In this document: one piece after another, positions 1 to 64,000 of the stretch
How positions within the stretch are numbered: the first letter of the stretch is position 1
Layout of the letters: each line of letters starts with the position of its first letter
Assembly (NCBI GenBank): GCA_963827025.1
Contig: CAWGZB010000005.1
Location: forward strand, 711,471-775,470
Reading direction: 5' to 3'
From: an uncultured Actinomycetota bacterium
GTDB lineage: Bacteria; Actinomycetota; Actinomycetes; Propionibacteriales; Nocardioidaceae
Length of the DNA stretch: 64,000 bases
Made by a program: the position numbers and the translations under genes
The notes under the pieces: model-generated
The model's input: only the letters and a program-made list of their open reading frames with translations
Database searches by the model: none
What the model was told of the DNA's origin: nothing

Positions 1-187
1 ACAGCGCGGTCACCTCGACGTCGTCGCCCTCGGCGCGCTCCTTGATCTGCAGCGACTGCTCGACGGCGTACTCGTCGAGCTCGGAGAGCAGACCCGGGAC
101 GCCGGTCCGGTCCACGGTGTTGTCCGACTCGAACTGACGCTCCGCAGTGGCGTCGGGGACGTACTTCACACAGACGACAATGTTCAT
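1..187 (-). CDS. etfB: Electron transfer flavoprotein beta subunit (EtfB/FixA), N-terminal fragment; gene runs off the left edge
   Basis: Reverse-strand translation from ATG (185-187) reads MNIVVCVKYVPDATAERQFESDNTVDRTGVPGLLSELDEYAVEQSLQIKERAEGDDVEVTAL, the typical ETF-beta N-terminus. It is not in the ORF track because the window edge truncates it. Confidence 0.8.
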   Translation of the reverse strand, partial: MNIVVCVKYVPDATAERQFESDNTVDRTGVPGLLSELDEYAVEQSLQIKERAEGDDVEVTAL

Positions 188-356
188 CTCATTCGGCCCG
201 CGTGGGCCCCTCCTGGGTCTTGGGACGAAAGGGCGGGACAGCCCGCGAGGCAGGCGCCCGACAGGCAGGTTACCGCCGAGTCACATGGTCAGAAACCGGG
301 GTGCCGGGTGGGTTCAGTCACAAGAGCCCGACCACGGAGCGCTGGGTACGCCGGGC

Positions 357-731
357 TCAGCGGATCCGCTTCGGCTCGATCGCCTGGGCGAGGAAGCGAC
401 CGATGAGGAGATACACGATCGCCGCGATCCCCCAGTTGAGCAGCACGTTCTTCGACTCGGCGTTCTTGCCGCCGAAGTCGAAGATGCCGTCCTTGCGGCT
501 GAAGGGCCCCGAAATGGCCTCCGCGACGTCGGTCACGAACTTCACCAGCGGGTTGTCCTGGTTGATGTTCTCGCGCAGCACCACGAGCAGCACGCCCATC
601 GCCAGGATGGCGGCGAGCAGGCCGAACACGATGCGCACCACCCGCGCCACCTGCATGCGGACGTTGTCCTTGGCCGCCTGGTCACGCGCGGTCCGGTCCG
701 GCCCGGACTCGTCAGTCCTCACCTTTGGCAC
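357..731 (-). CDS. Small membrane protein, function unknown (two predicted TM helices)
   Basis: 3' part of ORF 357..1223(-). Hydrophobic stretches IVFGLLAAILAMGVLLVVL and LLNWGIAAIVYLLIG. GGGAGGA lies just upstream of GTG at 729-731; an alternative GTG is at 720-722. No family recognised. Confidence 0.5.
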   Translation of the reverse strand: MPKVRTDESGPDRTARDQAAKDNVRMQVARVVRIVFGLLAAILAMGVLLVVLRENINQDNPLVKFVTDVAEAISGPFSRKDGIFDFGGKNAESKNVLLNWGIAAIVYLLIGRFLAQAIEPKRIR

Positions 732-762
732 GGTTCCTCCCGATGGTGGTGTGGTGGTGGGC

Positions 763-1560
763 TCAGCGCCCCTCGAACTGTGCCTTGCCCGGCCCATTCT
801 GGACGAAGGACTCCATCCCGATCGAGCGGTCCCGCGTCCCGAACAGCGCAGCGAACTGCTGCCGCTCGATCTCCAGGCCGGTCTCCAGGTCGACCTCGAG
901 TCCCCGGTCGATGGCGTCCTTGGCCGCCCGGACGGCGTACGTCGCCGCGCCGGCGAACTGCCGCGCCCACGCCAGGGCCGTCTCGTAGACCTCCCCCGCA
1001 GGCACCACCCGGTCGACCATCCCGATGGCCAGCGCCTCCTCGGCCTCGACGAAACGCCCGGTGAAGATGATGTCCTTCGCGCGGCTGGGCCCGACCAGCC
1101 GGCTGAGCCGCTGGGTGCCGCCGGCGCCGGGGATGATCCCGAGCAGGATCTCGGGCTGTCCGAGGGTGGCGTCCTCGGCGGCGACCCGGATGTCGGCGCA
1201 CAGTGCGAGCTCGCAGCCGCCACCGAGCGCGTAGCCGTTGATCGCCGCCACGACCGGCTTGGGGATGCGGGCCACGGCCGAGAACGCCGTGGTCAGTCCG
1301 CTGGAGCGCTTGATCATGTCGGTGTAGGACATGTCCGCCATCTCCTTGATGTCGGCGCCCGCCGCGAAGACCCGCTCGCCGCCCCACACCACGACGGCCT
1401 TGACGTCGTCCCGCTCGGTCGCCTCGGCGGCGGCGGACCGGATCTCCTCCTGCACCTGGGCGTTGAGGGCGTTCATCTTCGGTCGGTCCAGCCGGATGGT
1501 GCCGACCCCCTCCTCCACCTCGAGGCGGACGAACTCCCTGCCGGTGTCGGTCATCTGCAT
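763..1560 (-). CDS. Enoyl-CoA hydratase (crotonase family)
   Basis: ORF 763..1668(-) trimmed to ATG at 1558-1560 (MQMTDTGREFVRLEV...). Crotonase signatures: IRLDRPKMNALN, VVWGGERVFAAGADIKEM, INGYALGGGCELALCADIRVA. Confidence 0.9.
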   Translation of the reverse strand: MQMTDTGREFVRLEVEEGVGTIRLDRPKMNALNAQVQEEIRSAAAEATERDDVKAVVVWGGERVFAAGADIKEMADMSYTDMIKRSSGLTTAFSAVARIPKPVVAAINGYALGGGCELALCADIRVAAEDATLGQPEILLGIIPGAGGTQRLSRLVGPSRAKDIIFTGRFVEAEEALAIGMVDRVVPAGEVYETALAWARQFAGAATYAVRAAKDAIDRGLEVDLETGLEIERQQFAALFGTRDRSIGMESFVQNGPGKAQFEGR

Positions 1561-1931
1561 CGCTCCTGGGGTCGGCTGCGCGGACGGTGGGTGCCAACCT
1601 ACCGATCCGGGGGCCGTTGACCGGCTGACCGGCGCCTTCTGACTTGGCACGGTGGAGCGCTCGGACACCCAGGCGAGCCTTGTCGCGGCACCTCGAGAGG
1701 TCTCCCACGACGTGCTGCTGCTCGCTCACCGACCTGCCGGCGTCCCGCGGTTGCGGGGTGACGGCCCAGACCGTCGCCGCGTCCGATTCCGAGGTTCGCC
1801 GTCGGGCACCCCCCGGGCACATGGCGATCACCGACGCCCGGGACGGCCGCTACCTGGTTCCCTGAACCGGTGGGCGCGGCTGAGATGATCTGTCGGTGAC
1901 ACCGGGGATGTGGTCCGAGGCGGGCGAGCGG

Positions 1932-4085
1932 ATGGCCGTGTGGCCCGGGCGCAGCTGGCCGTTGGGGGCCACCTGGAGCAAGGAGTCCACGAACTTCGCC
2001 GTGCACGCACCCGAGGCGACGGCGGTGTGGGTGTGCCTGTTCGACGAGGAGGGACGCGAGACTCGTCACGAGCTCTCCGAACGCACCCTCGGCATCTGGC
2101 ACGGCGCCCTCCCCGGCATCGCCGTGGGCCAGCGCTACGGCTTTCGCAGCAACGGGCCGTGGCAGCCGGACCGGGGCCTTCGCTTCAATCCCGCCAAGCT
2201 CCTGCTCGACCCCTACGCACGGGCGGTGAGCGGCGAGCTCGTGACCCACCCGGCGATCTTCGGCCACCAGGTCCGCTCCGACCTGCACCCGTCGCGCCTG
2301 CCCGACGGCTCCCTGGTGCGCGACGACACGGACTCCGCACCGTACGTCGGCCGGTCGGTCGTGGTGCACGACGACTTCGACTGGGGAGACGACGCCCCGC
2401 TGCGGCGGCGCTGGCGGGAGACGGTGCTCTACGAGCTCCACGTCAAAGGGTTCACCCGGCTGCACGACCGGATCCCCGAGGAGCTGCGCGGCACCTACGC
2501 CGGCCTCGGCCACCCGGTCGTGACCGACTACCTGCGCGAGCTGGGCGTCACGGCGGTCGAGCTGCTCCCGATCCACCAGTTCGCCTCCGAGCCGCGGCTT
2601 GCGGGGATGGGCCTGGCCAACTACTGGGGCTACAACTCGCTCGGGTTCTTCGCCCCCCATGCGGCGTACTCCTCCTCCGGCGACGGGGGGCAGCAGGTCG
2701 GCGAGTTCAAGCAGATGGTCAAGGATCTGCACGCGGCCGGGCTCGAGGTGATCCTCGACGTGGTCTACAACCACACCGCGGAAGCCGGTGCGGACGGACC
2801 GACGCTGTCGTTCCGGGGTCTGGACGACGTCGGCTACTACAAGCGGATCTCTGCGGAGCACGTCGACAGCACCGATCCGGACGGCTACTGGGACGTGACC
2901 GGGTGCGGCAACACCATGAACGCGGAGCACCCGGCGGCGCTGCGCCTGATCCTGGACTCGCTGCGCTACTGGGTGACCGAGATGCACGTCGACGGCTTCC
3001 GCTTCGACCTGATGTCCGCGCTCACCCGGGTGGGACCCGACGTGGACATGCACAGCCACCTGCTCACCACCATCGGACAGGACCCGGTGCTGAGGCACGT
3101 GAAGCTGATCGCGGAGCCCTGGGACGCCAGCGCCGAGGGTTACCGCGTCGGGGAGTTCCCGCCGCCCTGGGTGGAGTGGAACGACCAGTACCGCGACACC
3201 ATCCGCGACTTCTGGCGCGGGCACGCGGACGGCGGCGTACGCGACGTGGCCACCCGGCTCGCCGGATCCTCCGACCTCTACCTCGACGACGGCCGGTCAC
3301 CGTACGCCTCGGTGAACTTCGTGACCGCCCACGACGGCTTCACCCTGCGGGACCTGGTCTCCTACGACCGCAAGCACAACGAGGCCAACGGCGAGGACAA
3401 CCGCGACGGCAGCGACAACAACCGCTCCTGGAACTGTGGGATCGAGGGTGAAACTGCGGAGACCGACATCTTGGCGCTGCGGCACCGCCAGGCCGCGAAC
3501 CTGATCGCGACGCTCTGCCTGTCCAACGGGGTGCCGATGCTGGTGGCCGGCGACGAGCGCGGGCGCACCCAGCACGGCAACAACAACCCCTACGTGCACG
3601 ACAACGAGGTGTCCTGGGTGGACTGGCGGCCCGACGACGCGTGGCTGGACATCTACGACATCACCCGGGCGGCGCTGCGGATCCGGCGTGAGCACGAGAC
3701 GCTCACCCAGCGTCACTGGTTCGAGGGCCGCCCGACGATCGTGGGCGGCGGCCCCAAGGACCTGGCGTGGTACCACCCCGCTGGGCGCGAGATGGCTCCC
3801 GACGACTGGCTCGACGAGGACCTCCACACGCTGGGGATGCTCGTCTCCGGCCACCCGCTGCGCTCTCCCGGACCACGCGGCGAGCAGCAGTGGGACGCCA
3901 GCTTCCTGCTCTGGCTCAACGCCTCTCCGCACGCGTGCCCGGTGGTGCTGCCGGCCGGGCTGGGGACCTCTGGGGGCGTCGTGGTGCTCTCCACCGATCC
4001 CGCCCACGCCCTGGAGACCAAGCTCGACGCAGCCGACCCGCTCACCCTGGCCCCCCGCTCCCTGCTGCTCCTGCAGCACTCCTGA
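1932..4085 (+). CDS. glgX: Glycogen debranching enzyme GlgX (GH13)
   Basis: 729-aa ORF. N-terminus MAVWPGRSWPLGATW..STNFAV. GH13 motifs DVVYNHT, VDGFRFDLM, IAEPWD, FVTAHDGFTL. The start may instead be GTG 1896 or ATG 1908. Confidence 0.9.
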   Translation: MAVWPGRSWPLGATWSKESTNFAVHAPEATAVWVCLFDEEGRETRHELSERTLGIWHGALPGIAVGQRYGFRSNGPWQPDRGLRFNPAKLLLDPYARAVSGELVTHPAIFGHQVRSDLHPSRLPDGSLVRDDTDSAPYVGRSVVVHDDFDWGDDAPLRRRWRETVLYELHVKGFTRLHDRIPEELRGTYAGLGHPVVTDYLRELGVTAVELLPIHQFASEPRLAGMGLANYWGYNSLGFFAPHAAYSSSGDGGQQVGEFKQMVKDLHAAGLEVILDVVYNHTAEAGADGPTLSFRGLDDVGYYKRISAEHVDSTDPDGYWDVTGCGNTMNAEHPAALRLILDSLRYWVTEMHVDGFRFDLMSALTRVGPDVDMHSHLLTTIGQDPVLRHVKLIAEPWDASAEGYRVGEFPPPWVEWNDQYRDTIRDFWRGHADGGVRDVATRLAGSSDLYLDDGRSPYASVNFVTAHDGFTLRDLVSYDRKHNEANGEDNRDGSDNNRSWNCGIEGETAETDILALRHRQAANLIATLCLSNGVPMLVAGDERGRTQHGNNNPYVHDNEVSWVDWRPDDAWLDIYDITRAALRIRREHETLTQRHWFEGRPTIVGGGPKDLAWYHPAGREMAPDDWLDEDLHTLGMLVSGHPLRSPGPRGEQQWDASFLLWLNASPHACPVVLPAGLGTSGGVVVLSTDPAHALETKLDAADPLTLAPRSLLLLQHS

Positions 4086-4112
4086 AGCCTCGCCGACGGG
4101 ACGCTTCTGGGC

Positions 4113-6725
4113 TCAGGCGCCGTTCGCCGCGCTTCCGGCGACCGTGACCAGTCCCAGCTCCGCCGGGGAGACGAGGTCGGGGTGGTCGGGCAGCACCCGG
4201 ACGGTGTAACCGAAGGATCCGGCCCGGTCGAGCACCACGTGGCCGTCGAAGCGGTGCCGGCCGCCCTCATAGCTCTCGCCGAGCCGCAGCGCCGCGGCGG
4301 TGGTCTCGGCCAGGGTGTCGTCGCCGCGGACCGGTCCGTGGACGAGCTCGACCCGCACGTCCTGCGGCGAGAGCGAACCGAGCGAGACGAACACCCGCAC
4401 GTCCATGCCGCCCCCGATCTCCGGGGCGTCGGGAAGGCCTTCTGTCTCGACGTGGTCGAGGTGCACACCGTCCCAGCCGGCGACCACGCGCTTCTTCCAC
4501 TGGGCGAGCTCGAAGGCACCGTCGAAGGAGTCGTTCAGCGCCCGCGAGGACTGCGCGGCCGGGGCGTAGAGCTTCTCGACGTACTCGCGCACCATCCGGT
4601 TCGACAGGACCTTGGGGCCGAGGGACTTCAAGGTGTGGCGGACCATCTCGATCCACCTGTCCGGGACCCCGACCACGTCCCCGGAGCGGTCGTAGAACCG
4701 GGGCGCGACCTCCTTCTCGATCAGGTCGTAGAGGGCGTGTGCCTCGATGTCGTCACGCTGGTCGTGATCGTCGACACCGTCGGCGGAGGGGATCGCCCAG
4801 CCGTTGTTGCCGTCGTACCACTCGTCCCACCAACCGTCGAGGATGGACAGGTTGAGCCCGCCGTTGAGCGCGGCCTTCATGCCGGAGGTGCCGCACGCCT
4901 CGTAGGGGCGCAGCGGGTTGTTCAGCCACACGTCGCAACCGGGGTAGAGCGGCTGCGCCATCGCGATGTCGTAGTTGGGCAGGAAGACGATCCGGTGGCG
5001 CACCTCCGGGTCGTCGGCGAACCGGACGATCTCCTGGATGAGCTGCTTGCCGCCGTCGTCGGCCGGGTGCGCCTTGCCGGCGATCACCAGCTGGACCGGG
5101 CGCTCGGGGTCGAGCAGCAGCCGCTTGAGCCGCTCGGGGTCGCGCAGCATCAGCGTCAGCCGCTTGTACGACGGCACCCGTCGCGCGAAACCGATGGTGA
5201 GCACGTCGGGGTCGAGCACCGAGTCGATCCAGCCCAGCTCGGCCGGGGCAGCGCCGCGGCGGATCCAGGACCGGCGCAGCCGGGCGCGGGCGTCCTCGAC
5301 GAGCCGGGCCCGCAGGTCACGCTTGGTCGCCCACAGGTCGGCGGCCGGGATCTTGTCCACCACCGACCAGACGTCCGGGTGGTCGGAGTCGGTGTCGGTG
5401 CCCATCCGGCTGGCCAGCTCGAAGACCTCACGCCCGACCCAGGTGGGGGCGTGGACGCCGTTGGTGATCGAGGTGATCGGCACCTCCGCCTCGTCGAAGG
5501 CCGGCCACAGTCCTTGGAACATGTGGCGGCTGACCTGGCCGTGCAGCAGGGAGACGCCGTTGGCACGCTGGGAGAGCCGGAACCCCATCACCGCCATGTT
5601 GAACACCCCCGGATCGCCACCGTGGTAGTCCTCCGCGCCGAGGCCGAGGATCCGGTCGACCGGCACGCCGGCAACCGGGCTGACCGGCCCGAAGTACTGC
5701 TCGACCAGCTCACGGGGGAAGCGGTCGATGCCGGCGGGGACCGGCGTGTGGGTGGTGAAGACCGTGCCGGCGCGGGCCACCGCGAGCGCGGTGTCGAAGT
5801 CCAGCTTGGGGCCCTGCTCGTCCACGGTGAGCTCGCGGATCCGCTCCAGGCCGAGGAACCCGGCGTGCCCCTCGTTGGTGTGGAACACCTCGGGCGGCTC
5901 GTGGCCGGTGATGCGGCAGTAGGCCCGCACGGCGCGGACTCCCCCGATGCCCAGCAGGATCTCCTGACGGAGCCGATGCTCGGTGGTGCCGCCGTAGAGG
6001 CGGTCGGTGACGGCCTGGAGCTCTGCGCTGTTCTCCTCCAGGTCCGTGTCGAGCAGCAGCAGCGGCACGCGACCCACCTGCGCGACCCAGACGCGGGCGA
6101 CCAGCTCCTGGTCACCGGGCAGCGCGATCCGGACCTGCGCCAGTGAGCGGTCGGCCTCGCGCAGCGGCGTGATCGGCAGACCGTCGGGGTCGAGGACGGG
6201 ATAGGTCTCCTGCTGCCACCCGGCGCGGGAGAGAGACTGCTTGAAGTACCCGTGCCGGTAGAGCAGACCGACCCCGACCAGGGGGACGCCCAGGTCGCTG
6301 GCGGTCTTGAGGTGGTCACCCGCGAGGATCCCGAGGCCCCCGGAGTACTGCGGGAGCACCGAGGTGATGCCGAACTCGGGGGAGAAGTACGCGATCGCCC
6401 GGGGCAGGTCGGTCTGCCCCTTGGCCAGCTGCTTCTGGAACCAGCGGTCGCCGGTGAGGTACTGCTCCAGGTCCGCCTGGGCGATCCCCAGCATCCGCAG
6501 GAACTTCCGGTCGGTGGCCAGCTCCTGGAGCCGGGAGACCGGCACGGCACCCAGCGTCTTGACCGGGTCGTGCCCGCTCTCCCGCCAGATCTCCGCGTCC
6601 AGGCTCGCGAAGACGTCCTGGGTCTCGGGCTGCCAGGACCAGCGCAGGTTGAGCGCCAGGTCGCTCAGCGGGGCCAGCGGTTCGGGCAGGACGGGACGGA
6701 CGGTGAATCGACGGATAGCACGCAC
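4113..6725 (-). CDS. glgP: Alpha-1,4-glucan (maltodextrin/glycogen) phosphorylase, actinobacterial GlgP type (GT35)
   Basis: 870-aa ORF with GTG start. Motifs IAYFSPEFG, GGLGILAGDHLK, ITNGVH, and EACGTSGMKAALNG (PLP lysine context). Confidence 0.9.
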   Translation of the reverse strand: MRAIRRFTVRPVLPEPLAPLSDLALNLRWSWQPETQDVFASLDAEIWRESGHDPVKTLGAVPVSRLQELATDRKFLRMLGIAQADLEQYLTGDRWFQKQLAKGQTDLPRAIAYFSPEFGITSVLPQYSGGLGILAGDHLKTASDLGVPLVGVGLLYRHGYFKQSLSRAGWQQETYPVLDPDGLPITPLREADRSLAQVRIALPGDQELVARVWVAQVGRVPLLLLDTDLEENSAELQAVTDRLYGGTTEHRLRQEILLGIGGVRAVRAYCRITGHEPPEVFHTNEGHAGFLGLERIRELTVDEQGPKLDFDTALAVARAGTVFTTHTPVPAGIDRFPRELVEQYFGPVSPVAGVPVDRILGLGAEDYHGGDPGVFNMAVMGFRLSQRANGVSLLHGQVSRHMFQGLWPAFDEAEVPITSITNGVHAPTWVGREVFELASRMGTDTDSDHPDVWSVVDKIPAADLWATKRDLRARLVEDARARLRRSWIRRGAAPAELGWIDSVLDPDVLTIGFARRVPSYKRLTLMLRDPERLKRLLLDPERPVQLVIAGKAHPADDGGKQLIQEIVRFADDPEVRHRIVFLPNYDIAMAQPLYPGCDVWLNNPLRPYEACGTSGMKAALNGGLNLSILDGWWDEWYDGNNGWAIPSADGVDDHDQRDDIEAHALYDLIEKEVAPRFYDRSGDVVGVPDRWIEMVRHTLKSLGPKVLSNRMVREYVEKLYAPAAQSSRALNDSFDGAFELAQWKKRVVAGWDGVHLDHVETEGLPDAPEIGGGMDVRVFVSLGSLSPQDVRVELVHGPVRGDDTLAETTAAALRLGESYEGGRHRFDGHVVLDRAGSFGYTVRVLPDHPDLVSPAELGLVTVAGSAANGA

Positions 6726-6868
6726 CGGCCCACGCTAACCCAGACTCTTGGAACGATCCAACGAATCGCGCGAGCCCGGAAGGAACCGGTTTGCCCGGGA
6801 GCCGGTCCTGAGTCCGCCGGCGCTTCACGCCGTTTGCGCCCAGCCCCGGGATTCGCAAGTGTGGACAC

Positions 6869-8896
<2,028 letters not shown>

Positions 8897-8945
8897 ACAC
8901 CGCGACGGAACACGCTCTGCGCTCCGGTCTCGCCGGGAACGCCGC

Positions 8946-10712
8946 ATGAGCGCGCAGCCGGCGGACGCGGTCGAGCCTGCGCACGACGAGCAGCCCTTCC
9001 CCGACCACCCCGGCGACACCCCGGACTGGTTCAAGACCGCGGTGTTCTACGAGGTGCTGGTGCGCTCGTTCAAGGACGCCGACGGCGACGGCATCGGCGA
9101 CTTCCGCGGACTGACCGAGAAGCTCGACTACCTGCAGTGGCTGGGCGTGGACTGCTTGTGGGTGCCGCCGTTCTTCATGTCCCCGCTGCGTGATGGCGGC
9201 TACGACGTCAGCGACTACACCAACATCCTGCCCGAGGTCGGGACCGTCGAGGACTTCCACCACTTCCTCGACGAGGCGCACCGGCGCGGCATCAAGGTGA
9301 TCATCGACTTCGTCATGAACCACACCAGTGACCAGCACCCGTGGTTCCAGGCGAGCCGGGAGGACCCGGACGGCCCGTACGGCGACTTCTACGTGTGGTC
9401 CGACACCGACGACAAGTACCAGGACGCCCGGATCATCTTCGTCGACACCGAGCCTTCGAACTGGACGTGGGACCCGGTCCGCCAGCAGTACTACTGGCAC
9501 CGGTTCTTCTCCCACCAGCCCGACCTGAACTTCGACAACCCGAAGGTCCACGAGGCCATCAAGGAGGCGTTCCGCTTCTGGCTGGACATGGGCCTCGACG
9601 GCTTCCGACTCGACGCCGTGCCCTACCTCTACGAGCGCGACGGCACCAACGGCGAGAACCTTCCCGAGACCCACCAGTTCCTGCGCGAGCTGCGCTGCTT
9701 CGTCGACGAGAACTACCCCGGCCGGGTGCTCCTCGCCGAGGCCAACCAGTGGCCCGACGACGTCGTGCACTACTTCGGGGGCGCGTCGGACCCGGTGAGC
9801 GGCGAGTGGGTCGGCACGGAGTGCCACATGTGCTTCCACTTCCCGGTGATGCCGCGCATCTTCATGGCGGTGCGCCGGGAGAGCCGGTTCCCCATCTCCG
9901 AGATCCTCGAGCAGACGCCGCCCATCCCGTCGGGCTGCCAGTGGGGCATCTTCCTGCGCAACCACGACGAGCTGACCCTGGAGATGGTCACCGACGACGA
10001 CCGCGACTACATGTGGGACGAGTACGCCAAGGACCCCCGCATGAAGGCCAACATCGGGATCCGCCGACGCCTCGCTCCCCTGCTGGACAACGACATCGAC
10101 CGCATGGAGCTGTTCACCGCGCTCCTGCTGTCGTTGCCCGGTTCGCCGGTCCTGTACTACGGCGACGAGATCGGGATGGGCGACAACATCTGGCTCGGTG
10201 ACCGCGACGGCGTCCGCACCCCCATGCAGTGGACCCCTGACCGCAATGCCGGCTTCTCCATCTCCAATCCCGGCAAGCTGCACCTGCCGGTGATCCAGGA
10301 CCCCATCTTCGGGTACCAACGTGTCAATGTGGAGACTCAGCTCGACGACACCTCCTCGCTGCTGCACTGGACGCGCCGGATGATCCAGGCCCGCAAGCAA
10401 CACCCTTGCTTCGGCCTGGGCGAGTTCATCGACCTCGGGGGGTCGAACCCCTCGGTCCTGTCCTACGTCCGCGAACACGTCGACGCCCAGGGCAACGTCG
10501 ACACGGTGCTGTGCGTGAACAACCTGAGCCGCTTCCCCCAGCCGGTCGAGCTCGACCTGCGCCGGTGGGAGGGCGTGGTCCCGATCGAGCTGCTCGGCGG
10601 CGTCCGGTTCCCCGAGGTCGGCGAGCTCCCCTACCTGCTCACTCTCGGGGGGTACGGCTTCTACTGGATCCGTCTTCCTGCTCTTCCGGGGGCCCAAGGA
10701 GGACAGACATGA
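8946..10712 (+). CDS. treS: Trehalose synthase / maltose alpha-D-glucosyltransferase TreS
   Basis: 588 aa. Motifs [69 protein letters not shown]. The stop overlaps the next start as ATGA (10709-10712). Confidence 0.92.
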
Positions 10713-12109
10713 ACCCGCTTCCGCAGACCTGGCTCTCGCAGGTGCCCACCGAGGCGCTGGCCGAGTTCGTGGCCCACGCCCGGTGGTTCGGCGGCAAGGG
10801 GCGCGCGTTCGAGGTCACCGACGTACACGAGCTGCCGATCACCGACGACCTGGTCATCGCGCTCGCCACCGTGACCTACAGCGACGCCGCCGGTGGCGCG
10901 GACCTCTACCAGCTGCCGCTGTCGCGGTACGACGACCCGGTCGACCGCATCCATCACGCCCTGGTGCACGCCGGGCCCGAGGGGCACGTCTACGACGCCC
11001 TGCACGACCGGGTCGCCATGCACGTGTGGCTGGATCGGTTCGCCTCCGCCACCGACGAGGACCCCTCCGCCGGCACGGGACTGCAGTTCCGCCGGGTGGG
11101 CGACCACGCCCTCGACCTCGAGACCCACTCCACGCTCTTCCCCGGCGAGCAGAGCAACTCCTCGGTCGCCTTCGGTGAGGACTCGGTGATGAAGGTGTTC
11201 CGGCGGGTGACGCCGGGGCTCAACCCCGACATCGAGATCCATGAGGTCCTCACCCGGGCCGGCAGCCACGCCGTGGCTCGCCTCTACGGCTGGGCCGAGC
11301 TCGACGGCGAACCGGCCGGCGAGGGCGAGGCGCTCCAGCTGGCCATGCTCCAGCAGTTCCTGCGCACGGCCAGCGACGGGTGGGAGCTCGCGCTGGTCAG
11401 CGCCCGGAACCTCTTCGTGGAGGCTGACCTGCATGCCGACGAGGTCGGCGGGGACTTCGCCTCCGAGGCGCACCGGCTCGGCGTGGCCGTCAGCGAGGTC
11501 CACGAGCTGCTGCGGCAGCACTTCGGCACCGACCCCCTCGACGCAGCAGCCACCGCACGGCGCATGCAGGAGCGCCTCACCGAGGCGGTGGCGGTCGTCG
11601 ACCAGCTCGAGGAGCACACCAAGGGCGTCGCCGCCGTCTTCGACGACATGGCCGAGAGCACCGGCGAGGTCCAGCGCGTGCACGGCGACCTCCATCTCGG
11701 CCAGACACTGCGCACCTCGCTGGGCTGGAAGCTCGTGGACTTCGAGGGCGAGCCGGCCAAGCCACTGGCCGAGCGGCGGCTGCCGGACTCCCCCTGGCGC
11801 GACGTCGCCGGGATGCTGCGCTCCTTCGACTACGCGGCGCGAACCGCGGCTCGGGACTTCCAGGCCATCGGCGACGGCGACACCCAGATGAGCTACCGCG
11901 CGACCGAGTGGATCGAGCGCAACCGGGCGGCGTTCCTCGAGGGGTACGTCGAGCAGCGCCAGTCGCCGCTCACCCCGGAGGAGCAGACCCTGATCGCGGC
12001 CTACGAGGCCGACAAGGCGGTCTACGAGGTCGTCTACGAAGCACGCAACCGCCCCGCCTGGTTGGGGATCCCCCTCGAGGCGATTGCACGGATCGGAGGA
12101 AACCGGTGA
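10709..12109 (+). CDS. pep2: Maltokinase (Pep2/Mak), stand-alone and not fused to TreS
   Basis: In-frame ATG at 10709 inside ORF 10406..12109 ([32 protein letters not shown]). Kinase catalytic loop [11 protein letters not shown] and [10 protein letters not shown]. Position between treS and glgB matches the GlgE pathway. Confidence 0.85.
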
Positions 12110-14001
12110 GGACCACACTCGGCGAGGTCGACATCCACCTCATCAACGAGGGTCGCCACGAGGAGCTGTGGCGTGCCCTGGGCGCCCACCCCGACGCGAC
12201 CGGCACCACGTTCCGGGTCTGGGCGCCACACGCGATGGAGGTGCAAGTCCGCGGCGACTTCAACGACTGGGACGGCTCGCGCACCCGGTTGGAACCGATC
12301 GCCAGCTCCGGGATCTGGGAGACCCACGTGGACGGCGTCGGCGACGGCGCGACGTACAAGTTCCACCTCCGCGGCGCCGACGGGGTCTGGCGCGACAAGG
12401 CCGACCCGATGGCCTTCTACGCCGAGGTGCCGCCGTCGACCGCCTCACGGGTCTTCAGCAGCAGCCACGAGTGGACCGACGACGCGTGGATGGCGGCGCG
12501 GGCCGCCGACGACCGGCCCGACCGGCAGGCGATGTCGATCTACGAGATGCACCTCGGCTCCTGGCGGCGGCACGACGACGGCTCGCCCCTCGGCTACGAC
12601 GAGCTGGCCGAGCAGCTGCCGACGTACCTCACGGACATGGGGTTCACCCACGTCGAGCTGCTGCCGGTGATGGAGCATCCCTTCGGCGGCTCCTGGGGCT
12701 ACCAGGTGACCTCCTACTTCGCGCCGACCTCCCGCTTCGGCGACCCCGACGGCTTCCGCCGGCTGGTCCAGGCGCTGCACAACGCCGGTATCGGCGTGCT
12801 CGTCGACTGGGTGCCGGCCCACTTCCCCAAGGACGAGTTCGCGCTGGCGCGCTTCGACGGCACCCCCCTCTACGAGGACCCCAACCCCTCCCGCGGCGAG
12901 CACCCGGACTGGGGCACCTACGTCTTCAACTTCGGCCGCAAGGAGGTGCGCAACTTCCTGGTGGCCAACGCGCTGTACTGGCTGGAGGAGTTCCACGTCG
13001 ACGGCCTGCGCGTGGACGCGGTCGCGTCGATGCTCTACCTGGACTACTCCCGTCAGCCGGGCCAGTGGCAGCCCAACGTCCACGGCGGCCGGGAGAACCT
13101 CGAGGCGGTGACGTTCCTGCAGGAGATGAACGCCACCGTCTACAAGCGGGTGCCGGGCGCGATCACGGTGGCCGAGGAGTCCACCTCCTGGCCCGGGGTG
13201 ACCCGTCCGACCAGCGCCAACGGGCTCGGCTTCGGCTTCAAGTGGAACATGGGGTGGATGCACGACAGCCTCTCCTACGTGGCGAAGGACCCGATCTACC
13301 GCAGCCACCACCACAACCAGCTGACCTTCAGCATGGTCTACGCCTACTCCGAGAACTACGTGCTGCCGATCAGCCACGACGAGGTCGTGCACGGCAAGGG
13401 CTCGCTGCTGCGCAAGATGCCGGGCGACCGGTGGCAGCAGCTGGCCGGGGTGCGCGCCTTCATCTCCTGGCAGTGGGCACACCCCGGAAAGCAGCTGCTG
13501 TTCATGGGCAGCGAGTTCGCCCAGGACCGGGAGTGGGCCGAGCAGCGCGAGCTGGACTGGTTCCTGCTCGACGATCCCGACCACGTCGGGGTGCAGCGAC
13601 TGGTCGCCGACCTGAACGCCGCCTACGCCAGCCACCCCGCGCTCTGGTCCCGGGACACCGACCCGCAGGGGTTCCAGTGGCTCGAGGCCGACGACGGTGC
13701 CCACAACACCGTGGTCTTCGCGCGCTGGGGGGTGGACCCCGTGTCCGGCGCCCAGGCCGACCCGGTCGTGTGCGTCACCAACTTCGCCGCCGTGCCGCAC
13801 GAGAACTACCGCGTCGGGCTGCCCTTCGCCGGTGAGTGGGCGGAGCTGATCAACACCGACGCCGAGGTGTACGGCGGCTCGGGGGTCGGGAACCTCGGCA
13901 CGATCACCGCCCACGCGACGCCTTACGCCGGCCAGCCGGCCAGCGCCACGGTGCGGGTCCCGCCGCTGGGCACGCTGTGGATGAGCGGCCGCGCCCGGTG
14001 A
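12106..14001 (+). CDS. glgB: 1,4-alpha-glucan branching enzyme GlgB (GH13)
   Basis: GTG at 12106 is preceded by GGAGGA (12095-12100) and overlaps the pep2 stop as GTGA. Motifs [70 protein letters not shown]. Confidence 0.92.
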
Positions 14002-14033
14002 GCGGCCGTTGCCCGCTCTCCTAGGGTTGTGTC

Positions 14034-14801
14034 GTGTCCGTCGAGCTCACCGACATCGCCCACGGAGTGGTGCGGGTCGCCTGGTCGCCCGAGCTGCAGG
14101 AGCGCGGCCTCGGCGAGTGCGCCAACGAGGTGCGTGAGGCCGTCGAGCGTGCCTTCAAGGGCGGCGCGACCCGGGTCGAGGCCCACGTCGACCCCGACGA
14201 CGGCATGGCCCAGCGAGTCGCGACGTTCTCGGGACTGATGCGGGAGGGCGTCGCCCGTGGGGTGGCCCACCGGATGGACCGCATCGTCTACGCCCGCCTC
14301 GCCCACGACGTGCCGCTGGAGGACCCCGAGGGCTTCCGGACGCTGCTGAACTCCTTCCTGCCGCGCAAGCGGGCGATCAGCCAGCTGTTGGTGCGCTCCA
14401 CCGACCAGCGGGTGCTGCTGTGCCAGCTGACCTACAAGCGGGACCTCGACCTGCCCGGTGGTGTGGTCGAGGTGGGCGAGTCCCCCCAGATCGCCGTGGC
14501 CCGCGAGGTGGAGGAAGAGCTCGGGCTCGTCCTCGAGCCCGGCCCGCTCGTCCTGACCGACTGGTTGCCGGCGTGGAGCGGGTGGGACGACGCGCTCTGC
14601 CTGGTCTTCGACGGCGGCGTCCACGACCCGTCGGTGCTCGAGGGCGTGGTCCGGCAGGAGCGGGAGATCCGGGGCGTCGGCTTCCACACCGTGGCCGAGG
14701 CCCGCGAGCGCTGCGCCGACTTCACCGTCCGCCGCATCGAGGCGGCCCTGCACAACGTCGGCGTCGGCGGCTCGTCGTACACCGAGAGCGGCCGAGGCTG
14801 A
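14034..14801 (+). CDS. NUDIX hydrolase with an N-terminal partial GNAT-like segment
   Basis: NUDIX box GGVVEVGESPQIAVAREVEEELGL (GX5EX7REUXEEXGU). The first ~100 aa (RGLGECANEVREAVERAF..ATRVEAHVDPDD..AQRV..FSGL.REG) resemble the motif-A-to-C-terminal half of RimJ/RimL-type acetyltransferases. Confidence 0.75.
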   Translation: MSVELTDIAHGVVRVAWSPELQERGLGECANEVREAVERAFKGGATRVEAHVDPDDGMAQRVATFSGLMREGVARGVAHRMDRIVYARLAHDVPLEDPEGFRTLLNSFLPRKRAISQLLVRSTDQRVLLCQLTYKRDLDLPGGVVEVGESPQIAVAREVEEELGLVLEPGPLVLTDWLPAWSGWDDALCLVFDGGVHDPSVLEGVVRQEREIRGVGFHTVAEARERCADFTVRRIEAALHNVGVGGSSYTESGRG

Positions 14802-14813
14802 CCCACCCCTGCC

Positions 14814-14887
14814 CATGTAACGCGCGGTTGTGGTGACCGAGTGCGCCCCCGGGGCGGCACTCAGCCTCCCCGACCCCGCGTTACATG
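14814..14887. other. Nested inverted repeat: an 11-bp perfect outer stem encloses a GC-rich inner hairpin
   Basis: CATGTAACGCG (14814-14824) and CGCGTTACATG (14877-14887) are perfect reverse complements 52 nt apart. The spacer contains GAGTGCGCCCCCGGGGCGGCACTC, which forms an imperfect hairpin. It lies between the NUDIX stop (14801) and the small Cys-rich ORF. Confidence 0.5.
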
Positions 14888-14942
14888 TGGGGGCGGGCGT
14901 GTGCTGGCGGGTCTTGTCGGTGGCGCGTGTCATGGTGCCGCC

Positions 14943-15116
14943 ATGGACGAACTGCTGATGCTCTACGGGGTCGTGCGGTGGTGCTCGGACTGCCGCACGG
15001 AGACGATCTTCGTGCCCAGCTGCGGGGACGAGGCGTCCGAGCGCGACGGCGCCGACCTGGACGGCTGCCTGTGCTGCACCGCCTGTGACGCGGCGATCTA
15101 CGTCGCCGCCGCCTGA
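14943..15116 (+). CDS. Small Cys-rich (zinc-ribbon-like) protein, 57 aa
   Basis: MDELLMLYGVVRWCSDCRTETIFVPSCGDEASERDGADLDGCLCCTACDAAIYVAAA. Contains CxxC and CxCCxxC clusters. Third codon positions are almost all G/C, as in neighbouring real genes. No family assigned. Confidence 0.45.
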   Translation: MDELLMLYGVVRWCSDCRTETIFVPSCGDEASERDGADLDGCLCCTACDAAIYVAAA

Positions 15117-15146
15117 CCGAGGACGAGTCGACGGACGACGACGGGC

Positions 15147-16079
15147 TCAGAACAACGCCGAGGCCAGGTCACGGCGCGCGCGCTGCACCCGCGCGTCGGC
15201 GTTGCCGACGGCGCCGAAGAGCTCGACCAGGTGCGTGCGGGCGGCGTCTCGCTCTGCGCCCGTGGTGCGCCGCACCAGCTCGATCAGCCGGTTGAAGGCG
15301 TCGTCCACGTGCCCGCCCAGGAGGTCGAGGTCCGCCACCAGGGCCTGCGCCTCGACGTCGTCGGGGTTCGCCGCAGCCGCGGCGCGGGCCTGGTTGAGAT
15401 CCGTCCCCTGGGTCCGTTGCAGGACCTTGGCCATGGCCAGCCCGGCCGCTGCCTCGGCGTCGGCCGGGTTGGCGTCGAGCAGCTTCTGGTACTCGGTGAC
15501 GGCCGTGTCGATGTCGTTGCGCGCCAGCGCTTCCTCGGCGGCGGCGTAGCGGGGGTCGGCCTGCTCCTCCCCCTCCTCCCCCTCCTCGTCGGCCCCACCG
15601 GCCGCGCGCGGCTGGTGGCGACCGGTGAACCCGCTCGCGGTGAGCTGCTGGAAGACCTGGTTGAGCGCCTGGCGGAGGTCCTCGAGCGAGGCGGCCTGCT
15701 GGAACAGCGGCATCGGCCGTCCCTGGGCGACCAGGACGACGAGCGGAACCGACGGGATCTGCATGGCCTGGGCGATCTGCGGCACGGCGTCGATGTCCAC
15801 CCGACCGAGGAGGAAGCGGCCCTCGAACTCCGTGGACAGGGTCTCCATGTCATCGGCGAGCTGGACGCTCTGCGGTGCGCGACCGGGACTCTCGAACGCG
15901 AGGAGCACCGGCGCCTGGGTGGAGGTCTCCAGGAGCTCTTGGAAGTTCTGCTCGTCCACCCGGACCGCGTACGGCGCCCCGCCGCCGGCGCCGGTGGCAC
16001 CGGGGCCACTCGCCGCGGCGGCCCCCTGGAGCGCGGAGAGGTCGACAGCACCGGGCCGGGAGAAAGGCTGCTGGCTCAT
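15147..16079 (-). CDS. Thioredoxin-fold / TPR-like co-chaperone family protein (YbbN/CnoX-like)
   Basis: ATG at 16077-16079 (MSQQPFSRPGAVDLS...). The N-terminal thioredoxin-like region has no CxxC (APVLLAFESPGRAPQSVQL..VDIDAVPQIAQAMQIPSVPLVVLV). The C-terminal helical repeat region is AAAEEALARNDIDTAVTEYQKLLDANPADAEA. Confidence 0.65.
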   Translation of the reverse strand: MSQQPFSRPGAVDLSALQGAAAASGPGATGAGGGAPYAVRVDEQNFQELLETSTQAPVLLAFESPGRAPQSVQLADDMETLSTEFEGRFLLGRVDIDAVPQIAQAMQIPSVPLVVLVAQGRPMPLFQQAASLEDLRQALNQVFQQLTASGFTGRHQPRAAGGADEEGEEGEEQADPRYAAAEEALARNDIDTAVTEYQKLLDANPADAEAAAGLAMAKVLQRTQGTDLNQARAAAAANPDDVEAQALVADLDLLGGHVDDAFNRLIELVRRTTGAERDAARTHLVELFGAVGNADARVQRARRDLASALF

Positions 16080-16177
16080 GACCCCATTGTGACCAACCCC
16101 TGCAGGCGGCCTGCGACCGCCCGGGGGTGACGGCCATACTGTCCTGCGTGGGGACCACGCTCGTCGAGCCCACGGCG

Positions 16178-18232
16178 ATGCCGAGAGGCCTCCGCACGCT
16201 CTTGTGGACCGTGGTCTACGTCGCAGCATTCGTGCTGGGTCGGGGCTTCGTCGAGGAGACGAGCGGGATGGCCGTGGTCTGGCCTGCCGCCGCGGCGGGC
16301 TTCTTGTGGCTGGCGACGAGCCCGTCCCCCCGAGCCCTGCAGGTCGACGTCGCGGTCCTGGCCGTGGCCGGCGCCGCTGCCTGGGCGCCGATCGGCGACG
16401 GTTGGTTCGGCCTCGTGCTCTCCCAGATCACCACCGTGGAGTGCCTGGTCGCCGTCCTCGCGATGCGACGCCTCGTGCCGGGCACCTGGGGAGCGGGCGG
16501 GCGCCGGATGCTGCGCCAACCCTCGGAGTTCGGACGCTTCCTGGTGGCCATGGGCACTGCGGGGCTGGCCGCTGCGGCGATGCGTGCTCTGGTCCACCTC
16601 CTGCACGACGACGGCAGCCCCTGGCTGGTCGTCCCGGAGCGGATCGGTCGCGACTGGGCGGCGCTGGTCGGCATCGGGACGGTCGGTGTCCTGCTCGGCG
16701 GCTGGTTCGCCGAACGAAGAGCCGGTCTACGGCCTCGGCGACCGCGCGCGGCCCTGACCACCGACCGCACGGTCAACGCCGTGGCCGTGACGCTGTTGAC
16801 CGCGTTGGTCTTCTTCTACGGCTTCTGGGTGCAGCCGCAGGCGCCGAGCACGACCTTCGTCCTGACCCTCCTGACGGTGTGGGTGGCGATCGTCTTCGAG
16901 CCGCTGGCCGTCGCCGGCTACTGCCTCGCCGCAGGTGCCACCGGGGTGCTGCTCACAGCGCTCGGGCACGGGCCCATCGCTTCGCTGACCGAGGACGCGC
17001 TGCGGGCCTTCATCACCCAGGTGTTCGTCATCGTGCTGATGGTGATCGGCATGACCATCTCGCTCACCCGGGCCCGGCTGCTCGAGGCGATCGCCCAGCT
17101 GCAGAAGTCGGAGGAGGAGCGCGGGGCTCGTGCGGACGAGCTGGGTCTGCTGGTCGAGCACCTCTCCGACGGGGTCGCAATCCTCGAGGAGGGCGGCCGG
17201 ATCGTGCACACCAACAACAAGCTGCGACAGATCGTGGCAGAAGGTGGCATGGCCAACGCCGCGGAGCTCCGGGAGGGCACGCTGGTCCACGGATTCGTCG
17301 TCTACGGCCGAGAAGGCGGCGATCCGGTGGCGGCCCAGGACCGTCCGTCGATGCGCGCCCTGGCCGGCGAGGTCGTCCACGGCGAGGAGTACCTTCTCGC
17401 TCCGGACCCGAACGGCGCCATCGTCCAGATCTCCGCCGTGCCGCTGCCGCGGGCCCACGGGGCGGTCCCACGCGCCATGGTGATGCTGCGTGACGTGACC
17501 GCGGAGACACAGGCGCGCGAGACCCTGGTCGCCTTCGCCGGCACGGTCGCCCACGACCTGAACAACCCGCTGACCGTCGTCGACGGATGGGCCGAGACGC
17601 TGGAAGATCTGCTCCGCGATACCGACACGGTGCCCACCGAGGCAGCGCTCCCGATGCTCGGGCACGTCCGCGCGGGGGTGGCCACGATGCGCACCTTCGT
17701 CACCGATCTCCTGGCCCACGCGGTGGCCCGCGACCAGACGCTGCGCGGCGAGCCGGTGCGCCTCGGCACCGTCGTGAGGAGGGTGATGCTGACCCGGGAC
17801 CGGCCGGGCACGGTCAGCCCCGTGCAGACCGGTCCGCTGCCGGAGGTGTGGGGGGACCGACTGCTGGTCCAGCAGCTGCTGGACAACCTGATCGGGAACG
17901 CCTTGAAGTACGCCCGCCCGGGAGTCAGGCCGGACGTGGCGGTCACCGCCGAGGCCGCGGCGACCGGCTGGACCCGGGTGCGGGTCTGCGACAACGGCGT
18001 GGGGATTCCCCGCGACCACCGAGAACTGGTCTTCCGCACCTTCCACCGCGTCGATCCGGCGCGTCCCGGTGGCACCGGTCTGGGACTGAGCATCTGCAAA
18101 CGGATCGTCGAGCGTCACGGCGGGACCATCCACGCCCTGCCGAACCCGCAGGGCCCGGGCACCTGCTTCGAGCTCACCCTGCCCGCGACCCAGGAAGCGT
18201 TCGAGCGGGCCACGCGCAGCGACAGCGGCTGA
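16178..18232 (+). CDS. Membrane sensor histidine kinase (polytopic MASE1-like N-domain, PAS, HisKA, HATPase_c)
   Basis: Several TM helices in the first ~300 aa. H-box VAHDLNNPLTVV, N-box LDNLIGNALKYA, G-boxes DNGVGIP and GTGLGLSICKRIVERHGG. The start is uncertain (GTG 16127 or ATG 16178). There is no adjacent response regulator. Confidence 0.8.
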   Translation: MPRGLRTLLWTVVYVAAFVLGRGFVEETSGMAVVWPAAAAGFLWLATSPSPRALQVDVAVLAVAGAAAWAPIGDGWFGLVLSQITTVECLVAVLAMRRLVPGTWGAGGRRMLRQPSEFGRFLVAMGTAGLAAAAMRALVHLLHDDGSPWLVVPERIGRDWAALVGIGTVGVLLGGWFAERRAGLRPRRPRAALTTDRTVNAVAVTLLTALVFFYGFWVQPQAPSTTFVLTLLTVWVAIVFEPLAVAGYCLAAGATGVLLTALGHGPIASLTEDALRAFITQVFVIVLMVIGMTISLTRARLLEAIAQLQKSEEERGARADELGLLVEHLSDGVAILEEGGRIVHTNNKLRQIVAEGGMANAAELREGTLVHGFVVYGREGGDPVAAQDRPSMRALAGEVVHGEEYLLAPDPNGAIVQISAVPLPRAHGAVPRAMVMLRDVTAETQARETLVAFAGTVAHDLNNPLTVVDGWAETLEDLLRDTDTVPTEAALPMLGHVRAGVATMRTFVTDLLAHAVARDQTLRGEPVRLGTVVRRVMLTRDRPGTVSPVQTGPLPEVWGDRLLVQQLLDNLIGNALKYARPGVRPDVAVTAEAAATGWTRVRVCDNGVGIPRDHRELVFRTFHRVDPARPGGTGLGLSICKRIVERHGGTIHALPNPQGPGTCFELTLPATQEAFERATRSDSG

Positions 18233-18271
18233 GCCGGCGCTCGCGGGCGGCCGGCAAGGCGGCACCGCTCT

Positions 18272-18289
18272 CCAGGTTGAACAACCTGG
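18272..18289. terminator. Hairpin between convergent kinase and icmA-like genes
   Basis: CCAGGTTG-AA-CAACCTGG, with 8-bp perfect arms, in the 70-bp convergent gap. No clear U-tract. Confidence 0.35.
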
Positions 18290-18302
18290 CTGGTCATCAC
18301 AG

Positions 18303-19997
18303 CTAGAAGCTGGCCGGCTCCCGGTACTCGCCCCACTCCTCGCGCAGCGCGTTGCAGATCTCGCCCAGCGTGGCCTCGGCACGGCACGCGTCCAGCATGG
18401 CCGGCACCGTGTTCCGGTCCTCCCGCGCGGCCTGCAGCATCTGCTCCAGGGCCCGGGCGATCGCCGCCTCGTCGCGCTCGGCCTTGCGTTGGGTGAGCGC
18501 GCGCACCTGCTCGCGCTCCACCTCGTGGGAGACCCGCAGGATCTCCAGGTCGCTGGTCACCGAGTCCTGGTGACAGTTCACGCCGACGACCTTCTTCTCG
18601 CCCTTCTCCAGGGCGATCTGGTACTCGAAGGCGGCCTCGGCGATCTCGGACATGAACCACCCGTCCTCGATGCCTTGCAGCAGACCCTTCGTCACCGGGT
18701 TGTGACCCTCCCGGGCGGCCTGGGCCAGACCCTCCAGGTCGTCGTGGGTCAGCGAGGAGCCACCCATCTCGAGGATCCGGTCGAAGATCGCGTTGGCCTC
18801 GGCCTCGATGCGGTCGGTGAGGGCTTCGACGTACCAGCTTCCGCCGAGCGGATCGGCGACGTTGACCACGCCGGTCTCCTCCATGATCACCTGCTGGGTG
18901 CGCAGCGCGATCTCCGCAGCCTGTTCGCTGGGCAGCGCCAGCGTCTCGTCCAGCGCGTTGGTGTGCAGCGAGTTGGTGCCGCCGAGCACGGCGGCGAGCG
19001 CCTCGATCCCGGTGCGGACGACGTTGTTGTAGGGCTGCTGTGCGGTCAGGGAGACGCCGGCGGTCTGGGTGTGGAACCGCAGCCACTGTGCCTTCTCGGT
19101 CGTGGCGCCGTAGACCTCGCGCACCCATCGCGCCCAGATGCGCCGCGCGGCACGGAACTTCGCGATCTCCTCGAAGAAGTCCACGTGGCTGTCGAAGAAG
19201 AAGCTCAGGCCCGGCGCGAAGACGTCGACGTCGAGCCCGCGCGAGAGCCCCAGCTCGACGTAGCCGAAGCCGTCGGCCAGCGTGAACGCCAGCTCCTGCG
19301 CTGCGGTCGAGCCGGCCTCACGGATGTGGTAGCCCGAGACCGAGAGCGGCTTGTAGGCCGGGATCTTCTCGGCCGTGTACTCCATCAGGTCGCCGATCAG
19401 CTTCAGGTGCGGCTCGGGACCGAAGAGCCACTCCTTCTGGGCGATGTACTCCTTGAAGATGTCGGTCTGCAGGGTGCCGTTGAGCTTGCCGGTGTCTGCC
19501 CCCTGGCGCTCTGCGGCGACGAGGTACATGCAGAACACGGGTACGGCAGGGCCGCTGATGGTCATCGAGGTGGTGACCTCGTCGAGCCGGATCCCGTCGA
19601 AGAGGACGTCCATGTCGGCAGCAGAGTCGATCGCGACGCCGCAGTGCCCGACCTCCCCCAGCGAGCGCGGGTCGTCGGAGTCGCGGCCCATCAGCGTCGG
19701 CATGTCGAAGGCGACCGAGAGGCCCCCGCCGCCGCGGCCGAGGATCATCTGGTAGCGCTCGTTGGTCTGCTGGGCGTTGCCGAAGCCGGCGAACTGGCGG
19801 ATGGTCCAGGCGCGGCCGCGGTAGCCGGTGGGGTAGAGCCCTCGGGTGTAGGGGAACTCCCCCGGCCACTCGGACTCGTCAGTGCCGTAGGCCGGCTCCA
19901 CCTCCGTCCCGGACAGGGTGGTGAAGTCCGCCTCGCGGACCCGGCCGGCCGCTTCGGCCTCGGCGTACCGCTGTTGCCAGCGCTCCCGTGCGTTCAT
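18303..19997 (-). CDS. icmA: Acyl-CoA mutase large (substrate-binding) subunit, isobutyryl-CoA mutase IcmA-like; no B12-binding domain
   Basis: 564 aa. Methylmalonyl-CoA mutase family TIM-barrel region (WTIRQFAGFG.., LSVAFDMPT.., ISGYHIREAG). Carries Phe in RQFAGF and Gln in EYIAQKEWLF where MCM has Tyr and Arg, which is the ICM signature. No DxHxxG cobalamin domain. Confidence 0.8.
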   Translation of the reverse strand: MNARERWQQRYAEAEAAGRVREADFTTLSGTEVEPAYGTDESEWPGEFPYTRGLYPTGYRGRAWTIRQFAGFGNAQQTNERYQMILGRGGGGLSVAFDMPTLMGRDSDDPRSLGEVGHCGVAIDSAADMDVLFDGIRLDEVTTSMTISGPAVPVFCMYLVAAERQGADTGKLNGTLQTDIFKEYIAQKEWLFGPEPHLKLIGDLMEYTAEKIPAYKPLSVSGYHIREAGSTAAQELAFTLADGFGYVELGLSRGLDVDVFAPGLSFFFDSHVDFFEEIAKFRAARRIWARWVREVYGATTEKAQWLRFHTQTAGVSLTAQQPYNNVVRTGIEALAAVLGGTNSLHTNALDETLALPSEQAAEIALRTQQVIMEETGVVNVADPLGGSWYVEALTDRIEAEANAIFDRILEMGGSSLTHDDLEGLAQAAREGHNPVTKGLLQGIEDGWFMSEIAEAAFEYQIALEKGEKKVVGVNCHQDSVTSDLEILRVSHEVEREQVRALTQRKAERDEAAIARALEQMLQAAREDRNTVPAMLDACRAEATLGEICNALREEWGEYREPASF

Positions 19998-20003
19998 GGG
20001 AAA

Positions 20004-20021
20004 ATACTAGGACGTCCTAGT
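20004..20021. promoter_or_regulatory. Perfect 18-bp palindrome TACTAGGACGTCCTAGTA at the marR stop / icmA start junction
   Basis: Read directly from the sequence. It overlaps the MarR TAC-TAG (Tyr-stop) and ends 6 nt upstream of the icmA ATG. On the transcribed (minus) strand it is followed by TTTTCCC-ATG. It is AT-rich in a GC-rich genome. It may be an operator, an attenuator or a terminator; the function is unproven. Confidence 0.5.
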
Positions 20022-20559
20022 AAATCTGCCCAGCCGGGCCTTCCTCGACGAAGTCGCCGGCATCGCGACGCACCGGGCGGAGCAGGTCCGAGAGCTGCCG
20101 CAGCTCACCGTCGGAGAGGGCGCCGAGCCCGAAGTCCGCGCCCACGAGCGCCGCAGTCGCTTCCTCGACCAGCGCGCGGCCCGCGTCGGTGATCTCGGCC
20201 AGCACCGCCCGTCCGTCCTGCGGGTGTGGCCGGCGTACGACGAGCCGCGCCGCCTCGAGCCGGTCGACGATCGAGGTGACCGAGGTCGGGTGGACCTGGA
20301 GCCGCTCACCCATCTTCCCCAGGGGCAGCGAGCCGCGCGAGGAGAAGGTGAGCAGGACCAGCGCCTCGTAGCGGGCGAAGGTGAGGCCGAGCGGCCGCAG
20401 CAGTGCGTCGAGCCGGGCCAGCAGCAGCTGCTGGACCCGCATCAGGGAGGTGACCGCATGCATCTGCGGCACGCCGTCCCAGCGCCTGGCCCACTGCCGC
20501 GCCGCCTCGTCGATCGGGTCGAAGGGCAGCGGTCGCGGACTGCGACCCGCCGTACTCAT
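20017..20559 (-). CDS. MarR family transcriptional regulator
   Basis: MSTAGRSPRPLPFDPIDEAARQW... with the winged-helix core LTFARYEALVLL...LPLGKMGERLQVHPTSVTSIVDRLEAARLVVRRPHPQDGRAVLAEITDAG. Confidence 0.85.
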   Translation of the reverse strand: MSTAGRSPRPLPFDPIDEAARQWARRWDGVPQMHAVTSLMRVQQLLLARLDALLRPLGLTFARYEALVLLTFSSRGSLPLGKMGERLQVHPTSVTSIVDRLEAARLVVRRPHPQDGRAVLAEITDAGRALVEEATAALVGADFGLGALSDGELRQLSDLLRPVRRDAGDFVEEGPAGQIY

Positions 20560-20593
20560 GGGCGGCACCCTAGACGCAGTCTCCCGACGCGGC

Positions 20594-21211
20594 TCATCGC
20601 TCGAGCCCCGAGACCAGCATCTCGGTGACCAGCTCGAGGAGCCGGGCGCGGTCGAGGCCCGCCGGGCGCTCGAGGGCGATGCGCAGGCAGGCGTTGAGGG
20701 TCATCCCCATCGCCAGGTAGAGCCGGGCGTCGAGCTCGGCGCGCGACATCCGGGGCGCGTGCCGCAGCACGAAGAGCCGGGTGAACTCGGTGAGCTGCCG
20801 CTCGATCTCGGGCAGCACGTTGGCCTGGGACCCCAGGGGCACCTCGTCGACCAGGGCCACCAGCACGCCGCAGTGCCGCTCCAGCGCGGTCACGAGCGTG
20901 GCGATCACCCGCGCGACCCCCTCGCGGGCGTCGAGGTCCAGGGAGTCGAGGATCACCTCGGTGAGGTCGGTCAGCACCTCCCGGTTCACCCGGGCGCGAA
21001 GGTGCTCGACGAGCTGGACCTTGTCGTCGAAGTAGCGGTAGAGCGAACCGATGCTCACCCCGGCCTCGAGGGCCACCCGGTTGGTCGACATCGCGGCATA
21101 GCCCTCGCGGGCCAGGACGCGAGCAGCCGCCGCCAGGATGCGGTCGACCATCTCCTGCGACCGCCGCTGCACGGGGCGTCGGCGCTGTCCCACGGGGCTT
21201 TCCGCGGTCAC
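20594..21211 (-). CDS. TetR/AcrR family transcriptional regulator
   Basis: N-terminal HTH: RRSQEMVDRILAAAARVLAREGYAAMSTNRVALEAGVSIGSLYRYFDDK. Divergent from the MpaB-like gene. Confidence 0.85.
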   Translation of the reverse strand: MTAESPVGQRRRPVQRRSQEMVDRILAAAARVLAREGYAAMSTNRVALEAGVSIGSLYRYFDDKVQLVEHLRARVNREVLTDLTEVILDSLDLDAREGVARVIATLVTALERHCGVLVALVDEVPLGSQANVLPEIERQLTEFTRLFVLRHAPRMSRAELDARLYLAMGMTLNACLRIALERPAGLDRARLLELVTEMLVSGLER

Positions 21212-21271
21212 GGAGCGCCGCGCACCGAACGCGAGTAGAAGTCGAGCATTCGCTCACTTTATGGTCTCGCC

Positions 21272-22555
21272 ATGGCGGCGACAACTGCTTCGACGGCCCC
21301 CACCGACCACCTCTCCCCCGGCCGGTACGTCGACCGGCCGGTGCCGCGCCGGTGGCGCGCCGACCCGCGCTGGTCCGAACGCGTCGCTGCGCCGCTGCGG
21401 CTGACCGCCGGACCGGGCGGCCGGCCCACGCCCCACGAGGTCCAGCGGCTCCAGCGCGGACTGCTCGAGCGCGACGAGGTCGCCGACGCCTTCGTGCGCG
21501 CCGTGCGGGAGGACCACTCGGTGACGATGGCCCAGTTCCGCACCGCGCTCGCGCACGGGGCGGACGCCCTGCCCGACGCGCCGCCGCCCCTGCGCGACCT
21601 CTTCTCGGCGGTCGAGGCACGTCCGGACTGGGTCCGGGACGACCTGCTCGACCGCGGGGCGCGGGCGACCAGGCGGATCGGCTGGGACGGCTGGGACATC
21701 CTCGCCTTCGGGTCGCTGCTCGGCGGCTACCGCACCGCTGCGGCCCTCGAGCCCCTGGCGCGCTCCGGGCGGCTCTCCAGCGCCACCACCCTGCAGCGCA
21801 TCGGGGAGACCGGCGACTGGTGGCTGGCGTGCACCGCGCCGGGCGGGATGCAGCGGAACCGGCCCGGGTGGCAGCTGACCGTGCACGTCCGGGTGATGCA
21901 CGCATTCGTGAACTACCAGCTCGAGCGTGCCGCCGACTGGGACTGGGACCTGCGCGGGGTGCCGATCAACGCCTACGACCAGGCGAGCACCCTGGGCACC
22001 TTCTCCACGTCGTACCTGCTGCACGCGCGTCTGCTCGGCATCCGGGTCTCCCGCGCCGACTCGCGGGCGATCATGCACCTGTGGTCCTACGTCGGCTGGC
22101 TGATGGGCGTGCCCGAGGAGTGGCTTCCGCACACCGAGACGGTGGGCCGACGGGTGCTCTACCGGATGCTGGCGAACGATCCCGGACCGGACCGCAACAG
22201 CCGCGACCTGGCCGCTGCGCTGATGCACACCCACGAGCACTACCCGGGGCTCTCGCCCGCCCGGCGGTTCTACGAGCGGGAACGGGCGCTGAGCGCGGCG
22301 ACCTTCCTGACCAGCCCCGGCGGCATGCGCGAGCTCGGGCTGCCGCGGCGGCCGCCGTGGTACCCGGCGTACCGCATCGGCAGCAACCTGTTCTGGACGC
22401 ACCTGGTCGGCAGGCTGCCGAGCGGCCACCGGCTGCTCGACCGCCGCGCGGCCAGGGCGCTCGACCGACGCATGCGCCTGCAGTACGGCGACCGCCGGCC
22501 CCCGATCGGCAGCGCCGAGCCGGTGGTCGCACCGGCCTCCCGGACCCGTCCGTGA
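21272..22555 (+). CDS. DUF2236 / MpaB-family oxygenase-like protein
   Basis: 427 aa. The central region ([26 protein letters not shown]....[13 protein letters not shown]....[13 protein letters not shown]) resembles the ER-bound oxygenase MpaB / rubber oxygenase (DUF2236) family. Assigned from memory of the family profile only. Confidence 0.55.
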
Positions 22556-22646
22556 CCGCGCAGCACGCCAGGTGTCGGGACCCGTCCGGGCGAAGGATCG
22601 GCTCGCAGTAGTCTCCCGGTGGACCACCGGACCCCCGAGGAGAGTC

Positions 22647-24434
22647 GTGCCTGACGTCAAGCCGCTGAAGAAGGTGCTCATCGCCAACCGAGGCGAGATC
22701 GCCGTCCGTGTCATCCGCGCCTGCAAGGACGCGGGGATCAGCAGTGTGGCGGTCTACGCAGACCCCGACCGCGACGCGCTGCACGTCCGGCTGGCCGACG
22801 AGGCGCACTCGCTCGGCGGCGCCACTCCCGCGGACTCCTACCTGAGCATCGAGAAGATCGTCGAGGTCGCCAAGAAGGCCGGTGCCGACTCGGTGCATCC
22901 CGGCTACGGGTTCCTGGCCGAGAACGCCGACTTCGCCCAGGCCGTCATCGACGCCGGCCTGGTCTGGATCGGCCCGCCGCCGGCGGCGATCGACGCCCTC
23001 GGTGACAAGGCGAAGGCCAAGCACATCGCGGAGCGGGCGAAGGCCCCGCTCGCCCCCGGCACCAAGGACCCGGTCGAGGACGCCGACGAGATCATGGCCT
23101 TCGCCGAGGAGCACGGCCTCCCCGTCGCCATCAAGGCCGTCTACGGCGGGGGCGGCCGCGGCCTCAAGGTCGCCCGCACGAAGGAGGAGATCCCGGACGC
23201 GTTCGAGGCCGCCGTCCGCGAGGCCGTCGCGGCCTTCGGCCGCGGCGAGTGCCTGGTCGAGAAGTTCCTGGACAAGCCGCGCCACGTCGAGACCCAGTGC
23301 CTGGCCGACCAGCACGGCAACGTGGTGGTCGTCTCCACCCGCGACTGCTCTCTGCAGCGCCGCAACCAGAAGCTCGTCGAGGAGGCACCTGCACCGTTCC
23401 TCAGCGACGACCAGGTCGCCCAGCTCTACGAGTCCTCCAAGGCGATCCTGCGCGAGGCCGAGTACGTCGGCGCCGGCACCTGCGAGTTCCTCGTCGCCCA
23501 CGACGGCACCATCTCCTTCCTCGAGGTCAACACCCGTCTCCAGGTCGAGCACTGCGTCTCCGAGGAAGTCACCGGCCTCGACCTGGTCCGGGAGATGTTC
23601 CGGATCGCCGCCGGCGAGGAGCTGGGCTACGGCGACCCCGAGATCAGCGGCCACTCCATCGAGTTCCGCATCAACGCCGAGGACGCCGGCAGCAACTTCA
23701 TGCCCGCCCCCGGCACCCTGACCCGCTGGCACGCGCCGTCCGGTCCGGGCGTCCGGCTCGACGGCGGCTACGACCAGGGCGAGACCGTGCCCGGCTCCTT
23801 CGACTCCCTGGTGGCCAAGCTGATCGTCAGCGGTCGCGACCGCACCCACGCGCTGGAGCGGTCGCGTCGGGCGCTCGCGGAGTTCGTGGTCGAGGGGATG
23901 CCCACGGTCATCCCCTTCCACCTCGCGGTGGTCGACGACCCGGCGTTCATCGGCGACGGCGAGAAGTTCGACGTCTACACGCAGTGGATCGAGACCGACT
24001 TCGACAACCAGATCCCGCCGTACTCCAGTGGAACTGCTGACGAGGAGGCTGCTTCTTCAGAGGAGCGCCACAAGGTGACCGTCGAGGTCGGCGGCAAGCG
24101 CCTCGAGGTGGTTCTTCCCGGCGGTCTCGCCGCGGTGGGCGGCTCGGCCGGTGGTGCCGGCGCGAAGAAGCCCAAGCGCGCCAAGGCCAAGAAGTCGGCC
24201 GGCGCGGTCTCCGGCGACGCGGTCGCCTCGCCGATGCAGGGCACGATCGTCAAGGTCGCGGTGGGCGAAGGAGACTCCGTGGAGGAGGGCGACACGATCG
24301 TGGTGCTCGAGGCCATGAAGATGGAGCAGCCCCTGAAGGCCCACAAGGCCGGCACGGTCACCGGTCTCGACGCCGAGGTCGGTGCCACGGTGGGCAACGG
24401 CGCGGTGATCTGCGAGATCAAGGACGCCGAGTAG
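22647..24434 (+). CDS. accA: Acyl-CoA carboxylase alpha subunit (biotin carboxylase + C-terminal BCCP domain)
   Basis: GTG at 22647 is preceded by GAGGAG. BC motifs [39 protein letters not shown]-terminal biotinyl motif [12 protein letters not shown]. Confidence 0.9.
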
Positions 24435-24447
24435 GCCCCCAGCCCGT

Positions 24448-24497
24448 GGGACGTCCTCGGAGCTCGCGGCAAGAGCGACGAGGAGGTACGACGTCCC
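24448..24497. terminator. Imperfect long hairpin between convergent accA and SDR genes
   Basis: GGGACGTCCTCG (24448-24459) pairs with CGAG (24479-24482) and GACGTCCC (24490-24497), leaving an internal bulge. Confidence 0.3.
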
Positions 24498-24504
24498 GAA
24501 GGGG

Positions 24505-25314
24505 TCAGCGCAGGCCGGGATGTCCCTTGGCCACCACGCTGGCCAGGAGCCGCTTGGGCACCACGTTCGCGAAGGCTGCCGCCGCCCGGTTGGCGGCGCC
24601 GGGGATGACCACCTGGGTGCCTCTCGCCAGCCCCGCCACGGCCGTCCTGGCCACCTCCGGCGCCGACACCCACATGAACGAGGGCAGCGTCTGCTCGGCC
24701 TCACCCTCGCCGAAACCGGCCGCCTCCTCGAAGCCCGTCTTGACCGGGCCCGGACACAGCGCGGTCGCATGGACACCGGTGCCGGCGAGCTCGGCGGCCA
24801 GGCTTCGGGTGTAGGAGAGCACGAACGCCTTGGCGGCGCCGTACCCCGCCTGACCGGGAAGTGGCTGGAACGCCGCCGTCGAGGCGACGTTGAGCACCGC
24901 TCCCTCGCCACGTTGCACCATGCCCGGCAAGAAGCGCGTGCACAGGTCGGCCACGGCGACCACGTCGAGCTCGAGCATGTCGACCTCGCCGGACGGGTCG
25001 GCCTTGTGCACCGGCCCCAGCGTCGAGTAGCCCGCGTTGTTGACGAGGACGGAGGCGGTGAGTCGCCGCGACTCCAGCTCCGGCAGCAGGGCAGCGCGGG
25101 CTTCCCGGTCGGACAGGTCGGCGGGCAGGACTGCGACCTCGCGGCCGCTGCCCCGCAGCTCCCGGGCGAGCGCCTCGAGCCGGTCCGCCGACCTGGCCAC
25201 CAGGGCCAGGTCGTGGCCCCGCCGGGCGAGCTCACGAGCGATCTCGGCGCCGATCCCCGAGGAGGCACCGGTCACGACGGCGACGTGGCCCGGCCCGGGC
25301 GCAGGAAGGCTCAT
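24505..25314 (-). CDS. SDR family oxidoreductase (short-chain dehydrogenase/reductase)
   Basis: TGASSGIG cofactor motif, NNAG, and the YGAAKAF catalytic YxxxK. Divergent from fas. Confidence 0.85.
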   Translation of the reverse strand: MSLPAPGPGHVAVVTGASSGIGAEIARELARRGHDLALVARSADRLEALARELRGSGREVAVLPADLSDREARAALLPELESRRLTASVLVNNAGYSTLGPVHKADPSGEVDMLELDVVAVADLCTRFLPGMVQRGEGAVLNVASTAAFQPLPGQAGYGAAKAFVLSYTRSLAAELAGTGVHATALCPGPVKTGFEEAAGFGEGEAEQTLPSFMWVSAPEVARTAVAGLARGTQVVIPGAANRAAAAFANVVPKRLLASVVAKGHPGLR

Positions 25315-25385
25315 GGAGCGGACCGTACCCGTGCCCGCCCCGGACAGCGAGCGGCGTCTCGGAAGCTACCGAAGAGTATGAGGAA

Positions 25386-25447
25386 GTTCTCAGAAAAAAT
25401 GCGAGGCTAGATTCGGGTTCGCGCAGAGAACATGATGTAATCCTCAG
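25386..25447 (+). promoter_or_regulatory. AT-rich putative fas promoter/operator region
   Basis: This is the lowest-GC stretch in the area. Candidate -10 boxes are TAGATT (25408-25413) and TGTAAT (25434-25439, 8 nt before the fas ATG, which could give a leaderless mRNA). The inverted repeat GTTCTC (25386-25391) / GAGAAC (25426-25431) brackets TAGATT. There is no Shine-Dalgarno before the ATG. Confidence 0.3.
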
Positions 25448-28400
25448 ATGACTTCGTTCCTCACCTCGACCTCCACCCAGCCCGAGCCCGACCACCCGAC
25501 CGACCGGTCGACCGCCGCGCGCACCCTGGCCGAGGAGCTGGCCGCCGAGGAGTTCGTGCTCGCCTTCGCAGGACAGGGCGCGGACTGGCTGGACACCGTG
25601 CGCCGGCTGGCCGAGGAGGACCCCGCGGCCGGCCGGCTCGACCAGCTGGTCGCCGCCTCCGCGGCCGCGGTGGCGCCGGTCGACGGTGAGCTCGTCGCCG
25701 CCCTCCCCCGGCCCTTCGACCCGTCCGGGTGGTTGGGGGCGCAGCCTTCGCCGCAGGACCTGGTCACGCCCTCTGTCTCGGTGCCCGGCGTGCTGCTCAC
25801 CCAGCTGCTCACCCTCGACCACCTCGCCGTCGAGGGTCTCGACCTGGCGCACACCGCCCCGGCCGCCGCAGTCGGCCACAGCCAGGGCATCCTCGGTGTC
25901 GCGGCATTCGCCGGCCGCCGGGAGGGGACGGGCCATCGCGGTGACGTCGAGATCCTGGCGATCGCCCGACTCGTGGGCGCCGCCGCCACGCTCGTCGCCC
26001 GGCGCCACCGTCTCGCCGGTCACGGCCCGGACGGCCCCATGCTGGCCGTCAACGGGGCGACCCGCCCCGAGCTCGAGGCCCTGCTCCCCGACGGCGCCGT
26101 GATCGCGGCGGTGAATGGTCCGCGCCACCTGGTGCTCAGCGGCATGCCGCAGGCCCTGCGGCAGCTGCGTACGGCGGTCGAGCGTCGCCGCGACACGGAC
26201 CGCGCCGAGGTGGACCTCAAGCGACGGGGCGGCCGCCTCCTCGACCCCACCATGGAGCCCGTCGCCGCCGCCGCCGGTTTCCACCACCCCGGGCTGGCCC
26301 CGGCGGTCGACCTCGTCGGCGCCTGGGCCGAGCGCTGCGGGCTGGACCGTGAGCTCGCCGAGCACCTCGCCCGCGCGATCTGCGTGGAGCCGGTCGACTG
26401 GCCGCGGGAGCTGACCGACGCGGTCGGTGAGCGCACCCGCTGGGTCCTCGACGTGGGGCCCGGCGAGGTGACCGCACGCCTGACTGCGCGCGCGCTGCGT
26501 GGCCGTGGCGTCACCGTCGTGCCCGCCGCGACCCCCACGGGCCGTGACCAGCTGTTCACCGCCGGCGCCGAGGTGGAGCGCGCGGGTGACTGGTCGACGT
26601 ACGCCCCGCGACTCATCGACCGAGGCGACGGCCGCCCCGTGGTCGACACCGCGTTCACGCGGCTGACCGGCAAGTCCCCGATCCTGCTGGCCGGCATGAC
26701 GCCCACCACGGTGGACCCGGAGATCGTGGCGGCGGCCGCGAACGCCGGTCACTGGGCCGAGCTCGCCGGCGGCGGACAGGTCACCGAGGCCATCTTCGAG
26801 CGCAACGTCGGCCGGCTCACCGAGCTGCTCGAGGAGGGCCGGACGGCGCAGTTCAACGCACTCTTCCTCGACCCCTACCTGTGGAAGCTACAGGTCGGCG
26901 GCCGGCGGCTGGTCCAGAAGGCGCGGCAGGCCGGCGCACCCTTCGACGGGTTGGTCGTCAGCGCCGGCATCCCCGACCTCGAGGACGCGGTCGCGCTCGT
27001 CGACGACCTGCAGGAGGCCGGACTGACCCACGTGGTGTTCAAGCCCGGCACCGTGCGGCAGATCCGCCAGGTCCTCGCCATCGCCCGTGAGGTTGCCACC
27101 CCCCTGGTGGTGCACATCGAGGGCGGCGCGGCCGGCGGCCACCACTCCTGGGAGGACCTCGACGAGCTGCTGCTGGCGACGTACGCCGAGCTCCGGGAGG
27201 TGCCGGACCTGGTCGTGTGTGTCGGCGGCGGCATCGGTACGCCGGACCGGGCGGTGGAGTACCTGACCGGTCGCTGGTCGGTGGCCCACGGCGAGGCGCC
27301 CATGCCGGTGGACGGCGTCCTGGTCGGGACCGCGGCGATGGCCACCCGGGAGGCGACCACCTCGGCGCAGGTCAAGCACCTGCTCGTGCAGACCCCCGGC
27401 ATCGAGACCGGCTGGGTCGGCGCCGGCACCAGCGCCGGCGGGGTGACGTCGGGACGGAGTCAGCTGGGCGCGGACATCCACGAGGTCGACAACGCGGCGT
27501 CGCGGTGTGGCCGGCTCCTCGACGAGGTGGCCGGAGACGCCGAGGCCGCGCTGGCTCGCAAGGAGGAGCTGGTCGCGGCGATGGCCGGGACCTGCAAGCC
27601 CTACTTCGGCGACGTGGCCGAGATGACCTACGAGCAGCTGCTGCGCCGCTACCTCGAGCTCGCCGGCCCCCGGCCCTCGACGAGCCCGGTCACCGCAAGG
27701 GGTTGGCTGGACGTCACCTTCGCCGAGCGCTTCCAGGCGCTGCTCGACCGGGCGGTGGCCCGGCTGCACCCGGAGGCCTCGGGTCGGGTCCCGCGGATCG
27801 AGCTCGACCTCTCCGACCCCGCCGCTGCGGCGGCCGCCGTCGACACGCTCGTGGCACAGTTCCCGCAGGCGGCGGACTGCCGGCTGCACCCGGCCGACGT
27901 GCACCACTTCCTCGAGGTGTGCCGGCGCCTCGGCAAGCCCGTCACCTTCGTCCCGGTGATCGATGCCGACGTACGCCGGTGGTGGCGGTCGGACTCGCTG
28001 TGGCAGGCCCACGACGAGTCCTACGGGGCCGACCAGGTGATCGCCATCCCCGGCCCGGTCGCGGTCGGTGGGATCACCGAGGCCGACGAGCCGGTCGCCG
28101 ACCTGCTCGACCGCTTCGAGGCCGCGGTCGCCGACGCGGTCGGTGACGCCACACCGGCAGCTGCGGCCGCCAGCCGGACCACCGTCGGCGCGGACACCAC
28201 GCTGCTCGATGCGGCCTACGACGCCAGCGACGTGGTGTGGGCGGGCCGGGTCGTGCCGAACCCGCTGCACCGGCTGACCGACACCGGCGCCGAGCTGGTG
28301 CCGGACGGGCCTCGCGGGGCGGTGCTGCGGGTGCCGCTCGGCGGCGACGACCTGCGCCTGCGGCTTGATCTCTCGGGCGTGCCGCAGGGTCGCCTCCCCG

Positions 28401-31400
28401 TCGTCACCGAGGAGGCGGCGACCGCGGCGATGGGCGAGCTGCTCACCCGGACCGCCGGCGGAGAACTGCCCGAGCTAGTGGAGGCCCCCGCCGGCGGTTG
28501 CGCCACCCGGACGGTGGCGTGGTCCCCGGACCTCGCTGCCGACCACGCTGCCGTCACCGACCCGGTGCGCCGGCGCCGCGAGGAGCGGACGGAGCCGGAG
28601 ACCGGCACCGTCCCCGACGCGCTCGTGGGCCTGGCCTGGCCGGCCGTGTTCGCCTGCATCGGGCCGGTCGAGGGCCTGTTGGACCTCGTGCACCTCGACC
28701 ACCGGATCGAGATCGCGGGTCCGGAGGTGCTGGCCGGGCTCGAGCAGGCGAAGCCGGTCACCGTCACTGCGAGCCGGGCCGGGGTCACGCACACCGGCGC
28801 GGGTCAGGTGATCGAGGTGCACGGGGAGCTGACGTCCGCGGACCAGCAGCTCGCGACGCTGCACGAGCGGTTCCTCGTGCGGGGCCGGGGCGGCGCCGAG
28901 GATCTGACTGCACCGGGCTCCCTGGCGCCGGACGCCGTCGACCGCCCGCGGGCCCGGCTCGACCGCTGCACGCTCACCGCACCGGAGCACCTCGGTGCCT
29001 TCGCCGCGGTCAGCGGCGACCACAACCCGCTGCACACCGAGCTCGCCGCCGCCCGGCTCGCCGGGTTCGACAGCCCGATCGTGCACGGCATGTGGCTCTC
29101 CGCGGTGGCCCAACGTCTCGCTGCCGGCGCCGGGGCGGTGCACCGGCCGCGGCAGGTCCGCAGCTGGCTGGCCCGCTGGGTGGCGCCGCTCCTGCCCGGG
29201 CAGGAGGTCGAGGTCATCGTCGAGCGCACCGGGGTGCGCGCAGGCGACACCGTCGTCGAGGTGAGCTGCCGCGCCGCCGGAGAGCTGGTCATGGTCGCCG
29301 AGGCCGTGCTCGCCGCTCCCCTCACGGCCTACGCCTTCCCCGGTCAGGGCATCCAGAGCCAGGGCATGGGGCTCGACGCCCGCTCCCGCTCCGCCGCTGC
29401 CCGCGAGGTCTGGGACCGCGCGGACCGGCACACCCGCGAGGCGCTCGGCTTCTCGATCCTGGCCGTCGTACGCGACAACCCCACGGAGCTGGATGCCGAG
29501 GGCGAGGCGCACCGGCACCCCGACGGCGTGCTGTTCCTGACCCAGTTCACCCAGGTCGCGATGGCCACGCTCGCGGTCGCGCAGGTCGCCGAGCTGCGCG
29601 AGGCCGGCGTGTTCGTCGAGGGCGCGGTGAGCTGCGGGCACTCGGTCGGTGAGTACAACGCTCTGGCCGCGGTCACCGGCATCCTGCCGCTCGAGGCGCT
29701 GCTGGAGATCGTGTTCCGCCGCGGCATGGCGATGCACCACCTGGTGCCGCGCGACGCACAGGGGCGCAGCGACTTCCGGCTGGCCGCGATCCGCCCTGCG
29801 CAGGCCGGCCTGGCCGACGACGAGGTCACCGGCTTCGTCGACGAGTTGGCTGCGCGGACCGGCGAGTTCCTGCAGATCGTCAACTTCAACCTGCGCGGCT
29901 CGCAGTACGCCGTCGCCGGCACCGTCGCCGGTCTCGAGGCCCTCGAACGCGAGATCGAGCGGCGTCGGGCCGAGGCCGGTGGCAAGCCGGCCTTCATCCT
30001 GGTGCCGGGGGTCGACGTGCCGTTCCACTCCGAGCAGCTGCGGGCCGGCGTGCCGGAGTTCCGCGCCCGGCTCGAGGGGCTGCTGCCCGAGCGGATCGAC
30101 GCAGGCATGCTGGTGGGCCGCTACATCCCCAACCTGGTGCCGCGGCTGTTCACCGTGGACCGGGACTACGTCGCGGAGGTCGCAGCGTACGTCGACGCGC
30201 CGGCGCTCGACGCCGTGCTCGCGGACTGGGAGCAGGCCTGCGCCGACCCGGACCGGCTCGCGCGGACCCTGCTCGTCGAGCTGCTCGCCTGGCAGTTCGC
30301 CAGCCCGGTGCGCTGGATCGAGACCCAGGATCTGCTCCTCGGCTCTGCCGAGCAGGGCGGCCTCGGGGTCGAGCAGCTGGTGGAGGTCGGAGTGGCCAAC
30401 GCGCCCACCCTGGCCAACCTGGCCGCGCAGACGACGCGGCTGGCGTCGTTCACCGGGTCGGTCCCGCGCATCCTGAACTCCTCCCGCGACGCCCAGGCGG
30501 TCCTGGCCGAGGACGCCCCCCTTCTTGACCCCGACGACGAAGACCCGCGAGGCGTCGCAGATGTGCACGCCGAGGACGCCGAGGCGTCGCAGAAAGGCGG
30601 CGAATCGACCGGCGAGCACACATCTGCGACGCCTCAGCAGGCTGTCGACGCACATCCGCGACGCCTCGGCGAAGAGAGTGAGCGGCCGGCCGACCTCACC
30701 TTCACAGCGGCCGATGCGACCGCGCTGCTGGCGGCGCTGCGCACCAAGGTGCGGCTCGACCAGATCGGCCCGGCCGACACGATCGAGGCCCTCTGCGACG
30801 GCGTGTCCTCGCGGCGCAACCAGGTGCTCGTGGACCTCGGCGCGGAGCTCTCGCTCGGGGCGATCGACGGTGCGGCCGAAGCGGACTGGACCTCGCTCGC
30901 CGCGACCGTGGACAAGCTGGCCCGCGGCTACACGCCCTTCGGGCCCGTGCTGACCGAGGCGGTCGCCGAGCAGCTGCGCAGCTTCGCGCAGTCCTCGGGG
31001 GCACGTCCGTCGGCGATCACCGACCGGGTGCGCGACACCTGGCAGCTCGGGGCGGGCTGGGTGGCACACGTCTCGGCCGCCCTGGCCGCCGGCCTGCGCA
31101 GCGGCACGTCGACCCGCGGAGGCGACCTCGGGTCCGACCTTCCCGCGGACCTCGACGGTGCGGTCGACCAAACCGTCCAGCAGGTGGCGGCCGCCCAGGG
31201 CGTGCAGGTCGCACTCCCTGCGAGCGGGGGCGCGGAGGCCACCGTCGACGCAGCCGCGCTGGGTGAGCTGACGGCGGAGATCACCGGCCCCGACGGGGTT
31301 CTGGCGAGCACCGCACGGCACCTGCTCGGACAGCTCGGCATCCGCCCCGACGATGCATCCGCCGAGGACGACGGCGACCTCGACGCCGGCCTGGCGCGAC

Positions 31401-34400
31401 TGGTCGAGGCCGAGCTGGGGCCGGACTGGGCCCGCAAGGTCGCGCCCGCCTTCGACGCGGACCGTGCCGTCCTGCTCGACGACCGCTGGGCCTCGGCGCG
31501 TGAGGACCTCGCCCGGGCATGGACCGGGGACGAAGACGTGCGGGACCGTTCGTTCGCCAATCTCGACCCGGCCGCCTTGGCACAGGCCTCCTGGTGGCTG
31601 GCCCGTGCCCGCCGCGAGCAGCGCACCGACCTGGTCAGCTTCTACGGCGGCGTGCTCGCCCGCAGCGAGCAGGACCTGCCGTGGGCCGACGAGGTCGCCG
31701 TGGTGACCGGCGCCGCGCCGGGATCGATCGCCGCCGCAGTGGTGGCCGACCTGCTCCGCGGCGGCGCGACCGTGGTGGCCACGAGCTCACGGCTCGACGC
31801 CGAGCGGACGTCGTACTTCCGCGCCCTCTACCGCGACCACGCCACGACCGGCGCGGCCCTGTGGGTGCTGCCGGCCAACCTGGCGTCGTACGCCGACATC
31901 GACGCGTTGGTCGACTGGATCGCCGCGCCGGTGGTCGAGGAGGCCGGCGGCCAGCGCACCGAGCTGCGGCCGGGTCTGGACCCGACCCTGCTCTTCCCCT
32001 TCGCCGCCCCGCAGGTCCAGGGGTCGGCTGCCGATGCCGGCGCGCGCGCCGAGCTGGAGCTGCGGGTCCTGCTGCTGGGCGTGGAGCGCCTGGTCACGGG
32101 GCTGGCCGCGAAGGGTGCGGACCACCGGATCGGCCGGCGGGTGCACGTCGTGCTGCCCGGCTCCCCGAACCGGGGCCGCTTCGGCGGCGACGGAGCCTAC
32201 GGAGAGGCCAAGGCCGCGTTCGACGCGTTCGTGCAGCGTTGGCACGCCGAGACCGAGTGGGCACGCCGGGTCTCCCTGGTGCACGCCCAGATCGGTTGGG
32301 TGCGCGGCACCGGGCTGATGGGCCACAACGACCCGCTGGTGGACGCCGTCACGGCGCAGGGTGTGCGCACGTTCGCGCCCACCGAGATGGCGGCCGAGCT
32401 GCTCACGCTGTGCCGCCCGGGCGCGCGTGCCGAGGCAGCCGAGGCACCGCTCGCCGCCGATCTCACCGGCGGCCTGGACGAGGTCGAGCTCGACCTGGCC
32501 ACGCTGGCGAGGGAGACTCGTGCGTCCGTGGCTTCGACGAGCCCACTTTCGGAGGGCTCGACCACCGAGGCGGACGAAGCCACGGTGGAGGCGCTCACCC
32601 ATCCCGCCGGGTGGCGGACCCGGCAGCCGACGATGGCGTGGCCGGAGGTCACCTCCCGTCCCGAGGACATGGTCGTGATCGTGGGTGCCGGCGAGGTCGG
32701 CCCGCTCGGCTCCTCGCGCACCCGCTGGGAGCTCGAGGTGGAAGACCACCTCTCCCCTGCCGGAGTGCTGGAGCTGGCCTGGGTGACCGGCCGGATCGTG
32801 TGGGAGCACAACCCCGTGGCCGGCTGGCACGACGCCGCCACCGGTGAGCCACTCTCCGAGTCGCAGATCGTGGAGCGCTTCGCCGAGGAGATCGAGGCCG
32901 GCGTGGGCATCCGCCGGTTCGCAGACGACGGCGCGATGGTCGACGGCACCGCACCGCTGGTGCTTCCGGTCTTCCTCGAGGAGGACACCTCCTTCCTGGT
33001 CAGGACTCGTGCGGAGGCCGACGCCTTCCGCGAGGCCGACCCCGAGCGGACCCGCGTCACCGCGACCGCGGACGGCGACTGGCAGGTCACCCGGCTGGCC
33101 GGCAGCCAGGTGCGCGTGCCACGGCGGTTCAAGCTGTCCCGCTACGTCGGCGCCCAGGTGCCCGCCGGGTTCGACCCGGCTGTCTACGGGCTGGGGTCGA
33201 TGACCGAGTCGGTCGACCGGCTCGCGGCCTGGAACCTGGTGGCCACCGTGGACGCCTTCGTCGCCAGCGGGGTGGAGCCCGCGGACCTGCTGCGCTGGGT
33301 CCACCCGACCCGCCTGGCCAACACCCAGGGCACCGGGATCGGCGGGATGCAGTCGACGCGGAAGATGTACGTCGACGCGTTGCTCGGGGAGACCCCGCCG
33401 AACGACGTGCTCCAGGAGGCGCTGCCGAACGTGATCGCAGCCCACACGGTGCAGTCCTATCTCGGCGGGTACGGCGCCATGGTGCACCCCGTCGCCGCGT
33501 GCGCGACCGCAGCCGTGAGCGTCGAGGAAGCCGTCGACAAGATCCGGCTGGACAAGGCGAGCGTCGTGGTCGCCGGTGGGTTCGACGACCTCGGCATCGA
33601 GGGCATCCTCGGCTTCGGCAACATGAGCGCCACCGCCGACACCGATCAGATGCTCGCCCGTGGGATCGAGGAGCGGCACGTGTGCCGGCCCAACGACCGC
33701 CGGCGCGGCGGGTTCGTCGAGGGACAGGGCGGCGGCACCGTCCTCCTGGCCCGCGGCGACGTGGCCGCCGACCTCGGCCTGCCGGTGCTCGGCGTGGTCG
33801 CCTACGCCGGGTCGTTCGCCGACGGCGTGCACACCTCGATCCCGGCGCCGGGCCTCGGTGCGCTGGGAGCGGGTGTCGGCGGCGCGGACTCGCCGCTGGC
33901 CCGCGGCCTCGCCGAGCTCGGGCTGGGTGCCGACGACGTGGCCGTGGTCTCCAAGCACGACACCTCCACCGCCGCCAACGACCCCAACGAGTCGCGCCTG
34001 CACGAGCGGCTGGCCGCGGCCGTCGGCCGCACGGACGGAGCGCCGCTCTACGTGGTCAGCCAGAAGTCGCTGACCGGCCACGCCAAGGGCGGTGCCGCGG
34101 CCTTCCAGCTGGTCGGGCTCTGCCAGCTGCTCGCCGACGGGGTGGTGCCGGCCAACCGCGGCCTGGACTGCGTCGACGACGCGCTGGCGGAGAATCCGCA
34201 CCTGGTCTGGTTGCGCGAGCCACTGCGGACGGGGCCGCTGCGGGCGGGGCTGCTGACCAGCCTGGGCTTCGGGCACGTCTCTGCGCTGCTTGCGGTCGTG
34301 CACCCTGGTGCCTTCGTGGCGGCGCTCGAAACGGGGCGGCGCGAGGCCTGGCTGCGCCGGGCGACTGACAGGCTGAAGGCCGGCGAGCAGCGCCGCCTGG

Positions 34401-34558
34401 AGGCGATGCACGGCGGTGACCCGCTCTACCGTCGACCGGAGCGCCGACGGTTCGCCGAGACGGACATCGACGTCGTGCGCGACGACGAGAGCGCGATGCT
34501 GCTCGACCCGCGGGCGCGCCTGGGCGAGTCCGGGGTCTACGCGAGGTCGGCCCGATGA
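25448..34558 (+). CDS. fas: Type I fatty acid synthase (actinobacterial FAS-I; AT-ER-DH-MPT-ACP-KR-KS)
   Basis: Uninterrupted 3036-aa ORF. AT GHSQG (25874-25888). FMN/TIM-barrel ER region (SPILLAGMTPTTV...HIEGGAAGGHHS). Hot-dog DH (VSGDHNPLHT, ~29010). MPT (AFPGQGIQSQGMG, GHSVGEYNAL ~29638). ACP (DGVSSRRNQVLVDLG, Ser codon 30806-30808). KR Rossmann fold (VAVVTGAAPGSIAAAV, ~31690). KS active-site Cys in VAACATAAVS (33500-33502), plus SKHDTSTAANDPNE and KSLTGHAKGGAAA. Confidence 0.95.
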   Translation: MTSFLTSTSTQPEPDHPTDRSTAARTLAEELAAEEFVLAFAGQGADWLDTVRRLAEEDPAAGRLDQLVAASAAAVAPVDGELVAALPRPFDPSGWLGAQPSPQDLVTPSVSVPGVLLTQLLTLDHLAVEGLDLAHTAPAAAVGHSQGILGVAAFAGRREGTGHRGDVEILAIARLVGAAATLVARRHRLAGHGPDGPMLAVNGATRPELEALLPDGAVIAAVNGPRHLVLSGMPQALRQLRTAVERRRDTDRAEVDLKRRGGRLLDPTMEPVAAAAGFHHPGLAPAVDLVGAWAERCGLDRELAEHLARAICVEPVDWPRELTDAVGERTRWVLDVGPGEVTARLTARALRGRGVTVVPAATPTGRDQLFTAGAEVERAGDWSTYAPRLIDRGDGRPVVDTAFTRLTGKSPILLAGMTPTTVDPEIVAAAANAGHWAELAGGGQVTEAIFERNVGRLTELLEEGRTAQFNALFLDPYLWKLQVGGRRLVQKARQAGAPFDGLVVSAGIPDLEDAVALVDDLQEAGLTHVVFKPGTVRQIRQVLAIAREVATPLVVHIEGGAAGGHHSWEDLDELLLATYAELREVPDLVVCVGGGIGTPDRAVEYLTGRWSVAHGEAPMPVDGVLVGTAAMATREATTSAQVKHLLVQTPGIETGWVGAGTSAGGVTSGRSQLGADIHEVDNAASRCGRLLDEVAGDAEAALARKEELVAAMAGTCKPYFGDVAEMTYEQLLRRYLELAGPRPSTSPVTARGWLDVTFAERFQALLDRAVARLHPEASGRVPRIELDLSDPAAAAAAVDTLVAQFPQAADCRLHPADVHHFLEVCRRLGKPVTFVPVIDADVRRWWRSDSLWQAHDESYGADQVIAIPGPVAVGGITEADEPVADLLDRFEAAVADAVGDATPAAAAASRTTVGADTTLLDAAYDASDVVWAGRVVPNPLHRLTDTGAELVPDGPRGAVLRVPLGGDDLRLRLDLSGVPQGRLPVVTEEAATAAMGELLTRTAGGELPELVEAPAGGCATRTVAWSPDLAADHAAVTDPVRRRREERTEPETGTVPDALVGLAWPAVFACIGPVEGLLDLVHLDHRIEIAGPEVLAGLEQAKPVTVTASRAGVTHTGAGQVIEVHGELTSADQQLATLHERFLVRGRGGAEDLTAPGSLAPDAVDRPRARLDRCTLTAPEHLGAFAAVSGDHNPLHTELAAARLAGFDSPIVHGMWLSAVAQRLAAGAGAVHRPRQVRSWLARWVAPLLPGQEVEVIVERTGVRAGDTVVEVSCRAAGELVMVAEAVLAAPLTAYAFPGQGIQSQGMGLDARSRSAAAREVWDRADRHTREALGFSILAVVRDNPTELDAEGEAHRHPDGVLFLTQFTQVAMATLAVAQVAELREAGVFVEGAVSCGHSVGEYNALAAVTGILPLEALLEIVFRRGMAMHHLVPRDAQGRSDFRLAAIRPAQAGLADDEVTGFVDELAARTGEFLQIVNFNLRGSQYAVAGTVAGLEALEREIERRRAEAGGKPAFILVPGVDVPFHSEQLRAGVPEFRARLEGLLPERIDAGMLVGRYIPNLVPRLFTVDRDYVAEVAAYVDAPALDAVLADWEQACADPDRLARTLLVELLAWQFASPVRWIETQDLLLGSAEQGGLGVEQLVEVGVANAPTLANLAAQTTRLASFTGSVPRILNSSRDAQAVLAEDAPLLDPDDEDPRGVADVHAEDAEASQKGGESTGEHTSATPQQAVDAHPRRLGEESERPADLTFTAADATALLAALRTKVRLDQIGPADTIEALCDGVSSRRNQVLVDLGAELSLGAIDGAAEADWTSLAATVDKLARGYTPFGPVLTEAVAEQLRSFAQSSGARPSAITDRVRDTWQLGAGWVAHVSAALAAGLRSGTSTRGGDLGSDLPADLDGAVDQTVQQVAAAQGVQVALPASGGAEATVDAAALGELTAEITGPDGVLASTARHLLGQLGIRPDDASAEDDGDLDAGLARLVEAELGPDWARKVAPAFDADRAVLLDDRWASAREDLARAWTGDEDVRDRSFANLDPAALAQASWWLARARREQRTDLVSFYGGVLARSEQDLPWADEVAVVTGAAPGSIAAAVVADLLRGGATVVATSSRLDAERTSYFRALYRDHATTGAALWVLPANLASYADIDALVDWIAAPVVEEAGGQRTELRPGLDPTLLFPFAAPQVQGSAADAGARAELELRVLLLGVERLVTGLAAKGADHRIGRRVHVVLPGSPNRGRFGGDGAYGEAKAAFDAFVQRWHAETEWARRVSLVHAQIGWVRGTGLMGHNDPLVDAVTAQGVRTFAPTEMAAELLTLCRPGARAEAAEAPLAADLTGGLDEVELDLATLARETRASVASTSPLSEGSTTEADEATVEALTHPAGWRTRQPTMAWPEVTSRPEDMVVIVGAGEVGPLGSSRTRWELEVEDHLSPAGVLELAWVTGRIVWEHNPVAGWHDAATGEPLSESQIVERFAEEIEAGVGIRRFADDGAMVDGTAPLVLPVFLEEDTSFLVRTRAEADAFREADPERTRVTATADGDWQVTRLAGSQVRVPRRFKLSRYVGAQVPAGFDPAVYGLGSMTESVDRLAAWNLVATVDAFVASGVEPADLLRWVHPTRLANTQGTGIGGMQSTRKMYVDALLGETPPNDVLQEALPNVIAAHTVQSYLGGYGAMVHPVAACATAAVSVEEAVDKIRLDKASVVVAGGFDDLGIEGILGFGNMSATADTDQMLARGIEERHVCRPNDRRRGGFVEGQGGGTVLLARGDVAADLGLPVLGVVAYAGSFADGVHTSIPAPGLGALGAGVGGADSPLARGLAELGLGADDVAVVSKHDTSTAANDPNESRLHERLAAAVGRTDGAPLYVVSQKSLTGHAKGGAAAFQLVGLCQLLADGVVPANRGLDCVDDALAENPHLVWLREPLRTGPLRAGLLTSLGFGHVSALLAVVHPGAFVAALETGRREAWLRRATDRLKAGEQRRLEAMHGGDPLYRRPERRRFAETDIDVVRDDESAMLLDPRARLGESGVYARSAR
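30544..30672. repeat. Copy A of the 32-bp-periodic inverted-repeat element, lying in-frame inside fas
   Basis: Forward units are 30548-30566 (cgaggcgtcgcagatgtgc) and 30575-30593 (gacgccgaggcgtcgcaga). Reverse units are 30616-30635 (gcacacatctgcgacgcctc) and 30650-30670 (gcacatccgcgacgcctcggc). Same-arm units are exactly 32 bp apart. The centre contains cgaatcg, as in copy B. Outer boundaries are approximate. Confidence 0.85.
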
Positions 34559-35016
34559 CGGCCCTGAAGGTGGCCCTGGTCGAGGGCGCCGGCGACCGGC
34601 CCGCCGAGGGCGTGGGGGTCGACGTGGTGTCGATCTCGGCCTTCGCCGATCAGCTGGAGGAGCCGGGCACCCGCTTCGCCCGGGCGTTCACGCCCGCCGA
34701 GCGGCGTACGGCAGCACGCGCGAGCGGAGGTCCGGCACAGAGCCTGGCCACCCGCTGGGCGGCCAAGGAGTCGGTGGTCAAGGCATGGTCGAGCACGCAC
34801 TTCGGGCACCCGGAGGTGATCGACCCGGCGCACGTGGACCTGCGCGAGATCGAGGTCCGCAGCGACCGCTGGGGACGACCCGAGGTGCGGCTGCACGGGG
34901 CGATCGCCCGCTCGATGGGCGGGTACGACGTCCGGCTGTCGCTCTCCCATGACGCCGATGCCGACGTGGCGATCGCCTTCGTCGTGCTGCACGAGAGGAG
35001 CGACCGCGATGCCTGA
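34555..35016 (+). CDS. acpS: Holo-[acyl-carrier-protein] synthase (4'-phosphopantetheinyl transferase AcpS)
   Basis: Its ATG overlaps the fas TGA (ATGA, 34555-34558). Motifs GVGVDVVSISAF, RWAAKESVVKA, LSLSHDADADVAIAFVVL. Confidence 0.85.
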   Translation: MTALKVALVEGAGDRPAEGVGVDVVSISAFADQLEEPGTRFARAFTPAERRTAARASGGPAQSLATRWAAKESVVKAWSSTHFGHPEVIDPAHVDLREIEVRSDRWGRPEVRLHGAIARSMGGYDVRLSLSHDADADVAIAFVVLHERSDRDA

Positions 35017-36976
35017 GACGCTCACCAGTGTCCTGCCGGCCCTGGTGGTCCGACTGCTGGTCGACGACGGCGCCGAGGTGGCCGCGGGGCAACCGGTCGC
35101 CGTCACCGAGACGATGAAGTGCGAGCAGACCCTGACCGCGCCGACGGCGGGGCGGCTGCGCTGGCGCTGCGCCGCCGGTGACGTGGTCGAGGCCGCCGAG
35201 GTGCTCGGCGACGTCGAGGCAGTGACCGACGTGCCGGCGACCCCGGGGCGGGCCCGTCCGCGGCGCCCCCTGACACCGCAGCAGGTGGTCGACCTGGTGT
35301 GCGGGCCGGGGGCGGCTCCGGAGCTCGGCGCGGCGGCGCGCAGCGGGACGTTCGTGGAGCACGACCTCGTCCCCTCCGACGTCACCCGGGCGACCCCGGA
35401 CACCGGCGACCGGCTCCGCTCGGTGGCCGACGACGCGGCCTTCCGACGCGAGTGCGGCGTGATGGTCGGGGTGATGACCCATCGCCTCGACGGTCACCCG
35501 CAGGGCGTCTCCCGGGTGTGGATCGGCGGCGACCCTGCCCGCTCCATGGGTGCGGTCAGCGAGGCGGAGTGCCGGCGGATCATCGCCGCGATCGACCTCG
35601 CCGAGCGGCTCGGCGTACCCCTGGAGTGGGTGGCGGTCTCCGCGGGTGCCCGGATCGCCTGGGACACCGGCACCGAGAACATGGACTGGTGCGCGGCGGT
35701 GGTCGCCAAGCTGGTCCGGTTCACCCAACGCGGCGGCCAGGTCGTCGTGGTGGTCAACGGCATCAACGTCGGCGCCCAGTCCTACTGGAACGCCGAGGCC
35801 ACGATGCTCGGTCACCACCAGGGCATGCTGGTGATGCTGCCGGAGCAGGCGATGGTGCTCACCGGCAAGCGCGCGCTGGCGCTCAGCGGCGGTGGCAACC
35901 ATCGCGACGACGCGGCGATCGGCGGGTACGACGAGGTGATGGGCCCCAACGGCCAGGCGCACCACCGCGCCGCCGACCTGGTGGAGGCCTACCGCCTGGT
36001 GTTCACCCACCACACCCTGTGCACCCGCCGGCGCGACGAGCAGCCGGCCGCGGTGGAGACGGTCGATCCGCTCGACCGTGACATCAGCATCGACCCCTAC
36101 CCGGAGGCCGAGCCGTTCCACTCCGTCGGGGACATCCTCGACGATCTCGCCCACCCCAGCCGCAAGCAGGCCTTCGCGATCCGGCCGGTGATGGGGGCCG
36201 TCGTCGACCGGGACGCGCCCGTCCTGGAGCGGTGGACCGACATGGCCGACGCTGCGGGCACGGTGGTGTGGGACAGCCGCCTCGGCGGGCTGCCCACCAC
36301 CGTCATCGGGATCGAGTCGCGCCCGCACAGCGCCGACACCGGCGACCACTGGCTCTCCGGGGCGACCCTGCACCCGGAGGGCGCCCGCAAGGTGGCACGT
36401 GGGATCAACGCCGCCAGAGGCAACCGGCCGGTCGTGGTCCTGGCGAACCTGGCCGGCTTCGACGGCAGCGCCCGCTCGATGCGCGGGCGGCAGCTGGAGT
36501 ACGGCGCCGAGATCGCCCGCGCCGTCACCAACTTCGAGGGTCCGTTGGTCGTGGTCGTGCTCGGGCGCTTCCACGGCGGCGCCTACGTGGTGTTCAGCAA
36601 GGCGTTGAACCCGAACGTCTCGATCGTCGCGCTCGAGGGCACCTACGTCTCGGTGATCGGTGGCGACTCGGCGGCGGGCGTGGTGTTCGCCGGCGAGCTG
36701 AAGAAGCGGGTGGCCGCGGCTCTGCAGGCCGATCCCGGCGCCGACCGCGAGGCGGTTCACCGCCGGGAGCGCGACCTGCTGGCTCGGGAGTTCGACCGGG
36801 TGCACGACGTACGCCGGGCCGCGCAGGTCGGCTCCATCGACGAGGTCATCCGGCCGCGGGAGGTGCGCGCGACGGTGGCGCGACTGCTCGGGGTACCGCA
36901 GGCGCGGCCCGACCTCGACGGCGCTCAGGAGGCGGAGCGGTTCCGCGCGGCGTCAGCCTCGGCGGCGAGCAGGTAG
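35009..36976 (+). CDS. Biotinyl (BCCP-like) domain fused to a eukaryotic-ACC-type carboxyltransferase domain; no biotin carboxylase domain
   Basis: ATG at 35009 overlaps the acpS end (ATGCCTGA). The N-terminal ~72 aa form a biotinyl/lipoyl-type domain with ETMKCE (Lys codon 35117-35119). The rest aligns by eye to the yeast/animal ACC CT: VSAGARIAWD (cf. ANSGARIG), LGGLPTTVIGIESR (cf. LGGIPVGVIAVETR), VVLANLAGFDGSARSM (cf. ILANWRGFSGGQRDM), FHGGAYVVFSKALNPN (cf. LRGGSWVVVDPTIN). Confidence 0.8.
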   Translation: MPETLTSVLPALVVRLLVDDGAEVAAGQPVAVTETMKCEQTLTAPTAGRLRWRCAAGDVVEAAEVLGDVEAVTDVPATPGRARPRRPLTPQQVVDLVCGPGAAPELGAAARSGTFVEHDLVPSDVTRATPDTGDRLRSVADDAAFRRECGVMVGVMTHRLDGHPQGVSRVWIGGDPARSMGAVSEAECRRIIAAIDLAERLGVPLEWVAVSAGARIAWDTGTENMDWCAAVVAKLVRFTQRGGQVVVVVNGINVGAQSYWNAEATMLGHHQGMLVMLPEQAMVLTGKRALALSGGGNHRDDAAIGGYDEVMGPNGQAHHRAADLVEAYRLVFTHHTLCTRRRDEQPAAVETVDPLDRDISIDPYPEAEPFHSVGDILDDLAHPSRKQAFAIRPVMGAVVDRDAPVLERWTDMADAAGTVVWDSRLGGLPTTVIGIESRPHSADTGDHWLSGATLHPEGARKVARGINAARGNRPVVVLANLAGFDGSARSMRGRQLEYGAEIARAVTNFEGPLVVVVLGRFHGGAYVVFSKALNPNVSIVALEGTYVSVIGGDSAAGVVFAGELKKRVAAALQADPGADREAVHRRERDLLAREFDRVHDVRRAAQVGSIDEVIRPREVRATVARLLGVPQARPDLDGAQEAERFRAASASAASR

Positions 36977-37578
36977 GCGGTCAGCAGGCGCTTGAGCTCC
37001 ACCACCGCGTCCGGGTGCGACTGCCCGTCGCGGATGGAGAAGTTCAGCATCGAGTAGGTGACGTGCACGAGCACCTCGGCGATGGCCTGCCGGTGGGTGA
37101 TCTTCGAGCCGGGAGTCAGGGGCGCCAGCAGCCGGGTCACCTCGGTGGCCAGCTCGCGCTCGTGCTCGGCGGCGACCACGCGGGTGGGTGGGGTCGCCTG
37201 CATCGCCAGCCACACCGCCCGCCGGGAGGGGTCGGTACGCCACAGCCCCGCGAGGTGGTCCAGCAGCTTCTCCAGCAGCTGAGCCCAGTCCAGGCTGGGG
37301 ATCTCCGCCGCGAACTTGTCCAGCTCCTTCTTGACGTTCTCGGTGTCGAGGCGGTCGAGCTCGCAGACGATGGCGTACTTGTTGCCGAAGAATTGGTAGA
37401 GCGACCCGATCGGCACACCCGCCCGCAGCGCCACCTGCTCGGCGGTGAACGCCTCGAACCCGACTTCGACCAGCAGCGCCCGCGCAGCCCGGAGGATCTC
37501 GTCGAAGCGGCGGCGGCTGCGCTCCTGGGCCGGTCGGCGACGCGGCAGGAAGTCGGTCAGCTCGCTGGGCTTGGTCAT
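36925..37578 (-). CDS. TetR/AcrR family transcriptional regulator
   Basis: MTKPSELTDFLPRRRPAQERSRRRFDEILRAARALLVEVGFEAFTAEQVALRAGVPIGSLYQFFGNKYAI (HTH). Its 3' end overlaps the convergent BCCP-CT gene by 52 bp. Its start lies 16 bp from repeat copy B. Confidence 0.85.
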   Translation of the reverse strand: MTKPSELTDFLPRRRPAQERSRRRFDEILRAARALLVEVGFEAFTAEQVALRAGVPIGSLYQFFGNKYAIVCELDRLDTENVKKELDKFAAEIPSLDWAQLLEKLLDHLAGLWRTDPSRRAVWLAMQATPPTRVVAAEHERELATEVTRLLAPLTPGSKITHRQAIAEVLVHVTYSMLNFSIRDGQSHPDAVVELKRLLTAYLLAAEADAARNRSAS

Positions 37579-37593
37579 GTGCCCACGGTAAGG

Positions 37594-37776
37594 GACGCCG
37601 AGGCGTCACAGATGTGCGTCCGACGTACGCCGAGGCGTCACGGATGTGCATCCCAGGCACGCCCAGGCGTCACGGATGTGCAGTACCGAATCGGCCCCCA
37701 CCACAGGCCAGTCCGTATTGCCGCATATCTGCGACGCCTCGCCGCTCTCCGCGCGCACATCTGCGACGCCTCGGCG
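37594..37776. repeat. Copy B of the 32-bp-periodic inverted-repeat element (3 forward + 2 reverse units); it fills the intergenic region
   Basis: Forward units are 37594-37617 gacgccgaggcgtcacagatgtgc, 37626-37649 tacgccgaggcgtcacggatgtgc and 37658-37681 cacgcccaggcgtcacggatgtgc. A 41-nt centre contains accgaatcgg. Reverse units are 37723-37744 gcatatctgcgacgcctcgccg and 37755-37776 gcacatctgcgacgcctcggcg. Unit starts are exactly 32 bp apart within each arm. Confidence 0.9.
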
Positions 37777-37779
37777 GAA

Positions 37780-39360
37780 TCAGTCGAGGGTGATCCTGAC
37801 CTTGCCGGAGCGATAGACCCGCAGGGTGCCGTGCGCGAAGTCGGCGTACCGGCCGCGCCTGAAGCGCTTCGGTTTGGTCTCGGGCAGCCCGAGGACCGAC
37901 TTGGTGCCGCCGCGGCGCAGGTAGACACGCATCACCCGGCCCCAGAGCTCGTGCGCGCCGGTGTCCGGGCTCCACCAGATCCGTCCGTGCGCGAAGCGCC
38001 GCACCCGGCCACCGCTCACCGCACGCTCGCGGGTCCTGGCGCTGCCCAGCCGCCCCTTGGCGCCGCCGAGCTGCTGCCACCGCTTCGTGATCGGGCTGCC
38101 CGTGGCCGGCGCCGGCGCCGGCGCGGGCGCGGGGGTGGCGGAGCCGCCGCTGCCGCCGCTGCTGGTGCCACCGCCCGCGGTCGGCCCGAAGCTGAACCAG
38201 TCCGAGCGCAGGCCGAAGGTGAAGCGGAAGGTGTTGCCGCTGACCGTGACGTCGGACCGGGAGCCGTCGAGGGTCATCTTCTCCACCCGGCCGTACCAGT
38301 CACCGTTGCCGTTGCGCTGGGTGACCACGATCCGCTTGAGCTTACCGAGCGCCGGCCAGGCCGACTGGATCCGGGAAGCTGCGAGCTTCGTGGTCCAGGT
38401 GTGCATCGGGTTGCCGCTGAAGTCGTCGTAGGGGTCGGCCTGGGCCGGCAGGTACGGCACGCTCCCGGCAGAGGTCCAGCCGCCGCTGGAGGAGCCAAAC
38501 TGGGTGAACGCCGGGCGGCCGCCGTAGGTGAGGACCTCCCCCGCGGTCGCGTCGACCGCCGCGTTGCCCCGGGAGTCCTCCGAGCTCAGACCCCCGTAGA
38601 CCTGGCAGGACGTGGTGTCGCAGGTCTGGTAGTAGCGGGTCGCGTGGTCGCTGCGGTCGCGCGCGGCATAGGTCCGGGCGGCCACCGCTTGCGCCTGCAC
38701 CGCGGCGGGCAGCCACGATGCCGGCATCTCCCGAGGCACCACGCCCTTGACGTAGTCCTCCAGGGGCAGCACGTTCACGGTGTCCTTGTTGACCAGGCGG
38801 AGCGCTCCGCGATAGATGCGCGAGCCGGAGCCCAGCCGCAGGGTGAGCGGCACCTTCGCCTCGAACTGCGCCGCCCCGTCGAGCGTGCGCCAGGCGTGCC
38901 AGGAGCCCTGGTGGTACTCCACCGCGGTGCCGCCGCTCGCGGGGCGCAACCGCCAGGAGGTGGCACCCACGTCCGTGGGCACGGGGTACGACGACCCGCC
39001 AGACACCGCCCGGACCCGCAGCCCCTTGGCCGGATCGACCTGGACGTTGTTGTCGCTGTCGGCGGTGATCAGCACCCGGATCTCGTCCCCGGCCGAGCCG
39101 AAGCTCGTGCCCGGGTAGTAGAAGCGGAGGATCTGCCGGTAGCCGAGTCCCTGACGCGCGGCCCCCTGGGCGCCGTACTGGGACATGCCGTGGCCGTGGC
39201 CGTAGCCGTGTCCGGTCACCGTGAAGGTGCCGCCGGAGGGGACGGTGTAGACCTGCGAGACCGAGCGCGAGGCGACGGCCGGCTCGCCCGGCGCCATGGT
39301 CGCGGCGACCGCGACCGCCAGGACCGCTCCGGTTGCCGCGCGGCGGACCTGCTGTGACAT
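37780..39360 (-). CDS. Secreted SpoIID/LytB-domain protein with C-terminal LGFP-like repeats
   Basis: Signal-peptide-like N-terminus (MSQQVRRAATGAVLAVAVAATMAPGEPAVA). SpoIID core GHGYGHGHGMSQYGAQGAA..YRQILRFYYPGT and YLKGVVPREMP...EAVQAQAVAARTYA. The tail has two repeats resembling LGFP (LGSARTRE...HGRIWWSP; LGLPETKP...HGTLRVYR). Confidence 0.85.
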   Translation of the reverse strand: MSQQVRRAATGAVLAVAVAATMAPGEPAVASRSVSQVYTVPSGGTFTVTGHGYGHGHGMSQYGAQGAARQGLGYRQILRFYYPGTSFGSAGDEIRVLITADSDNNVQVDPAKGLRVRAVSGGSSYPVPTDVGATSWRLRPASGGTAVEYHQGSWHAWRTLDGAAQFEAKVPLTLRLGSGSRIYRGALRLVNKDTVNVLPLEDYVKGVVPREMPASWLPAAVQAQAVAARTYAARDRSDHATRYYQTCDTTSCQVYGGLSSEDSRGNAAVDATAGEVLTYGGRPAFTQFGSSSGGWTSAGSVPYLPAQADPYDDFSGNPMHTWTTKLAASRIQSAWPALGKLKRIVVTQRNGNGDWYGRVEKMTLDGSRSDVTVSGNTFRFTFGLRSDWFSFGPTAGGGTSSGGSGGSATPAPAPAPAPATGSPITKRWQQLGGAKGRLGSARTRERAVSGGRVRRFAHGRIWWSPDTGAHELWGRVMRVYLRRGGTKSVLGLPETKPKRFRRGRYADFAHGTLRVYRSGKVRITLD

Positions 39361-39473
39361 GTGTGACCCCGGAAGACTGTTGGGACGGATGCGATTCTCG
39401 CTCAGTATCGGCGTCGAAAAGGAAATAGATCACCAAACCGGGCTAATTACATATGGGTCATTCCGGTGACCGA

Positions 39474-40904
39474 TCAGCGGGGCGAGTGCAACCGGCGCGC
39501 CGCTTCGGCGATCGACCCGCTCATCGAGGGGTAGACGGTGAACGCGTGGGCCAGCTGGTCGACGGTGAGGGACTCCGCGACCGCGAGCGCGATCGCGTGC
39601 ACCAGCTCGCTCGCGCGCGGGGCCACCACGACGCCGCCGACGACGATGCCGGTGCCTGGCCTGCTGAACAGCTTCACGAAGCCGTCGTGGACGCCCTGCA
39701 TCTTCGCGCGGGGGTTGCCCGCGAGCCGCAGGGTCACCGAGCTCGCCTGGATCTCCTCGGCCTCCACGGACTGCTGCGACCACCCGACCGTGGCGATCTC
39801 CGGAGCGGTGAAGACGTTGGAGGCCACCTGCTTGAGGTCGAGCGGGATCACCGCATCCCCCAGGAAGTGCCACATCGCGATCCGGCCCTGCATCGCGGCG
39901 ACGCTGGCGAGCATCAGCACGCCGGTGCAGTCGCCGGCGGCGTACACGCCCCGAGCACTGGTGCGCGAGACCCGGTCCACCCGCACGAACCCGCGCTCGT
40001 CGAGCTGGACCCCCGCCTCCTCCAGGCCCAGGCCCTCGGTGTTCGGCACCGACCCGAGCGCCAGCAGGCAGTGCGACCCGGTGACGGTGCGCCCGTCGGT
40101 GAGCCTCACCTCCACGTCGTCGCCCCGGCGGGTCACCGACTCCATCCGCGACCGGGACAGCACCTGCATGCCGCGCCGGGTGAGCACGTCCTCGAGCACC
40201 TCGGCGGCGTCGGCGTCCTCGCCCGGGAGCACCCGGTCGCGGGAGGACACCAAGACGACCTCGATGCCCAGGGACAGGTAGGCACTGGCGAACTCCGCGC
40301 CGGTGACCCCGGAGCCGACCACCACCAGCTTGGTCGGCATCTCCTCGAGGTCGTAGACCTGCTCCCAGGTCAGGATCCGCTCGCCGTCCGGCTGCGCGGT
40401 GGGCAGCGTCCGGGGGGAGGCGCCGGTAGCGACCAGGACCGCGTCGGCCGGGAGCGTCTCGATCCCGCCGTCGGGGAGGTCCACCACCACGTTGGAGGTG
40501 CCGTCGAGGCGGCCGCGACCGCGCAGCACCCGCACTCCTTCCCGCTCGACCCGCCGCCCGATGTCGGCGGACTGGTCGGCGGCGAGCTTGAGGACCCGCC
40601 GGTTGACCCGACCGAGGTCGACGACCACGTGGTGAGCGGCGTCCCCCTCCTGGTCGGCGAAGGCGATGCCGAGCTCCGGGGCCGTGGACAGGTCCGACAT
40701 CAGCTCGGCGGTCGCGATCAGTGTCTTGCTGGGCACGCAGTCGGTGAGCACCGCGGAGCCGCCGAGTCCGTCGCGGTCGACCACGGTCACCTCGGCGCCG
40801 AGCTGCGCGGCCACCAGGGCCGCCTCGTAACCGCCCGGTCCGCCGCCGACGATCACCACGCGGTCACCGCTGCCGAACCCTGCTCCCGACGCTGGTTCGC
40901 TCAT
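39474..40904 (-). CDS. lpdA: Pyridine nucleotide-disulfide oxidoreductase, LpdA-type NAD(P)H dehydrogenase (single-Cys variant)
   Basis: FAD motif VVIVGGGPGGYEAA. GGSAVLTDCVPSKTL has only one Cys where true dihydrolipoamide dehydrogenase has CxxxxC, as in mycobacterial LpdA-like enzymes. NAD motif VVVGSGVTGAEFA. The start is ATG 40904 or 40922. Confidence 0.8.
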   Translation of the reverse strand: MSEPASGAGFGSGDRVVIVGGGPGGYEAALVAAQLGAEVTVVDRDGLGGSAVLTDCVPSKTLIATAELMSDLSTAPELGIAFADQEGDAAHHVVVDLGRVNRRVLKLAADQSADIGRRVEREGVRVLRGRGRLDGTSNVVVDLPDGGIETLPADAVLVATGASPRTLPTAQPDGERILTWEQVYDLEEMPTKLVVVGSGVTGAEFASAYLSLGIEVVLVSSRDRVLPGEDADAAEVLEDVLTRRGMQVLSRSRMESVTRRGDDVEVRLTDGRTVTGSHCLLALGSVPNTEGLGLEEAGVQLDERGFVRVDRVSRTSARGVYAAGDCTGVLMLASVAAMQGRIAMWHFLGDAVIPLDLKQVASNVFTAPEIATVGWSQQSVEAEEIQASSVTLRLAGNPRAKMQGVHDGFVKLFSRPGTGIVVGGVVVAPRASELVHAIALAVAESLTVDQLAHAFTVYPSMSGSIAEAARRLHSPR

Positions 40905-40960
40905 TGGTTCATTGTGTCGCATGTCGCCGAACCACCTCGACCCGCAATACTGAGCGCGCC

Positions 40961-41431
40961 ATGACCCCATCCCGCACGACTCCCTACGCGGCGTACGGCA
41001 CCAACCTGGACCCGGCGCGGATGGGTGAACGCTGCCCGCACTCGCCGCTGCGCGGCACCGGCTGGCTCGAGGGCTGGCGGCTCACCTTCGGCGGCGAGGA
41101 CCACGGCTGGGACGGCGCGCTGACCACGATCGTGCCGGACCCGTTCGAGCAGGTCTTCGTGGCGGTCTACGACGTCAGTGAGGACGACGTGGTCGCGCTG
41201 GACGGCTGGGAGTCGGCAGACACCGGGCTCTACCGCAAGACCAAGGTGCGGGTCTCCACGATGACCGAGGAGGTCGTCGCGTGGGTCTACGTCCTGGACG
41301 CCTTCGAAGGCGGTCTGCCCTCGGCGAGCTACCTGGGCACCCTCGCCGACGCCGCCGAGGCCGCGGACGCACCCGCGGACTACGTCGCCGCCCTGCGCGC
41401 CCGCCCCTGCCGCTCGAACTTCGGCGGCTAG
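40961..41431 (+). CDS. Gamma-glutamylcyclotransferase (GGCT/AIG2-like) family protein
   Basis: MTPSRTTPYAAYGTNLDPARMGERCP... (the YxxYGSNL-type N-terminal motif), followed by WRLTF... and VAVYDVSEDDVVALDGWE. Confidence 0.65.
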   Translation: MTPSRTTPYAAYGTNLDPARMGERCPHSPLRGTGWLEGWRLTFGGEDHGWDGALTTIVPDPFEQVFVAVYDVSEDDVVALDGWESADTGLYRKTKVRVSTMTEEVVAWVYVLDAFEGGLPSASYLGTLADAAEAADAPADYVAALRARPCRSNFGG

Positions 41432-41439
41432 CTCCGCCG

Positions 41440-42150
41440 TCAGACCCGGCTGACCAGGACCCCGCCGTCCCTGCGTACGACGCGCCGCACCCGGCCTTCG
41501 CCGCGCACCGACCACGAGTCGCCGTCGACCACGAGCGCCGTGCTCTCGTCGATGGCCACGCCGTCGGTGACCAACCCCGCCTCGATCGCCCCCACGAGCC
41601 GGCCCAGCGTGCCCCACTGGGAGGCGTGCACGTCCACGGCGACGTCGACCAGGCCGATGCCGTCGACGACGGTGACCTCGTCGAGCTCCTCGTTGTTGTC
41701 CTCGGGAGTCACCACCAGCCCGCCGACGCGCCAGCCTCCGATCACCGCACGGCGAGCGGCGATCGCGGCGCCGGCCGAGAAGCCGAGGTAGGGCAGTCCG
41801 TCCGCGACCAGGTCCGCGATCCGCCCGTAGAGCGGCGCCAGGGAGGCGCGGTACTCCGGCGTCGGGCCGCCGCCCACGAACAGGCCGTCGAGTGCTTCGA
41901 CCGCCTGCGCCGGGCAGGGGACGCCCTCGGCGAAGCGGGTGATCACCAGCTCGTGCGGCTCACCGGCCACACCGAGGGCGCGCACGTAGCGCTGGTGGTA
42001 CTCCAGCGCCTCGTCGTCGGTGCCCATCAGGACCAGCCCGATCCGGGGAACGCCTCCGCCACTGCGCCGGGCGCTCTCCCGCAGGAAGGCACCGAAGACC
42101 GAGGGGGCGGCGGCGTCCGACCAGCCGCCGCCGACGAGGTGGACGCTCAT
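41440..42150 (-). CDS. Peptidase S51 / type-1 glutamine-amidotransferase-like protein (dipeptidase E / cyanophycinase family)
   Basis: ATG at 42148-42150 ([12 protein letters not shown]...). Motifs LFVGGGPT and the nucleophile elbow [11 protein letters not shown]. Confidence 0.6.
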
Positions 42151-42200
42151 ACGGCGGGAGGCTAGGCGACCGCCGGCGGGCCCGCCCCGCGGCGCGCAGG

Positions 42201-43016
42201 GTGTGCGACAGTCCTCCCGTGACCGAGAGCTACAGCGAGGCGGCCACGGCCGCGGCGAGCGTGCTGGCCGAGCTGACCGGCGTGGAGCGCCACGACGTCG
42301 CCCTGGTGATGGGCTCGGGCTGGATGCCCGCGGTCGCCGCGCTCGGCGAGGCACGGGCCGAGATCAGCACCACCGAGCTGCCCGGCTTCGCACCGCCGGC
42401 GGTGGAAGGGCATGCCGGCACGGTGCGGTCCGTACGTGCCGGCGACCGCGATCTCCTCGTCTTCCTCGGACGCACCCACCTCTACGAGGGCCTCGGCGTA
42501 CGGCCGGTCGTCCACGGGGTCCGCACCGCCGCAGCCGCCGGCTGCCGCACCGTCGTACTCACCAACGGCTGCGGCGGCCTCGACGAGCGCTGGTCCCCCG
42601 GCACCCCGGTGCTGATCCGCGACCACGTCAACCTCACCGGGACCTCTCCGGTCGAGGGGGCGCACTTCGTCGACCTGACCGACCTCTACAGTCCCCGCCT
42701 GCGCGCCCTGTGCCAGCAGGTGGACCCAGGCCTGGACGAGGGCGTCTACGTGCAGTTCCCCGGGCCCCACTACGAGACGCCCGCGGAGATCGCCATGGTC
42801 CGGGCGATCGGCGGCACGCTGGTCGGCATGAGCACCACGCTCGAGGCGATCGCGGCCCGCGAGGCCGGGATGGAGATCCTCGGGATCAGCCTGGTCACCA
42901 ACCTCGCCGCGGGGATCACCGGTGAGCCTCTCGACCACGAGGAGGTCCTGGCTGCGGGGCGCGCCGCAGCGACTCGCATGGGCGACCTCCTGGCCGCGGT
43001 CGTGCCCGGCATCTGA
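42201..43016 (+). CDS. punA: Purine nucleoside phosphorylase (PunA type)
   Basis: Motifs [53 protein letters not shown]. The start may instead be GTG at 42219. Confidence 0.88.
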
Positions 43017-43172
43017 GGAGTGAGCCGGCAGGTGCGCCGAGCGCAGCGAGGTGTGCCGGAGGCGGGCCCCGCACGATGTCGTGAGGACAGAGCCCGCTGA
43101 TCGGTTGCGTCAAGACCCCGCATTCGGGGTAGGGGCAGAGGCAGTGACCCACCAACTCCGGGGAGAGAGTCG

Positions 43173-43667
43173 ATGAGCCAGGACGAGAACGCCTCCGAGT
43201 CCGAAGGCGGCCAGGAAGAGGGCAACATCCTCGAGCGCGGGATCGACACCGACGAGCGCGCTGGTCGCAGCCAGGGGATCGACCCCCAGGCCGTGCCGGA
43301 CGAGGAGACCAAGGAGGAGTTCGAGGAGGAACGGCAGCGCCGCCTCGACCCCGAGAACCGCCCGGACAACGTCGAGGTCGACAACACCCAGCGCGACTTC
43401 GACGTCGACCGCGGGATGTTCACCGACCGCGACGAGTACGCCGAGGACGCGCCGAAGCCCTATGCCGACCCCGAGGACCCCTCCAGCGAGGCCTCGGAGA
43501 AGACCGAGCAGGGGGGCGAGCCGCAGGGCGGATCCGAGGAGTCCGCGGCCGGTGACGGCAAGCGCGACGAGCAGTCCGGCGGCGCCCAGTCGCACGACGA
43601 GGGCGAGCCGGTGGCCTCGGGGGACGACGATTCCGACGAGCACGACGAGGACCACAAGGCCTCCTGA
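43173..43667 (+). CDS. Highly acidic, low-complexity hypothetical protein
   Basis: 164 aa, very rich in D/E (MSQDENASESEGGQEEGN...DDDSDEHDEDHKAS). GGGGAGAGAG lies upstream of the ATG. GC3 is high. No family recognised. Confidence 0.5.
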   Translation: MSQDENASESEGGQEEGNILERGIDTDERAGRSQGIDPQAVPDEETKEEFEEERQRRLDPENRPDNVEVDNTQRDFDVDRGMFTDRDEYAEDAPKPYADPEDPSSEASEKTEQGGEPQGGSEESAAGDGKRDEQSGGAQSHDEGEPVASGDDDSDEHDEDHKAS

Positions 43668-43697
43668 CCGTCCTCGCGGCCAGGCCACGCCGGTAGC

Positions 43698-44507
43698 GTG
43701 AGCCGCATGAATGCCCTGGTCACCTGCGCGGTCGAGGACGGCATCGCCCACGTCCGGCTCAATCGTCCCGAGAAGCTCAACGCGCTGACGCTGGCGACGC
43801 TCGAGCAGCTCGTCGCGACCGCCCGACAGCTGCGCCGGGACCGCACGCTGCGTGCGGTGGTGATCAGCGGTGCAGGCGAGTCGTTCTGCTCGGGGCTCGA
43901 CTTCGGCTCGGTGCTCGCCCAGCCCTCCGGGATCGTGCGCAGCTTCCTGCCCCGGCCGTGGCGCGGCACCAACACCTTCCAGGAGGCCTGCTGGGCCTGG
44001 CGACGGCTGCCGGTCCCGGTGATCGCGGCGGTGCACGGCCACTGTTACGGCGGCGGCCTGCAGATCGCCCTGGCTGCGGACTTCCGGATCGCCACCCCGG
44101 ACTCGGAGTGGTCGGTGCTCGAGGGCAAGTGGGGAATCATCCCGGACATGACCGGCGTCCGCACGCTGAAGGAGCTGGTCGGCGTCGACACGGCCAAGCA
44201 GCTGACCATGACCGCCCGGATGCTCTCGGGCAAGGAGGCGCACGACCTCGGCCTGGTCACCGAGCTCGCCGCGGTCCCCGAGGAGGCTGCTCACGCTCTC
44301 GCCCGGGAGCTGTCCCTCCGCTCCCCCGACGCGCTGGCCGCCGCCAAGCGCCTCTTCGACGGCACCTGGACCAGCTCGGCCCGACACACCTTCGCCCGCG
44401 AGCGCGCCGAGCAGCTGTTCCTGCTGTTCGCCGCCAACACCAAGGCCGCCCGCAAGGCCGCCTTCGCGAAGGTGCCGCCCAGCTTCGGCCCCCGAGGCCG
44501 ACGCTGA
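43698..44507 (+). CDS. Enoyl-CoA hydratase/isomerase (crotonase) family protein
   Basis: Motifs VRLNRPEKLNALT, VVISGAGESFCSGLDF, AAVHGHCYGGGLQIALAADFRIA. Confidence 0.85.
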   Translation: MSRMNALVTCAVEDGIAHVRLNRPEKLNALTLATLEQLVATARQLRRDRTLRAVVISGAGESFCSGLDFGSVLAQPSGIVRSFLPRPWRGTNTFQEACWAWRRLPVPVIAAVHGHCYGGGLQIALAADFRIATPDSEWSVLEGKWGIIPDMTGVRTLKELVGVDTAKQLTMTARMLSGKEAHDLGLVTELAAVPEEAAHALARELSLRSPDALAAAKRLFDGTWTSSARHTFARERAEQLFLLFAANTKAARKAAFAKVPPSFGPRGRR

Positions 44508-44590
44508 CCGTGCGGTAAGTCTCGGCGAGGAGCCGGTCGGCGGGGACGCCGCGCCGTTCCTCCACGGCGCACGCACTAGCCTGCGGAACC

Positions 44591-46240
44591 ATGAGCGCCA
44601 GCGACCCCGACCGCGACCTGCTCGACCGCGCACGGGCCTGGGCCGCCGAAGATCCCGACCCGCAGACCCGACGCGAGCTCGAGGAGCTCATCGCCCAGGG
44701 GCCGAGTGCGGAGCTCGCCGACCGGTTCGCCGGCATCCTCGAGTTCGGGACGGCGGGTCTGCGCGGCGCCCTGGGAGCCGGCCCGCACCGGATGAACCGG
44801 GTGGTCGTGCTCCGCACCGCCGCGGGGTTGGCGGCCCACCTGAAGCAGCAGGGCGCCGGAGCCGACGACGCCGTGGTGATCGGCTACGACGCCCGGCACA
44901 ACTCCGAGGTGTTCGCGCGTGACACCGCCGAGGTCATGTCCGGCGCGGGGCTCCGCGCGCTGCTCCTGCCGCGCCCGCTGCCCACTCCTCTGCTCGCCTT
45001 CGCGATCCTCGACCTCGGGTGCGTCGCCGGCGTGATGGTGACCGCCAGCCACAACCCACCGCAGGACAACGGCTACAAGGTCTACCTGGGGGACGGCAGC
45101 CAGATCGTGCCGCCCGCGGACACCGAGATCGCGGCGCAGATCGAGGCGGTCGGCGCCCTCGCCGACGTCTCCCGGAGCCAGGACCGCATCGAGGTCCTCG
45201 ACGACGCCGTGCTCGAGCGCTACCTCGACACCGTCGTCGACCTCGCCGGCGGTGGGCCGCGCGACCTCGGCGTCGTCTACACACCGCTGCACGGCGTCGG
45301 GGGTACGACGGTCCGCGAGGCCCTGCGTCGCGCCGGGTTCGCCGACCCGCACGTGGTGCCGGAGCAGCTCGAGCCCGACCCGGACTTCCCCACGGTCTCC
45401 TTCCCCAATCCCGAGGAGCCCGGCTCCATGGACCTGGCGCTGGCGCTGGCCGAGGACGTCGGCGCCGACATCGTCGTGGCCAACGACCCGGACGCCGACC
45501 GCTGCGCCGTGGCACTGCCCGGTCCGCACGGTTGGCAGATGCTGCGCGGCGACGAGGTAGGTGCGATCCTCGCCGCCCACCTGCTCGAGCTGCGACGCGA
45601 GGGCGTCTACGCCACCTCGATCGTGTCGTCCTCGCTGCTGGGCAAGATGGCGCGGGCCGAGCGGCAGATGCACGCCGAGACGCTGACCGGCTTCAAGTGG
45701 ATCGGCCGGATCCACGGACTGGCCTTCGGCTACGAGGAGGCGCTGGGCTACTGCGTGGACCCGGCGCACGTGAAGGACAAGGACGGGATCTCCGCCCTGC
45801 TGATGGTCTGCGACGTCGCCGCCCGGGCGAAGGCGCGCGGGCGGACGCTGTGGGACCTGCTCGACGACCTCGCCCGCCGCTACGGGCTGCACGCCACCGA
45901 CCAGCTCTCGGTGCGGATGGACGACCTGGCCGAGATCCCCGCGGTGGTCGACCGGCTGCGCGACCACCCCCCGGCCGAGCTCGGTGGGCTGCGGGTCGAG
46001 CACGTCGACGACCTTTCCACCGGCTCCGAAGACCTGCCGCCGACCATCGGGCTGCGCTTCCGGCTGGCCGACGACGCGCGGGTCGTCGTACGCCCCTCGG
46101 GGACGGAGCCGAAGATCAAGTGCTACCTCGAGGTCGTCGTCCCGGTCGACGCGGAGGGGGGCGTCGATGCCGCCAGGATCAACGCGGCGGGGCGTCTGGA
46201 CGCGATCCGTGGGGACCTGAAGGCCGCCGCGGGCCTCTGA
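44591..46240 (+). CDS. Phospho-sugar mutase (alpha-D-phosphohexomutase family; phosphomannomutase/phosphopentomutase-like)
   Basis: Active-site loop VMVTASHNPPQDNGYKVY, metal loop ANDPDADRCA, sugar loop GFKW / GYEEALGY, C-terminal VVRPSGTEPKIKCY. It lies near punA, as in other actinobacteria. Confidence 0.85.
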   Translation: MSASDPDRDLLDRARAWAAEDPDPQTRRELEELIAQGPSAELADRFAGILEFGTAGLRGALGAGPHRMNRVVVLRTAAGLAAHLKQQGAGADDAVVIGYDARHNSEVFARDTAEVMSGAGLRALLLPRPLPTPLLAFAILDLGCVAGVMVTASHNPPQDNGYKVYLGDGSQIVPPADTEIAAQIEAVGALADVSRSQDRIEVLDDAVLERYLDTVVDLAGGGPRDLGVVYTPLHGVGGTTVREALRRAGFADPHVVPEQLEPDPDFPTVSFPNPEEPGSMDLALALAEDVGADIVVANDPDADRCAVALPGPHGWQMLRGDEVGAILAAHLLELRREGVYATSIVSSSLLGKMARAERQMHAETLTGFKWIGRIHGLAFGYEEALGYCVDPAHVKDKDGISALLMVCDVAARAKARGRTLWDLLDDLARRYGLHATDQLSVRMDDLAEIPAVVDRLRDHPPAELGGLRVEHVDDLSTGSEDLPPTIGLRFRLADDARVVVRPSGTEPKIKCYLEVVVPVDAEGGVDAARINAAGRLDAIRGDLKAAAGL

Positions 46241-46268
46241 CCGGACCCGTCATGCACCGAGAACTCGA

Positions 46269-46298
46269 CTCGATCACCGAATACTTCCGGTGATCGAG
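46269..46298 (+). terminator. Intrinsic-terminator-like hairpin after the phospho-sugar mutase gene
   Basis: CTCGATCACCG-aatacttc-CGGTGATCGAG (11-bp perfect stem) followed by TTCGGTTTC. Confidence 0.55.
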
Positions 46299-46300
46299 TT

Positions 46301-46328
46301 CGGTTTCACAGTACGTATTGTGAAACCG
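46301..46328. terminator. Second hairpin in the convergent gap (probably serves the minus-strand PH-domain gene)
   Basis: CGGTTTCACA-gtacgtat-TGTGAAACCG, a 10-bp perfect stem that starts 2 nt after the first hairpin ends. Confidence 0.45.
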
Positions 46329-46335
46329 AGAGTCC

Positions 46336-46860
46336 TCAGTTCACCACCCGCGGCCCGCGCAGGCCCGAGCGCTGCACCACCCGCTGGATGGTCAGGTCGC
46401 GCTCGTCGGGACGCCCGACGTAGGTGATGTCGCGCAGGCCTTGCTCCCGCGCCGCGGACTCGAAGGTGAAGTGCCCGAAGCCCAGGATCCGGCCGTGCAG
46501 CGGCTTGACCACCGTGATGTCCAGGATCCGGCCGAGCGGCATCGTCGCCGTCGAGCGGCTGAACACCCCTTTCATCCGGAAGACGCGCATGTTGGTGATC
46601 ACGAAGCGGTCCAGCTGGGCCGCCTTGGCCTTCCACCACGCCGCCAGCCAGAGTCCGAGACCGAGCAGCAGGGGCAGCCAGGCGACGTCCGGGGGCGCGA
46701 GCGCGGCGATGTAGAGCGAGAGGCAACCGGTGAGCAGGTAGACCACCGACCAGGTATGCACGACCCAGTGCTTGCGCACGACATCCACGATCACCTCGCC
46801 CTCCTCGCGGAGGAGGTGGCGGCCGATGTCGGCGTCGACGTCGCCGCGAAGCAGGCCCAC
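46336..46860 (-). CDS. Membrane-anchored bacterial PH-domain (bPH_2/YdbS-like) protein
   Basis: Two TM helices (WSVVYLLTGCLSLYIAAL, LPLLLGLGLWLAAWW) are followed by FVITNMRVFRMKGVFSRSTATMPLGRILDITVVKPLHGRILGFGHFTFES. Confidence 0.65.
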   Translation of the reverse strand: MGLLRGDVDADIGRHLLREEGEVIVDVVRKHWVVHTWSVVYLLTGCLSLYIAALAPPDVAWLPLLLGLGLWLAAWWKAKAAQLDRFVITNMRVFRMKGVFSRSTATMPLGRILDITVVKPLHGRILGFGHFTFESAAREQGLRDITYVGRPDERDLTIQRVVQRSGLRGPRVVN

Positions 46861-46872
46861 GACCGTCCCCGG

Positions 46873-47052
46873 CTACGAGGTGACGGCGTCGAGGAAGCTC
46901 GAGATCGCCTTGAACAGCGAGACCAGGCCGTCCCAGACCAAGGTGCCGGTGGACTTGGCGAGGTCGGCCAGGTGCGAGGGGTCGGTGAACAGCAGCCAGC
47001 CGACGAAGAGGACGACCACGAGGACGATGCCCTTCTTCAACGCGTCATCCAT
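46873..47052 (-). CDS. Small membrane protein (59 aa)
   Basis: MDDALKKGIVLVVVLFVGWLLFTDPSHLADLAKSTGTLVWDGLVSLFKAISSFLDAVTS. AGGAG lies 6 nt upstream of the ATG. It sits 12 nt upstream of the PH-domain gene. Confidence 0.45.
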   Translation of the reverse strand: MDDALKKGIVLVVVLFVGWLLFTDPSHLADLAKSTGTLVWDGLVSLFKAISSFLDAVTS

Positions 47053-47143
47053 CGTCAGCTCCTGGGTCGGGGGAAGTCGGCCGGTTGCCTCCTCCACCGT
47101 TGTACCAAGCGCAGGCCCGGCACGGCGGGAGGCGCGCCCCGAC

Positions 47144-48094
47144 TCAGGTCGTGCTCTCGGCCCTGCTCTCGGCGGGACTCTCGGCGAGGCTCTCGCCCAG
47201 GCCCTCGAGCAGCAGGTCGGCGGCGGCGTAGGGGTCACTGCTGCCCTCGACGACCTCCGCGGCCAGCTCGTCGAGCGCGGCGTTCTCGTGCACGCCTCGC
47301 CACTTCTCGCGCAGCGCGGTGACCGCGATGGCCTCGATCTCGTCGCGGGTGCGCTGCAGCCGCCGGCGGTCCAGCTCGCCGGAGGTCTCCAGGTGCTCCC
47401 GGTGCCGCTGGATCGCAGCGACCACCTCATCCACGCCCTCGCCGCGAGCTGCCACCGTCTTGATGATCTCCGGCTTCCAGGCGCCCTCCGGCCGGTCGGC
47501 GAGGGAGAGCATGTTGCGCAGCTCCCGACGCACCTGGTCAGCGCCTTCCCGGTCGGCCTTGTTGATGACGTAGAGGTCACCGATCTCCAGGATGCCGGCC
47601 TTGGCCGCCTGGATCGCGTCGCCCATGCCGGGCGCCATCAGCACGAGCGTGGTGTCGGCCATCGAGGCGATCTCCACCTCGCTCTGGCCGACCCCGACGG
47701 TCTCCACGAGGATCACCTCGCAGCCGGCCGCGTCGAGGACCCGGATGGCCTGCGGCGCCGCCCAGGAGAGCCCGCCGAGGTGACCGCGCGTCGCCATCGA
47801 GCGAATGAACACCTCGGGGTCGAGGGCGTGGTCCTGCATCCGGATCCGGTCGCCGAGCAGCGCGCCGCCCGAGAACGGCGACGAGGGGTCGACCGCGAGC
47901 ACACCCACCCGCTTGCCCTGCTTGCGCAGGGCGCCGACCAGCGCGGCCGTCGAGGTCGACTTGCCGACGCCCGGGGCGCCGGTCAGCCCCACCACCTGGG
48001 CGCGCCCCTGGGCACCGGTGTACGGCGCCAGCCCGGCCATCACCTCCCGCAGCAGCGGCGAGGCATCCTCCACGAGGGAGATCAGCCGGGCCAC
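47144..48094 (-). CDS. meaB: Methylmalonyl-CoA-mutase-associated G-protein chaperone MeaB/ArgK
   Basis: P-loop GLTGAPGVGKST, then DPSSPFSGGALLGDRIRM, VETVGVGQSE, INKAD. The coordinates use the first canonical start (GTG 48094). Conserved-looking N-terminal sequence continues upstream to 48163 (see findings). Confidence 0.88.
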   Translation of the reverse strand: MARLISLVEDASPLLREVMAGLAPYTGAQGRAQVVGLTGAPGVGKSTSTAALVGALRKQGKRVGVLAVDPSSPFSGGALLGDRIRMQDHALDPEVFIRSMATRGHLGGLSWAAPQAIRVLDAAGCEVILVETVGVGQSEVEIASMADTTLVLMAPGMGDAIQAAKAGILEIGDLYVINKADREGADQVRRELRNMLSLADRPEGAWKPEIIKTVAARGEGVDEVVAAIQRHREHLETSGELDRRRLQRTRDEIEAIAVTALREKWRGVHENAALDELAAEVVEGSSDPYAAADLLLEGLGESLAESPAESRAESTT

Positions 48095-48159
48095 CGCCCG
48101 GGCGTCCCCCTCGCGGGCCTTCTCGACGAGCTCGGGGACGTTGCCCCTCGTCCGCCGGC

Positions 48160-49359
48160 TCAGGAAGCCGGCACCTTCACCACGAGGGCGTCACCCTGGC
48201 CGCCACCGCCGCACAGGGCGGCGACGCCGACGCCACCGCCACGGCGCTTGAGCTCCAGCGCCAGGTGCAGCGTGATCCGCGCACCGGACATCCCGACGGG
48301 GTGGCCGACCGCGATCGCGCCGCCGTTGACGTTGACCTTCTCCTCGGGGATGCCGAGCTCTCGGGCCGAGCTGATGCCGACCGCCGCGAACGCCTCGTTG
48401 AACTCCACGAGGTCGACGTCGTCGACCGACAGGCCCTCCTTCTCCAGCGCCTGCGCGGTCGCCCGCGCCGGCTGGAGCTGCAGGGTGGAGTCGGGGCCGG
48501 CGACCTGGCCGGAGGCGCCGATCTCGGCGAGCCACTCCAGGCCCAGCTCCTCGGCCTTGGCCTTGCTCATCACCACCACGGCGCACGCGCCGTCGGAGAT
48601 CTGCGAGGACGAGCCGGCGGTGATGGTGCCGTCCTTGCTGAACGCCGGACGCAGCTTACCCAGCGACTCCGCGGTGGTCTCGCCGCGCACGCCCTCGTCC
48701 TGGGAGACCACGATGGGGTCGCCCTTGCGCTGCGGGATCTCCACGGGGACGACCTCGTCGTCGAAGACGCCGTTCTTCCAGCCCTCCGCGGCCAACCGGT
48801 GCGACCGGGCGGAGAACTCGTCCTGCTCCTCGCGGGTGAGGTTCGCCGCCGCGGCGTTGCACTCCTCGGTCAGGAGGCCCATCGCCTGGCTGGTGGTCTG
48901 GTCGTACAGGGCGTCGTAGGCCATGGAGTCGACGAGCGTGGCGTCGCCGTACTTGATGCCCTCACGCGACTTGGGCAGCAGGTGCGGGGCGTTGGTCATG
49001 GACTCCATGCCGCCGGCGACGACGATGTCGTGCACGCCGGCGCGGACCAGGGCGTCGGCGGTGGCGATCGCGTTGACGCCCGACAGACACACCTTGTTGA
49101 TCGTGATCGAGGGCACCGACATCGGGATGCCTGCGGCCACCCCGGCGGTGCGGGCGGGGTTCTGTCCGGCACCGGCCTGGATGACCTGACCCATGATCAG
49201 GTAGTCGACCTGCTCCGGGGAGACTCCGGCCTTCTCCAGCGCACCCTTGATGGCGACGCCGCCGAGCTCGGCGGCGGAGAGAGACTTCAGGCCGCCGAGG
49301 AGCCGCCCGACGGGCGTGCGGGCCCCGGCGACGATGACCGACGTGGTGCTGCTGGACAT
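48160..49359 (-). CDS. Acetyl-CoA C-acetyltransferase (thiolase II)
   Basis: Motifs [12 protein letters not shown] (acyl-Cys), [35 protein letters not shown]. Confidence 0.92.
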
Positions 49360-49488
49360 GGGTGCCTCCTGGTGCGAAAAGACGCGTCCTTGCGGACACT
49401 ACCCAGCAACGCCCGCAGGGAGGAGGGGGGTCCAGTCCACGACGGTGTCGGGACGGTCACACCCCGTTGAGGCGTTCGTGGACTGTGC

Positions 49489-49953
49489 GTGATCATGACC
49501 CGCATGAGCACCCCTCTGGACCTCCCCGACCACCTGTTCACCTGCATCGACCACGTGGGGGTGGCGGTTCCCGACCTCGACGAGGCGATCGCGACGTACC
49601 GCGAGAAGTTCGGCATGGAGGTCGCCCACGAGGAGACCAACGAGGAGCAAGGGGTCCGCGAGGCCATGGTCGCCGTTGGTGATTCCGGCTCGCACATCCA
49701 GCTGCTGGCGCCGCTGAACGACCAGTCGACCATCGCGAAGTTCCTCGACCGCTCCGGTCCGGGCCTGCAGCAGCTGGCCTACCGGGTCACCGACGTGGAG
49801 CAGGTGAGCGCGATCCTGCGTGAGCGCGGCGTCCGCCTGCTCTACGACGCCCCCAGGCGCGGCACCTCGAACTCGCGGATCAACTTCATCCACCCCAAGG
49901 ACGCCGGCGGCGTCCTGGTGGAACTGGTCGAGCCGGCCGCCGAGGCGCACTGA
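49489..49953 (+). CDS. mce: Methylmalonyl-CoA (ethylmalonyl-CoA) epimerase, VOC superfamily
   Basis: Motifs IDHVGVAVPDLDEAIATYREKFG, GPGLQQLAYRV, NFIHPKDAGGVLVELVE. The start is ambiguous (GTG 49489, ATG 49495 or ATG 49504). Confidence 0.85.
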   Translation: MIMTRMSTPLDLPDHLFTCIDHVGVAVPDLDEAIATYREKFGMEVAHEETNEEQGVREAMVAVGDSGSHIQLLAPLNDQSTIAKFLDRSGPGLQQLAYRVTDVEQVSAILRERGVRLLYDAPRRGTSNSRINFIHPKDAGGVLVELVEPAAEAH

Positions 49954-50009
49954 TCCCTCCTGCCGGGGTACGGACCGGGGCAGGTAGCCCCGACCCGGAG
50001 GAGGTCCTC

Positions 50010-50876
50010 ATGACGGTAAGCAGCGTCGCCGTGCTCGGCACCGGCCTGATGGGCGCGCCGATGGCGCGCAACCTGAGCCGCGCCGGGCTGGAGGTCAGTG
50101 CCTGGAACCGCTCGGTGGAGAAGGCACAACCGCTGGCGGAGGAGGGGATCGACGTCGTGGAGAGCGCGGCGGAGGCCGTGCGCGGCGCCGACGTGGTGCT
50201 CACGATGCTCTACGACGCCGATGCCGTCCTCGAGGTGATGGGACCGCTGATCGGCGCGGTGGAGGGCACCTGGCTGCAGATGTCCACGATCGGGCTCGAG
50301 GGCACTGAGCGAGCCGCCGAGCTGGCCGCGGGCGCCGGGGTCACGATGCTGGACGCGCCGGTGCTGGGCACTCGCCAGCCGGCCGAGCAGGGACAGCTGG
50401 TGGTCGTGGTCTCCGGTGACGGCGAGGCGATCGACGGGGTGCGACCCGTCCTCGAGGCCGTGGGCTCGCGCACCATGGAGGTGGGTGACCTGCCCGGCCC
50501 CGCCAGCGCGCTCAAGCTGGTCGTGAACGCCTGGGTGGCGTCCCTGAACGCAGCGGTCGCACAGAGCGTGGCTCTCGCCCGAGGTCTCGGCCTCGACCCG
50601 TCGCTGTTCCTGGAGGCGATCGACGGCGGACCGACCGGAGCGCCGTACGCCCAGCTCAAGGGCACGATGATGATCGCCGGCGACTACCCGGTCGCCTTCG
50701 CGCTCGACAACGTCCGCAAGGACGTCGGCCTGATCCGCGAGGCCGCTGAGTCCGGTGCCGTCGAGACGGCGCTGATCGACGCGCTGCTCGAGGTCTACGG
50801 GCACGCCGCGTCCGAGGGCCACGGCGCGGAGGACATGTCGGCGGTGATCGAAGGGTTCGGGACGTCCGCTTCCTGA
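50010..50876 (+). CDS. NAD(P)-dependent beta-hydroxyacid dehydrogenase (3-hydroxyisobutyrate dehydrogenase family)
   Basis: GGAGGAGG RBS. Motifs VAVLGTGLMGAPMARNL, MLDAPVLG, KLVVNAW. Confidence 0.85.
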   Translation: MTVSSVAVLGTGLMGAPMARNLSRAGLEVSAWNRSVEKAQPLAEEGIDVVESAAEAVRGADVVLTMLYDADAVLEVMGPLIGAVEGTWLQMSTIGLEGTERAAELAAGAGVTMLDAPVLGTRQPAEQGQLVVVVSGDGEAIDGVRPVLEAVGSRTMEVGDLPGPASALKLVVNAWVASLNAAVAQSVALARGLGLDPSLFLEAIDGGPTGAPYAQLKGTMMIAGDYPVAFALDNVRKDVGLIREAAESGAVETALIDALLEVYGHAASEGHGAEDMSAVIEGFGTSAS

Positions 50877-50992
50877 GACGGGCTGCCGCCTCCTGAGACC
50901 GGGCCCGGGCGGCCGGCCTATGACCTCTCGCACACCGAGGCCCCAAGGTGACCTACCCGCCGGTATCTTGACCCGCAGCCCGACCGCAGCCC

Positions 50993-52354
50993 ATGGCCCC
51001 CGATCAGGAGACGACCGTGCAGCAGATCCTCGACGCCATCATGTCCGGTGACACCTCGGCCGACGACTTCGCGAACCTCGAGGCCCCGGAGAGCTACCGG
51101 GCCGCCTTCGTCAAGAAGGACGAGGTCGACATGTTCGAGGGGCAGGCGTCCCGCGACAAGGACCCGCGCAAGTCGCTGCACGTCGACGACGTGCCGCTTC
51201 CCGAGCTCGGCCCGGGTGAGGCGCTGGTCGCGGTGATGGCCAGTGCCATCAACTACAACACCGTGTGGACCTCGATCTTCGAGCCGATGCCGACCTTCGG
51301 CTTCCTGGAGCGCTACGGCCGGATCTCTCCGCTGGCCAAGCGGCACGACCTGCCCTACCACATCGTCGGCTCCGACCTCTCCGGCGTGGTGCTCAAGACC
51401 GGCGTCGGCGTGCACACCTGGAAGCCGGGCGACGAGGTGGTCGCCCACTGCCTGTCGGTGGAGCTGGAGCACCCCGACGGCCACAACGACACGATGCTCG
51501 ACCCCGAGCAGCGCATCTGGGGCTTCGAGACCAACTTCGGCGGCCTCGCCGAGGTCGCCCTGGTCAAGGCCAACCAGCTGATGCCCAAGCCCGACCACCT
51601 GACCTGGGAGGAGGCCGCCTCCCCCGGTCTGGTCAACTGCACCGCCTACCGGCAGCTGGTCAGCAAGAACGGCGCCGGCATGAAGCAGGGGGACAACGTC
51701 CTGATCTGGGGCGCCTCCGGCGGCCTGGGTGGCTTCGCGACGCAGTACGCCCTCAACGGTGGTGCCGTGCCGGTCTGCGTCGTCTCCAGCGAGGAGAAGG
51801 CGGAGATCTGCCGCCGAATGGGCGCCGAGCTGATCATCAACCGCAACGAGGAGGGCTACAAGTTCTGGAAGGACGAGCACACCCAGGACCCCAAGGAGTG
51901 GAAGCGCTTCGGCAAGCGCATCCGTGAGCTCACCGGTGGCGAGGACATCGACATCGTCTTCGAGCACCCGGGCCGGGAGACCTTCGGTGCGTCGGTCTAC
52001 GTGACCCGCAAGGGCGGCACGATCACGACCTGCGCCTCGACCTCGGGCTACATGCACGAGTACGACAACCGCTACCTGTGGATGAACCTCAAGCGGATCA
52101 TCAGCTCGCACTTCGCCAACTACCGCGAGTCCTGGGAGGCCAACCGGCTCATCGCCAAGGGGATGATCCACCCCACCCTCTCGCGCACCTACGCGCTCGA
52201 CGAGGTCGGCCAGGCGACCCTGGACGTCCACCAGAACACCCACCAGGGCAAGGTCGGCGTGCTCTGCCTGGCGCCCGAGCAGGGCCTCGGCGTGCGCAAC
52301 CCCGAGATGCGGGAGAAGCACCTCGACCAGATCAACGCCTTCCGCGGGGTCTGA
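50993..52354 (+). CDS. ccr: Crotonyl-CoA carboxylase/reductase
   Basis: 453 aa MDR-family protein with the long Ccr-type N-terminus (ESYRAAFVKKDEVDMFEG). Motifs AINYNTVW, IWGFETNFGGLAE, IWGASGGLGGFATQ, HQGKVGVLCLAP. Confidence 0.9.
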   Translation: MAPDQETTVQQILDAIMSGDTSADDFANLEAPESYRAAFVKKDEVDMFEGQASRDKDPRKSLHVDDVPLPELGPGEALVAVMASAINYNTVWTSIFEPMPTFGFLERYGRISPLAKRHDLPYHIVGSDLSGVVLKTGVGVHTWKPGDEVVAHCLSVELEHPDGHNDTMLDPEQRIWGFETNFGGLAEVALVKANQLMPKPDHLTWEEAASPGLVNCTAYRQLVSKNGAGMKQGDNVLIWGASGGLGGFATQYALNGGAVPVCVVSSEEKAEICRRMGAELIINRNEEGYKFWKDEHTQDPKEWKRFGKRIRELTGGEDIDIVFEHPGRETFGASVYVTRKGGTITTCASTSGYMHEYDNRYLWMNLKRIISSHFANYRESWEANRLIAKGMIHPTLSRTYALDEVGQATLDVHQNTHQGKVGVLCLAPEQGLGVRNPEMREKHLDQINAFRGV

Positions 52355-52363
52355 GAAGCCCTC

Positions 52364-52409
52364 GGTCCACCCCCGGAGCGCCCCTGCGGCGAGGTCCCGG
52401 GGGTGGACC
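52364..52409 (+). terminator. Stem-loop immediately after ccr
   Basis: GGTCCACCCCCGG (52364-52376) and CCGGGGGTGGACC (52397-52409) form a perfect 13-bp stem with a 20-nt loop. There is no U-tract, so it is the I-shaped type common in GC-rich actinobacteria. Confidence 0.45.
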
Positions 52410-52519
52410 ACCGCCTGGACCACCGGCGCGTCGTACGAGTCGCGGCGGGGAATGACGCTGCCCGTGTTGGAGACTGGGGTCGTACGCCGCACCGCACCTC
52501 TCGCAGCGAGGGAACCAGC

Positions 52520-53830
52520 ATGACCGACCAGGGCCTGTCGATCTTCGACCCGCAACCCGCCAACACGACCGACCAACCGCCGAAGGTGGTCCCCCAGCAG
52601 TCCGGCCCAGCAGCCGAGAACACGGGAGACAAGGCAGACAACGCAGACAAGGGACCCACCGGCACCTCCGGCGCTCCCGCCACCTCGAAGAACCCCACCA
52701 CCGAGCAGAGCAAGAAGGAGCCCGTGACCGAGACCCGGCCCGCCCCTGTCCAGCGCGCCCCCCGGAGCGCCACCCCGTCCGGCGCCGGTGGGCAGTCGAC
52801 CCCGCCGGCGAAGCCGCAGGCAGCCGCGCCGTCGCTGCCCAAGCTCCCCACGGTGCGCCGTGGCGGTTACGACCCGGACGCCGTCGACCAGCACCTGCGC
52901 ACCACGCTGGCCGAGAGGGCCGGCCTCTCGGCCAGCCTCGCCGAGGCACAGAGCAGGCTCGAGGCCCTCGAGGCCGAGACCACCGAGCTGCGCCAGTCGC
53001 TCGCCGACAACGACAACCCCTCGTGGGCGGCGCTGGGCGGCAAGGCCAGCGAGATGCTGCGTCTTGCCGAGGAGCAGGCAGCCGAGGTCATCGAGGAGGC
53101 CCGGGCGCAGGCGATGCAGATCCGCCAGCAGGCCCAGCGTGACGCCACCGCGGTGAAGTCCGAGGCCGAGCGCGACGCCGAGGACATGCGGGTGGTGCAG
53201 ACCCGAGAGCTCGAGGAGAACCGCAACCGCACCATGGCCGACATCGAGGCTCACCGCGCCCGGGCGATGAGCGAGGCCGACGACGCTCTCGCCTCCGCCA
53301 AGCGAGAGGCCGAGCAGCAGCGCCTCGCCGCCGAGCAGGAGACCAACGCGCTGCGCACCAGCGCCGCCCGCGAGTCCGAGCAGCTTCGGGCCGCGGCCGA
53401 GCGCGAGGTCCAGGAGGCTCGACGGGCGCTCTCGGTGGAGAAGGAGCGGCTGACCCGCGAGGCGGCCGAGAACCACGACTCCGCGGTCGCCGAGACCCGC
53501 CGGCTGGTCGAGGAGGCCGAGGACCGCGCCAAGGCCGCCCAGGAGCGAGCAGCCCAGGCCACCGAAGCTGCCAGCAGCCACCGCCAGCAGTCCGAGCAGG
53601 AGGCCGAGCAGCTGCTCTCGCGGGCACGCCGGGAGGCCGAGCAGATCGTGAGCGCGGCCAAGAAGCAGGCCGACGCGCTGCGCAACAGCGGGCACGCGGA
53701 CTCCGAGCGAGAGCTGCAGGAGCTCAAGGCCGAGGTCGAGCGCCTGGCCCGCCGTCGCGACGCCATCACCGCCCAGCTCACCGCGCTGCGCGACGTGGTG
53801 GCCGGCTTCGGCGACGACGACGAGAGCTGA
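52520..53830 (+). CDS. DivIVA-domain coiled-coil protein
   Basis: ATG at 52520. A Pro/Thr-rich N-terminal region is followed by the DivIVA motif LPTVRRGGYDPDAVDQHL, then ~300 aa of Ala/Glu/Arg-rich coiled coil. Confidence 0.7.
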   Translation: MTDQGLSIFDPQPANTTDQPPKVVPQQSGPAAENTGDKADNADKGPTGTSGAPATSKNPTTEQSKKEPVTETRPAPVQRAPRSATPSGAGGQSTPPAKPQAAAPSLPKLPTVRRGGYDPDAVDQHLRTTLAERAGLSASLAEAQSRLEALEAETTELRQSLADNDNPSWAALGGKASEMLRLAEEQAAEVIEEARAQAMQIRQQAQRDATAVKSEAERDAEDMRVVQTRELEENRNRTMADIEAHRARAMSEADDALASAKREAEQQRLAAEQETNALRTSAARESEQLRAAAEREVQEARRALSVEKERLTREAAENHDSAVAETRRLVEEAEDRAKAAQERAAQATEAASSHRQQSEQEAEQLLSRARREAEQIVSAAKKQADALRNSGHADSERELQELKAEVERLARRRDAITAQLTALRDVVAGFGDDDES

Positions 53831-53834
53831 CGGC

Positions 53835-55007
53835 TTGCCCAACGACGCCCGCGGGTCCGGCGAGGGGGACCAAGCGTCCCCCGCCGGGCCCGCAGGCACG
53901 TCCGAGGGTGCCGCACAGCGCCGGTTCGCCGCCGGCACCGTCACCACGTCCGGGACGGCGGCGGGCTCGCGCCACTACACCTGGAAGCACGGTCCCTTCG
54001 TCAGCGGCTTCCTGCTCGCGGCCGGCGGTCTGCTCGCCTGGTGGCTCGGGGGGCTGATCCTCTCCGCCGGCTCGGTGTTGATCCTCATCGTGGTCTCCCT
54101 GTTCCTGGCCTTCGGGCTCAACCCCGCCGTGGAGTTCTTCACCCGGCGCGGGCTGCGCCGCTCCTGGGCGGTGCTCGTGGTCGCGCTGGGTGTGCTGCTG
54201 GCGCTGGTGCTCTTCATGGTCGCCATCGTCCCCGTCGTCGCCGACCAGGTACGAACGCTCTCCGACAACGCGCCGGACTACTTCGACCGGCTGATGCACA
54301 ACCGGCGCATCCAACAGCTCAACGACCAGTACGACATCGTCACCAAGGCCGAGGACTACGTCACCAGCGGCGACCTCACCAAGAGACTCTTCGGCGGAGT
54401 GCTGGGCGTGGGCCTGGCCATCCTCAGTGCGCTGGGCAACGCCTTCATCGTGATCGTGCTGACCCTCTACTTCCTGGCCTCGCTGACCACGGTGAAGCGC
54501 ACGATCTACCGGCTGGCCCCGGCCAGCCGCCGCGCGCGCGTGGCCGAGCTCGGCGACCGCATCCTCGACGGGATCGGCGGCTACGTCTCAGGAGCCTTCA
54601 TCGTCGCGCTGGCCGCAGGCACCTCCACCCTGGTCTTCCTCTTCGTGGTCGGGATCGGCGAGTACGCCGTCGCCCTGGCACTCGTGGTGGCCCTTCTCGA
54701 CGTGATCCCCATGATCGGCGCCACCCTGGGCGCCCTCATCGTCAGCGCCATCGGCTTCGCCACCGACGTGAAGACCGGGATCGCCTGCGTGATCTTCTAC
54801 CTCGTCTACCAGCAGGTGGAGAACTACCTGATCTACCCCAGGGTGATGTCCCGCTCGGTCGACATCCCCGGCGCAGTCACCGTGATCGCGGCGCTCGTCG
54901 GTGCCAGCCTGCTCGGCGTGGTCGGCGCGCTGCTGGCGATCCCCACCGCCGCAGCGATCCTGCTCCTGGTGCGCGAGCTGGTCATGCAGCGCCAGGACGA
55001 CCGCTGA
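53835..55007 (+). CDS. AI-2E family transporter (PerM/YhhT-like permease)
   Basis: Multiple TM helices. Motifs LFLAFGLNPAVEFF, VLTLYFLA, LLDVIPMIGATLGA, VIFYLVYQQVENYLIYPRVM. The TTG start at 53835 is uncertain. Confidence 0.8.
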   Translation: MPNDARGSGEGDQASPAGPAGTSEGAAQRRFAAGTVTTSGTAAGSRHYTWKHGPFVSGFLLAAGGLLAWWLGGLILSAGSVLILIVVSLFLAFGLNPAVEFFTRRGLRRSWAVLVVALGVLLALVLFMVAIVPVVADQVRTLSDNAPDYFDRLMHNRRIQQLNDQYDIVTKAEDYVTSGDLTKRLFGGVLGVGLAILSALGNAFIVIVLTLYFLASLTTVKRTIYRLAPASRRARVAELGDRILDGIGGYVSGAFIVALAAGTSTLVFLFVVGIGEYAVALALVVALLDVIPMIGATLGALIVSAIGFATDVKTGIACVIFYLVYQQVENYLIYPRVMSRSVDIPGAVTVIAALVGASLLGVVGALLAIPTAAAILLLVRELVMQRQDDR

Positions 55008-55033
55008 CCCAGCGCTGAGTCACCACCGGTCGG

Positions 55034-55816
55034 TCACCGGTCGACGAAGCGGCGCAGCACCTCCACGAAGACCTCCGGCTGCTGGGCATGGACCCAGTGC
55101 CCGGCGTCCTTGATCGTGACCCGCCTGTTGGTCGGGAACCAGCGATCCATCTGCTGGGCGTACTCGGGCTTGACGTAGCCGGAGTCACCGCCGGCGATCC
55201 ACAGGACCGGTCCCTGGTAGGCCTCCAGGCCGTCCAGCTGCTCCTCGGGCCAGCCGGTGATCTCCGGCAGCTCCTCCCCCAGCACCTCGAGGTTGGGTTG
55301 CCAGCACCAGCCGTCGCCGTCTCGGCGCAGGTTCTGCAGGAGGAAGGCGCGCACGGCGTCGTGGGGCACTGCATCGGCCAGGGCTTCGTCGGCCTCGCTC
55401 CGGCTCGGCAACGCGGCAAGGTCCAGCGCGCGCATCGCCTCGATGTAGCGGGCGAACTCACTGGTGTGCCCGTAGTCCACCGGCGCCACGTCCACCACGC
55501 ACAGGCGGGCGACCAGCTCCGGGCGGCGCAGCGCGAGGACCATGGCGAGCTTGCCGCCCATCGAGTGGCCCACGAGGGTCACCGGGTCGTCCTCGGAGAG
55601 CTCGCCGGCGACCTGCTCGGCCATCTCCACGTAGTCGAAGTGGTCGGCCCACGGCGAGCGGCCGTGGTGCGGCATGTCCAGGAGCAGCACCCGGTGGTCC
55701 TCCCCGAGCGCCTTGGCGATGGTCGTCCAGTTCCGGCCCTGCCCGAACAGGCCGTGGCAGAACACGATCGGTGACCCCTCGTCGCCGATCCGGGTGACGT
55801 GCAACCCGCTGCTCAT
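55034..55816 (-). CDS. Alpha/beta hydrolase
   Basis: ATG at 55814-55816. Motifs FCHGLFGQGRNW, nucleophile elbow LVGHSMGG, C-terminal DAGHWVHAQQPE. Confidence 0.85.
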   Translation of the reverse strand: MSSGLHVTRIGDEGSPIVFCHGLFGQGRNWTTIAKALGEDHRVLLLDMPHHGRSPWADHFDYVEMAEQVAGELSEDDPVTLVGHSMGGKLAMVLALRRPELVARLCVVDVAPVDYGHTSEFARYIEAMRALDLAALPSRSEADEALADAVPHDAVRAFLLQNLRRDGDGWCWQPNLEVLGEELPEITGWPEEQLDGLEAYQGPVLWIAGGDSGYVKPEYAQQMDRWFPTNRRVTIKDAGHWVHAQQPEVFVEVLRRFVDR

Positions 55817-55930
55817 GGGTGGATCCTTTCGGAAAGCATCGTCACGCGGCACCTGGGGGTGAGGTGTCGGTGTCCCGGGTGCCCAGCAGCCGGGCAGTCC
55901 GACGACGCTCCGAGCGCCGCGCCCGCCGGG

Positions 55931-56137
55931 TCAGTCGCCCTCCGCGTCGGGGCGCTCGTGCGGGGTGGAGGTCTGCGTCGACTCCGCACCGGTGCGCCCC
56001 GGAGCCTCGGTGCGCTCTGCGGACTCCTCGAGGATCTGCTCCGCCTGCTCGCGAGGGTTCTCGCTGCCCGCAGCCCTCTCCTCGGGCAGGAGCTCCGAGC
56101 GGCTCTCGACGTGGTCCGCGTCCGGTTGGTCGGTCAT
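55931..56137 (-). CDS. Small acidic hypothetical protein (68 aa)
   Basis: MTDQPDADHVESRSELLPEERAAGSENPREQAEQILEESAERTEAPGRTG.... The codon bias is acceptable but there are no family motifs. Weak call. Confidence 0.3.
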   Translation of the reverse strand: MTDQPDADHVESRSELLPEERAAGSENPREQAEQILEESAERTEAPGRTGAESTQTSTPHERPDAEGD

Positions 56138-56207
56138 GGAGTCGAACGTACAAGGTCGAGTGCCCACCTCCGCCGGCACGACGACCGCTGCAGCACCCGA
56201 CCCGCGA

Positions 56208-57989
56208 TCAGCGGCTGGTGTAGTCGCGGAAGCCGCGCTTGGTCTTGCGCCCCAGGTAGCCCGCGGTGACCAGGTGCTCCAACAGCGGCGCGGGCGCGAA
56301 GCCCGGCTCGCGGAACTCGAGGTAGAGCTCCCGCTCGATCGCGAGCGACACGTCGTTGCCGACCACGTCGAGCAGCTCGAAGGGGCCCATCGGCAGCGCG
56401 CAGCCCTGCTTCATCGCGGTGTCGATGTCGTCGGCCGAGGCGTAGTGGGCCTCGAGCATCTTCACCGCGTCGTTGAGGTAGGGGAACAGCAGCGCGTTGA
56501 CGATGAAGCCCGCCCGGTCACCGCACGAGACCGCCACCTTGCCCACCTTCGCGCACAGCGCCCGCACGCTCTCCGCGACGTCCTCGTCGGTGGAGACGGT
56601 CGAGACCACCTCGACGAGCTTCATGATCGGGGCCGGGTTGAAGAAGTGCATCCCGATGACCTGCTCGGGGCGACGCGTGGCCTGCGCGCACTCGATGATC
56701 GGCAGCGAGGAGGTGGTGGTCGCCAGGATGGCGCCGTCCTTGCAGATGTCGTCGAGGTTCTCGAACAGCGTGGTCTTGACCTTCAGGTCCTCGGCGATCG
56801 CCTCGACCACGATGTCCACCTCGGCGAGGTCGTCCAGGGACGTGCTGCCGGTGAGCCGACCCAGCACCTCCTCCTTCGCGGACTCCTCGAGCTTGCCGCG
56901 CTGGATCGCCTTGTCCAGCGAGCGCTCGATGACCGATCGGACGCCGTCGACCTTGGCCGGTGAGCGGCCGACGTAGATCACCTCGTAGCCGGACTTGGCG
57001 AAGACCTCGACGATCCCGGTCGCCATCGTGCCGGTCCCGACGACGCCGATCTTGCCGATCTCGTGCTCGAGATCCGGCTGGTCGTCGGCCGAGGGCGTCT
57101 GCGCGTCGGGGACGACGACCGGGCTGTCCGGCGCCTCGTAGGTGTAGAAGCCGCGCCCGGTCTTACGGCCCAGCCAACCGGCGGTGACCATCTGCTTGAG
57201 GATCGGCGCCGGCGCGTGCAGGCGGTCGCGACCCTGCTTGTACATCGTGTCCAGGATCTCGTACGCCGTGTCCAGGCCGATCAGGTCGAGCAGGGCCAGC
57301 GGACCCATCGGGTAGCCGCAACCGAAGCGCATCGCGGCGTCGATGTCCTCCCGGGAGGCGTACTTGCCCTCGTACATCGACACCGCGTGGTTGAGATAGC
57401 CGAAGAGCAGGGTGTTGGCGATGAAGCCCGCCTTGTCGCCGCACACGACCGGGTTCTTGCCCAGCCGCTGCATCAGCGCCTTGGCGTCTTCGAGCACCTC
57501 AGGCTCGGTGACGACGGTCTGCACGATCTCGACGAGGTCCTGCACCGGCGCCGGGTTGAAGAAGTGGATCCCGAGCACGCGTCCCGGACGGGGGTTGGCC
57601 GTGGAGATCTCGGTGACCGAGAGCGAGGAGGTGTTCGTGGCCAGGATCGCGTCCTCGGCCACGACCCCGTCGAGCTGGCGGAAGATGTCCTTCTTGACCT
57701 CGAGCGACTCCACGACGGCCTCGACGACCAGGTCGGCGCCCTTGAGCTCCTGAAGTGAGGTGGTGTAGCTCACCCGGTCGAGCAGCTCCTTCTGGTCGCC
57801 CTCGGAGAGCTTGCCGCGGGCGACGGCCCGGCCCGTGGAGTTCTCCAGGTGCTGCTTGCCCCGGGTGATGCCGTCCTCGTCCACCTCGACGCCCACCACG
57901 GTGAACCCGTTGCGGGCGAACACCTCGGTGATGCCCGCCCCCATGGTCCCGAGCCCGACTACGCCGATCGTCTGGAAGTCACGTGCCAT
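56208..57989 (-). CDS. 3-hydroxyacyl-CoA (3-hydroxybutyryl-CoA) dehydrogenase, tandem two-module form
   Basis: ATG at 57987-57989. Two complete modules are present. Each has a Rossmann motif ([13 protein letters not shown]; [13 protein letters not shown]), a TNTSSL/TTTSSL motif, HFFNPAP, and a C-terminal 3HCDH domain (GFI.N.LL..YLN.AV). Confidence 0.88.
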
Positions 57990-58185
57990 GCGGCGCATCC
58001 TGCCACGGCCCACCGGCCGCTCCGCCACGTGCTCAGGGTTCGGTAGGCACGTCGTGGGGGCGGCGAACGGGGAGGAGTGCATCGAGAGGACCTCGAGGCG
58101 GGTGCGCGCCAGGGTCAGGGCGGGCCCGAGGCCGTCGACGAACCGGAAGCCCGAGGAGGCCTGGGCCGGTCCTCCGGCCCGCGCG

Positions 58186-59097
58186 TCACGACGCGAGCGG
58201 GGACACCAGCTCCGCGACCTCCTCGGCGCAGCCCCAGCTCAGCGTCACTCCGGCGCCCCCGTGGCCATAGCAGTGCACGACCCGGCCTTCGGCCTCCAGG
58301 CGTACGACGGGCCGCGCGGGCCGCAGTCCGACTCGATGGGCCACGATGCGGGCACCGTCCAGCTCCGGGACCAGTGCGCGTCCCCGCCGCAGCAGCTCCT
58401 CGGCGGTGGCCGCGGAGGGGGTGCGGCTCCACTCGCCCTCGTCGTCGGTGCCCCCGACGACCACGGTGGTGGTCCGTGGAACGACGTAGGTCGGGCCCGA
58501 CGCGTCGAGGAACCAGCGGTCCAGCTCGATCCCGTCGAGCAGCACGACCTGCCCGCGGACGGGGAAGACCTCGTGGTCACCGGCCAGCAGCCGCGAGCCG
58601 ATGCCCGAGCAGTTCACGACGACGTCCTCCTGCGTGCCGGGCAGGTCGTGCAGGCTCATCCGGGTCACGGTCCCGCCCAGTGCGGCCACCCGGCTGCGCA
58701 GCCAGCGCAGGTAGACCGGCATGTCGACGACCGGCGCGGTGAACGACCAGGCGTCGGCGTACCCCTCCGGCGGCGGGACGCGCCGCAGCTGCGGAACCGC
58801 CGTGACCCACCAGGGGTCCGGAGCCGTCGCGGAATGCGCCTCGGTGCCCTCCAGGAGCCGTACGCCGGTCTCCTCCGCCGCCAGCTCGCCGAAGACGGCG
58901 TAGGAGCGGCGGGCCCAGGCGGTCACGCGGTCCTGGGGAAGCGCCCGGTAGGGGTACCACAACGCTGCCGCGACCACCGAGGTCGTCTCCAGCGGCAGGT
59001 CGCGAGCCACCACGTCCACCCGATGCCCGGCCTCGAGCAACCGGACGGCGCAGGACAGCCCGACGACACCCGCACCGACCACGACGATCCGCTCCAC
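58186..59097 (-). CDS. FAD-dependent oxidoreductase, D-amino-acid oxidase family
   Basis: Motifs [22 protein letters not shown], and the C-terminal [15 protein letters not shown]. Confidence 0.8.
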
Positions 59098-59223
59098 GCC
59101 CCTGAGTCTGCCGCACGGCGCGGGGTGCGCTCGTCGAGCGGGCCGCCGGCACGCGCGCGAACGCGCCGCCCGGGTGCTCCTGCGCGCTCAGCGAGCTGGA
59201 GACGACCGGTAGATTCCCCCACT

Positions 59224-59898
59224 GTGAGACTCGTCGTCGCGCGCTGCCAGGTCGACTACGCCGGACGGCTGACCGCCCACCTTCCGATGGCCACCCGGGT
59301 GCTGATGCTGAAGTCCGACGGCTCGGTGCTCGTGCACTCCGACGGCGGCTCCTACAAGCCGCTGAACTGGATGAGCCCGCCGTGCTCGGTGCGTGAGGGC
59401 ACCACCGAGGAGGGCCACCTGGAGTGGACGGTGGCGGCGAAGAGCGGGGACAGCCTGCGCATCCTCATCGAGGAGGTGCTCCACGACTCCCACCACGACC
59501 TGGGCACCGATCCCGGCCTGCAGAAGGACGGCGTGGAGAAGCACCTCCAAGAGCTGCTCGCCGACCACCCGGCCACCCTGGGCGAGGGCCTGACCCTCGT
59601 GCGTCGGGAGTACCCCACCGCGATCGGTCCGGTGGACCTGATGTGCCGGGACGCGACCGGGACGTCCGTCGCGGTCGAGATCAAGCGGCGCGGCGAGATC
59701 GACGGTGTGGAGCAGCTGACCCGCTACCTCGACCTGCTCAACCGCGACCCCCTGCTGGCCCCGGTGCGCGGCATCTTCGCCGCCCAGGAGATCAAGCCCC
59801 AGGCGCGGGTCCTCGCCACCGACCGCGGGATCGCCTGCGCGGTGGTCGACTACGACGCACTGCGCGGGATGGACGATCCCAGCGAACGGCTCTTCTGA
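59224..59898 (+). CDS. nucS: Endonuclease NucS (EndoMS), non-canonical mismatch repair nuclease
   Basis: GTG at 59224 ([21 protein letters not shown]...). Motifs [47 protein letters not shown] lies 10 nt upstream, so the mRNA may be near-leaderless. Confidence 0.9.
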
Positions 59899-59907
59899 GA
59901 AAGCTCG

Positions 59908-60324
59908 TCAGCGGGACTGCCGCGTCTTCTTGCGGTTCTCCTTCTTGATCGCGTCCACGAGCTCCTTCTTGCTCATGTTGGACCGGCCGGAGATGTCGAG
60001 CTTCTTCGCGACGTCGTAGAGGTGCTCCTTGGACGCGTTGGCGTCCACGCCCTCCTGGGTCTTGGCCTTGGTGCCGCGCCCACCGGAGGCCTTCTTGTCC
60101 GAGGGCCCCTTGCCGTTCTTGGGCTCCCAGTGGTCGCCGACCTTCTCGTGGGTGTGCTTCAGCGCGGAGTACGCCGTGCGGTGGGCGCGCTCGCCGTCGC
60201 CGTACTCGTCGGCCGCGGAGTCGTGGGCCTTGGCGAACGTGCGCTGAGCCTTGGCGTCCGAACGCTTGAGGGTGTCGGGGAGCTCGGACTTCTTGACCTT
60301 GCCGCCCTTGCTGGTCATCGGCAC
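59908..60324 (-). CDS. ChaB-family protein with a C-terminal Rho_N/SAP-like helix-extended-helix motif
   Basis: The GAAGGAGG RBS ends 10 nt before GTG 60324. ELPDTLKRSDAKAQRTFAKAHDSAADEY is ChaB-like. The C-terminus is SNMSKKELVDAIKKENR. Confidence 0.6.
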   Translation of the reverse strand: MPMTSKGGKVKKSELPDTLKRSDAKAQRTFAKAHDSAADEYGDGERAHRTAYSALKHTHEKVGDHWEPKNGKGPSDKKASGGRGTKAKTQEGVDANASKEHLYDVAKKLDISGRSNMSKKELVDAIKKENRKKTRQSR

Positions 60325-60408
60325 GGTGGATCAACCTCCTTCGACTCTCCCACCCAATTACCCGCTGCGGCTGTGCCCACACTTCAGGGATCTGGGGGGA
60401 ATGTGCCC

Positions 60409-61854
60409 TCAGCGCACCAGCGGCAGCGCCAACCGGAAGGTGGTGCCGTCCGGTCCGCTCCGGACGACCTCGAGCCGACCGTCGTGCGCCTCGACGATGG
60501 CCAGGGCGATCGTCAGGCCGAGGCCCGCCCCCGGGACCTGGAGCTCCACGGCGCTGGGTGCCCGGAAGAGCCGCTCGAAGATCTGCTGGGTGTCGCCGTC
60601 GCCGATCCCGGCGCCGGTGTCGACGACATCGACCTCGGCGATGCGGTCCGTGGTGCGTACGACGACGCGGACCCGTCCGCCCGACGGGGTGAACTTCAAG
60701 GCGTTGGAGAGCAGGTTGTCCATAGCCTGGCCGAGCCGGTCCCGGTCACCGCGCACCGGCACGGCCGCGCCCGGGATCTCCAGGGCCAGGTCGAGCCCGG
60801 TCTCCTCGGCGCGCGGCCGCGCGGCCTCCACGGCCTCCCGGACGATGCTCTCCAGGTCGACCTCCGCGGGCTCGATCGCCAGCCCCGACTCCTCGATCGC
60901 GACCAGGGTGAGCAGGTCGTCGACCAGCCGGAGCTCCCGCTCGGCGCTGCGCATGATCACCGACAAGAAGCGCCGGCCCTGCGGGCTGAGCTCCTCCAGG
61001 TCGCTCATCAGCTCGCCGTACCCGATCATCGAGGTCAGCGGTGTCCGCAGCTCGTGGGAGACCGTGGCGAAGAACTCGTCCTTGATCCGGTCGGCCTCCT
61101 GCTGCATCCCGCGGCGTTCGGAGATGTCACGCACCGCAGCGGAGACCAGCAGGCCCTCGTCGGTCTCCAGCGGGGCCAGGGACACCTCGACGGGAAACTC
61201 GCTGCCGTCCCGGCGCCGGGCGTAGAGGTCTCCGGAGAGCCCCATCGGCCGGGTGCGCGGCTCGCTGACGTAGCCGTTGCGGAAGGCCAGGTGCATCCCG
61301 GCGAACCGGTCCGGCACCAGGATCTCCACCGGCTCGCCGATCAGCTCCTGGCGCTGGTAGCCGAAGAGCGCCTCCACCTGGGCGTTGACCAGGAGGATGT
61401 TGCCGGCGTCGTTGACGATCACCATCCCGTCCGGGGCGGCCTCCAGCAGCCCGCGGAACAGGCGGGCCTCCCGACGCCGGTCCGCGGTCGCCCGCAGACC
61501 GATCGCGACCAGCACGCCCTCGTCGGTGGCCGCCGGCGTCAGCGTGAGGTCCACCGGTACGGTCTCGCCCTCGGAGTGCCGCAGCTGGGCGTCGCGGACG
61601 GTGACCTCGACGCCGGTGTCCACCACCGTCTGGACGGCGACCCTCTGGAACGCCCGCATCGTCTCGCGCCCGAAGTGCTCGACACCGAGACCGGTCATGG
61701 CCTCGGCAGGAAGCCCGACGAGCTGGGCGGCCACGCCGTTGGCGAGGAGGACCCGACCGTCGCGGTCGGTGAGCACGAGCGCCTCGTCGGACTTGGTGAT
61801 CAGCTCGACCAGCGCGTCGTGGTCCCACTGCTCCTGCTCGTGCAGCTGCTGCAT
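60409..61854 (-). CDS. Cytoplasmic PAS-PAS sensor histidine kinase
   Basis: ATG at 61852-61854. Two PAS-like modules, H-box SHELRTPLTSMIGY, N-box DNLLSNALKFTP, G-boxes DTGAGIG and GAGLGLTIALAIVEAHDG. No TM segment and no adjacent response regulator. Confidence 0.8.
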   Translation of the reverse strand: MQQLHEQEQWDHDALVELITKSDEALVLTDRDGRVLLANGVAAQLVGLPAEAMTGLGVEHFGRETMRAFQRVAVQTVVDTGVEVTVRDAQLRHSEGETVPVDLTLTPAATDEGVLVAIGLRATADRRREARLFRGLLEAAPDGMVIVNDAGNILLVNAQVEALFGYQRQELIGEPVEILVPDRFAGMHLAFRNGYVSEPRTRPMGLSGDLYARRRDGSEFPVEVSLAPLETDEGLLVSAAVRDISERRGMQQEADRIKDEFFATVSHELRTPLTSMIGYGELMSDLEELSPQGRRFLSVIMRSAERELRLVDDLLTLVAIEESGLAIEPAEVDLESIVREAVEAARPRAEETGLDLALEIPGAAVPVRGDRDRLGQAMDNLLSNALKFTPSGGRVRVVVRTTDRIAEVDVVDTGAGIGDGDTQQIFERLFRAPSAVELQVPGAGLGLTIALAIVEAHDGRLEVVRSGPDGTTFRLALPLVR

Positions 61855-62014
61855 CCGACGCACCGCTCCTGCCCAGTGGTTCGACCCCGACAACTCACGG
61901 CGTCCCGGGAGCCACAGCTGGCACACTATGGCCAAGCAAGCGCCTCGGTGGCGACACCGAGGACCAAAAAGGCGCCTGCCAGACGTGTGGACTGGACCAG
62001 TCGCCGCAGCGTGG

Positions 62015-64000
62015 TCAGTCCAGCCCGTGCGCCCGCCGGATGGCACGCACGATGCCCCCCATCGCCTCGGTGAGGCTGAAGTCCTTGGGCGTGAAGACCT
62101 CGGCCACCCCGCGCTTCTTCAGCGCCTCTGCGTCGCGGCCGGGAATGATCCCGCCGACGATCACCGGCACGTCCTCGATGCCGGCGGCCTGCATCCGGTC
62201 CAGCACGTCCGGCACCAGCTCCATGTGCGAGCCCGACAGGATCGAGATGCCGACGCAGTGCACGTCCTCGGCGACCGCCGCGCTGACGATCTGCTCCGGG
62301 GTGAGTCGGATGCCCTGGTAGACCACCTCGAACCCCGCGTCCCGTGCCCGTACGGCGACCTGCTCGGCGCCGTTGGAGTGGCCGTCGAGACCCGGCTTGC
62401 CGACCAGCAGTCGCAACCGGCCACCGAGCTCCTCGCCGGTGCGCTTGACCAGCTCGCGGACGTCGGTGAGCTCCTTGCCTGCCTCTCCTGCGGTCTCGGC
62501 GACGCCGACCGCGCCGGAGACCCCCGTGGGCGCCCGGAACTCGCCGAACACCTCCCGCAGGGTGCCGGCCCACTCCCCCGTGGTGGCGCCGGCACGCGCC
62601 GCCTCGAGGGTCGCGTGCATGAGGTTCTCGTCGGTCTTGGCTGCGGCGGCAAGTGCCTCCAGGGCCCGGTCGACCCGGGGCTGGTCGCGCTCGGAGCGCC
62701 ACTTCTCCACGCTCGCGATCGCGGCGCGCTCGGCCTCGGGGTCGGCGGCCTGGATCGCGGCGTCGAGGTCGGCGGTCAGCGGTGACGGCTCGGTGGTCTC
62801 GAACTTGTTCACCCCGACCACGATGTCCGCGCCACCCTCGATGGCGGCCCGGCGGGCGGCGTGGGAGCTGACCAGCTGCTGCTTCATGTAGCCGGACTCC
62901 ACCGCGGCGATGGCGCCGCCCATCGCCTGGACCCGATCGATCTCGGCCCGCGCCTCCTCGACGAGCTGGCTGACCTTGGCCTCGATGACGTGCGACCCCT
63001 CGAAGATGTCGTCGTACTCCAGCAGGTCGGATTCATAGGCCAGCACCTGCTGCAGGCGCAGCGACCACTGCTGGTCCCACGGACGCGGCAGGCCGAGTGC
63101 CTCGTTCCACGCCGGCAGCTGGATCGCGCGGGCGCGCGCGTTCTTCGACAGGGTCACCCCGAGCATCTCCAGCACGATGCGCTGGACGTTGTTCTCCGGC
63201 TGGGCCTCGGTCAGGCCCAGGGAGTTGACCTGCACGCCGTAGCGGAAGCGGCGCATCTTGGGGTCGGTCACCCCGTAGCGCTCGGAGGTGATCTCGTCCC
63301 ACAGGCGCACGAAGGCCCGCATCTTGCAGGTCTCCTCGACGAACCGCACGCCGGCGTTGACGAAGAACGAGATCCGCCCCACGACCTTCTCGAAGTCCTC
63401 GGCCGAGACCTGGCCGGAGTCCTTGACGGTGTCCAGGACCGCGATCGCGGTGCACAGCGCGTAGGCCAGCTCCTGGGTCGGCGTCGCGCCGGCCTCCTGC
63501 AGGTGGTAGCTGCAGATGTTGATCGGGTTCCACTTCGGGATCTCGTTGACGGTGTAGGAGATGACGTCGGAGATCAGCCGCAGCGAGTGCTCCGGTGGGA
63601 ACACGTAGGTCCCGCGGGAGAGGTACTCCTTGATGATGTCGTTCTGGGTCGTGCCCGCGAGCTTGTGGGCGACCTCGAGCGGCTCCAGGTCAGGATTCTG
63701 TTCTTCGGCCACCACCTGGTAGAGCGCCAGCAGCCACATGGCGGTGGCGTTGATCGTCATCGAGGTGTTCATCTCCGTGAGTGGGATGTCCTCGAACAGG
63801 CGACGCATCTCACCGAGGTGCGGGATCGGCACACCGACCTTGCCGACCTCGCCCCTGGCCAGCGGCGAGTCGGGGTCGTAGCCGGTCTGCGTGGGCAGGT
63901 CGAAGGCGACCGAGAGACCGGTCTGCCCCTTGGCCAGGTTGGTCCGGTAGAGCTTGTTCGACTCCGCGGCCGAGCTGTGGCCGGCGTACGTGCGCATCAC
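62015..64000 (-). CDS. meaA: B12-dependent acyl-CoA mutase with fused cobalamin-binding domain, ethylmalonyl-CoA mutase (MeaA/Ecm)-like; the N-terminus lies beyond the right edge
   Basis: Motifs MRTYAGHSSAAESNKLYR and EYLSRGTYVFPP (MCM has RQYAGFS), and ICSYHLQEAGAT. The C-terminal B12 domain has the DxHxxG motif (GLDGHSNGAEQV) and GGIIP. The context with ccr, epimerase and meaB supports an Ecm role. Confidence 0.78.
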   Translation of the reverse strand: MMRTYAGHSSAAESNKLYRTNLAKGQTGLSVAFDLPTQTGYDPDSPLARGEVGKVGVPIPHLGEMRRLFEDIPLTEMNTSMTINATAMWLLALYQVVAEEQNPDLEPLEVAHKLAGTTQNDIIKEYLSRGTYVFPPEHSLRLISDVISYTVNEIPKWNPINICSYHLQEAGATPTQELAYALCTAIAVLDTVKDSGQVSAEDFEKVVGRISFFVNAGVRFVEETCKMRAFVRLWDEITSERYGVTDPKMRRFRYGVQVNSLGLTEAQPENNVQRIVLEMLGVTLSKNARARAIQLPAWNEALGLPRPWDQQWSLRLQQVLAYESDLLEYDDIFEGSHVIEAKVSQLVEEARAEIDRVQAMGGAIAAVESGYMKQQLVSSHAARRAAIEGGADIVVGVNKFETTEPSPLTADLDAAIQAADPEAERAAIASVEKWRSERDQPRVDRALEALAAAAKTDENLMHATLEAARAGATTGEWAGTLREVFGEFRAPTGVSGAVGVAETAGEAGKELTDVRELVKRTGEELGGRLRLLVGKPGLDGHSNGAEQVAVRARDAGFEVVYQGIRLTPEQIVSAAVAEDVHCVGISILSGSHMELVPDVLDRMQAAGIEDVPVIVGGIIPGRDAEALKKRGVAEVFTPKDFSLTEAMGGIVRAIRRAHGLD

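What the first reader, a model, noticed from the sequence alone, without database searches (positions are those of the whole stretch)
30544..30672. Palindromic repeat element with exact 32-bp unit spacing sits in-frame inside the type I FAS gene, in the MPT-ACP linker
Four copies of a ~20-24-nt unit (approximate consensus GACGCCGAGGCGTCRCRGATGTGC) lie inside the fas ORF. Two are forward (30548-30566, 30575-30593) and two are reverse-complemented (30616-30635, 30650-30670). Units on the same arm are exactly 32 bp apart, and the arms can pair into one ~125-nt hairpin. In the fas frame the stretch reads PRGVADVHAEDAEASQKGGESTGEHTSATPQQAVDAHPRRLGEE. This is a hydrophilic segment after the malonyl/palmitoyl transferase domain and ~40 codons before the ACP phosphopantetheine serine (DGVSSRRNQ). 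The same nucleotide element, including the shared central cgaatcg, occurs in a non-coding gap 7 kb away (37594-37776). The similarity is therefore at the DNA level and is not a protein motif. This looks like colonisation of an essential megasynthase gene by an interspersed palindromic element that is tolerated because it landed in a flexible inter-domain linker. It is conceptually like the Rickettsia palindromic elements that insert in-frame into ORFs. It would also place a strong RNA hairpin, or a 3-helical-turn-phased protein-binding array, in the middle of a 9-kb mRNA.
Basis: partly seen in the sequence, partly recalled or inferred. Interest (0 to 1): 0.78.

Follow-up and report, generated by a model that had tools for sequence, protein, structure and literature searches.

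The report
Palindromic repeat recoding FAS linker
A short palindromic DNA repeat that normally sits between genes in some soil actinobacteria lies in-frame inside the giant fatty acid synthase gene, where it encodes the flexible tether of the acyl carrier domain; this is a new, actinobacterial example of a phenomenon already known from Rickettsia and other bacteria.

Summary
An 18-nt unit (GAGGCGTCRCRGATGTGC) occurs nine times in the 64-kb window, against about 0.9 expected by chance. All nine copies lie in two converging arrays with exact 32-bp spacing. One array (2+2 units, 30544-30672) is in-frame in the type I FAS gene; the other (3+2 units, 37594-37777) fills a non-coding gap.

It belongs to a dispersed repeat family. 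The same architecture was found on 19 soil metagenome contigs and at the syntenic gap of an 89%-identical relative. Most copies sit just after stop codons between housekeeping genes.

FAS genes of relatives at 73-80% identity lack the element. They carry an ordinary acidic Ala/Pro linker at that site.

The fas copy has the lowest GC3 of the whole gene, and fas reads it in the only frame of six that gives an acidic, Cys-free, stop-free peptide.

- It replaced the linker (net +12-18 aa). It is not a clean +43 aa insertion.
- The hairpin is not an outlier among windows of this GC-rich mRNA.
- Single units are not hairpins, so this is not a classical REP.

No transposase, target duplication or published name was found. 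I class it as a new variant of a known kind (RPE or intragenic-REP-like), of moderate interest.

The parts
25448..34558 (+). Type I fatty acid synthase ORF (3036 aa), intact
   Evidence: ORF and translation. A 300-aa stretch matches M. smegmatis and M. tuberculosis FAS structures at E~1e-75. The orthologue in L110 carries the full set of FAS Pfam domains. GC3 is 0.93.
30544..30672 (+). Palindromic repeat element inside fas: 129 bp (43 codons), 2 forward and 2 reverse units. It encodes almost the whole variable part of the MPT-ACP linker (codons 1699-1742).
   Evidence: GC3 is 0.70, the lowest 44-codon stretch of the gene. The frame used is the only acidic, Cys-free, stop-free frame of six.
30549..30566 (+). 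Forward unit 1 (GAGGCGTCGCAGATGTGC)
   Evidence: 0 mismatches; nhmmer E=1.4e-5.
30581..30598 (+). Forward unit 2 (GAGGCGTCGCAGAAAGGC), with a degenerate tail
   Evidence: 3 mismatches; nhmmer E=1.6e-4. It starts 32 bp after unit 1.
30599..30617 (.). Central loop region containing CGAATCG, which is also present in the centre of the intergenic copy
   Evidence: Read directly.
30618..30635 (-). Reverse unit (inner)
   Evidence: 1 mismatch; nhmmer E=2.2e-5.
30650..30667 (-). Reverse unit (outer)
   Evidence: 0 mismatches; nhmmer E=1.4e-5. It starts 32 bp from the inner unit.
37594..37777 (.). Intergenic copy of the same element: 3 forward units (37600, 37632, 37664) and 2 reverse units (37723, 37755). 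It fills the gap between the SpoIID/LGFP gene stop and the TetR gene start.
   Evidence: A syntenic copy with 4+4 units is present in relative L088.
36925..37578 (-). TetR-family regulator gene. Its start codon lies 16 bp from the intergenic element.
   Evidence: Pfam TetR_N and TetR_C_22. The gene order fas-acpS-acc-TetR is conserved in L088, L110 and L111.
37780..39360 (-). SpoIID/LGFP-domain gene. Its stop codon abuts the other end of the intergenic element.
   Evidence: Pfam.
34555..35016 (+). acpS (4'-phosphopantetheinyl transferase), overlapping the fas stop codon
   Evidence: Pfam ACPS.
34949..36976 (+). Carboxyltransferase/biotin-carrier (ACC-type) gene, used as the anchor for finding relatives
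   Evidence: Pfam; homologues.

Best explanation
The fas segment is a copy of a dispersed, modular, non-coding repeat family of Nocardioidaceae-like soil actinobacteria.

What the family looks like (shown):
- The building block is a 32-nt unit: an almost invariant 18-nt core (CGCY-GAGGCGTC-R-C-R-GA-T), a 5-6-nt tail that differs between elements and lineages, and a loosely conserved spacer.
- Units form short tandem arrays of 1-5 copies. Usually two arrays converge, so the locus is one long imperfect palindrome.
- Unit number varies between orthologous loci.
- The usual home is the 3' intergenic space between convergent or co-directional genes.

Inferred for the family: there the palindrome is co-transcribed and behaves like REP/BIME-type 3' hairpins, and the invariant core is the recognition site of an unidentified trans-acting protein that spreads or homogenises the copies.

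What happened in fas:
- Shown: a 2+2 copy of the same tail subtype as the copy 7 kb downstream occupies the DNA for the disordered Ala/Pro/Glu-rich peripheral ACP linker.
- Inferred: it got there by insertion plus deletion, or by microhomology-assisted copying from the nearby element.
- Shown: it replaces the ancestral linker codons, is 129 bp long (a multiple of 3), and is read in the one frame of six that gives an acidic, Cys-free, stop-free peptide.
- Inferred: the synthase therefore still works with a recoded tether. The low GC3 marks the acquisition as recent. The element most likely has no dedicated function in fas.
For: Family and architecture:
- 9 units in the window against 0.9 expected, at a 32-bp period.
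- 19 metagenome contigs and L088 show the same core and period, with 1-5 forward and 1-4 reverse units.
- Where flanks are visible, the copies mostly sit within ~10-20 bp of stop codons. At least nine loci are between convergent genes, and others are between co-directional genes. The flanking genes are unrelated housekeeping genes.
- Four groups of orthologous loci have different unit numbers.

Core constraint: at the YceI/thiolase locus, third-codon-position identity between species is 0.69-0.85. Yet the 13-nt core is 38/39 identical over the shared units, while tails and spacers differ.

Homogenisation within elements: tail identity is 0.72 for inverted pairs, 0.80 for direct pairs and 0.39 between elements.

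The fas copy:
- It is absent from fas in L108, L109 and L110, which have Ala/Pro/Glu linkers there.
- All 49 orthologues have an unalignable linker of 39-87 aa at this site. The window has 66 aa with atypical composition.
- GC3 is 0.70 against 0.93 gene-wide, the gene's minimum.
- Only the frame used has a net negative charge, and it has no Cys or stop.

A second intragenic case: two degenerate units encode an 11-aa insertion in the inter-domain linker of an AccD1-like carboxyltransferase.

Published precedent: intragenic REPs and RPEs encoding 20-82 aa (PMC3733652).
Against: - No target-site duplication, no autonomous parent and no transposase were found in the window's 42 ORFs or next to the metagenomic copies. 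Mobility is therefore inferred from distribution only.
- The genome-wide copy number in the source organism could not be measured. The genome-contig scan was wasted on single chance hits.
- The net length change (+12-18 aa) does not fit a simple insertion.
- Some loci carry only direct arrays (L089, L099, L101, L107). The palindrome is therefore not obligatory, and an RNA-hairpin role cannot be the whole story.
- No other protein in about 5.8 billion (word search) or 1.84 billion (HMMER) sequences carries a detectable element-encoded peptide in this phase. In-frame copies of this kind are therefore rare.
- The closest fas comparators are only 73-80% identical, so the age of the event is poorly bounded.
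Confidence: 0.72

Rival explanations
1. The arrays are functional protein-binding sites. The invariant core, repeated every 32 bp (about 3 helical turns, so on the same face of the helix), is bound cooperatively by a host DNA-binding protein. That protein could be the neighbouring FasR-like TetR regulator or a nucleoid or insulator protein. On this view the fas copy and the copy in front of the TetR gene form a regulatory pair for lipid synthesis, for example as a roadblock or a loop.
For: - The 32-bp phase is exact in every array of every locus.
- The core evolves more slowly than synonymous sites at orthologous loci.
- Direct-only arrays exist, so pairing is dispensable.
- One copy lies 16 bp upstream of a TetR gene that is syntenic with fas-acpS-acc, and that copy is positionally conserved in L088.
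Against: - The relatives L110 and L111 keep the same fas-acpS-acc-TetR synteny without any unit in about 22 kb each.
- Most family members lie at 3' ends between convergent, unrelated housekeeping genes, not in promoters.
- A TetR gene flanks only 2 of about 12 independent loci, which is compatible with chance.
- The 32-bp period is equally explained by tandem duplication of a 32-nt unit.
- The core is not a dyad, unlike typical TetR operators.
Confidence: 0.12
2. The fas copy is a purely local event. A patch of the intergenic element 7 kb away was copied into the fas linker by ectopic gene conversion or template switching at microhomologies, because GCC-GAG-GCG (Ala-Glu-Ala) codons resemble the unit head CGCCGAGGCG. 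No transposition was involved. The family as a whole would then be vertically inherited structured intergenic DNA rather than a mobile element.
For: - Both window copies share the TGTGC tail subtype and the central CGAATCG.
- The result is a replacement rather than an insertion.
- The element-free relative L110 has GAGGCG and CGCCTCGG 62 bp apart in its linker, in the orientation of the element's termini. L108 and L109 have CCGAGGC or GAGGCG there.
- No target-site duplication was found.
- Several loci are clearly orthologous between species, that is, vertically inherited.
Against: - GAGGCG is common in this GC-rich gene (15 copies in fas). The chance of the L110 pair is roughly a few percent, by my own rough estimate from the motif counts, so the hint is weak.
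- The spacers of the two window copies are not especially similar.
- The family occupies many unrelated loci in several lineages, and tails are more alike within an element than between elements (the contigs were not binned to genomes). Pure vertical descent does not easily produce that pattern.
Confidence: 0.12
3. Chance, or a coding-driven resemblance. On this view the linker's repetitive Ala/Glu/Asp codons happen to mimic the intergenic repeat, or the segment is a conserved protein motif.
For: Low-complexity linkers are built from repetitive GC-rich codons. The motif head GCCGAGGCG is Ala-Glu-Ala in the fas frame.
Against: - There are four 18-nt matches with 0-3 mismatches, in both orientations and at exact 32-bp spacing, against 0.9 matches expected in the whole window.
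- Successive units are read in different frames, so no repeated peptide results.
- The 49 orthologues have no homologous peptide at this site.
- GC3 drops to the gene's minimum there.
Confidence: 0.02

Closest known systems
Rickettsia palindromic elements (RPE-1, RPE-4 and RPE-6; Ogata et al. 2000, from my own knowledge; summarised in PMC3733652)
   Same: Both are dispersed palindromic repeats of ~100-150 bp found between genes and also in-frame inside essential protein-coding genes. In both cases they add or recode a surface or linker peptide without destroying function. No transposase is associated with either.
   Different: The phylum is unrelated and no sequence relationship was tested. 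The unit architecture differs: here there are tandem 32-nt non-palindromic units in two converging arrays of variable copy number. Only one clear in-frame case and one partial case were seen, whereas Rickettsia has dozens. Here the element replaces an existing linker rather than adding a new segment.
REP/BIME elements, including the GTAG- and CGTC-tagged REP superfamilies (Di Nocera et al. 2013, PMC3733652)
   Same: Both sit immediately 3' of ORFs between convergent or co-directional genes, and one copy supplies a stop codon (L103 Fur). Sequence variants are lineage-specific. Inverted copies fold into larger hairpins. Occasional intragenic copies encode 20-82 aa. A CGTC tetranucleotide lies in the conserved core. 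As for CGTC REPs, no dedicated transposase is known.
   Different: Single units here do not fold (mean z = -0.3). REP units are themselves 20-40-nt hairpins. CGTC families have an 8-9-bp stem starting with A/T pairs, a 4-5-nt loop and a CCA tail, and none of these is present here. The strict 32-nt tandem periodicity is not a REP feature. Actinobacteria are not mentioned in the main text of that survey.
MITEs and modular repeats such as pneumococcal BOX or Neisseria Correia elements (from my own knowledge)
   Same: All are small, non-coding, have terminal inverted repeats, occur in many copies, and are often co-transcribed to form stable stem-loops. BOX elements also have a variable number of internal tandem modules.
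   Different: No target-site duplication and no related autonomous IS were found. The 'terminal inverted repeat' is itself tandemly iterated. Loci with direct arrays only also exist.
Mycobacterial MIRU/VNTR intergenic tandem repeats (from my own knowledge)
   Same: Both are actinobacterial, intergenic within or between operons, and vary in unit number between related genomes.
   Different: MIRUs are 40-100-bp direct repeats without an inverted partner array and without the 18-nt invariant core.

Membership tests
REP (repetitive extragenic palindrome) | Each 20-40-nt unit is itself an imperfect palindrome (hairpin) | tested here: not met
   88 units folded singly gave a mean MFE of -9.2 kcal/mol, with a mean z of -0.32 and a median z of -0.16 against shuffles.
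REP (repetitive extragenic palindrome) | Predominantly extragenic, close to 3' ends of ORFs, between convergent or co-directional genes | tested here: met
   At least nine loci lie between convergent genes, and others lie between co-directional genes. The distances to stop codons are about 10-20 bp.
CGTC-tagged REP families 1-4 (PMC3733652) | Unpaired CGTC tag, then an 8-9-bp stem starting with A/T pairs, a 4-5-nt loop and a CCA tail | tested here: not met
   The core contains CGTC. It is followed by RCRGAT plus a variable tail, with no unit-level stem-loop and no CCA tail.
REP/REPIN | Association with a RAYT (Y1 transposase) gene in the genome | not testable with these tools
   None of the window's 42 ORFs is a transposase.
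MITE | Terminal inverted repeats and small size (<300 bp) | tested here: met
   Converging units give 17-54-nt inverted arms, and the elements are 75-301 bp long.
MITE | Target-site duplication flanking the element | tested here: not met
   Inspection of the flanks of about 20 copies showed no consistent direct repeat.
MITE | A related autonomous IS sharing the same ends | tested here: inconclusive
   None was seen in the window or beside the metagenomic copies I scanned. In L103, arrays flank a 325-aa ORF with a weak REase_MTES_1575 hit. That arrangement may be coincidental.
RPE-like in-frame palindromic insertion | A copy of a dispersed non-coding palindromic repeat lies in-frame within an intact ORF, while orthologues lack it | tested here: met
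   The 3036-aa ORF is intact. The family is dispersed. The relatives L108, L109 and L110 lack units in the fas linker.
RPE-like in-frame palindromic insertion | The host protein gains a discrete extra segment with sharp boundaries | tested here: inconclusive
   The DNA flanks are conserved right up to the element. However, the net gain is only 12-18 aa in a hypervariable linker, so this is a replacement rather than a pure insertion.
RPE (Rickettsia) sequence family | Sequence similarity to RPE consensus sequences | not tested
The organisms belong to different phyla.
CRISPR array | Direct repeats of 23-47 bp separated by unique spacers of similar length, all in one orientation, usually with cas genes | tested here: not met
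   The conserved part is 18 nt and the 'spacers' are 10-14 nt and similar to one another. The arrays are inverted. None of the window's ORFs matched a Cas family.
Known RNA families (Rfam 15) | A match at gathering threshold | tested here: not met
   The whole window gave 0 matches. Only chance-level hits (E of 1.1 or higher) appeared around the intergenic copy.
Type I FAS MPT-ACP (peripheral ACP) linker | Lies between the conserved end of the MPT domain and the ACP core (DG[VA]SSRRNQ), in a region that is variable and low-complexity among orthologues | tested here: met
   Alignment of 49 orthologues. The alignment to M. smegmatis FAS 4v8l/4v8v shows conserved blocks on both sides and gaps across the element.

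The most novel reading that the evidence does not exclude
The 18-nt invariant core, repeated at an exact 32-bp (three-turn) phase, is the binding array of an as-yet unidentified sequence-specific protein. This protein could be a domesticated or trans-acting nuclease or transposase, or a host nucleoid or terminator factor. It would keep the family homogenised within genomes and conserved at orthologous loci. On this reading the family is a functional cis-element class of high-GC actinobacteria. The fas copy and the copy abutting the FasR-like TetR gene would couple that protein to the control of lipid synthesis.
Probability: 0.12. Interest if true: 0.75.

Novelty: new variant of a known kind. 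Interest (0 to 1): 0.5.

Why it matters
It extends the 'selfish palindromic DNA inside protein-coding genes' phenomenon, known from Rickettsia RPEs and a few proteobacterial REPs, to high-GC actinobacteria and to an essential 9-kb megasynthase.

It is also a natural experiment on the FAS ACP tether. The Ala/Pro-rich linker can be replaced by an unrelated peptide derived from a repeat, provided the peptide stays acidic and free of stops and cysteines.

Separately, the repeat family appears to be undescribed. Its architecture is unusual: non-hairpin 32-nt units in converging, copy-number-variable arrays. Its core evolves more slowly than synonymous sites, which points to an unknown protein partner worth looking for.

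On the practical side, such arrays can confuse CRISPR and repeat finders and gene callers in GC-rich MAGs.

Tried and rejected
None of the 86 loci had a second unit.
2. Exact look-ups of the window's TetR and AcpS proteins found nothing.
3. Searches of viral contigs, plasmids and phages found no copies.
4. Rfam gave no family.
5. A literature search with the unit sequence returned only unrelated primer or siRNA coincidences. Keyword searches for actinobacterial MITE, REP or RAYT were uninformative.
6. Protein-level searches for other in-frame copies found nothing: the fas linker peptide by word search and the translated intergenic element against 1.84 billion representatives.
7. A split FAS at the linker was considered, because many database hits end there. 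I rejected it: those fragments carry Arg-rich out-of-frame tails typical of frameshifted long-read assemblies.
8. The classical REP model was rejected because single units do not fold.
9. A strand-specific RNA structure (G-U against A-C asymmetry) was considered. The minus strand folds better at window_fas, window_ig and L088, but the direction is inconsistent across the family. I do not use it as evidence.
10. The simple promoter and terminator scan found nothing in the intergenic copy.
11. The TetR-operator idea was weakened because syntenic relatives lack the element.
Full report
**Observation.** The window holds a 3036-codon ORF (25448-34558, +). It is a bacterial type I fatty acid synthase. 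A 300-aa stretch around the finding matches the M. smegmatis and M. tuberculosis FAS structures at E~1e-75. The pattern GAGGCGTCRCRGATGTGC with up to 3 mismatches occurs nine times in 64 kb, against 0.89 expected and a maximum of 3 in 100 shuffles. All nine copies fall in two places:
- 30549 and 30581 (+), 30618 and 30650 (-), inside fas.
- 37600, 37632 and 37664 (+), 37723 and 37755 (-), in a non-coding gap.

A profile built from 88 family units finds no further copy in the window. Spacing within every arm is exactly 32 bp. Both loci fold into one long hairpin far better than their own shuffles: z = -5.4 and -7.8 as RNA, and -5.6 as DNA for the fas copy.

**The element belongs to a dispersed family.** The contig of a relative whose ACC protein is 89% identical (L088, farmland soil) carries the element at the syntenic gap, between the TetR gene start and the SpoIID/LGFP gene stop. 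It has 4+4 units there instead of 3+2. A two-unit pattern scan of the metagenome collection returned 19 soil contigs of 66-73% GC. Their features:
- Each has arrays of 1-5 forward and 1-4 reverse units at the 32-bp period.
- The logo of 88 units is CGCY-GAGGCGTC-R-C-R-GA-T, followed by a 5-6-nt tail that differs between elements and lineages (TGTGC, TGAAG, AATGC, TTGC...) and a loose spacer.
- Where flanks are visible, the copies mostly sit within ~10-20 bp of stop codons. At least nine loci lie between convergent genes, and others lie between co-directional genes.
- The neighbouring genes are unrelated housekeeping genes: YceI, thiolase, RidA, PLD, TetR, a glycosylase and ClpB.
- In L103 the first unit supplies the TGA stop of a Fur gene.
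- Some loci carry direct arrays only (L089, L099, L101, L107).

No copies were found in plasmids, phages or viral contigs. There is no Rfam match and no paper printing the sequence in a relevant context.

**How the family evolves.** Flank comparison groups the loci into orthologous sets: window+L088; L093+L106; L094+L095+L102; L096+L098. Three findings stand out.
- At the YceI/thiolase locus the three species differ at 15-31% of third codon positions in the flanking genes. Yet the 13-nt core is 38/39 identical over the shared units, while tails, loops, spacers and unit number differ. The core therefore changes more slowly than synonymous sites.
- Tails are more alike within an element than between elements: 0.72 for inverted pairs and 0.80 for direct pairs, against 0.39 between elements. 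Units are thus homogenised regardless of orientation.
- Single units do not fold (mean z = -0.3). The palindrome arises only from the converging arrangement of the arrays.

Together these point to a sequence-specific trans-acting partner for the core, either a mobilising or homogenising enzyme or a host factor. No candidate was identified. None of the 42 window ORFs is a transposase, and no target-site duplication is evident.

**The fas copy.** The element spans codons 1699-1742. On one side lies the conserved end of the MPT domain. On the other lie the ...ERPADLTFTAADAT... block and the ACP serine motif DGVSSRRNQ, about 45 codons downstream. All 49 aligned orthologues have an unalignable, acidic, Ala/Pro-rich linker here. 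The interval between conserved anchors is 39-87 aa, with a median of 52. The window has 66 aa, with 17% Ala and 9% Pro against 31% and 16% in the orthologues.

The closest fas genes that could be retrieved have no unit in or near the linker. These are L108 and L109 (~80% identity in the flanks) and L110 (73% overall, intact 3031-aa ORF). They encode ordinary linkers such as ...DDEPEEAPETDDTAPSTATEPVETKTASAPTAAAGDERPADL. The DNA flanks are conserved right up to the element, and the sequence between them cannot be aligned. The copy is therefore lineage-specific.

However, the net gain over the nearest relatives (48-54 aa) is only 12-18 aa, not 43. The element has replaced most of the ancestral linker.

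Two further signals mark it as foreign DNA filtered by selection:
- GC3 is 0.70 against 0.93 for the gene, the lowest 44-codon stretch of the entire ORF.
- Of the six possible readings, only the one used by fas is acidic (net -4), Cys-free and stop-free. The other five are +1 to +15, with 1-5 Cys or a stop. Native linkers are -8 to -10.

A second, older-looking intragenic case exists in L105. Two degenerate units encode an 11-aa insertion in the inter-domain linker of an AccD1/MCCB-like carboxyltransferase, relative to M. tuberculosis AccD1. Searches for other proteins carrying element-encoded peptides in this phase found nothing.

**What does not hold.** The 'strong hairpin in the middle of a 9-kb mRNA' is real against composition-matched shuffles. 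It is not an outlier within this ~75% GC mRNA: -75 kcal/mol against a mean of -69.6 ± 7.0 and a minimum of -87.9 for 435 other 141-nt windows.

The TetR-operator idea is weakened because L110 and L111 keep the fas-acpS-acc-TetR synteny without any unit.

A split FAS at the linker was considered and rejected. The database fragments ending there are frameshift artefacts.

**Most likely mechanism.**
- Shown: there is a dispersed family with an invariant core; it prefers 3' intergenic positions; unit number is variable; the fas copy is lineage-specific, in-frame and low in GC3, and replaces the linker.
- Inferred: the copies are co-transcribed and act, if at all, as REP/BIME-like 3' hairpins.
- Inferred: the core is recognised by an unknown protein that spreads or homogenises the family.
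- Inferred: the fas copy arose by insertion plus deletion, or by microhomology-assisted copying from the element 7 kb away. Both share the TGTGC tail and the CGAATCG centre. The element-free L110 linker has GAGGCG...CGCCTCGG 62 bp apart, which is only a weak hint.
- Inferred: the copy is tolerated because the peripheral ACP tether only needs to be flexible, acidic and of roughly the right length.

**Comparison with known systems.** Functionally it works like Rickettsia palindromic elements and like the intragenic REPs catalogued by Di Nocera et al. (PMC3733652). Those authors report REP clusters encoding up to 43-82 aa and find no transposase for CGTC-type REPs. It is not a member of those families, for four reasons:
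- The units are not hairpins.
- The CGTC-family stem, loop and tail rules are not met.
- The strict 32-nt tandem periodicity and the direct-only arrays are not REP features.
- Actinobacteria are not mentioned in the main text of that survey.

MITE criteria are met for terminal inverted repeats and size, but not for target-site duplication or a parent IS. CRISPR criteria are not met.

**Verdict.** It needs correction on the mode of acquisition (replacement, not a clean insertion) and on the hairpin's exceptionality. I class it as a new variant of a known kind, of moderate interest. The most interesting open point is the unidentified partner of the invariant, 32-bp-phased core.

Noticed in passing
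L105:3098-5008 (-), units at 3904-3950 and 4720-4764: An AccD1/MCCB-like carboxyltransferase gene carries two degenerate repeat units in-frame in its inter-domain linker. This gives an 11-aa insertion relative to M. tuberculosis AccD1 (4q0g). Two more units lie about 30-70 nt upstream of its likely start codon. The two arrays converge across the 5' half of the gene.
   Followed up: partly
L103:437-513 and 1781-1857, ORF 750-1727 (-): Three forward and three reverse units, 1.27 kb apart, flank a 325-aa ORF with a weak REase_MTES_1575 (PD-(D/E)XK, DUF559-like) hit. This could be a cargo or autonomous form of the element, or two independent half-elements. The first unit also provides the TGA stop codon of the upstream Fur gene (10-438).
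   Followed up: partly
L094:1101-1218, L095:9079-9154, L102:1864-1948: These are orthologous YceI/thiolase convergent-gene loci in three species. Each carries the element with an identical core but different tails, loops and unit numbers (2+2, 1+2, 2+1). This is a ready-made test set for concerted evolution against re-insertion.
   Followed up: partly
L108, L109, L111 (ENA long-read metagenome contigs): The fas genes on these contigs are broken into many ORFs with Arg-rich out-of-frame tails. These are almost certainly homopolymer or frameshift assembly errors rather than split synthases. Many FAS 'fragments' in the protein database that end at the linker have the same origin.
   Followed up: yes
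window 34949-36976 and 22572-24434: fas is embedded in a lipid-synthesis neighbourhood. It contains a biotin carboxylase/BCCP gene upstream, an SDR gene, fas, acpS, a fused BCCP-carboxyltransferase gene and a FasR-like TetR gene. The order fas-acpS-acc-TetR is conserved in relatives at 73-89% identity.
   Followed up: partly
window 1896-14001: A GlgE-pathway and glycogen cluster is present: a debranching-type enzyme, glucan phosphorylase, GlgE maltosyltransferase, a TreS-like alpha-amylase and the GlgB branching enzyme.
   Followed up: no
window 18303-19997 (-) and 62015-64000 (-): There are two methylmalonyl-CoA mutase-family genes in one 64-kb window. The second has a B12-binding domain and runs off the end of the window.
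   Followed up: no
window 59908-60324 (-): A small protein combines a ChaB domain with a Rho_N (Rho termination factor N-terminal) domain.
   Followed up: no
window 46772-48919 (+), 52403-53830 (+), 11284-11760 (-), 43173-43667 (+): Four ORFs with coding-like GC3 (0.86-0.95) have no Pfam match at E<=1e-5.
   Followed up: no
window 1-64000: No tRNA, rRNA or any other Rfam family reaches gathering threshold anywhere in the 64-kb window.
   Followed up: no

Follow-up and report, generated by a model that had tools for sequence, protein, structure and literature searches.

The gene that follows fas and acpS in the stretch of Nocardioidaceae DNA analysed here (the window, 64,000 nucleotides) probably encodes, at a probability that we put at about 0.6, one half of a split acetyl-CoA (acyl-CoA) carboxylase of the eukaryote type, namely the carboxyltransferase (CT), which carries its own fused biotinyl carrier domain (BCCP) and is produced along with FAS I and AcpS. 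Most likely, FAS I would receive malonyl-CoA from this CT half, whose biotin would be carboxylated in trans, and we propose from the arrangement of the reading frames that fas, acpS and the BCCP-CT gene form one translationally coupled operon, which would then act as a dedicated malonyl-CoA supply module.

The open reading frames of fas, acpS and the BCCP-CT gene, together with their stop/start overlaps, are as described in the initial annotation (Table 1), and re-reading the sequence likewise bears out the 655 codons plus stop after acpS, the AAG codon of the biotinyl lysine and all four CT motifs listed for the translation. The fas product matches Fas1-AflB-like_hel (345 bits), MaoC_dehydratas, Acyl_transf_1 and the N- and C-terminal ketoacyl-synt models, and AcpS reaches 157.8 bits with NCBIfam NF000831 (cut-off 124) and 60.7 bits with Pfam ACPS. 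We observe a 4-nt overlap between fas and acpS, with the acpS ATG sharing ATGA with the fas TGA, and an 8-nt overlap between acpS and the BCCP-CT gene, whose ATG lies 8 nt inside acpS (ATGCCTGA) and is preceded by AGGAG at 34996-35000, 8 nt upstream. A longer frame from an ATG at 34949 was dropped, since 35009 is the start borne out by an alignment of 18 homologues, and the homologues' own starts fall at the acpS junction. On the other side, the 3' end of a convergent TetR gene overlaps the BCCP-CT gene by 52 nt, making its product a candidate regulator of the module; identification of this conserved TetR as FasR was rejected, as FasR is absent from its PDB matches at E <= 1e-5 and the best match is 3bni. 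A scan for promoters and terminators across 24300-37800 found none, which says little in DNA of 72% G+C.

Table 1. Features of the fas region, in positions of the window
Feature	Position	Strand	Evidence
AccA3-type alpha subunit (BC + BCCP)	22572..24434	+	Pfam; match to AccA3
fas, type I (fungal/CMN-type) fatty acid synthase, 3036 aa	25448..34558	+	Pfam
acpS, holo-ACP synthase	34555..35016	+	NCBIfam, Pfam
BCCP-CT gene, 655 aa	35009..36976	+	ORF, Pfam, alignment
Biotinyl (BCCP) domain, residues 1-72 (Lys37 codon 35117-35119)	35009..35224	+	Pfam, alignment, AF2
Pro/Arg-rich linker, residues 73-85	35225..35263	+	pLDDT, alignment
Eukaryote-type CT domain, residues 86-655, including N-terminal extension 86-150	35264..36976	+	Pfam, fold, trees
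TetR-family regulator, convergent	36925..37578	-	Pfam TetR_N + TetR_C_22

With respect to domain content, Pfam assigns residues 6-66 to Biotin_lipoyl (33.7 bits, threshold 22.1) and residues 162-627 to Carboxyl_trans (130.8 bits) and returns neither a biotin carboxylase (BC) nor an ACC_central (PF08326) match at E <= 0.01, in agreement with the biotinyl-plus-CT architecture without BC that had been claimed for the protein; according to the alignment and the AF2 model, nothing but a linker of about 13 residues lies between the BCCP and the extension at the N-terminus of the CT. Sequence comparison and predicted fold both indicate that this CT is of the eukaryotic/multidomain-ACC type and not of the AccD/PccB type. 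In a phmmer search of the PDB, the yeast, fungal and human ACC CT structures rank first (yeast ACC, 66.8 bits, against 54.6 for AccD6). When the AF2 model (a monomer fold only, pLDDT 79.7) is used as a Foldseek query, 49 of the top 50 matches are eukaryotic ACC CT domains or holoenzymes (human ACC2, 3ff6, E = 2.8e-30); the remaining one, at rank 31, is the single-chain LCC (4rcn), and AccD/PccB is absent from the 50. Likewise, no beta-subunit model of NCBIfam is reached. Among the 150 representatives closest to the protein, about 100 are multidomain proteins of 1600-1950 aa, many of the others being shorter chains that are probably partial, and the five multidomain relatives examined in full contain ACC_central or at least BC, BCCP and CT. 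Neighbor-joining trees with bootstrap, built with AccB-type outgroups and a eukaryotic sample of two partial fungal sequences, separate the truncated, multidomain and fungal forms from AccD-type proteins at 100%, and the branch between the CT studied here and the AccB-type proteins measures 0.8 to 1.2 substitutions per site, also with 100% support. The claim of a eukaryotic-type CT thus stands on the PDB ranking, the fold search, the nearest representatives and the trees, the same four lines that rule out an ordinary AccD/PccB beta subunit. An LCC-type single-chain carboxylase was also rejected, given its low fold rank, the lack of a sequence match and its other domain order.

The catalytic motifs of the CT are intact. 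Both VGAQSYWN in the N domain (residues 254-261) and FHGGAYVV in the C domain (residues 521-528) are invariant in the 18 homologues, whose alignment has more than 150 invariant positions in all, and V254-G255-A256-Q257 aligns with A-G-G-A of AccB, as H522-G523-G524-A525-Y526 does with Y-G-G-A-Y. We take both aligned motifs to be the oxyanion holes, going by the published PccB and yeast CT structures. Furthermore, the signature LAN..GF.GS is common to this protein and yeast ACC, where AccB has LVDVPGFLPG instead.

The operon arrangement, whose conservation the initial annotation had proposed to survey, is conserved well beyond this genome. In all 25 loci of the truncated type in Actinomycetota (Nocardioidaceae, Microthrixaceae and Nanopelagicales), we find the layout FAS I-AcpS-BCCP/CT-TetR, with AcpS upstream in all 24 loci having upstream sequence, FAS in 22 of 22 (ORFs 40 to 73% identical to fas of the window) and TetR downstream in 25 of 25; the cultured Dermatobacter hominis shows the same layout. 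A TetR homologue occupies this position in loci L088-L090 as well and in none of the multidomain loci. A 4-nt overlap joins the acpS stop to the start of the carboxylase gene in 20 of the 25 truncated loci and in 11 of 19 multidomain loci, the same overlapping junction being followed by a full-length single-chain ACC in Myxococcota, Acidimicrobiales and Tsukamurella. These multidomain relatives are single ORFs with BC, Biotin_lipoyl, ACC_central and Carboxyl_trans (in the order BC-BCCP-ACC_central-CT). In addition, CT-only variants sit in the same slot (L030 and L089/L090), nested inside the truncated clade of the trees, and the BCCP is out of frame in L026. A single operon slot holds three architectures: full-length, BCCP-CT and CT-only.

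This variation bears directly on whether the fused BCCP is in use. Lys37, the biotin-attachment residue, lies within the motif E-T-M-K-C, of which E34, M36, K37 and C38 are invariant in the 18 aligned homologues, and the AF2 model puts it at the turn that joins strand 29-35 to strand 38-43 (pLDDT 82-91). The domain is above the Pfam threshold and has its Met-Lys at the tip of a beta-hairpin; that the residue following the lysine is Cys, against the usual Met, counts against our main reading. The linker varies in length and is poorly conserved, with pLDDT below 50 at residues 76-82. Pairwise omega is 0.13-0.60 for the BCCP against 0.05-0.32 for the CT, and since the BCCP changes at two to three times the rate of the CT and is lost in some relatives, it may be dispensable. 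With the family profile, the BCCPs of multidomain ACCs score 22-39 bits and that of AccA in the window 35.7 bits; the fused domain may have been kept from a single-chain ancestor or taken from an AccA.

The strongest alternative, which we nevertheless consider unlikely, is that the fused BCCP is a vestige and the protein a classical beta subunit fed by the biotin on the BCCP of an AccA3-type alpha subunit. The CT-only relatives at the same operon position and the L026 frame would fit such a vestige, as would the relaxed constraint on the BCCP, comparable in omega to that on the linker, and the score of AccA's own canonical BCCP, which reaches 61 bits in Pfam against 33.7 for the fused one. Against this, E-x-M-K and the structural Gly/Val residues do not vary over about 50% sequence divergence in two actinobacterial classes, and no pair of sequences reaches an omega of 1. 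The domain is predicted by AF2 to be a well-folded barrel whose hairpin tip carries K37, and most family members have kept it.

For the split carboxylase that we favor, the question becomes where the BC comes from. Lacking BC, BT and ACC_central, the BCCP-CT protein cannot be self-sufficient, and Pfam finds no BC encoded in the fas-acpS-BCCP/CT operon. CT-only variants must obtain both BC and BCCP in trans, indicating that trans supply works for a CT of this type. Lying 1 kb upstream of fas, the AccA3 orthologue is the probable donor that would charge the biotin of the BCCP-CT protein in trans; its true start is probably near the earlier-called 22647. It shows Biotin_carb_N, CPSase_L_D2, Biotin_carb_C and Biotin_lipoyl in Pfam, confirming the claim that AccA brings a BCCP of its own, and matches mycobacterial AccA3 from end to end (843 bits). 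Its candidacy rests on this orthology, on its adjacency to fas here and in locus L001 (where the AccA C-terminus lies directly upstream of fas), and on there being no other CT in the window for it to serve: a family-profile search of every ORF of 150 aa or more, in all six frames, yields no second CT, matching only the BCCP of AccA, in keeping with the reported absence of an AccD-type subunit from the window. Normally, alpha subunits of the AccA3 type bind hexameric AccD by way of the BT region, a point against such a donor for a eukaryote-type CT. The D. hominis locus has no BC within 10 kb, so the link to AccA is local to Nocardioidaceae and may be coincidental, and the genome beyond the window may also encode AccD subunits of the canonical kind or a single-chain ACC of full length. 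A BC ORF that follows TetR in L002/L003 was rejected as a partner, being of pyruvate carboxylase size (1136 aa) and absent elsewhere.

In the proposed mechanism, a biotin protein ligase would place biotin on Lys37, and a BC on a separate chain, for which the AccA3 orthologue is the best candidate, would carboxylate this biotin with ATP and bicarbonate. The short flexible linker would then let the BCCP swing to the CT active site, which by analogy with the eukaryotic CT should lie at a homodimer interface, and transfer of the carboxyl group to acetyl-CoA would give malonyl-CoA for FAS I. Biotinylation of Lys37, the identity of the BC donor and the substrate are all postulated here from the sequence of the locus and its relatives.

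A quite improbable alternative dispenses with BC altogether: the protein would use its own biotin to shuttle carboxyl groups between acyl-CoAs, for example from methylmalonyl-CoA and acetyl-CoA to propionyl-CoA and malonyl-CoA and back, or would be a biotin-dependent decarboxylase. A single chain with CT and BCCP suffices for carboxyl exchange between CoA esters, the related SACE_4237 takes both acetyl- and propionyl-CoA, the operon has no BC, and a methylmalonyl-CoA mutase gene lies 5 kb upstream of accA. We find, however, no 5S-type second transferase or membrane decarboxylase subunit by Pfam among the window genes at 16127-46240 (the related loci were searched, at locus level, with the window's own proteins as probes, and L088-L090 through precomputed Pfam tables), the CT-only variants would need a carrier in trans to work in this way, and a gene so closely coupled to FAS I is more likely to serve the net synthesis of malonyl-CoA, for which ATP-driven carboxylation is required.

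With respect to origin, the truncated and multidomain forms make up a clade at 100% in the neighbor-joining trees, within which the multidomain proteins are monophyletic at 98-100% and the truncated forms fall outside them, being monophyletic in just 12 to 48% of replicates when AccB and the two partial fungal sequences serve as outgroups; with AccD-type outgroups the root falls among the truncated forms, with weak support. The direction of domain change that we infer from these trees, with their two partial fungal sequences, is that the BCCP-CT protein, sister to the bacterial single-chain carboxylases found in the same slot, most probably derives from the single-chain form through loss of the BC(-BT) and central domains, and that a sub-lineage nested in the truncated clade would then have lost the BCCP as well. 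The position of the fungi outside the truncated and multidomain forms could reflect long-branch attraction. Bacterial single-chain ACCs have been discussed as a source of the eukaryotic enzyme. It is conceivable, if rather doubtful, that the BCCP-CT protein is a surviving pre-fusion stage of the eukaryote-type ACC and not a degraded single-chain ACC; under this joint scenario, the ancestral state would have been two genes, an AccA-like BC donor and a BCCP-CT gene tied to fas-acpS, and the BC and central domains would have joined later to give the single-chain enzyme inherited by eukaryotes. Were this so, the fas-acpS-carboxylase cassette would be an old, mobile module of "eukaryote-style lipogenesis" with its assembly steps still readable in living Actinomycetota. 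A very improbable reading makes the protein an inactive leftover of a decayed single-chain ACC (a pseudo-enzyme or scaffold) that persists solely through its place within the fas operon: although two of the four parts of the full-length relatives are gone and some lineages show further decay, the CT is under strong purifying selection (by the omega values above), both oxyanion-hole motifs are invariant, as are the more than 150 positions noted above, and the gene is intact in every truncated-type locus across several orders.

The split carboxylase that we favor makes this locus a widespread, unstudied derivative in which a eukaryote-type transferase without its own BC and central domain stands beside a eukaryote-like FAS I. 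In the full-text literature searched, we found no description of a BC-less BCCP-CT protein of this type or of a fas-acpS-ACC operon. The same search turned up the SACE_4237 study and the Lombard and Moreira survey. The full-length, BCCP-CT and CT-only forms constitute a natural deletion series, which bears on whether AccA3-type subunits can feed a eukaryote-type CT, on the need for the central domain, and on how multidomain carboxylases are assembled or dismantled in evolution. Genes of this type are currently annotated just as "carboxyl transferase domain-containing protein", so metabolic reconstructions of Nocardioidaceae, of Microthrixaceae (lipid-accumulating sludge bacteria) and of freshwater Nanopelagicales may miss the source of their malonyl-CoA. 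For the engineering of malonyl-CoA supply, a compact CT module that is matched to FAS I could be of use as well.

Among known systems, the protein stands next to an already characterized family, a relation that the initial annotation missed: the bacterial eukaryote-like single-chain ACCs, first characterized in 2019 (Livieri et al., PMC6491548) with SACE_4237 of Saccharopolyspora erythraea, a homodimeric multidomain ACC with a "group V" CT and an essential ACC/PCC shown to supply malonyl-CoA (PMC6491548). The CT studied here is 44-54% identical to those of single-chain ACCs and shares with them the joint clade, the BCCP hairpin context D-x-L-x-x-x-E-x-M-K-x-E and a role next to fatty acid synthesis, the full-length form often lying at the same acpS junction. 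It differs in having 655 aa without BC, BT and ACC_central, where the single-chain ACCs have about 1800-1950 aa, and by Pfam it is thus not the ~200 kDa single polypeptide (BC-BCCP-central region-CT) that defines group V; the truncated proteins also fall outside the multidomain clade and always have the downstream TetR that multidomain loci lack. The CTs of yeast ACC1 and human ACC1/2 are its best sequence and fold matches among solved structures and share the N-terminal CT extension, a VG(I)GA-type N-domain motif and the LAN..GF.G signature, whereas identity is only ~29% over the 268 alignment columns compared, its HGGAY is nearer to the bacterial YGGAY than to the eukaryotic RGGSW, and it is no part of a 250-kDa chain. 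With the actinobacterial AccA3/AccD (alpha/beta/epsilon) complexes, it has in common the split into BC and CT subunits and an AccA3 orthologue nearby, but its CT is ~25-27% identical to AccB/AccD-type proteins (plasmid-borne AccB genes were compared), it carries its own BCCP, and no epsilon subunit gene was noted among the larger ORFs beside it. LCC (4rcn), likewise a multidomain acyl-CoA carboxylase of bacteria, also joins CT and BCCP in a single chain, though it comes no higher than rank 31 by fold, is missing from the sequence matches, and has another domain order and a hexameric assembly (PMC6491548). A carrier fused to the transferase with the BC kept separate is well established for PycA/PycB, the archaeal/Aquificales-type pyruvate carboxylase, and for OadA of oxaloacetate decarboxylase, and is described in PMC3199775; there, the transferase is a TIM-barrel pyruvate/oxaloacetate enzyme with a C-terminal BCCP, unrelated to the crotonase-fold CoA CT with its N-terminal BCCP described here.

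In the window (G+C content, 71.6%), fas, acpS, and the gene for a fusion of a biotinyl carrier domain (BCCP) and a carboxyltransferase (CT) lie head to tail on the forward strand, with an ATGA in which the acpS start overlaps the fas stop, and with the ATG of the third gene 8 nt within acpS (ATGCCTGA) and preceded at 8 nt by AGGAG. The start is placed at 35009 because homologous proteins begin a few residues ahead of the conserved LPGLVV strand in an 18-sequence alignment; the same alignment ruled out an alternative ATG at 34949 in a longer frame. The initial annotation was right in every detail of this observation: the three open reading frames (ORFs) with both overlaps, and the ETMKCE lysine codon at 35117 to 35119, can be read in the sequence, its four quoted CT motifs are present in the protein, and a family profile run against all six-frame ORFs of at least 150 aa finds no second CT in the window. 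The protein is encoded alongside FAS I and its ACP-activating enzyme and is very probably cotranslated with both. Residues 925 to 1005 of the FAS (window 28220 to 28462) score 44.9 bits against Pfam DNA_pol_B_N (PF18094); despite the family's name, this is probably a small helical module rather than a polymerase domain.

Features of the window and of related loci (L numbers, genomic loci with BC-less, full-length, or CT-only genes; BC, biotin carboxylase)
Feature	Position or locus	Strand	Remarks
Methylmalonyl-CoA mutase large subunit	18303-19997	-	Upstream of accA
MarR	20017-20568	-	Upstream of accA
Second TetR	20594-21211	-	Upstream of accA
MpaB/Lcp-like oxygenase	21272-22555	+	Upstream of accA
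AccA (AccA3 ortholog)	22572-24434		843 bits to mycobacterial AccA3; 1 kb upstream of fas
SDR gene	24505-25314	-	Between accA and fas, as in L002/L003; divergent
fas	25448-34558	+	3036 aa; Pfam matches typical of fungal/CMN-type FAS I
acpS	34555-35016	+	NCBIfam holo-ACP synthase AcpS, 157.8 bits
BCCP-CT gene	35009-36976	+	655 aa
TetR (TetR_N/TetR_C_22)	36925-37578	-	Convergent; overlaps BCCP-CT 3' end by 52 nt
SpoIID/LGFP protein	37780-39360	-	Neighbor where L002/L003 have the 1136-aa ORF
1136-aa BC/BCCP ORF	L002 13158-16568; L003 about 12865-16252		
TetR, same position	L001-L018, L024-L027, L030, L034, L040, L088-L090		
CT-only genes	L030 9453-11138; L089 10001-11638; L090 739-2376		
FAS I-AcpS-single-chain ACC operons	L019, L028, L035, L041, L048, L057, L064, L067, L071, L072, L076-L080, L082		L082, Tsukamurella tyrosinosolvens
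Single-chain ACC in "plasmid" record	L083		Nonomuraea gerenzanensis "plasmid I", 11.85 Mb; 1826 aa open frame
Single-chain ACC in "plasmid" record	L084		Embleya, 3.1 Mb; 1868 aa open frame

Pfam detects only Biotin_lipoyl (residues 6 to 66; 33.7 bits) and Carboxyl_trans (residues 162 to 627; 130.8 bits) in the protein, and neither it nor its operon contains a BC, in agreement with the domain content first proposed. Four independent lines agree that the CT is of the eukaryotic type and not an AccD/PccB-type beta subunit. The best PDB sequence matches are the CT domains of yeast, Chaetomium, and human acetyl-CoA carboxylases (ACCs; 57 to 67 bits), with AccD6 (54.6 bits) and PccB-type subunits ranking below them. 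Querying the PDB by Foldseek with an AlphaFold model (mean pLDDT, 79.7) gave eukaryotic ACC CT domains or holoenzymes as 49 of the top 50 matches, led by human ACC2 (3ff6; E = 2.8e-30), with the single-chain long-chain acyl-CoA carboxylase 4rcn at rank 31 and no AccD or PccB among the 50. When 1.84 billion representatives were searched exhaustively, the best 150 matches considered all aligned through their C-terminal 500 to 560 residues (42 to 54% identity); about 100 are 1,600 to 1,950 aa long, and many others look like shorter, partial chains. The long relatives are single ORFs in genomic loci, and the five scanned with Pfam carry Biotin_carb_N, ATP-grasp, Biotin_carb_C, Biotin_lipoyl, and Carboxyl_trans, with ACC_central in four. 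Finally, neighbor-joining (NJ) trees with Streptomyces and Rhodococcus AccB-type subunits as the outgroup unite the BC-less relatives (short forms), the bacterial single-chain BC-BCCP-ACC_central-CT enzymes (full-length forms), and two partial fungal ACC sequences with 100% bootstrap support, short and full-length forms with 100%, and full-length forms alone with 98 to 100%. LAN..GF.G is common to short forms, full-length forms, and yeast at a position where AccB has LVDVPGFLPG. V-G-A-Q (254 to 257) and H-G-G-A-Y (522 to 526) align with the two AccB Gly-Gly oxyanion-hole motifs, and since both are invariant in the 18-homolog alignment, the catalytic apparatus looks intact; neither an AccD/PccB placement nor a loss of oxyanion-hole residues, either of which was to count against the initial annotation, was found. 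We consider these statements of identity close to certain.

In the biotinyl domain, E34, M36, K37, and C38, as well as the structural Gly/Val positions of the barrel, are invariant across the 18 homologs, which are only ~50% identical overall. The AlphaFold model places K37 in the turn that joins strands 29-35 and 38-43, and a short, disordered Pro/Arg linker (residues 73 to 85; pLDDT < 50) follows the domain. Short forms carry E-[T/S/A]-M-K-[C/L/I]-E and full-length forms E-[A/V]-M-K-[M/L/T]-E, in a shared D-x-L-x-x-x-E context; the residue after the lysine is Cys in most short forms and Met, Leu, or Thr in full-length ones. The family profile does not separate multidomain-ACC BCCP from AccA BCCP as the source of the fused domain. 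We propose, with a probability of about 0.6, that biotin on K37 would be carboxylated in trans by the BC of another polypeptide, that the BCCP would swing on its linker to the CT site, and that acetyl-CoA would be carboxylated there to malonyl-CoA for FAS I. The best candidate BC in the window is AccA (BC plus BCCP), for which the family profile finds no CT partner there. AccA also lies directly upstream of fas in L001. Two points weaken the proposal: this adjacency is not conserved outside the Nocardioidaceae, and the usual docking partner of AccA3-type subunits is hexameric AccD.

It is also conceivable, though unlikely, that the fused BCCP is vestigial and that the BCCP of AccA serves the CT instead. 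Pairwise NG86 omega values among Nocardioidaceae relatives, 0.13 to 0.60 for the BCCP (window 35009-35224) versus 0.05 to 0.32 for the CT (35459-36898), indicate that constraint on the BCCP is relaxed relative to the CT, with BCCP plus linker evolving two to three times faster, and CT-only forms exist; the invariant biotinyl hairpin motif, however, speaks against this reading. The CT-only genes (545 to 561 aa; Carboxyl_trans alone by Pfam) occupy the same fas-acpS-x-TetR slot in L030 and in P0082 (L089/L090); in L026 the BCCP (9698-10213) and CT (10213-11778) lie in different reading frames through frameshift, decay, or assembly error. BCCP loss is secondary, since these sequences nest within the short-form clade beside BCCP-bearing Nanopelagicales-like members, and the CT-only relatives show that such a CT can rely on parts provided in trans. 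A BC-independent CoA-to-CoA transcarboxylase or decarboxylase is chemically possible but improbable, with no companion subunits seen by Pfam among window genes 16127-46240 and a poor fit with an operon needing net malonyl-CoA. An inactive remnant is very hard to reconcile with the strong purifying selection on the CT.

The fas-acpS-BCCP/CT order, whose conservation the initial annotation had left to be surveyed, is conserved. Scanning a single genome for each species gave 396 relatives, 80 of which were kept, including 25 short forms (521 to 760 aa), all in Actinomycetota (Nocardioidaceae/Marmoricola, Microthrixaceae, Nanopelagicales, one Micrococcales MAG, and unclassified MAGs). AcpS is directly 5' of the short form in all 24 loci having upstream sequence, FAS I is found 5' of it in 22 of 22, and a homolog of the convergent TetR (40 to 88% identical) lies downstream in 25 of 25, after every short form and after no full-length gene; the best PDB match of this TetR is 3bni, with no FasR among its PDB matches at E ≤ 1e-5. 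The acpS stop/carboxylase start overlap is 4 nt in 20 of the 25 loci (window counted) and 8 nt in the window and L001. The FAS-AcpS-BCCP/CT-TetR layout recurs in cultured Dermatobacter hominis, where the sole annotation of the BCCP/CT gene is "carboxyl transferase domain-containing protein." The 1136-aa ORF of two close relatives, L002 and L003 (N-terminal BC, C-terminal BCCP; pyruvate carboxylase size) is divergent from the TetR gene and is not found in the window.

Full-length single-chain ACCs occupy the same acpS junction in at least 19 loci (4-nt overlap in 11), from Myxococcota, Bradymonadia, Acidimicrobiales, and others, and also in T. tyrosinosolvens; the range of this FAS I type thus extends far beyond Mycobacteriales. 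The Tsukamurella FAS is recorded as a "type I polyketide synthase." In three long-read MAGs (L042, L044, and L046), two ORFs, BC-BCCP-central followed by CT, stand in place of a single multidomain ACC gene, which could reflect true gene fission or frameshift errors. The NJ topology, (AccD-type, (fungal, (short, full-length))), and a homologous central domain common to fungal and full-length proteins make the ancestor multidomain by parsimony. Short forms would then have lost the BC-BT and central regions and kept the acpS junction, a direction that is not secure: it rests on NJ with two partial fungal sequences, which the outgroup could attract because of their long branch, and short forms are not nested inside full-length forms and are monophyletic in only 12 to 48% of replicates. 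We give little credence to the alternative that BCCP-CT is a prefusion stage.

The literature searched yielded no account of a BC-less, CD-less BCCP-CT belonging to this clade, of CT-only derivatives, or of an operon of the fas-acpS-ACC type, and the BCCP-CT type is also absent from a 2011 survey of biotin carboxylase architectures. Unannotated full-length single-chain ACCs also occur in two chromosome-sized "plasmid" records (L083 and L084). The parent family is already known: SACE_4237 of Saccharopolyspora erythraea is a characterized, essential, homodimeric acetyl/propionyl-CoA carboxylase whose CT groups with eukaryotic ACCs (PMC6491548), and its architecture is that of the multidomain relatives of the protein described here.

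Follow-up and report, generated by a model that had tools for sequence, protein, structure and literature searches.

The locus and its repeat array

The window, by which we mean the whole 64,000-nucleotide stretch of actinobacterial DNA analyzed here, carries on its minus strand a SpoIID/LytB-domain gene followed by a TetR-family regulator gene, and most of the gap between them is taken up by a repeat array that we call A1. The features of the locus are as follows.

36925..37578, minus strand: TetR-family regulator gene (TetR_N and TetR_C_15/22 domains), downstream of A1 on the transcript; not a FasR equivalog
37585..37590, minus strand: TACCGT, a hexamer resembling a -10 element, 6 nt ahead of the tetR start codon
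37595..37777, no strand: array A1, three units, a 41-nt center and two inverted units in 32-bp phase
37595..37617, plus strand: core of A1 unit 1, ACGCCGAGGCGTCACAGATGTGC; the 3'-most unit of the sense (minus) transcript, adjoining tetR
37627..37649, plus strand: core of A1 unit 2, ACGCCGAGGCGTCACGGATGTGC
37659..37681, plus strand: core of A1 unit 3, ACGCCCAGGCGTCACGGATGTGC; unpaired with the other arm and lying in the inner part of the hairpin
37682..37722, no strand: A1 center, 41 nt, nonrepeated and unlike the centers of other arrays
37723..37745, minus strand: A1 inverted unit 4, read on the minus strand as GCGGCGAGGCGTCGCAGATATGC
37755..37777, minus strand: A1 inverted unit 5, read on the minus strand as CCGCCGAGGCGTCGCAGATGTGC; 2 nt past the spoIID stop
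37780..39360, minus strand: SpoIID/LytB-domain gene, upstream of A1 on the transcript

On the spoIID side the array leaves 2 nt to the stop codon (37780-37782), and on the tetR side 16 nt to the ATG (37578); it covers 183 of the 201 intergenic bases (37579-37779), slightly less than the entire gap that the original prediction had assigned to it. Direct reading, a repeat search and TRF all agree with the three forward and two reverse units of that prediction; TRF gives a period of 32, 2.8 copies and 89% matches. The predicted starts of the reverse units were exact, those of the forward units were off by one base, and the proposed 32-bp spacing inside each arm holds exactly, with each period divided into 23 conserved and 9 variable nucleotides rather than about 24 and 8. 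The two arms are terminal inverted repeats of the kind found in miniature inverted-repeat elements (MITEs), being 80% complementary over 54 nt. A 23-mer search allowing up to 3 mismatches gave 5 matches in the window, with 0.00 expected from 100 shuffles, and a 16-mer core gave 12 with 0.85 expected; the repeat pattern of A1 is far beyond chance.

No sigma-70-type site was found by a consensus promoter scan around A1. The hexamer TACCGT is conserved in a second genome (contig L116, described below) as TACCGT-N7-ATG, and we infer that it is the promoter -10 of a leaderless tetR mRNA, a reading that leans on what is generally known of actinobacterial promoters.

A second array inside the fatty-acid synthase gene

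About 7 kb from A1, the window holds a smaller array of the same units, A2, within the gene for type I fatty-acid synthase (FAS-I).

25448-34558, plus strand: FAS-I open reading frame, 3036 aa, containing A2 about 5 kb inside the gene
30544..30672, no strand: array A2, 2+2 units in 32-bp phase around a 19-nt center
30544-30566 and 30576-30598, plus strand: forward units of A2
30618-30640 and 30650-30672, minus strand: inverted units of A2

The 129 bp of A2 form 43 codons that are in frame and free of stops, and they encode the linker between the malonyl/palmitoyl transferase (MPT) and acyl carrier protein (ACP) domains, PRGVADVHAEDAEASQKGGESTGEHTSATPQQAVDAHPRRLGEE, which aligns to the flexible Ala/Pro-rich MPT-ACP linker in the solved mycobacterial FAS-I structures. 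This linker is 44 aa long in the window FAS, 43 of them from A2; nine FAS fragments from relatives lack A2 and have an unrelated linker of 27 to 29 aa. In the window genome, array sequence makes up the FAS-I MPT-ACP linker. The segment that precedes the ACP domain is thereby almost entirely repeat-array encoded. A2 has kept the reading frame, lies in a permissive region and is absent from the orthologs, as is seen for in-frame intragenic insertions of Rickettsia palindromic elements. The presence of a second copy in a FAS gene 7 kb away indicates a genomic repeat resembling REP elements or MITEs rather than a locus-specific regulatory site.

Copies in other genomes

The original prediction called for additional copies of the unit, and these were indeed found, one more array in the window and others in three further genomes. 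The array is thus a member of a dispersed repeat family, of which four genomes have yielded at least five arrays in three kinds of setting (a gap between codirectional genes, a gap between convergent genes, and the interior of a gene, in frame). On contig L116, from a farmland metagenome, the order spoIID-array-tetR is the same as in the window; its array has 3.5 units in forward and 4 in reverse orientation, again phased at 32 bp, and its SpoIID and TetR are 74% and 95% identical to those of the window. On a Logan contig, L121 (SpoIID 77% identical), two units follow right from the spoIID stop, and the contig terminates within the array. The array thus starts 0 to 14 nt past the spoIID stop in all three genomes; its last unit lies 16 nt from the tetR ATG in the window and 30 nt from it in L116. 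Comparison of the locus among relatives, as the original prediction had proposed, therefore shows the array present in L116 and L121; no units occur in about 100 kb from relatives, comprising four contigs with SpoIID identity of at most 64% (L117; L122, from Marmoricola sp. URHB0036; L123; L124) and two reached via FAS fragments (L119 and L120). The copy at the 3' end of spoIID is, as this comparison dates it, older than the split of the three species.

The array-bearing and array-less genomes also differ in gene order. In L116 as in the window, spoIID and tetR are neighbors joined by the array, and tetR is convergent with a 675-aa BCCP/carboxyltransferase gene of the fas-acpS operon. In L117, L122 and L124, the distant relatives whose sequence covers the locus, tetR precedes a single 1830-aa carboxylase gene, and spoIID and tetR are separated by 2 to 6 kb of other genes, which places the array at a clade-specific gene-order junction. 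An exact-sequence look-up of the window TetR and SpoIID returned no identical record; SpoIID homologs, the named ones being Marmoricola and Nocardioidaceae, assign the organism to the Nocardioidaceae.

The remaining genome is represented by L118, an unrelated 4.5-kb metagenomic contig, which was the single further contig recovered when 241 million metagenome records were scanned for two phased units. It carries 5 forward and 3 reverse units between convergent genes, one of the TIGR03085 family and the other of unknown function, whose 3' ends flank the array; the arms, up to 59 nt long, are 85 to 91% complementary. A 28-nt direct repeat, 79% identical with the last 11 nt exact (CTGTGAGAACC), lies around a 480-bp segment with this array (L118 904-931 and 1384-1411), and its left copy includes the TIGR03085-family stop codon. 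This repeat may represent a long target duplication or may be fortuitous, the chance expectation in 700 bp being about 0.06 exact 11-nt repeats.

A 17-mer pattern run over genome contigs gave at least 115 single chance matches, and two units occurred at none of the matches listed. Neither BLAST of the array against plasmid and phage collections nor pattern matching on viral contigs produced a match; in Rfam there was none at the gathering level or at E<=1. A 307-aa query made from the three reading frames of the L118 array matched no protein at E<=1. The 59-aa open reading frame of the window had one match among 1.84 billion representatives, P0241; this 524-aa "protein" of approximately 48-aa repeats is apparently the translation of a different kind of DNA repeat and has no relation to the arrays. 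Nothing relevant came up in the literature on the core sequence or on REP and MITE elements of Nocardioides or Actinobacteria. Two arrays in the 64-kb window and one further contig in 241 million metagenome records leave a high copy number unproven. Judging by this distribution, the family is restricted to a narrow lineage of the Nocardioidaceae.

Anatomy and evolution of the unit

Alignment in register of 27 units from the four genomes gave a consensus made of a 23-bp core, CCGCCGAGGCGTCGCAGATGTGC, and a weak 9-nt spacer. The small palindrome of the original prediction (ACGCC-GA-GGCGT, followed by CACRGATGTGC) is present, its left half being less conserved; the invariant part of the core reads GAGGCGTC.C.GA, with R at positions 14 and 16. 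Each element is built from 2 to 5 tandem units per arm, with the arms inverted around a center of 19 to 66 nt.

Between genomes, cores are 0.84 to 0.92 identical and spacers 0.31 to 0.37, close to the 0.30 expected at random from base composition, and identity at spoIID third-codon positions between these genomes is 0.65 to 0.67. With silent sites largely diverged and cores still 84 to 92% identical, the cores must be held by some constraint. The centers (19, 41, 45 and 66 nt) show no similarity above shuffles; a CGAATCG common to the A1 and A2 centers was considered as a sign of homology and rejected, as it falls within the shuffle range. As read from these alignments, the cores are conserved, and the spacers and centers have drifted to random sequence.

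Every one of the 18 intervals between units measures exactly 32 bp. L116 has three successive 32-bp copies that match each other at 100%, spacers included, and L118 has four that nearly do, which shows recent tandem duplication; the differing numbers of units per arm (3+2, 2+2, 3.5+4 and 5+3) imply that the arms expand and contract independently. The number of units per arm has thus changed since the three species split, and the identical 32-bp runs point to slippage or unequal exchange as the route.

Folding of the arrays

The long hairpin that the original prediction had placed on the minus-strand transcript is supported by folding of the arms, and all four complete arrays fold far better than shuffled sequences on both strands.

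A1, sense (minus) strand: -119.7 kcal/mol, z -6.3
A1, antisense (plus) strand: -113.5 kcal/mol, z -6.9
L116 array, sense strand: -224.5 kcal/mol, z -11.2
L116 array, antisense strand: -162.7 kcal/mol, z -6.3
A2, sense (plus) strand: -75.0 kcal/mol, z -5.3
A2, antisense strand: -87.8 kcal/mol, z -7.2
L118 array, plus strand: -234.1 kcal/mol, z -12.0
L118 array, minus strand: -241.4 kcal/mol, z -12.7

Four single 32-nt units folded as DNA scored z -1.3 to +0.8 relative to shuffles. Unit-level hairpins were accordingly rejected, and since single units are unstructured, the small palindromes inside the unit are not hairpins and the structure comes from the inverted arms only. Pairing of the arms from the outside inwards, over all arrays, comprises 210 Watson-Crick pairs, 14 G.U and 7 A.C pairs (sense strand) and 11 mismatches of other kinds; double changes that compensate each other between the arms were not seen in the paired units. 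At the spoIID-tetR site (window and L116), the transcript strand has 14 G.U and 2 A.C pairs, whereas the coding copy A2 has the opposite bias, with no G.U and 5 A.C pairs. These wobble counts fit selection favoring a hairpin on the spoIID transcript, with no such selection, or selection against one, within the fas mRNA; the G.U asymmetry represents only about 5 to 6 independent substitutions and could be mimicked by strand-biased C-to-T mutation. A general bias toward RNA of the sense strand was rejected, as only the spoIID-tetR site displays it and A2 has the reverse; A1 shows no strand difference in z-score.

The suggestion that the hairpin is a terminator did not hold for the classical intrinsic (rho-independent) type: a terminator scan of 37300-38000 returned no site, and the hairpin is followed by CCCUUACCGUGGG, with no U-tract. 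In L116 (11753-11881), the sense-strand spacers of the tetR-proximal arm are G runs (GGGGGTGG, GGGTGTGGGG, GGGGGTGGG and GGGGTGGGGCGG) that might form G-quadruplexes just upstream of tetR; A1 does not have them. Elsewhere in the window, a 100-bp palindrome with a perfect center (14801-14900; 50-nt arms, 72% complementary; -63.6 kcal/mol, z -3.5) directly follows a NUDIX gene; it has no second copy in the window and no relation to the 32-bp units.

Comparison with known repeat systems

Among known systems, the arrays recall the REP, BIME and REPIN elements of Proteobacteria, which include the GTAG- and CGTC-tagged REP superfamilies (PMC3733652; PMC3116915). They share with these short noncoding repeats placement at gene 3' ends, inverted copies that form larger hairpins, and the capacity to persist by vertical inheritance; the core of the 32-bp unit even contains a CGTC tetranucleotide. 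REP families lie near the 3' ends of open reading frames, between unidirectional or convergent genes and occasionally inside open reading frames, where their clusters encode stretches of 43 to 82 aa (PMC3733652). The arrays match this placement, with A1 and the L116 and L121 arrays closely behind the spoIID stop, the L118 array between convergent genes and one copy forming a coding linker. The likeness ends at the unit. A REP unit is a stem-loop of 20 to 40 bp, and CGTC REPs have a stem of 8 to 9 bp, a loop of 4 to 5 nt and a CCA tail (PMC3733652), whereas single 32-bp units do not fold and fall outside the strict definition of a CGTC REP. The arms here consist of 2 to 5 head-to-tail units, an arrangement described as negligible for CGTC REPs, and the survey of REP hosts lists no actinobacterial phylum (PMC3733652). 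Compared with REPINs, the hairpin is present, but the centers are unrelated in length and sequence, unlike the conserved REPIN spacer.

Rickettsia palindromic elements and intragenic REPs resemble A2 in being in-frame palindromic repeats translated in a permissive region of an essential gene; the Rickettsia elements differ in sequence and host phylum, and one coding copy is known here. Pneumococcal BOX elements are composed of distinct A, B and C modules of which only B (boxB) is reiterated, and mycobacterial MIRUs are direct tandem repeats without inverted arms. Both are likewise modular, with variable numbers of tandem copies, positions in gaps between codirectional genes and resizing by unit slippage; in the arrays described here, the identical type of unit is reiterated in both inverted arms. 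With MITEs the arrays share a small size (129 to 314 bp), inverted-repeat ends, a noncoding nature, hairpin folding and dispersal (PMC10969869). In contrast to MITEs, no target-site duplication (at A1, A2 and L116), conserved internal sequence, parent IS or evidence of recent movement was found for them.

The comparison extends to transposon ends with several transposase-binding sites and to plasmid iterons, which likewise have direct sites of about 20 bp in each arm, bound by protein in those systems, with spacing near whole helical turns. The TnsB sites of Tn7, the L1-3 and R1-3 sites of Mu and the ends of Tn402/Tn552 are not strictly periodic and come with TG/CA termini and 5-bp duplications, and plasmid iterons accompany a rep gene or an origin. 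By contrast, no TG/CA ends, 5-bp duplications, rep gene or origin are seen with the arrays. A CRISPR array (repeats of 24 to 48 bp, spacers of similar or greater length, one orientation) was rejected in view of the 9-nt spacers, the inverted arms and the copy inside an open reading frame.

DISCUSSION

Our results describe an inverted array of 32-bp units that is retained at the 3' end of spoIID in three species and recurs at unrelated loci. On balance, and with modest confidence, we favor the explanation that the arrays belong to an old, vertically kept family of modular palindromic repeats resembling REPINs and MITEs, which resizes by 32-bp slippage and at the spoIID locus supplies a 3' hairpin for the transcript. 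The family may have arisen and spread as a selfish nonautonomous palindromic element, comparable to REPINs, BIMEs, MITEs and Rickettsia palindromic elements, with its cores kept through recognition by a trans-acting protein or through conversion among copies. A1 would be part of the spoIID transcript and form a long interrupted hairpin just past the stop codon; this hairpin could limit read-through into tetR and end or protect the 3' end of the spoIID mRNA, while tetR might be expressed from its own -10 at the array edge. As A1 lacks a U-tract, termination there can only be surmised. No mobilizing enzyme, parent element or pair of empty and filled sites was found in the window genes, the relatives, or the plasmid, phage and viral collections. 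Counted against this explanation, retention at one locus across diverged species and a 32-bp spacing that is strict although the spacers are randomized fit a host function, for example protein binding, better than a purely selfish element.

Several alternatives place the function of the array at the locus itself. The array could be the operator of the adjacent TetR, acting in autoregulation, with the fas copy belonging to a shared lipid-synthesis regulon; of the only two arrays in 64 kb, one does immediately precede tetR and the other is within fas, every relative examined has this TetR linked to acetyl-CoA carboxylase and FAS genes, and the last unit adjoins the putative tetR -10. We rejected this reading, which we regard as highly improbable, because L117, L122 and L124 encode a TetR 82 to 83% identical to that of the window, with a near-identical helix-turn-helix, and have no units near tetR. 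Near the L118 array, moreover, the 4.5-kb contig carries neither a TetR nor a lipid gene, and the fas copy lies 5 kb from the gene start. A different sequence is present in those relatives.

L117 14236-14380, L122 18184-18330 and L124 18011-18150: palindrome AATGCGAGA-N4-GCCTCGCATT, between tetR and the large acetyl-CoA carboxylase gene
Window 25389-25397: half-site AAATGCGAG, in an unusually A+T-rich stretch upstream of fas

This palindrome is probably the real operator of the conserved TetR (82 to 95% identical across the group), in which case TetR would be a FasR-like lipid regulator, though not a FasR equivalog. We likewise see little prospect for a purely local RNA element that expanded in situ and attenuates or terminates the spoIID-tetR transcript, with the other copies meaningless or convergent. 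The position of the hairpin right behind spoIID in three species, the wobble bias toward the sense strand at this site and the 62 kcal/mol by which the L116 sense strand is more stable than the antisense strand speak for it, but the same 23-nt core and 32-bp period at three unrelated loci exclude convergence, and covariation, a U-tract and an Rfam match are all missing.

Other alternatives look to mobility or to a protein. The original prediction had compared the array with a miniature nonautonomous derivative of a multisite transposon such as Tn7, Mu or Tn402, an idea that we take to include Tn552-type ends and mobilization in trans, and the several direct subrepeats in each inverted arm, the unequal arms (3+2, 3.5+4 and 5+3), the copies at unrelated loci and the 11-nt exact direct repeat (28 nt at 79%) flanking the 480-bp array segment of L118 would suit such an origin. 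We nevertheless think it a poor candidate. The outer termini are (N)CGCCGAGG...CCTCGGCG(N) and not TG...CA, and no target-site duplication, of 5 bp or any other length, was found at A1, A2 or L116 (three of the four complete arrays). The centers are unrelated, and perfectly periodic copies, some of them 100% identical with their spacers, argue for local duplication and not for transposon ends of fixed design. The array has kept its locus in species whose synonymous sites have largely diverged, and plasmid, phage and viral collections held no match. The 30 genes of the window covered by a Pfam scan are core metabolism (glycogen/GlgE, methylmalonyl-CoA mutase, FAS and beta-oxidation) and include neither a transposase nor a RAYT (IS200-like tyrosine transposase); nor was a single arm adjoining a transposase gene seen in the sequences examined. 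Somewhat better placed, though still unlikely in our judgment, is the possibility that the arrays are phased platforms of double-stranded DNA for a sequence-specific protein, such as a nucleoid-associated or wrapping regulator, with one site per 23-bp core. At 32 bp, about three helical turns, all sites would lie on one face, and the inverted arms would allow bridging or looping. Cores conserved against spacers at the random level, none of 18 spacers changed in length, and pairing that tolerates A.C and other mismatches with no compensatory changes suggest that the core is read as sequence, most simply by a protein, and that pairing is not what is constrained; the single units have no structure of their own, and the array abuts the putative tetR -10. 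Set against this, no promoter is expected where two of the copies lie, one of them 5 kb into an open reading frame and the other between convergent genes; the tetR ATG is not at a constant distance from the last unit (16 nt in the window, 30 nt in L116); a constant period also follows from tandem duplication of a 32-bp unit with no need for selection; and there is no candidate protein. We give a similarly small chance to the broader proposal that the 23-bp core is the site of a dedicated protein and the arrays a new actinobacterial class of replicator or binding platform. As replicators, they might form a REPIN-like system with its own non-RAYT mobilizing enzyme; as platforms, they could be chromosomal iteron-like arrays with three-turn phasing, long kept by the host and even recruited as a FAS-I linker.

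Whether selfish in origin or kept by the host, small dispersed palindromic repeats are a known kind of element; what sets this family apart is a nonpalindromic 32-bp unit reiterated in both inverted arms. The build is unusual in joining a sharply conserved 23-bp core to free spacers of fixed length in a module that is not itself a hairpin. Such arrays also break short-read assemblies, as the L121 contig that ends within one illustrates, and create spurious open reading frames in high-G+C genomes. The surveys of small dispersed palindromic repeats consulted here deal mostly with Proteobacteria and name no Actinobacteria as hosts; the present family shows that the Nocardioidaceae carry one. The family offers a compact case for the long retention of a repeat at one locus, for reading of its core by a protein, and for the absorption of a palindromic repeat into an essential enzyme.
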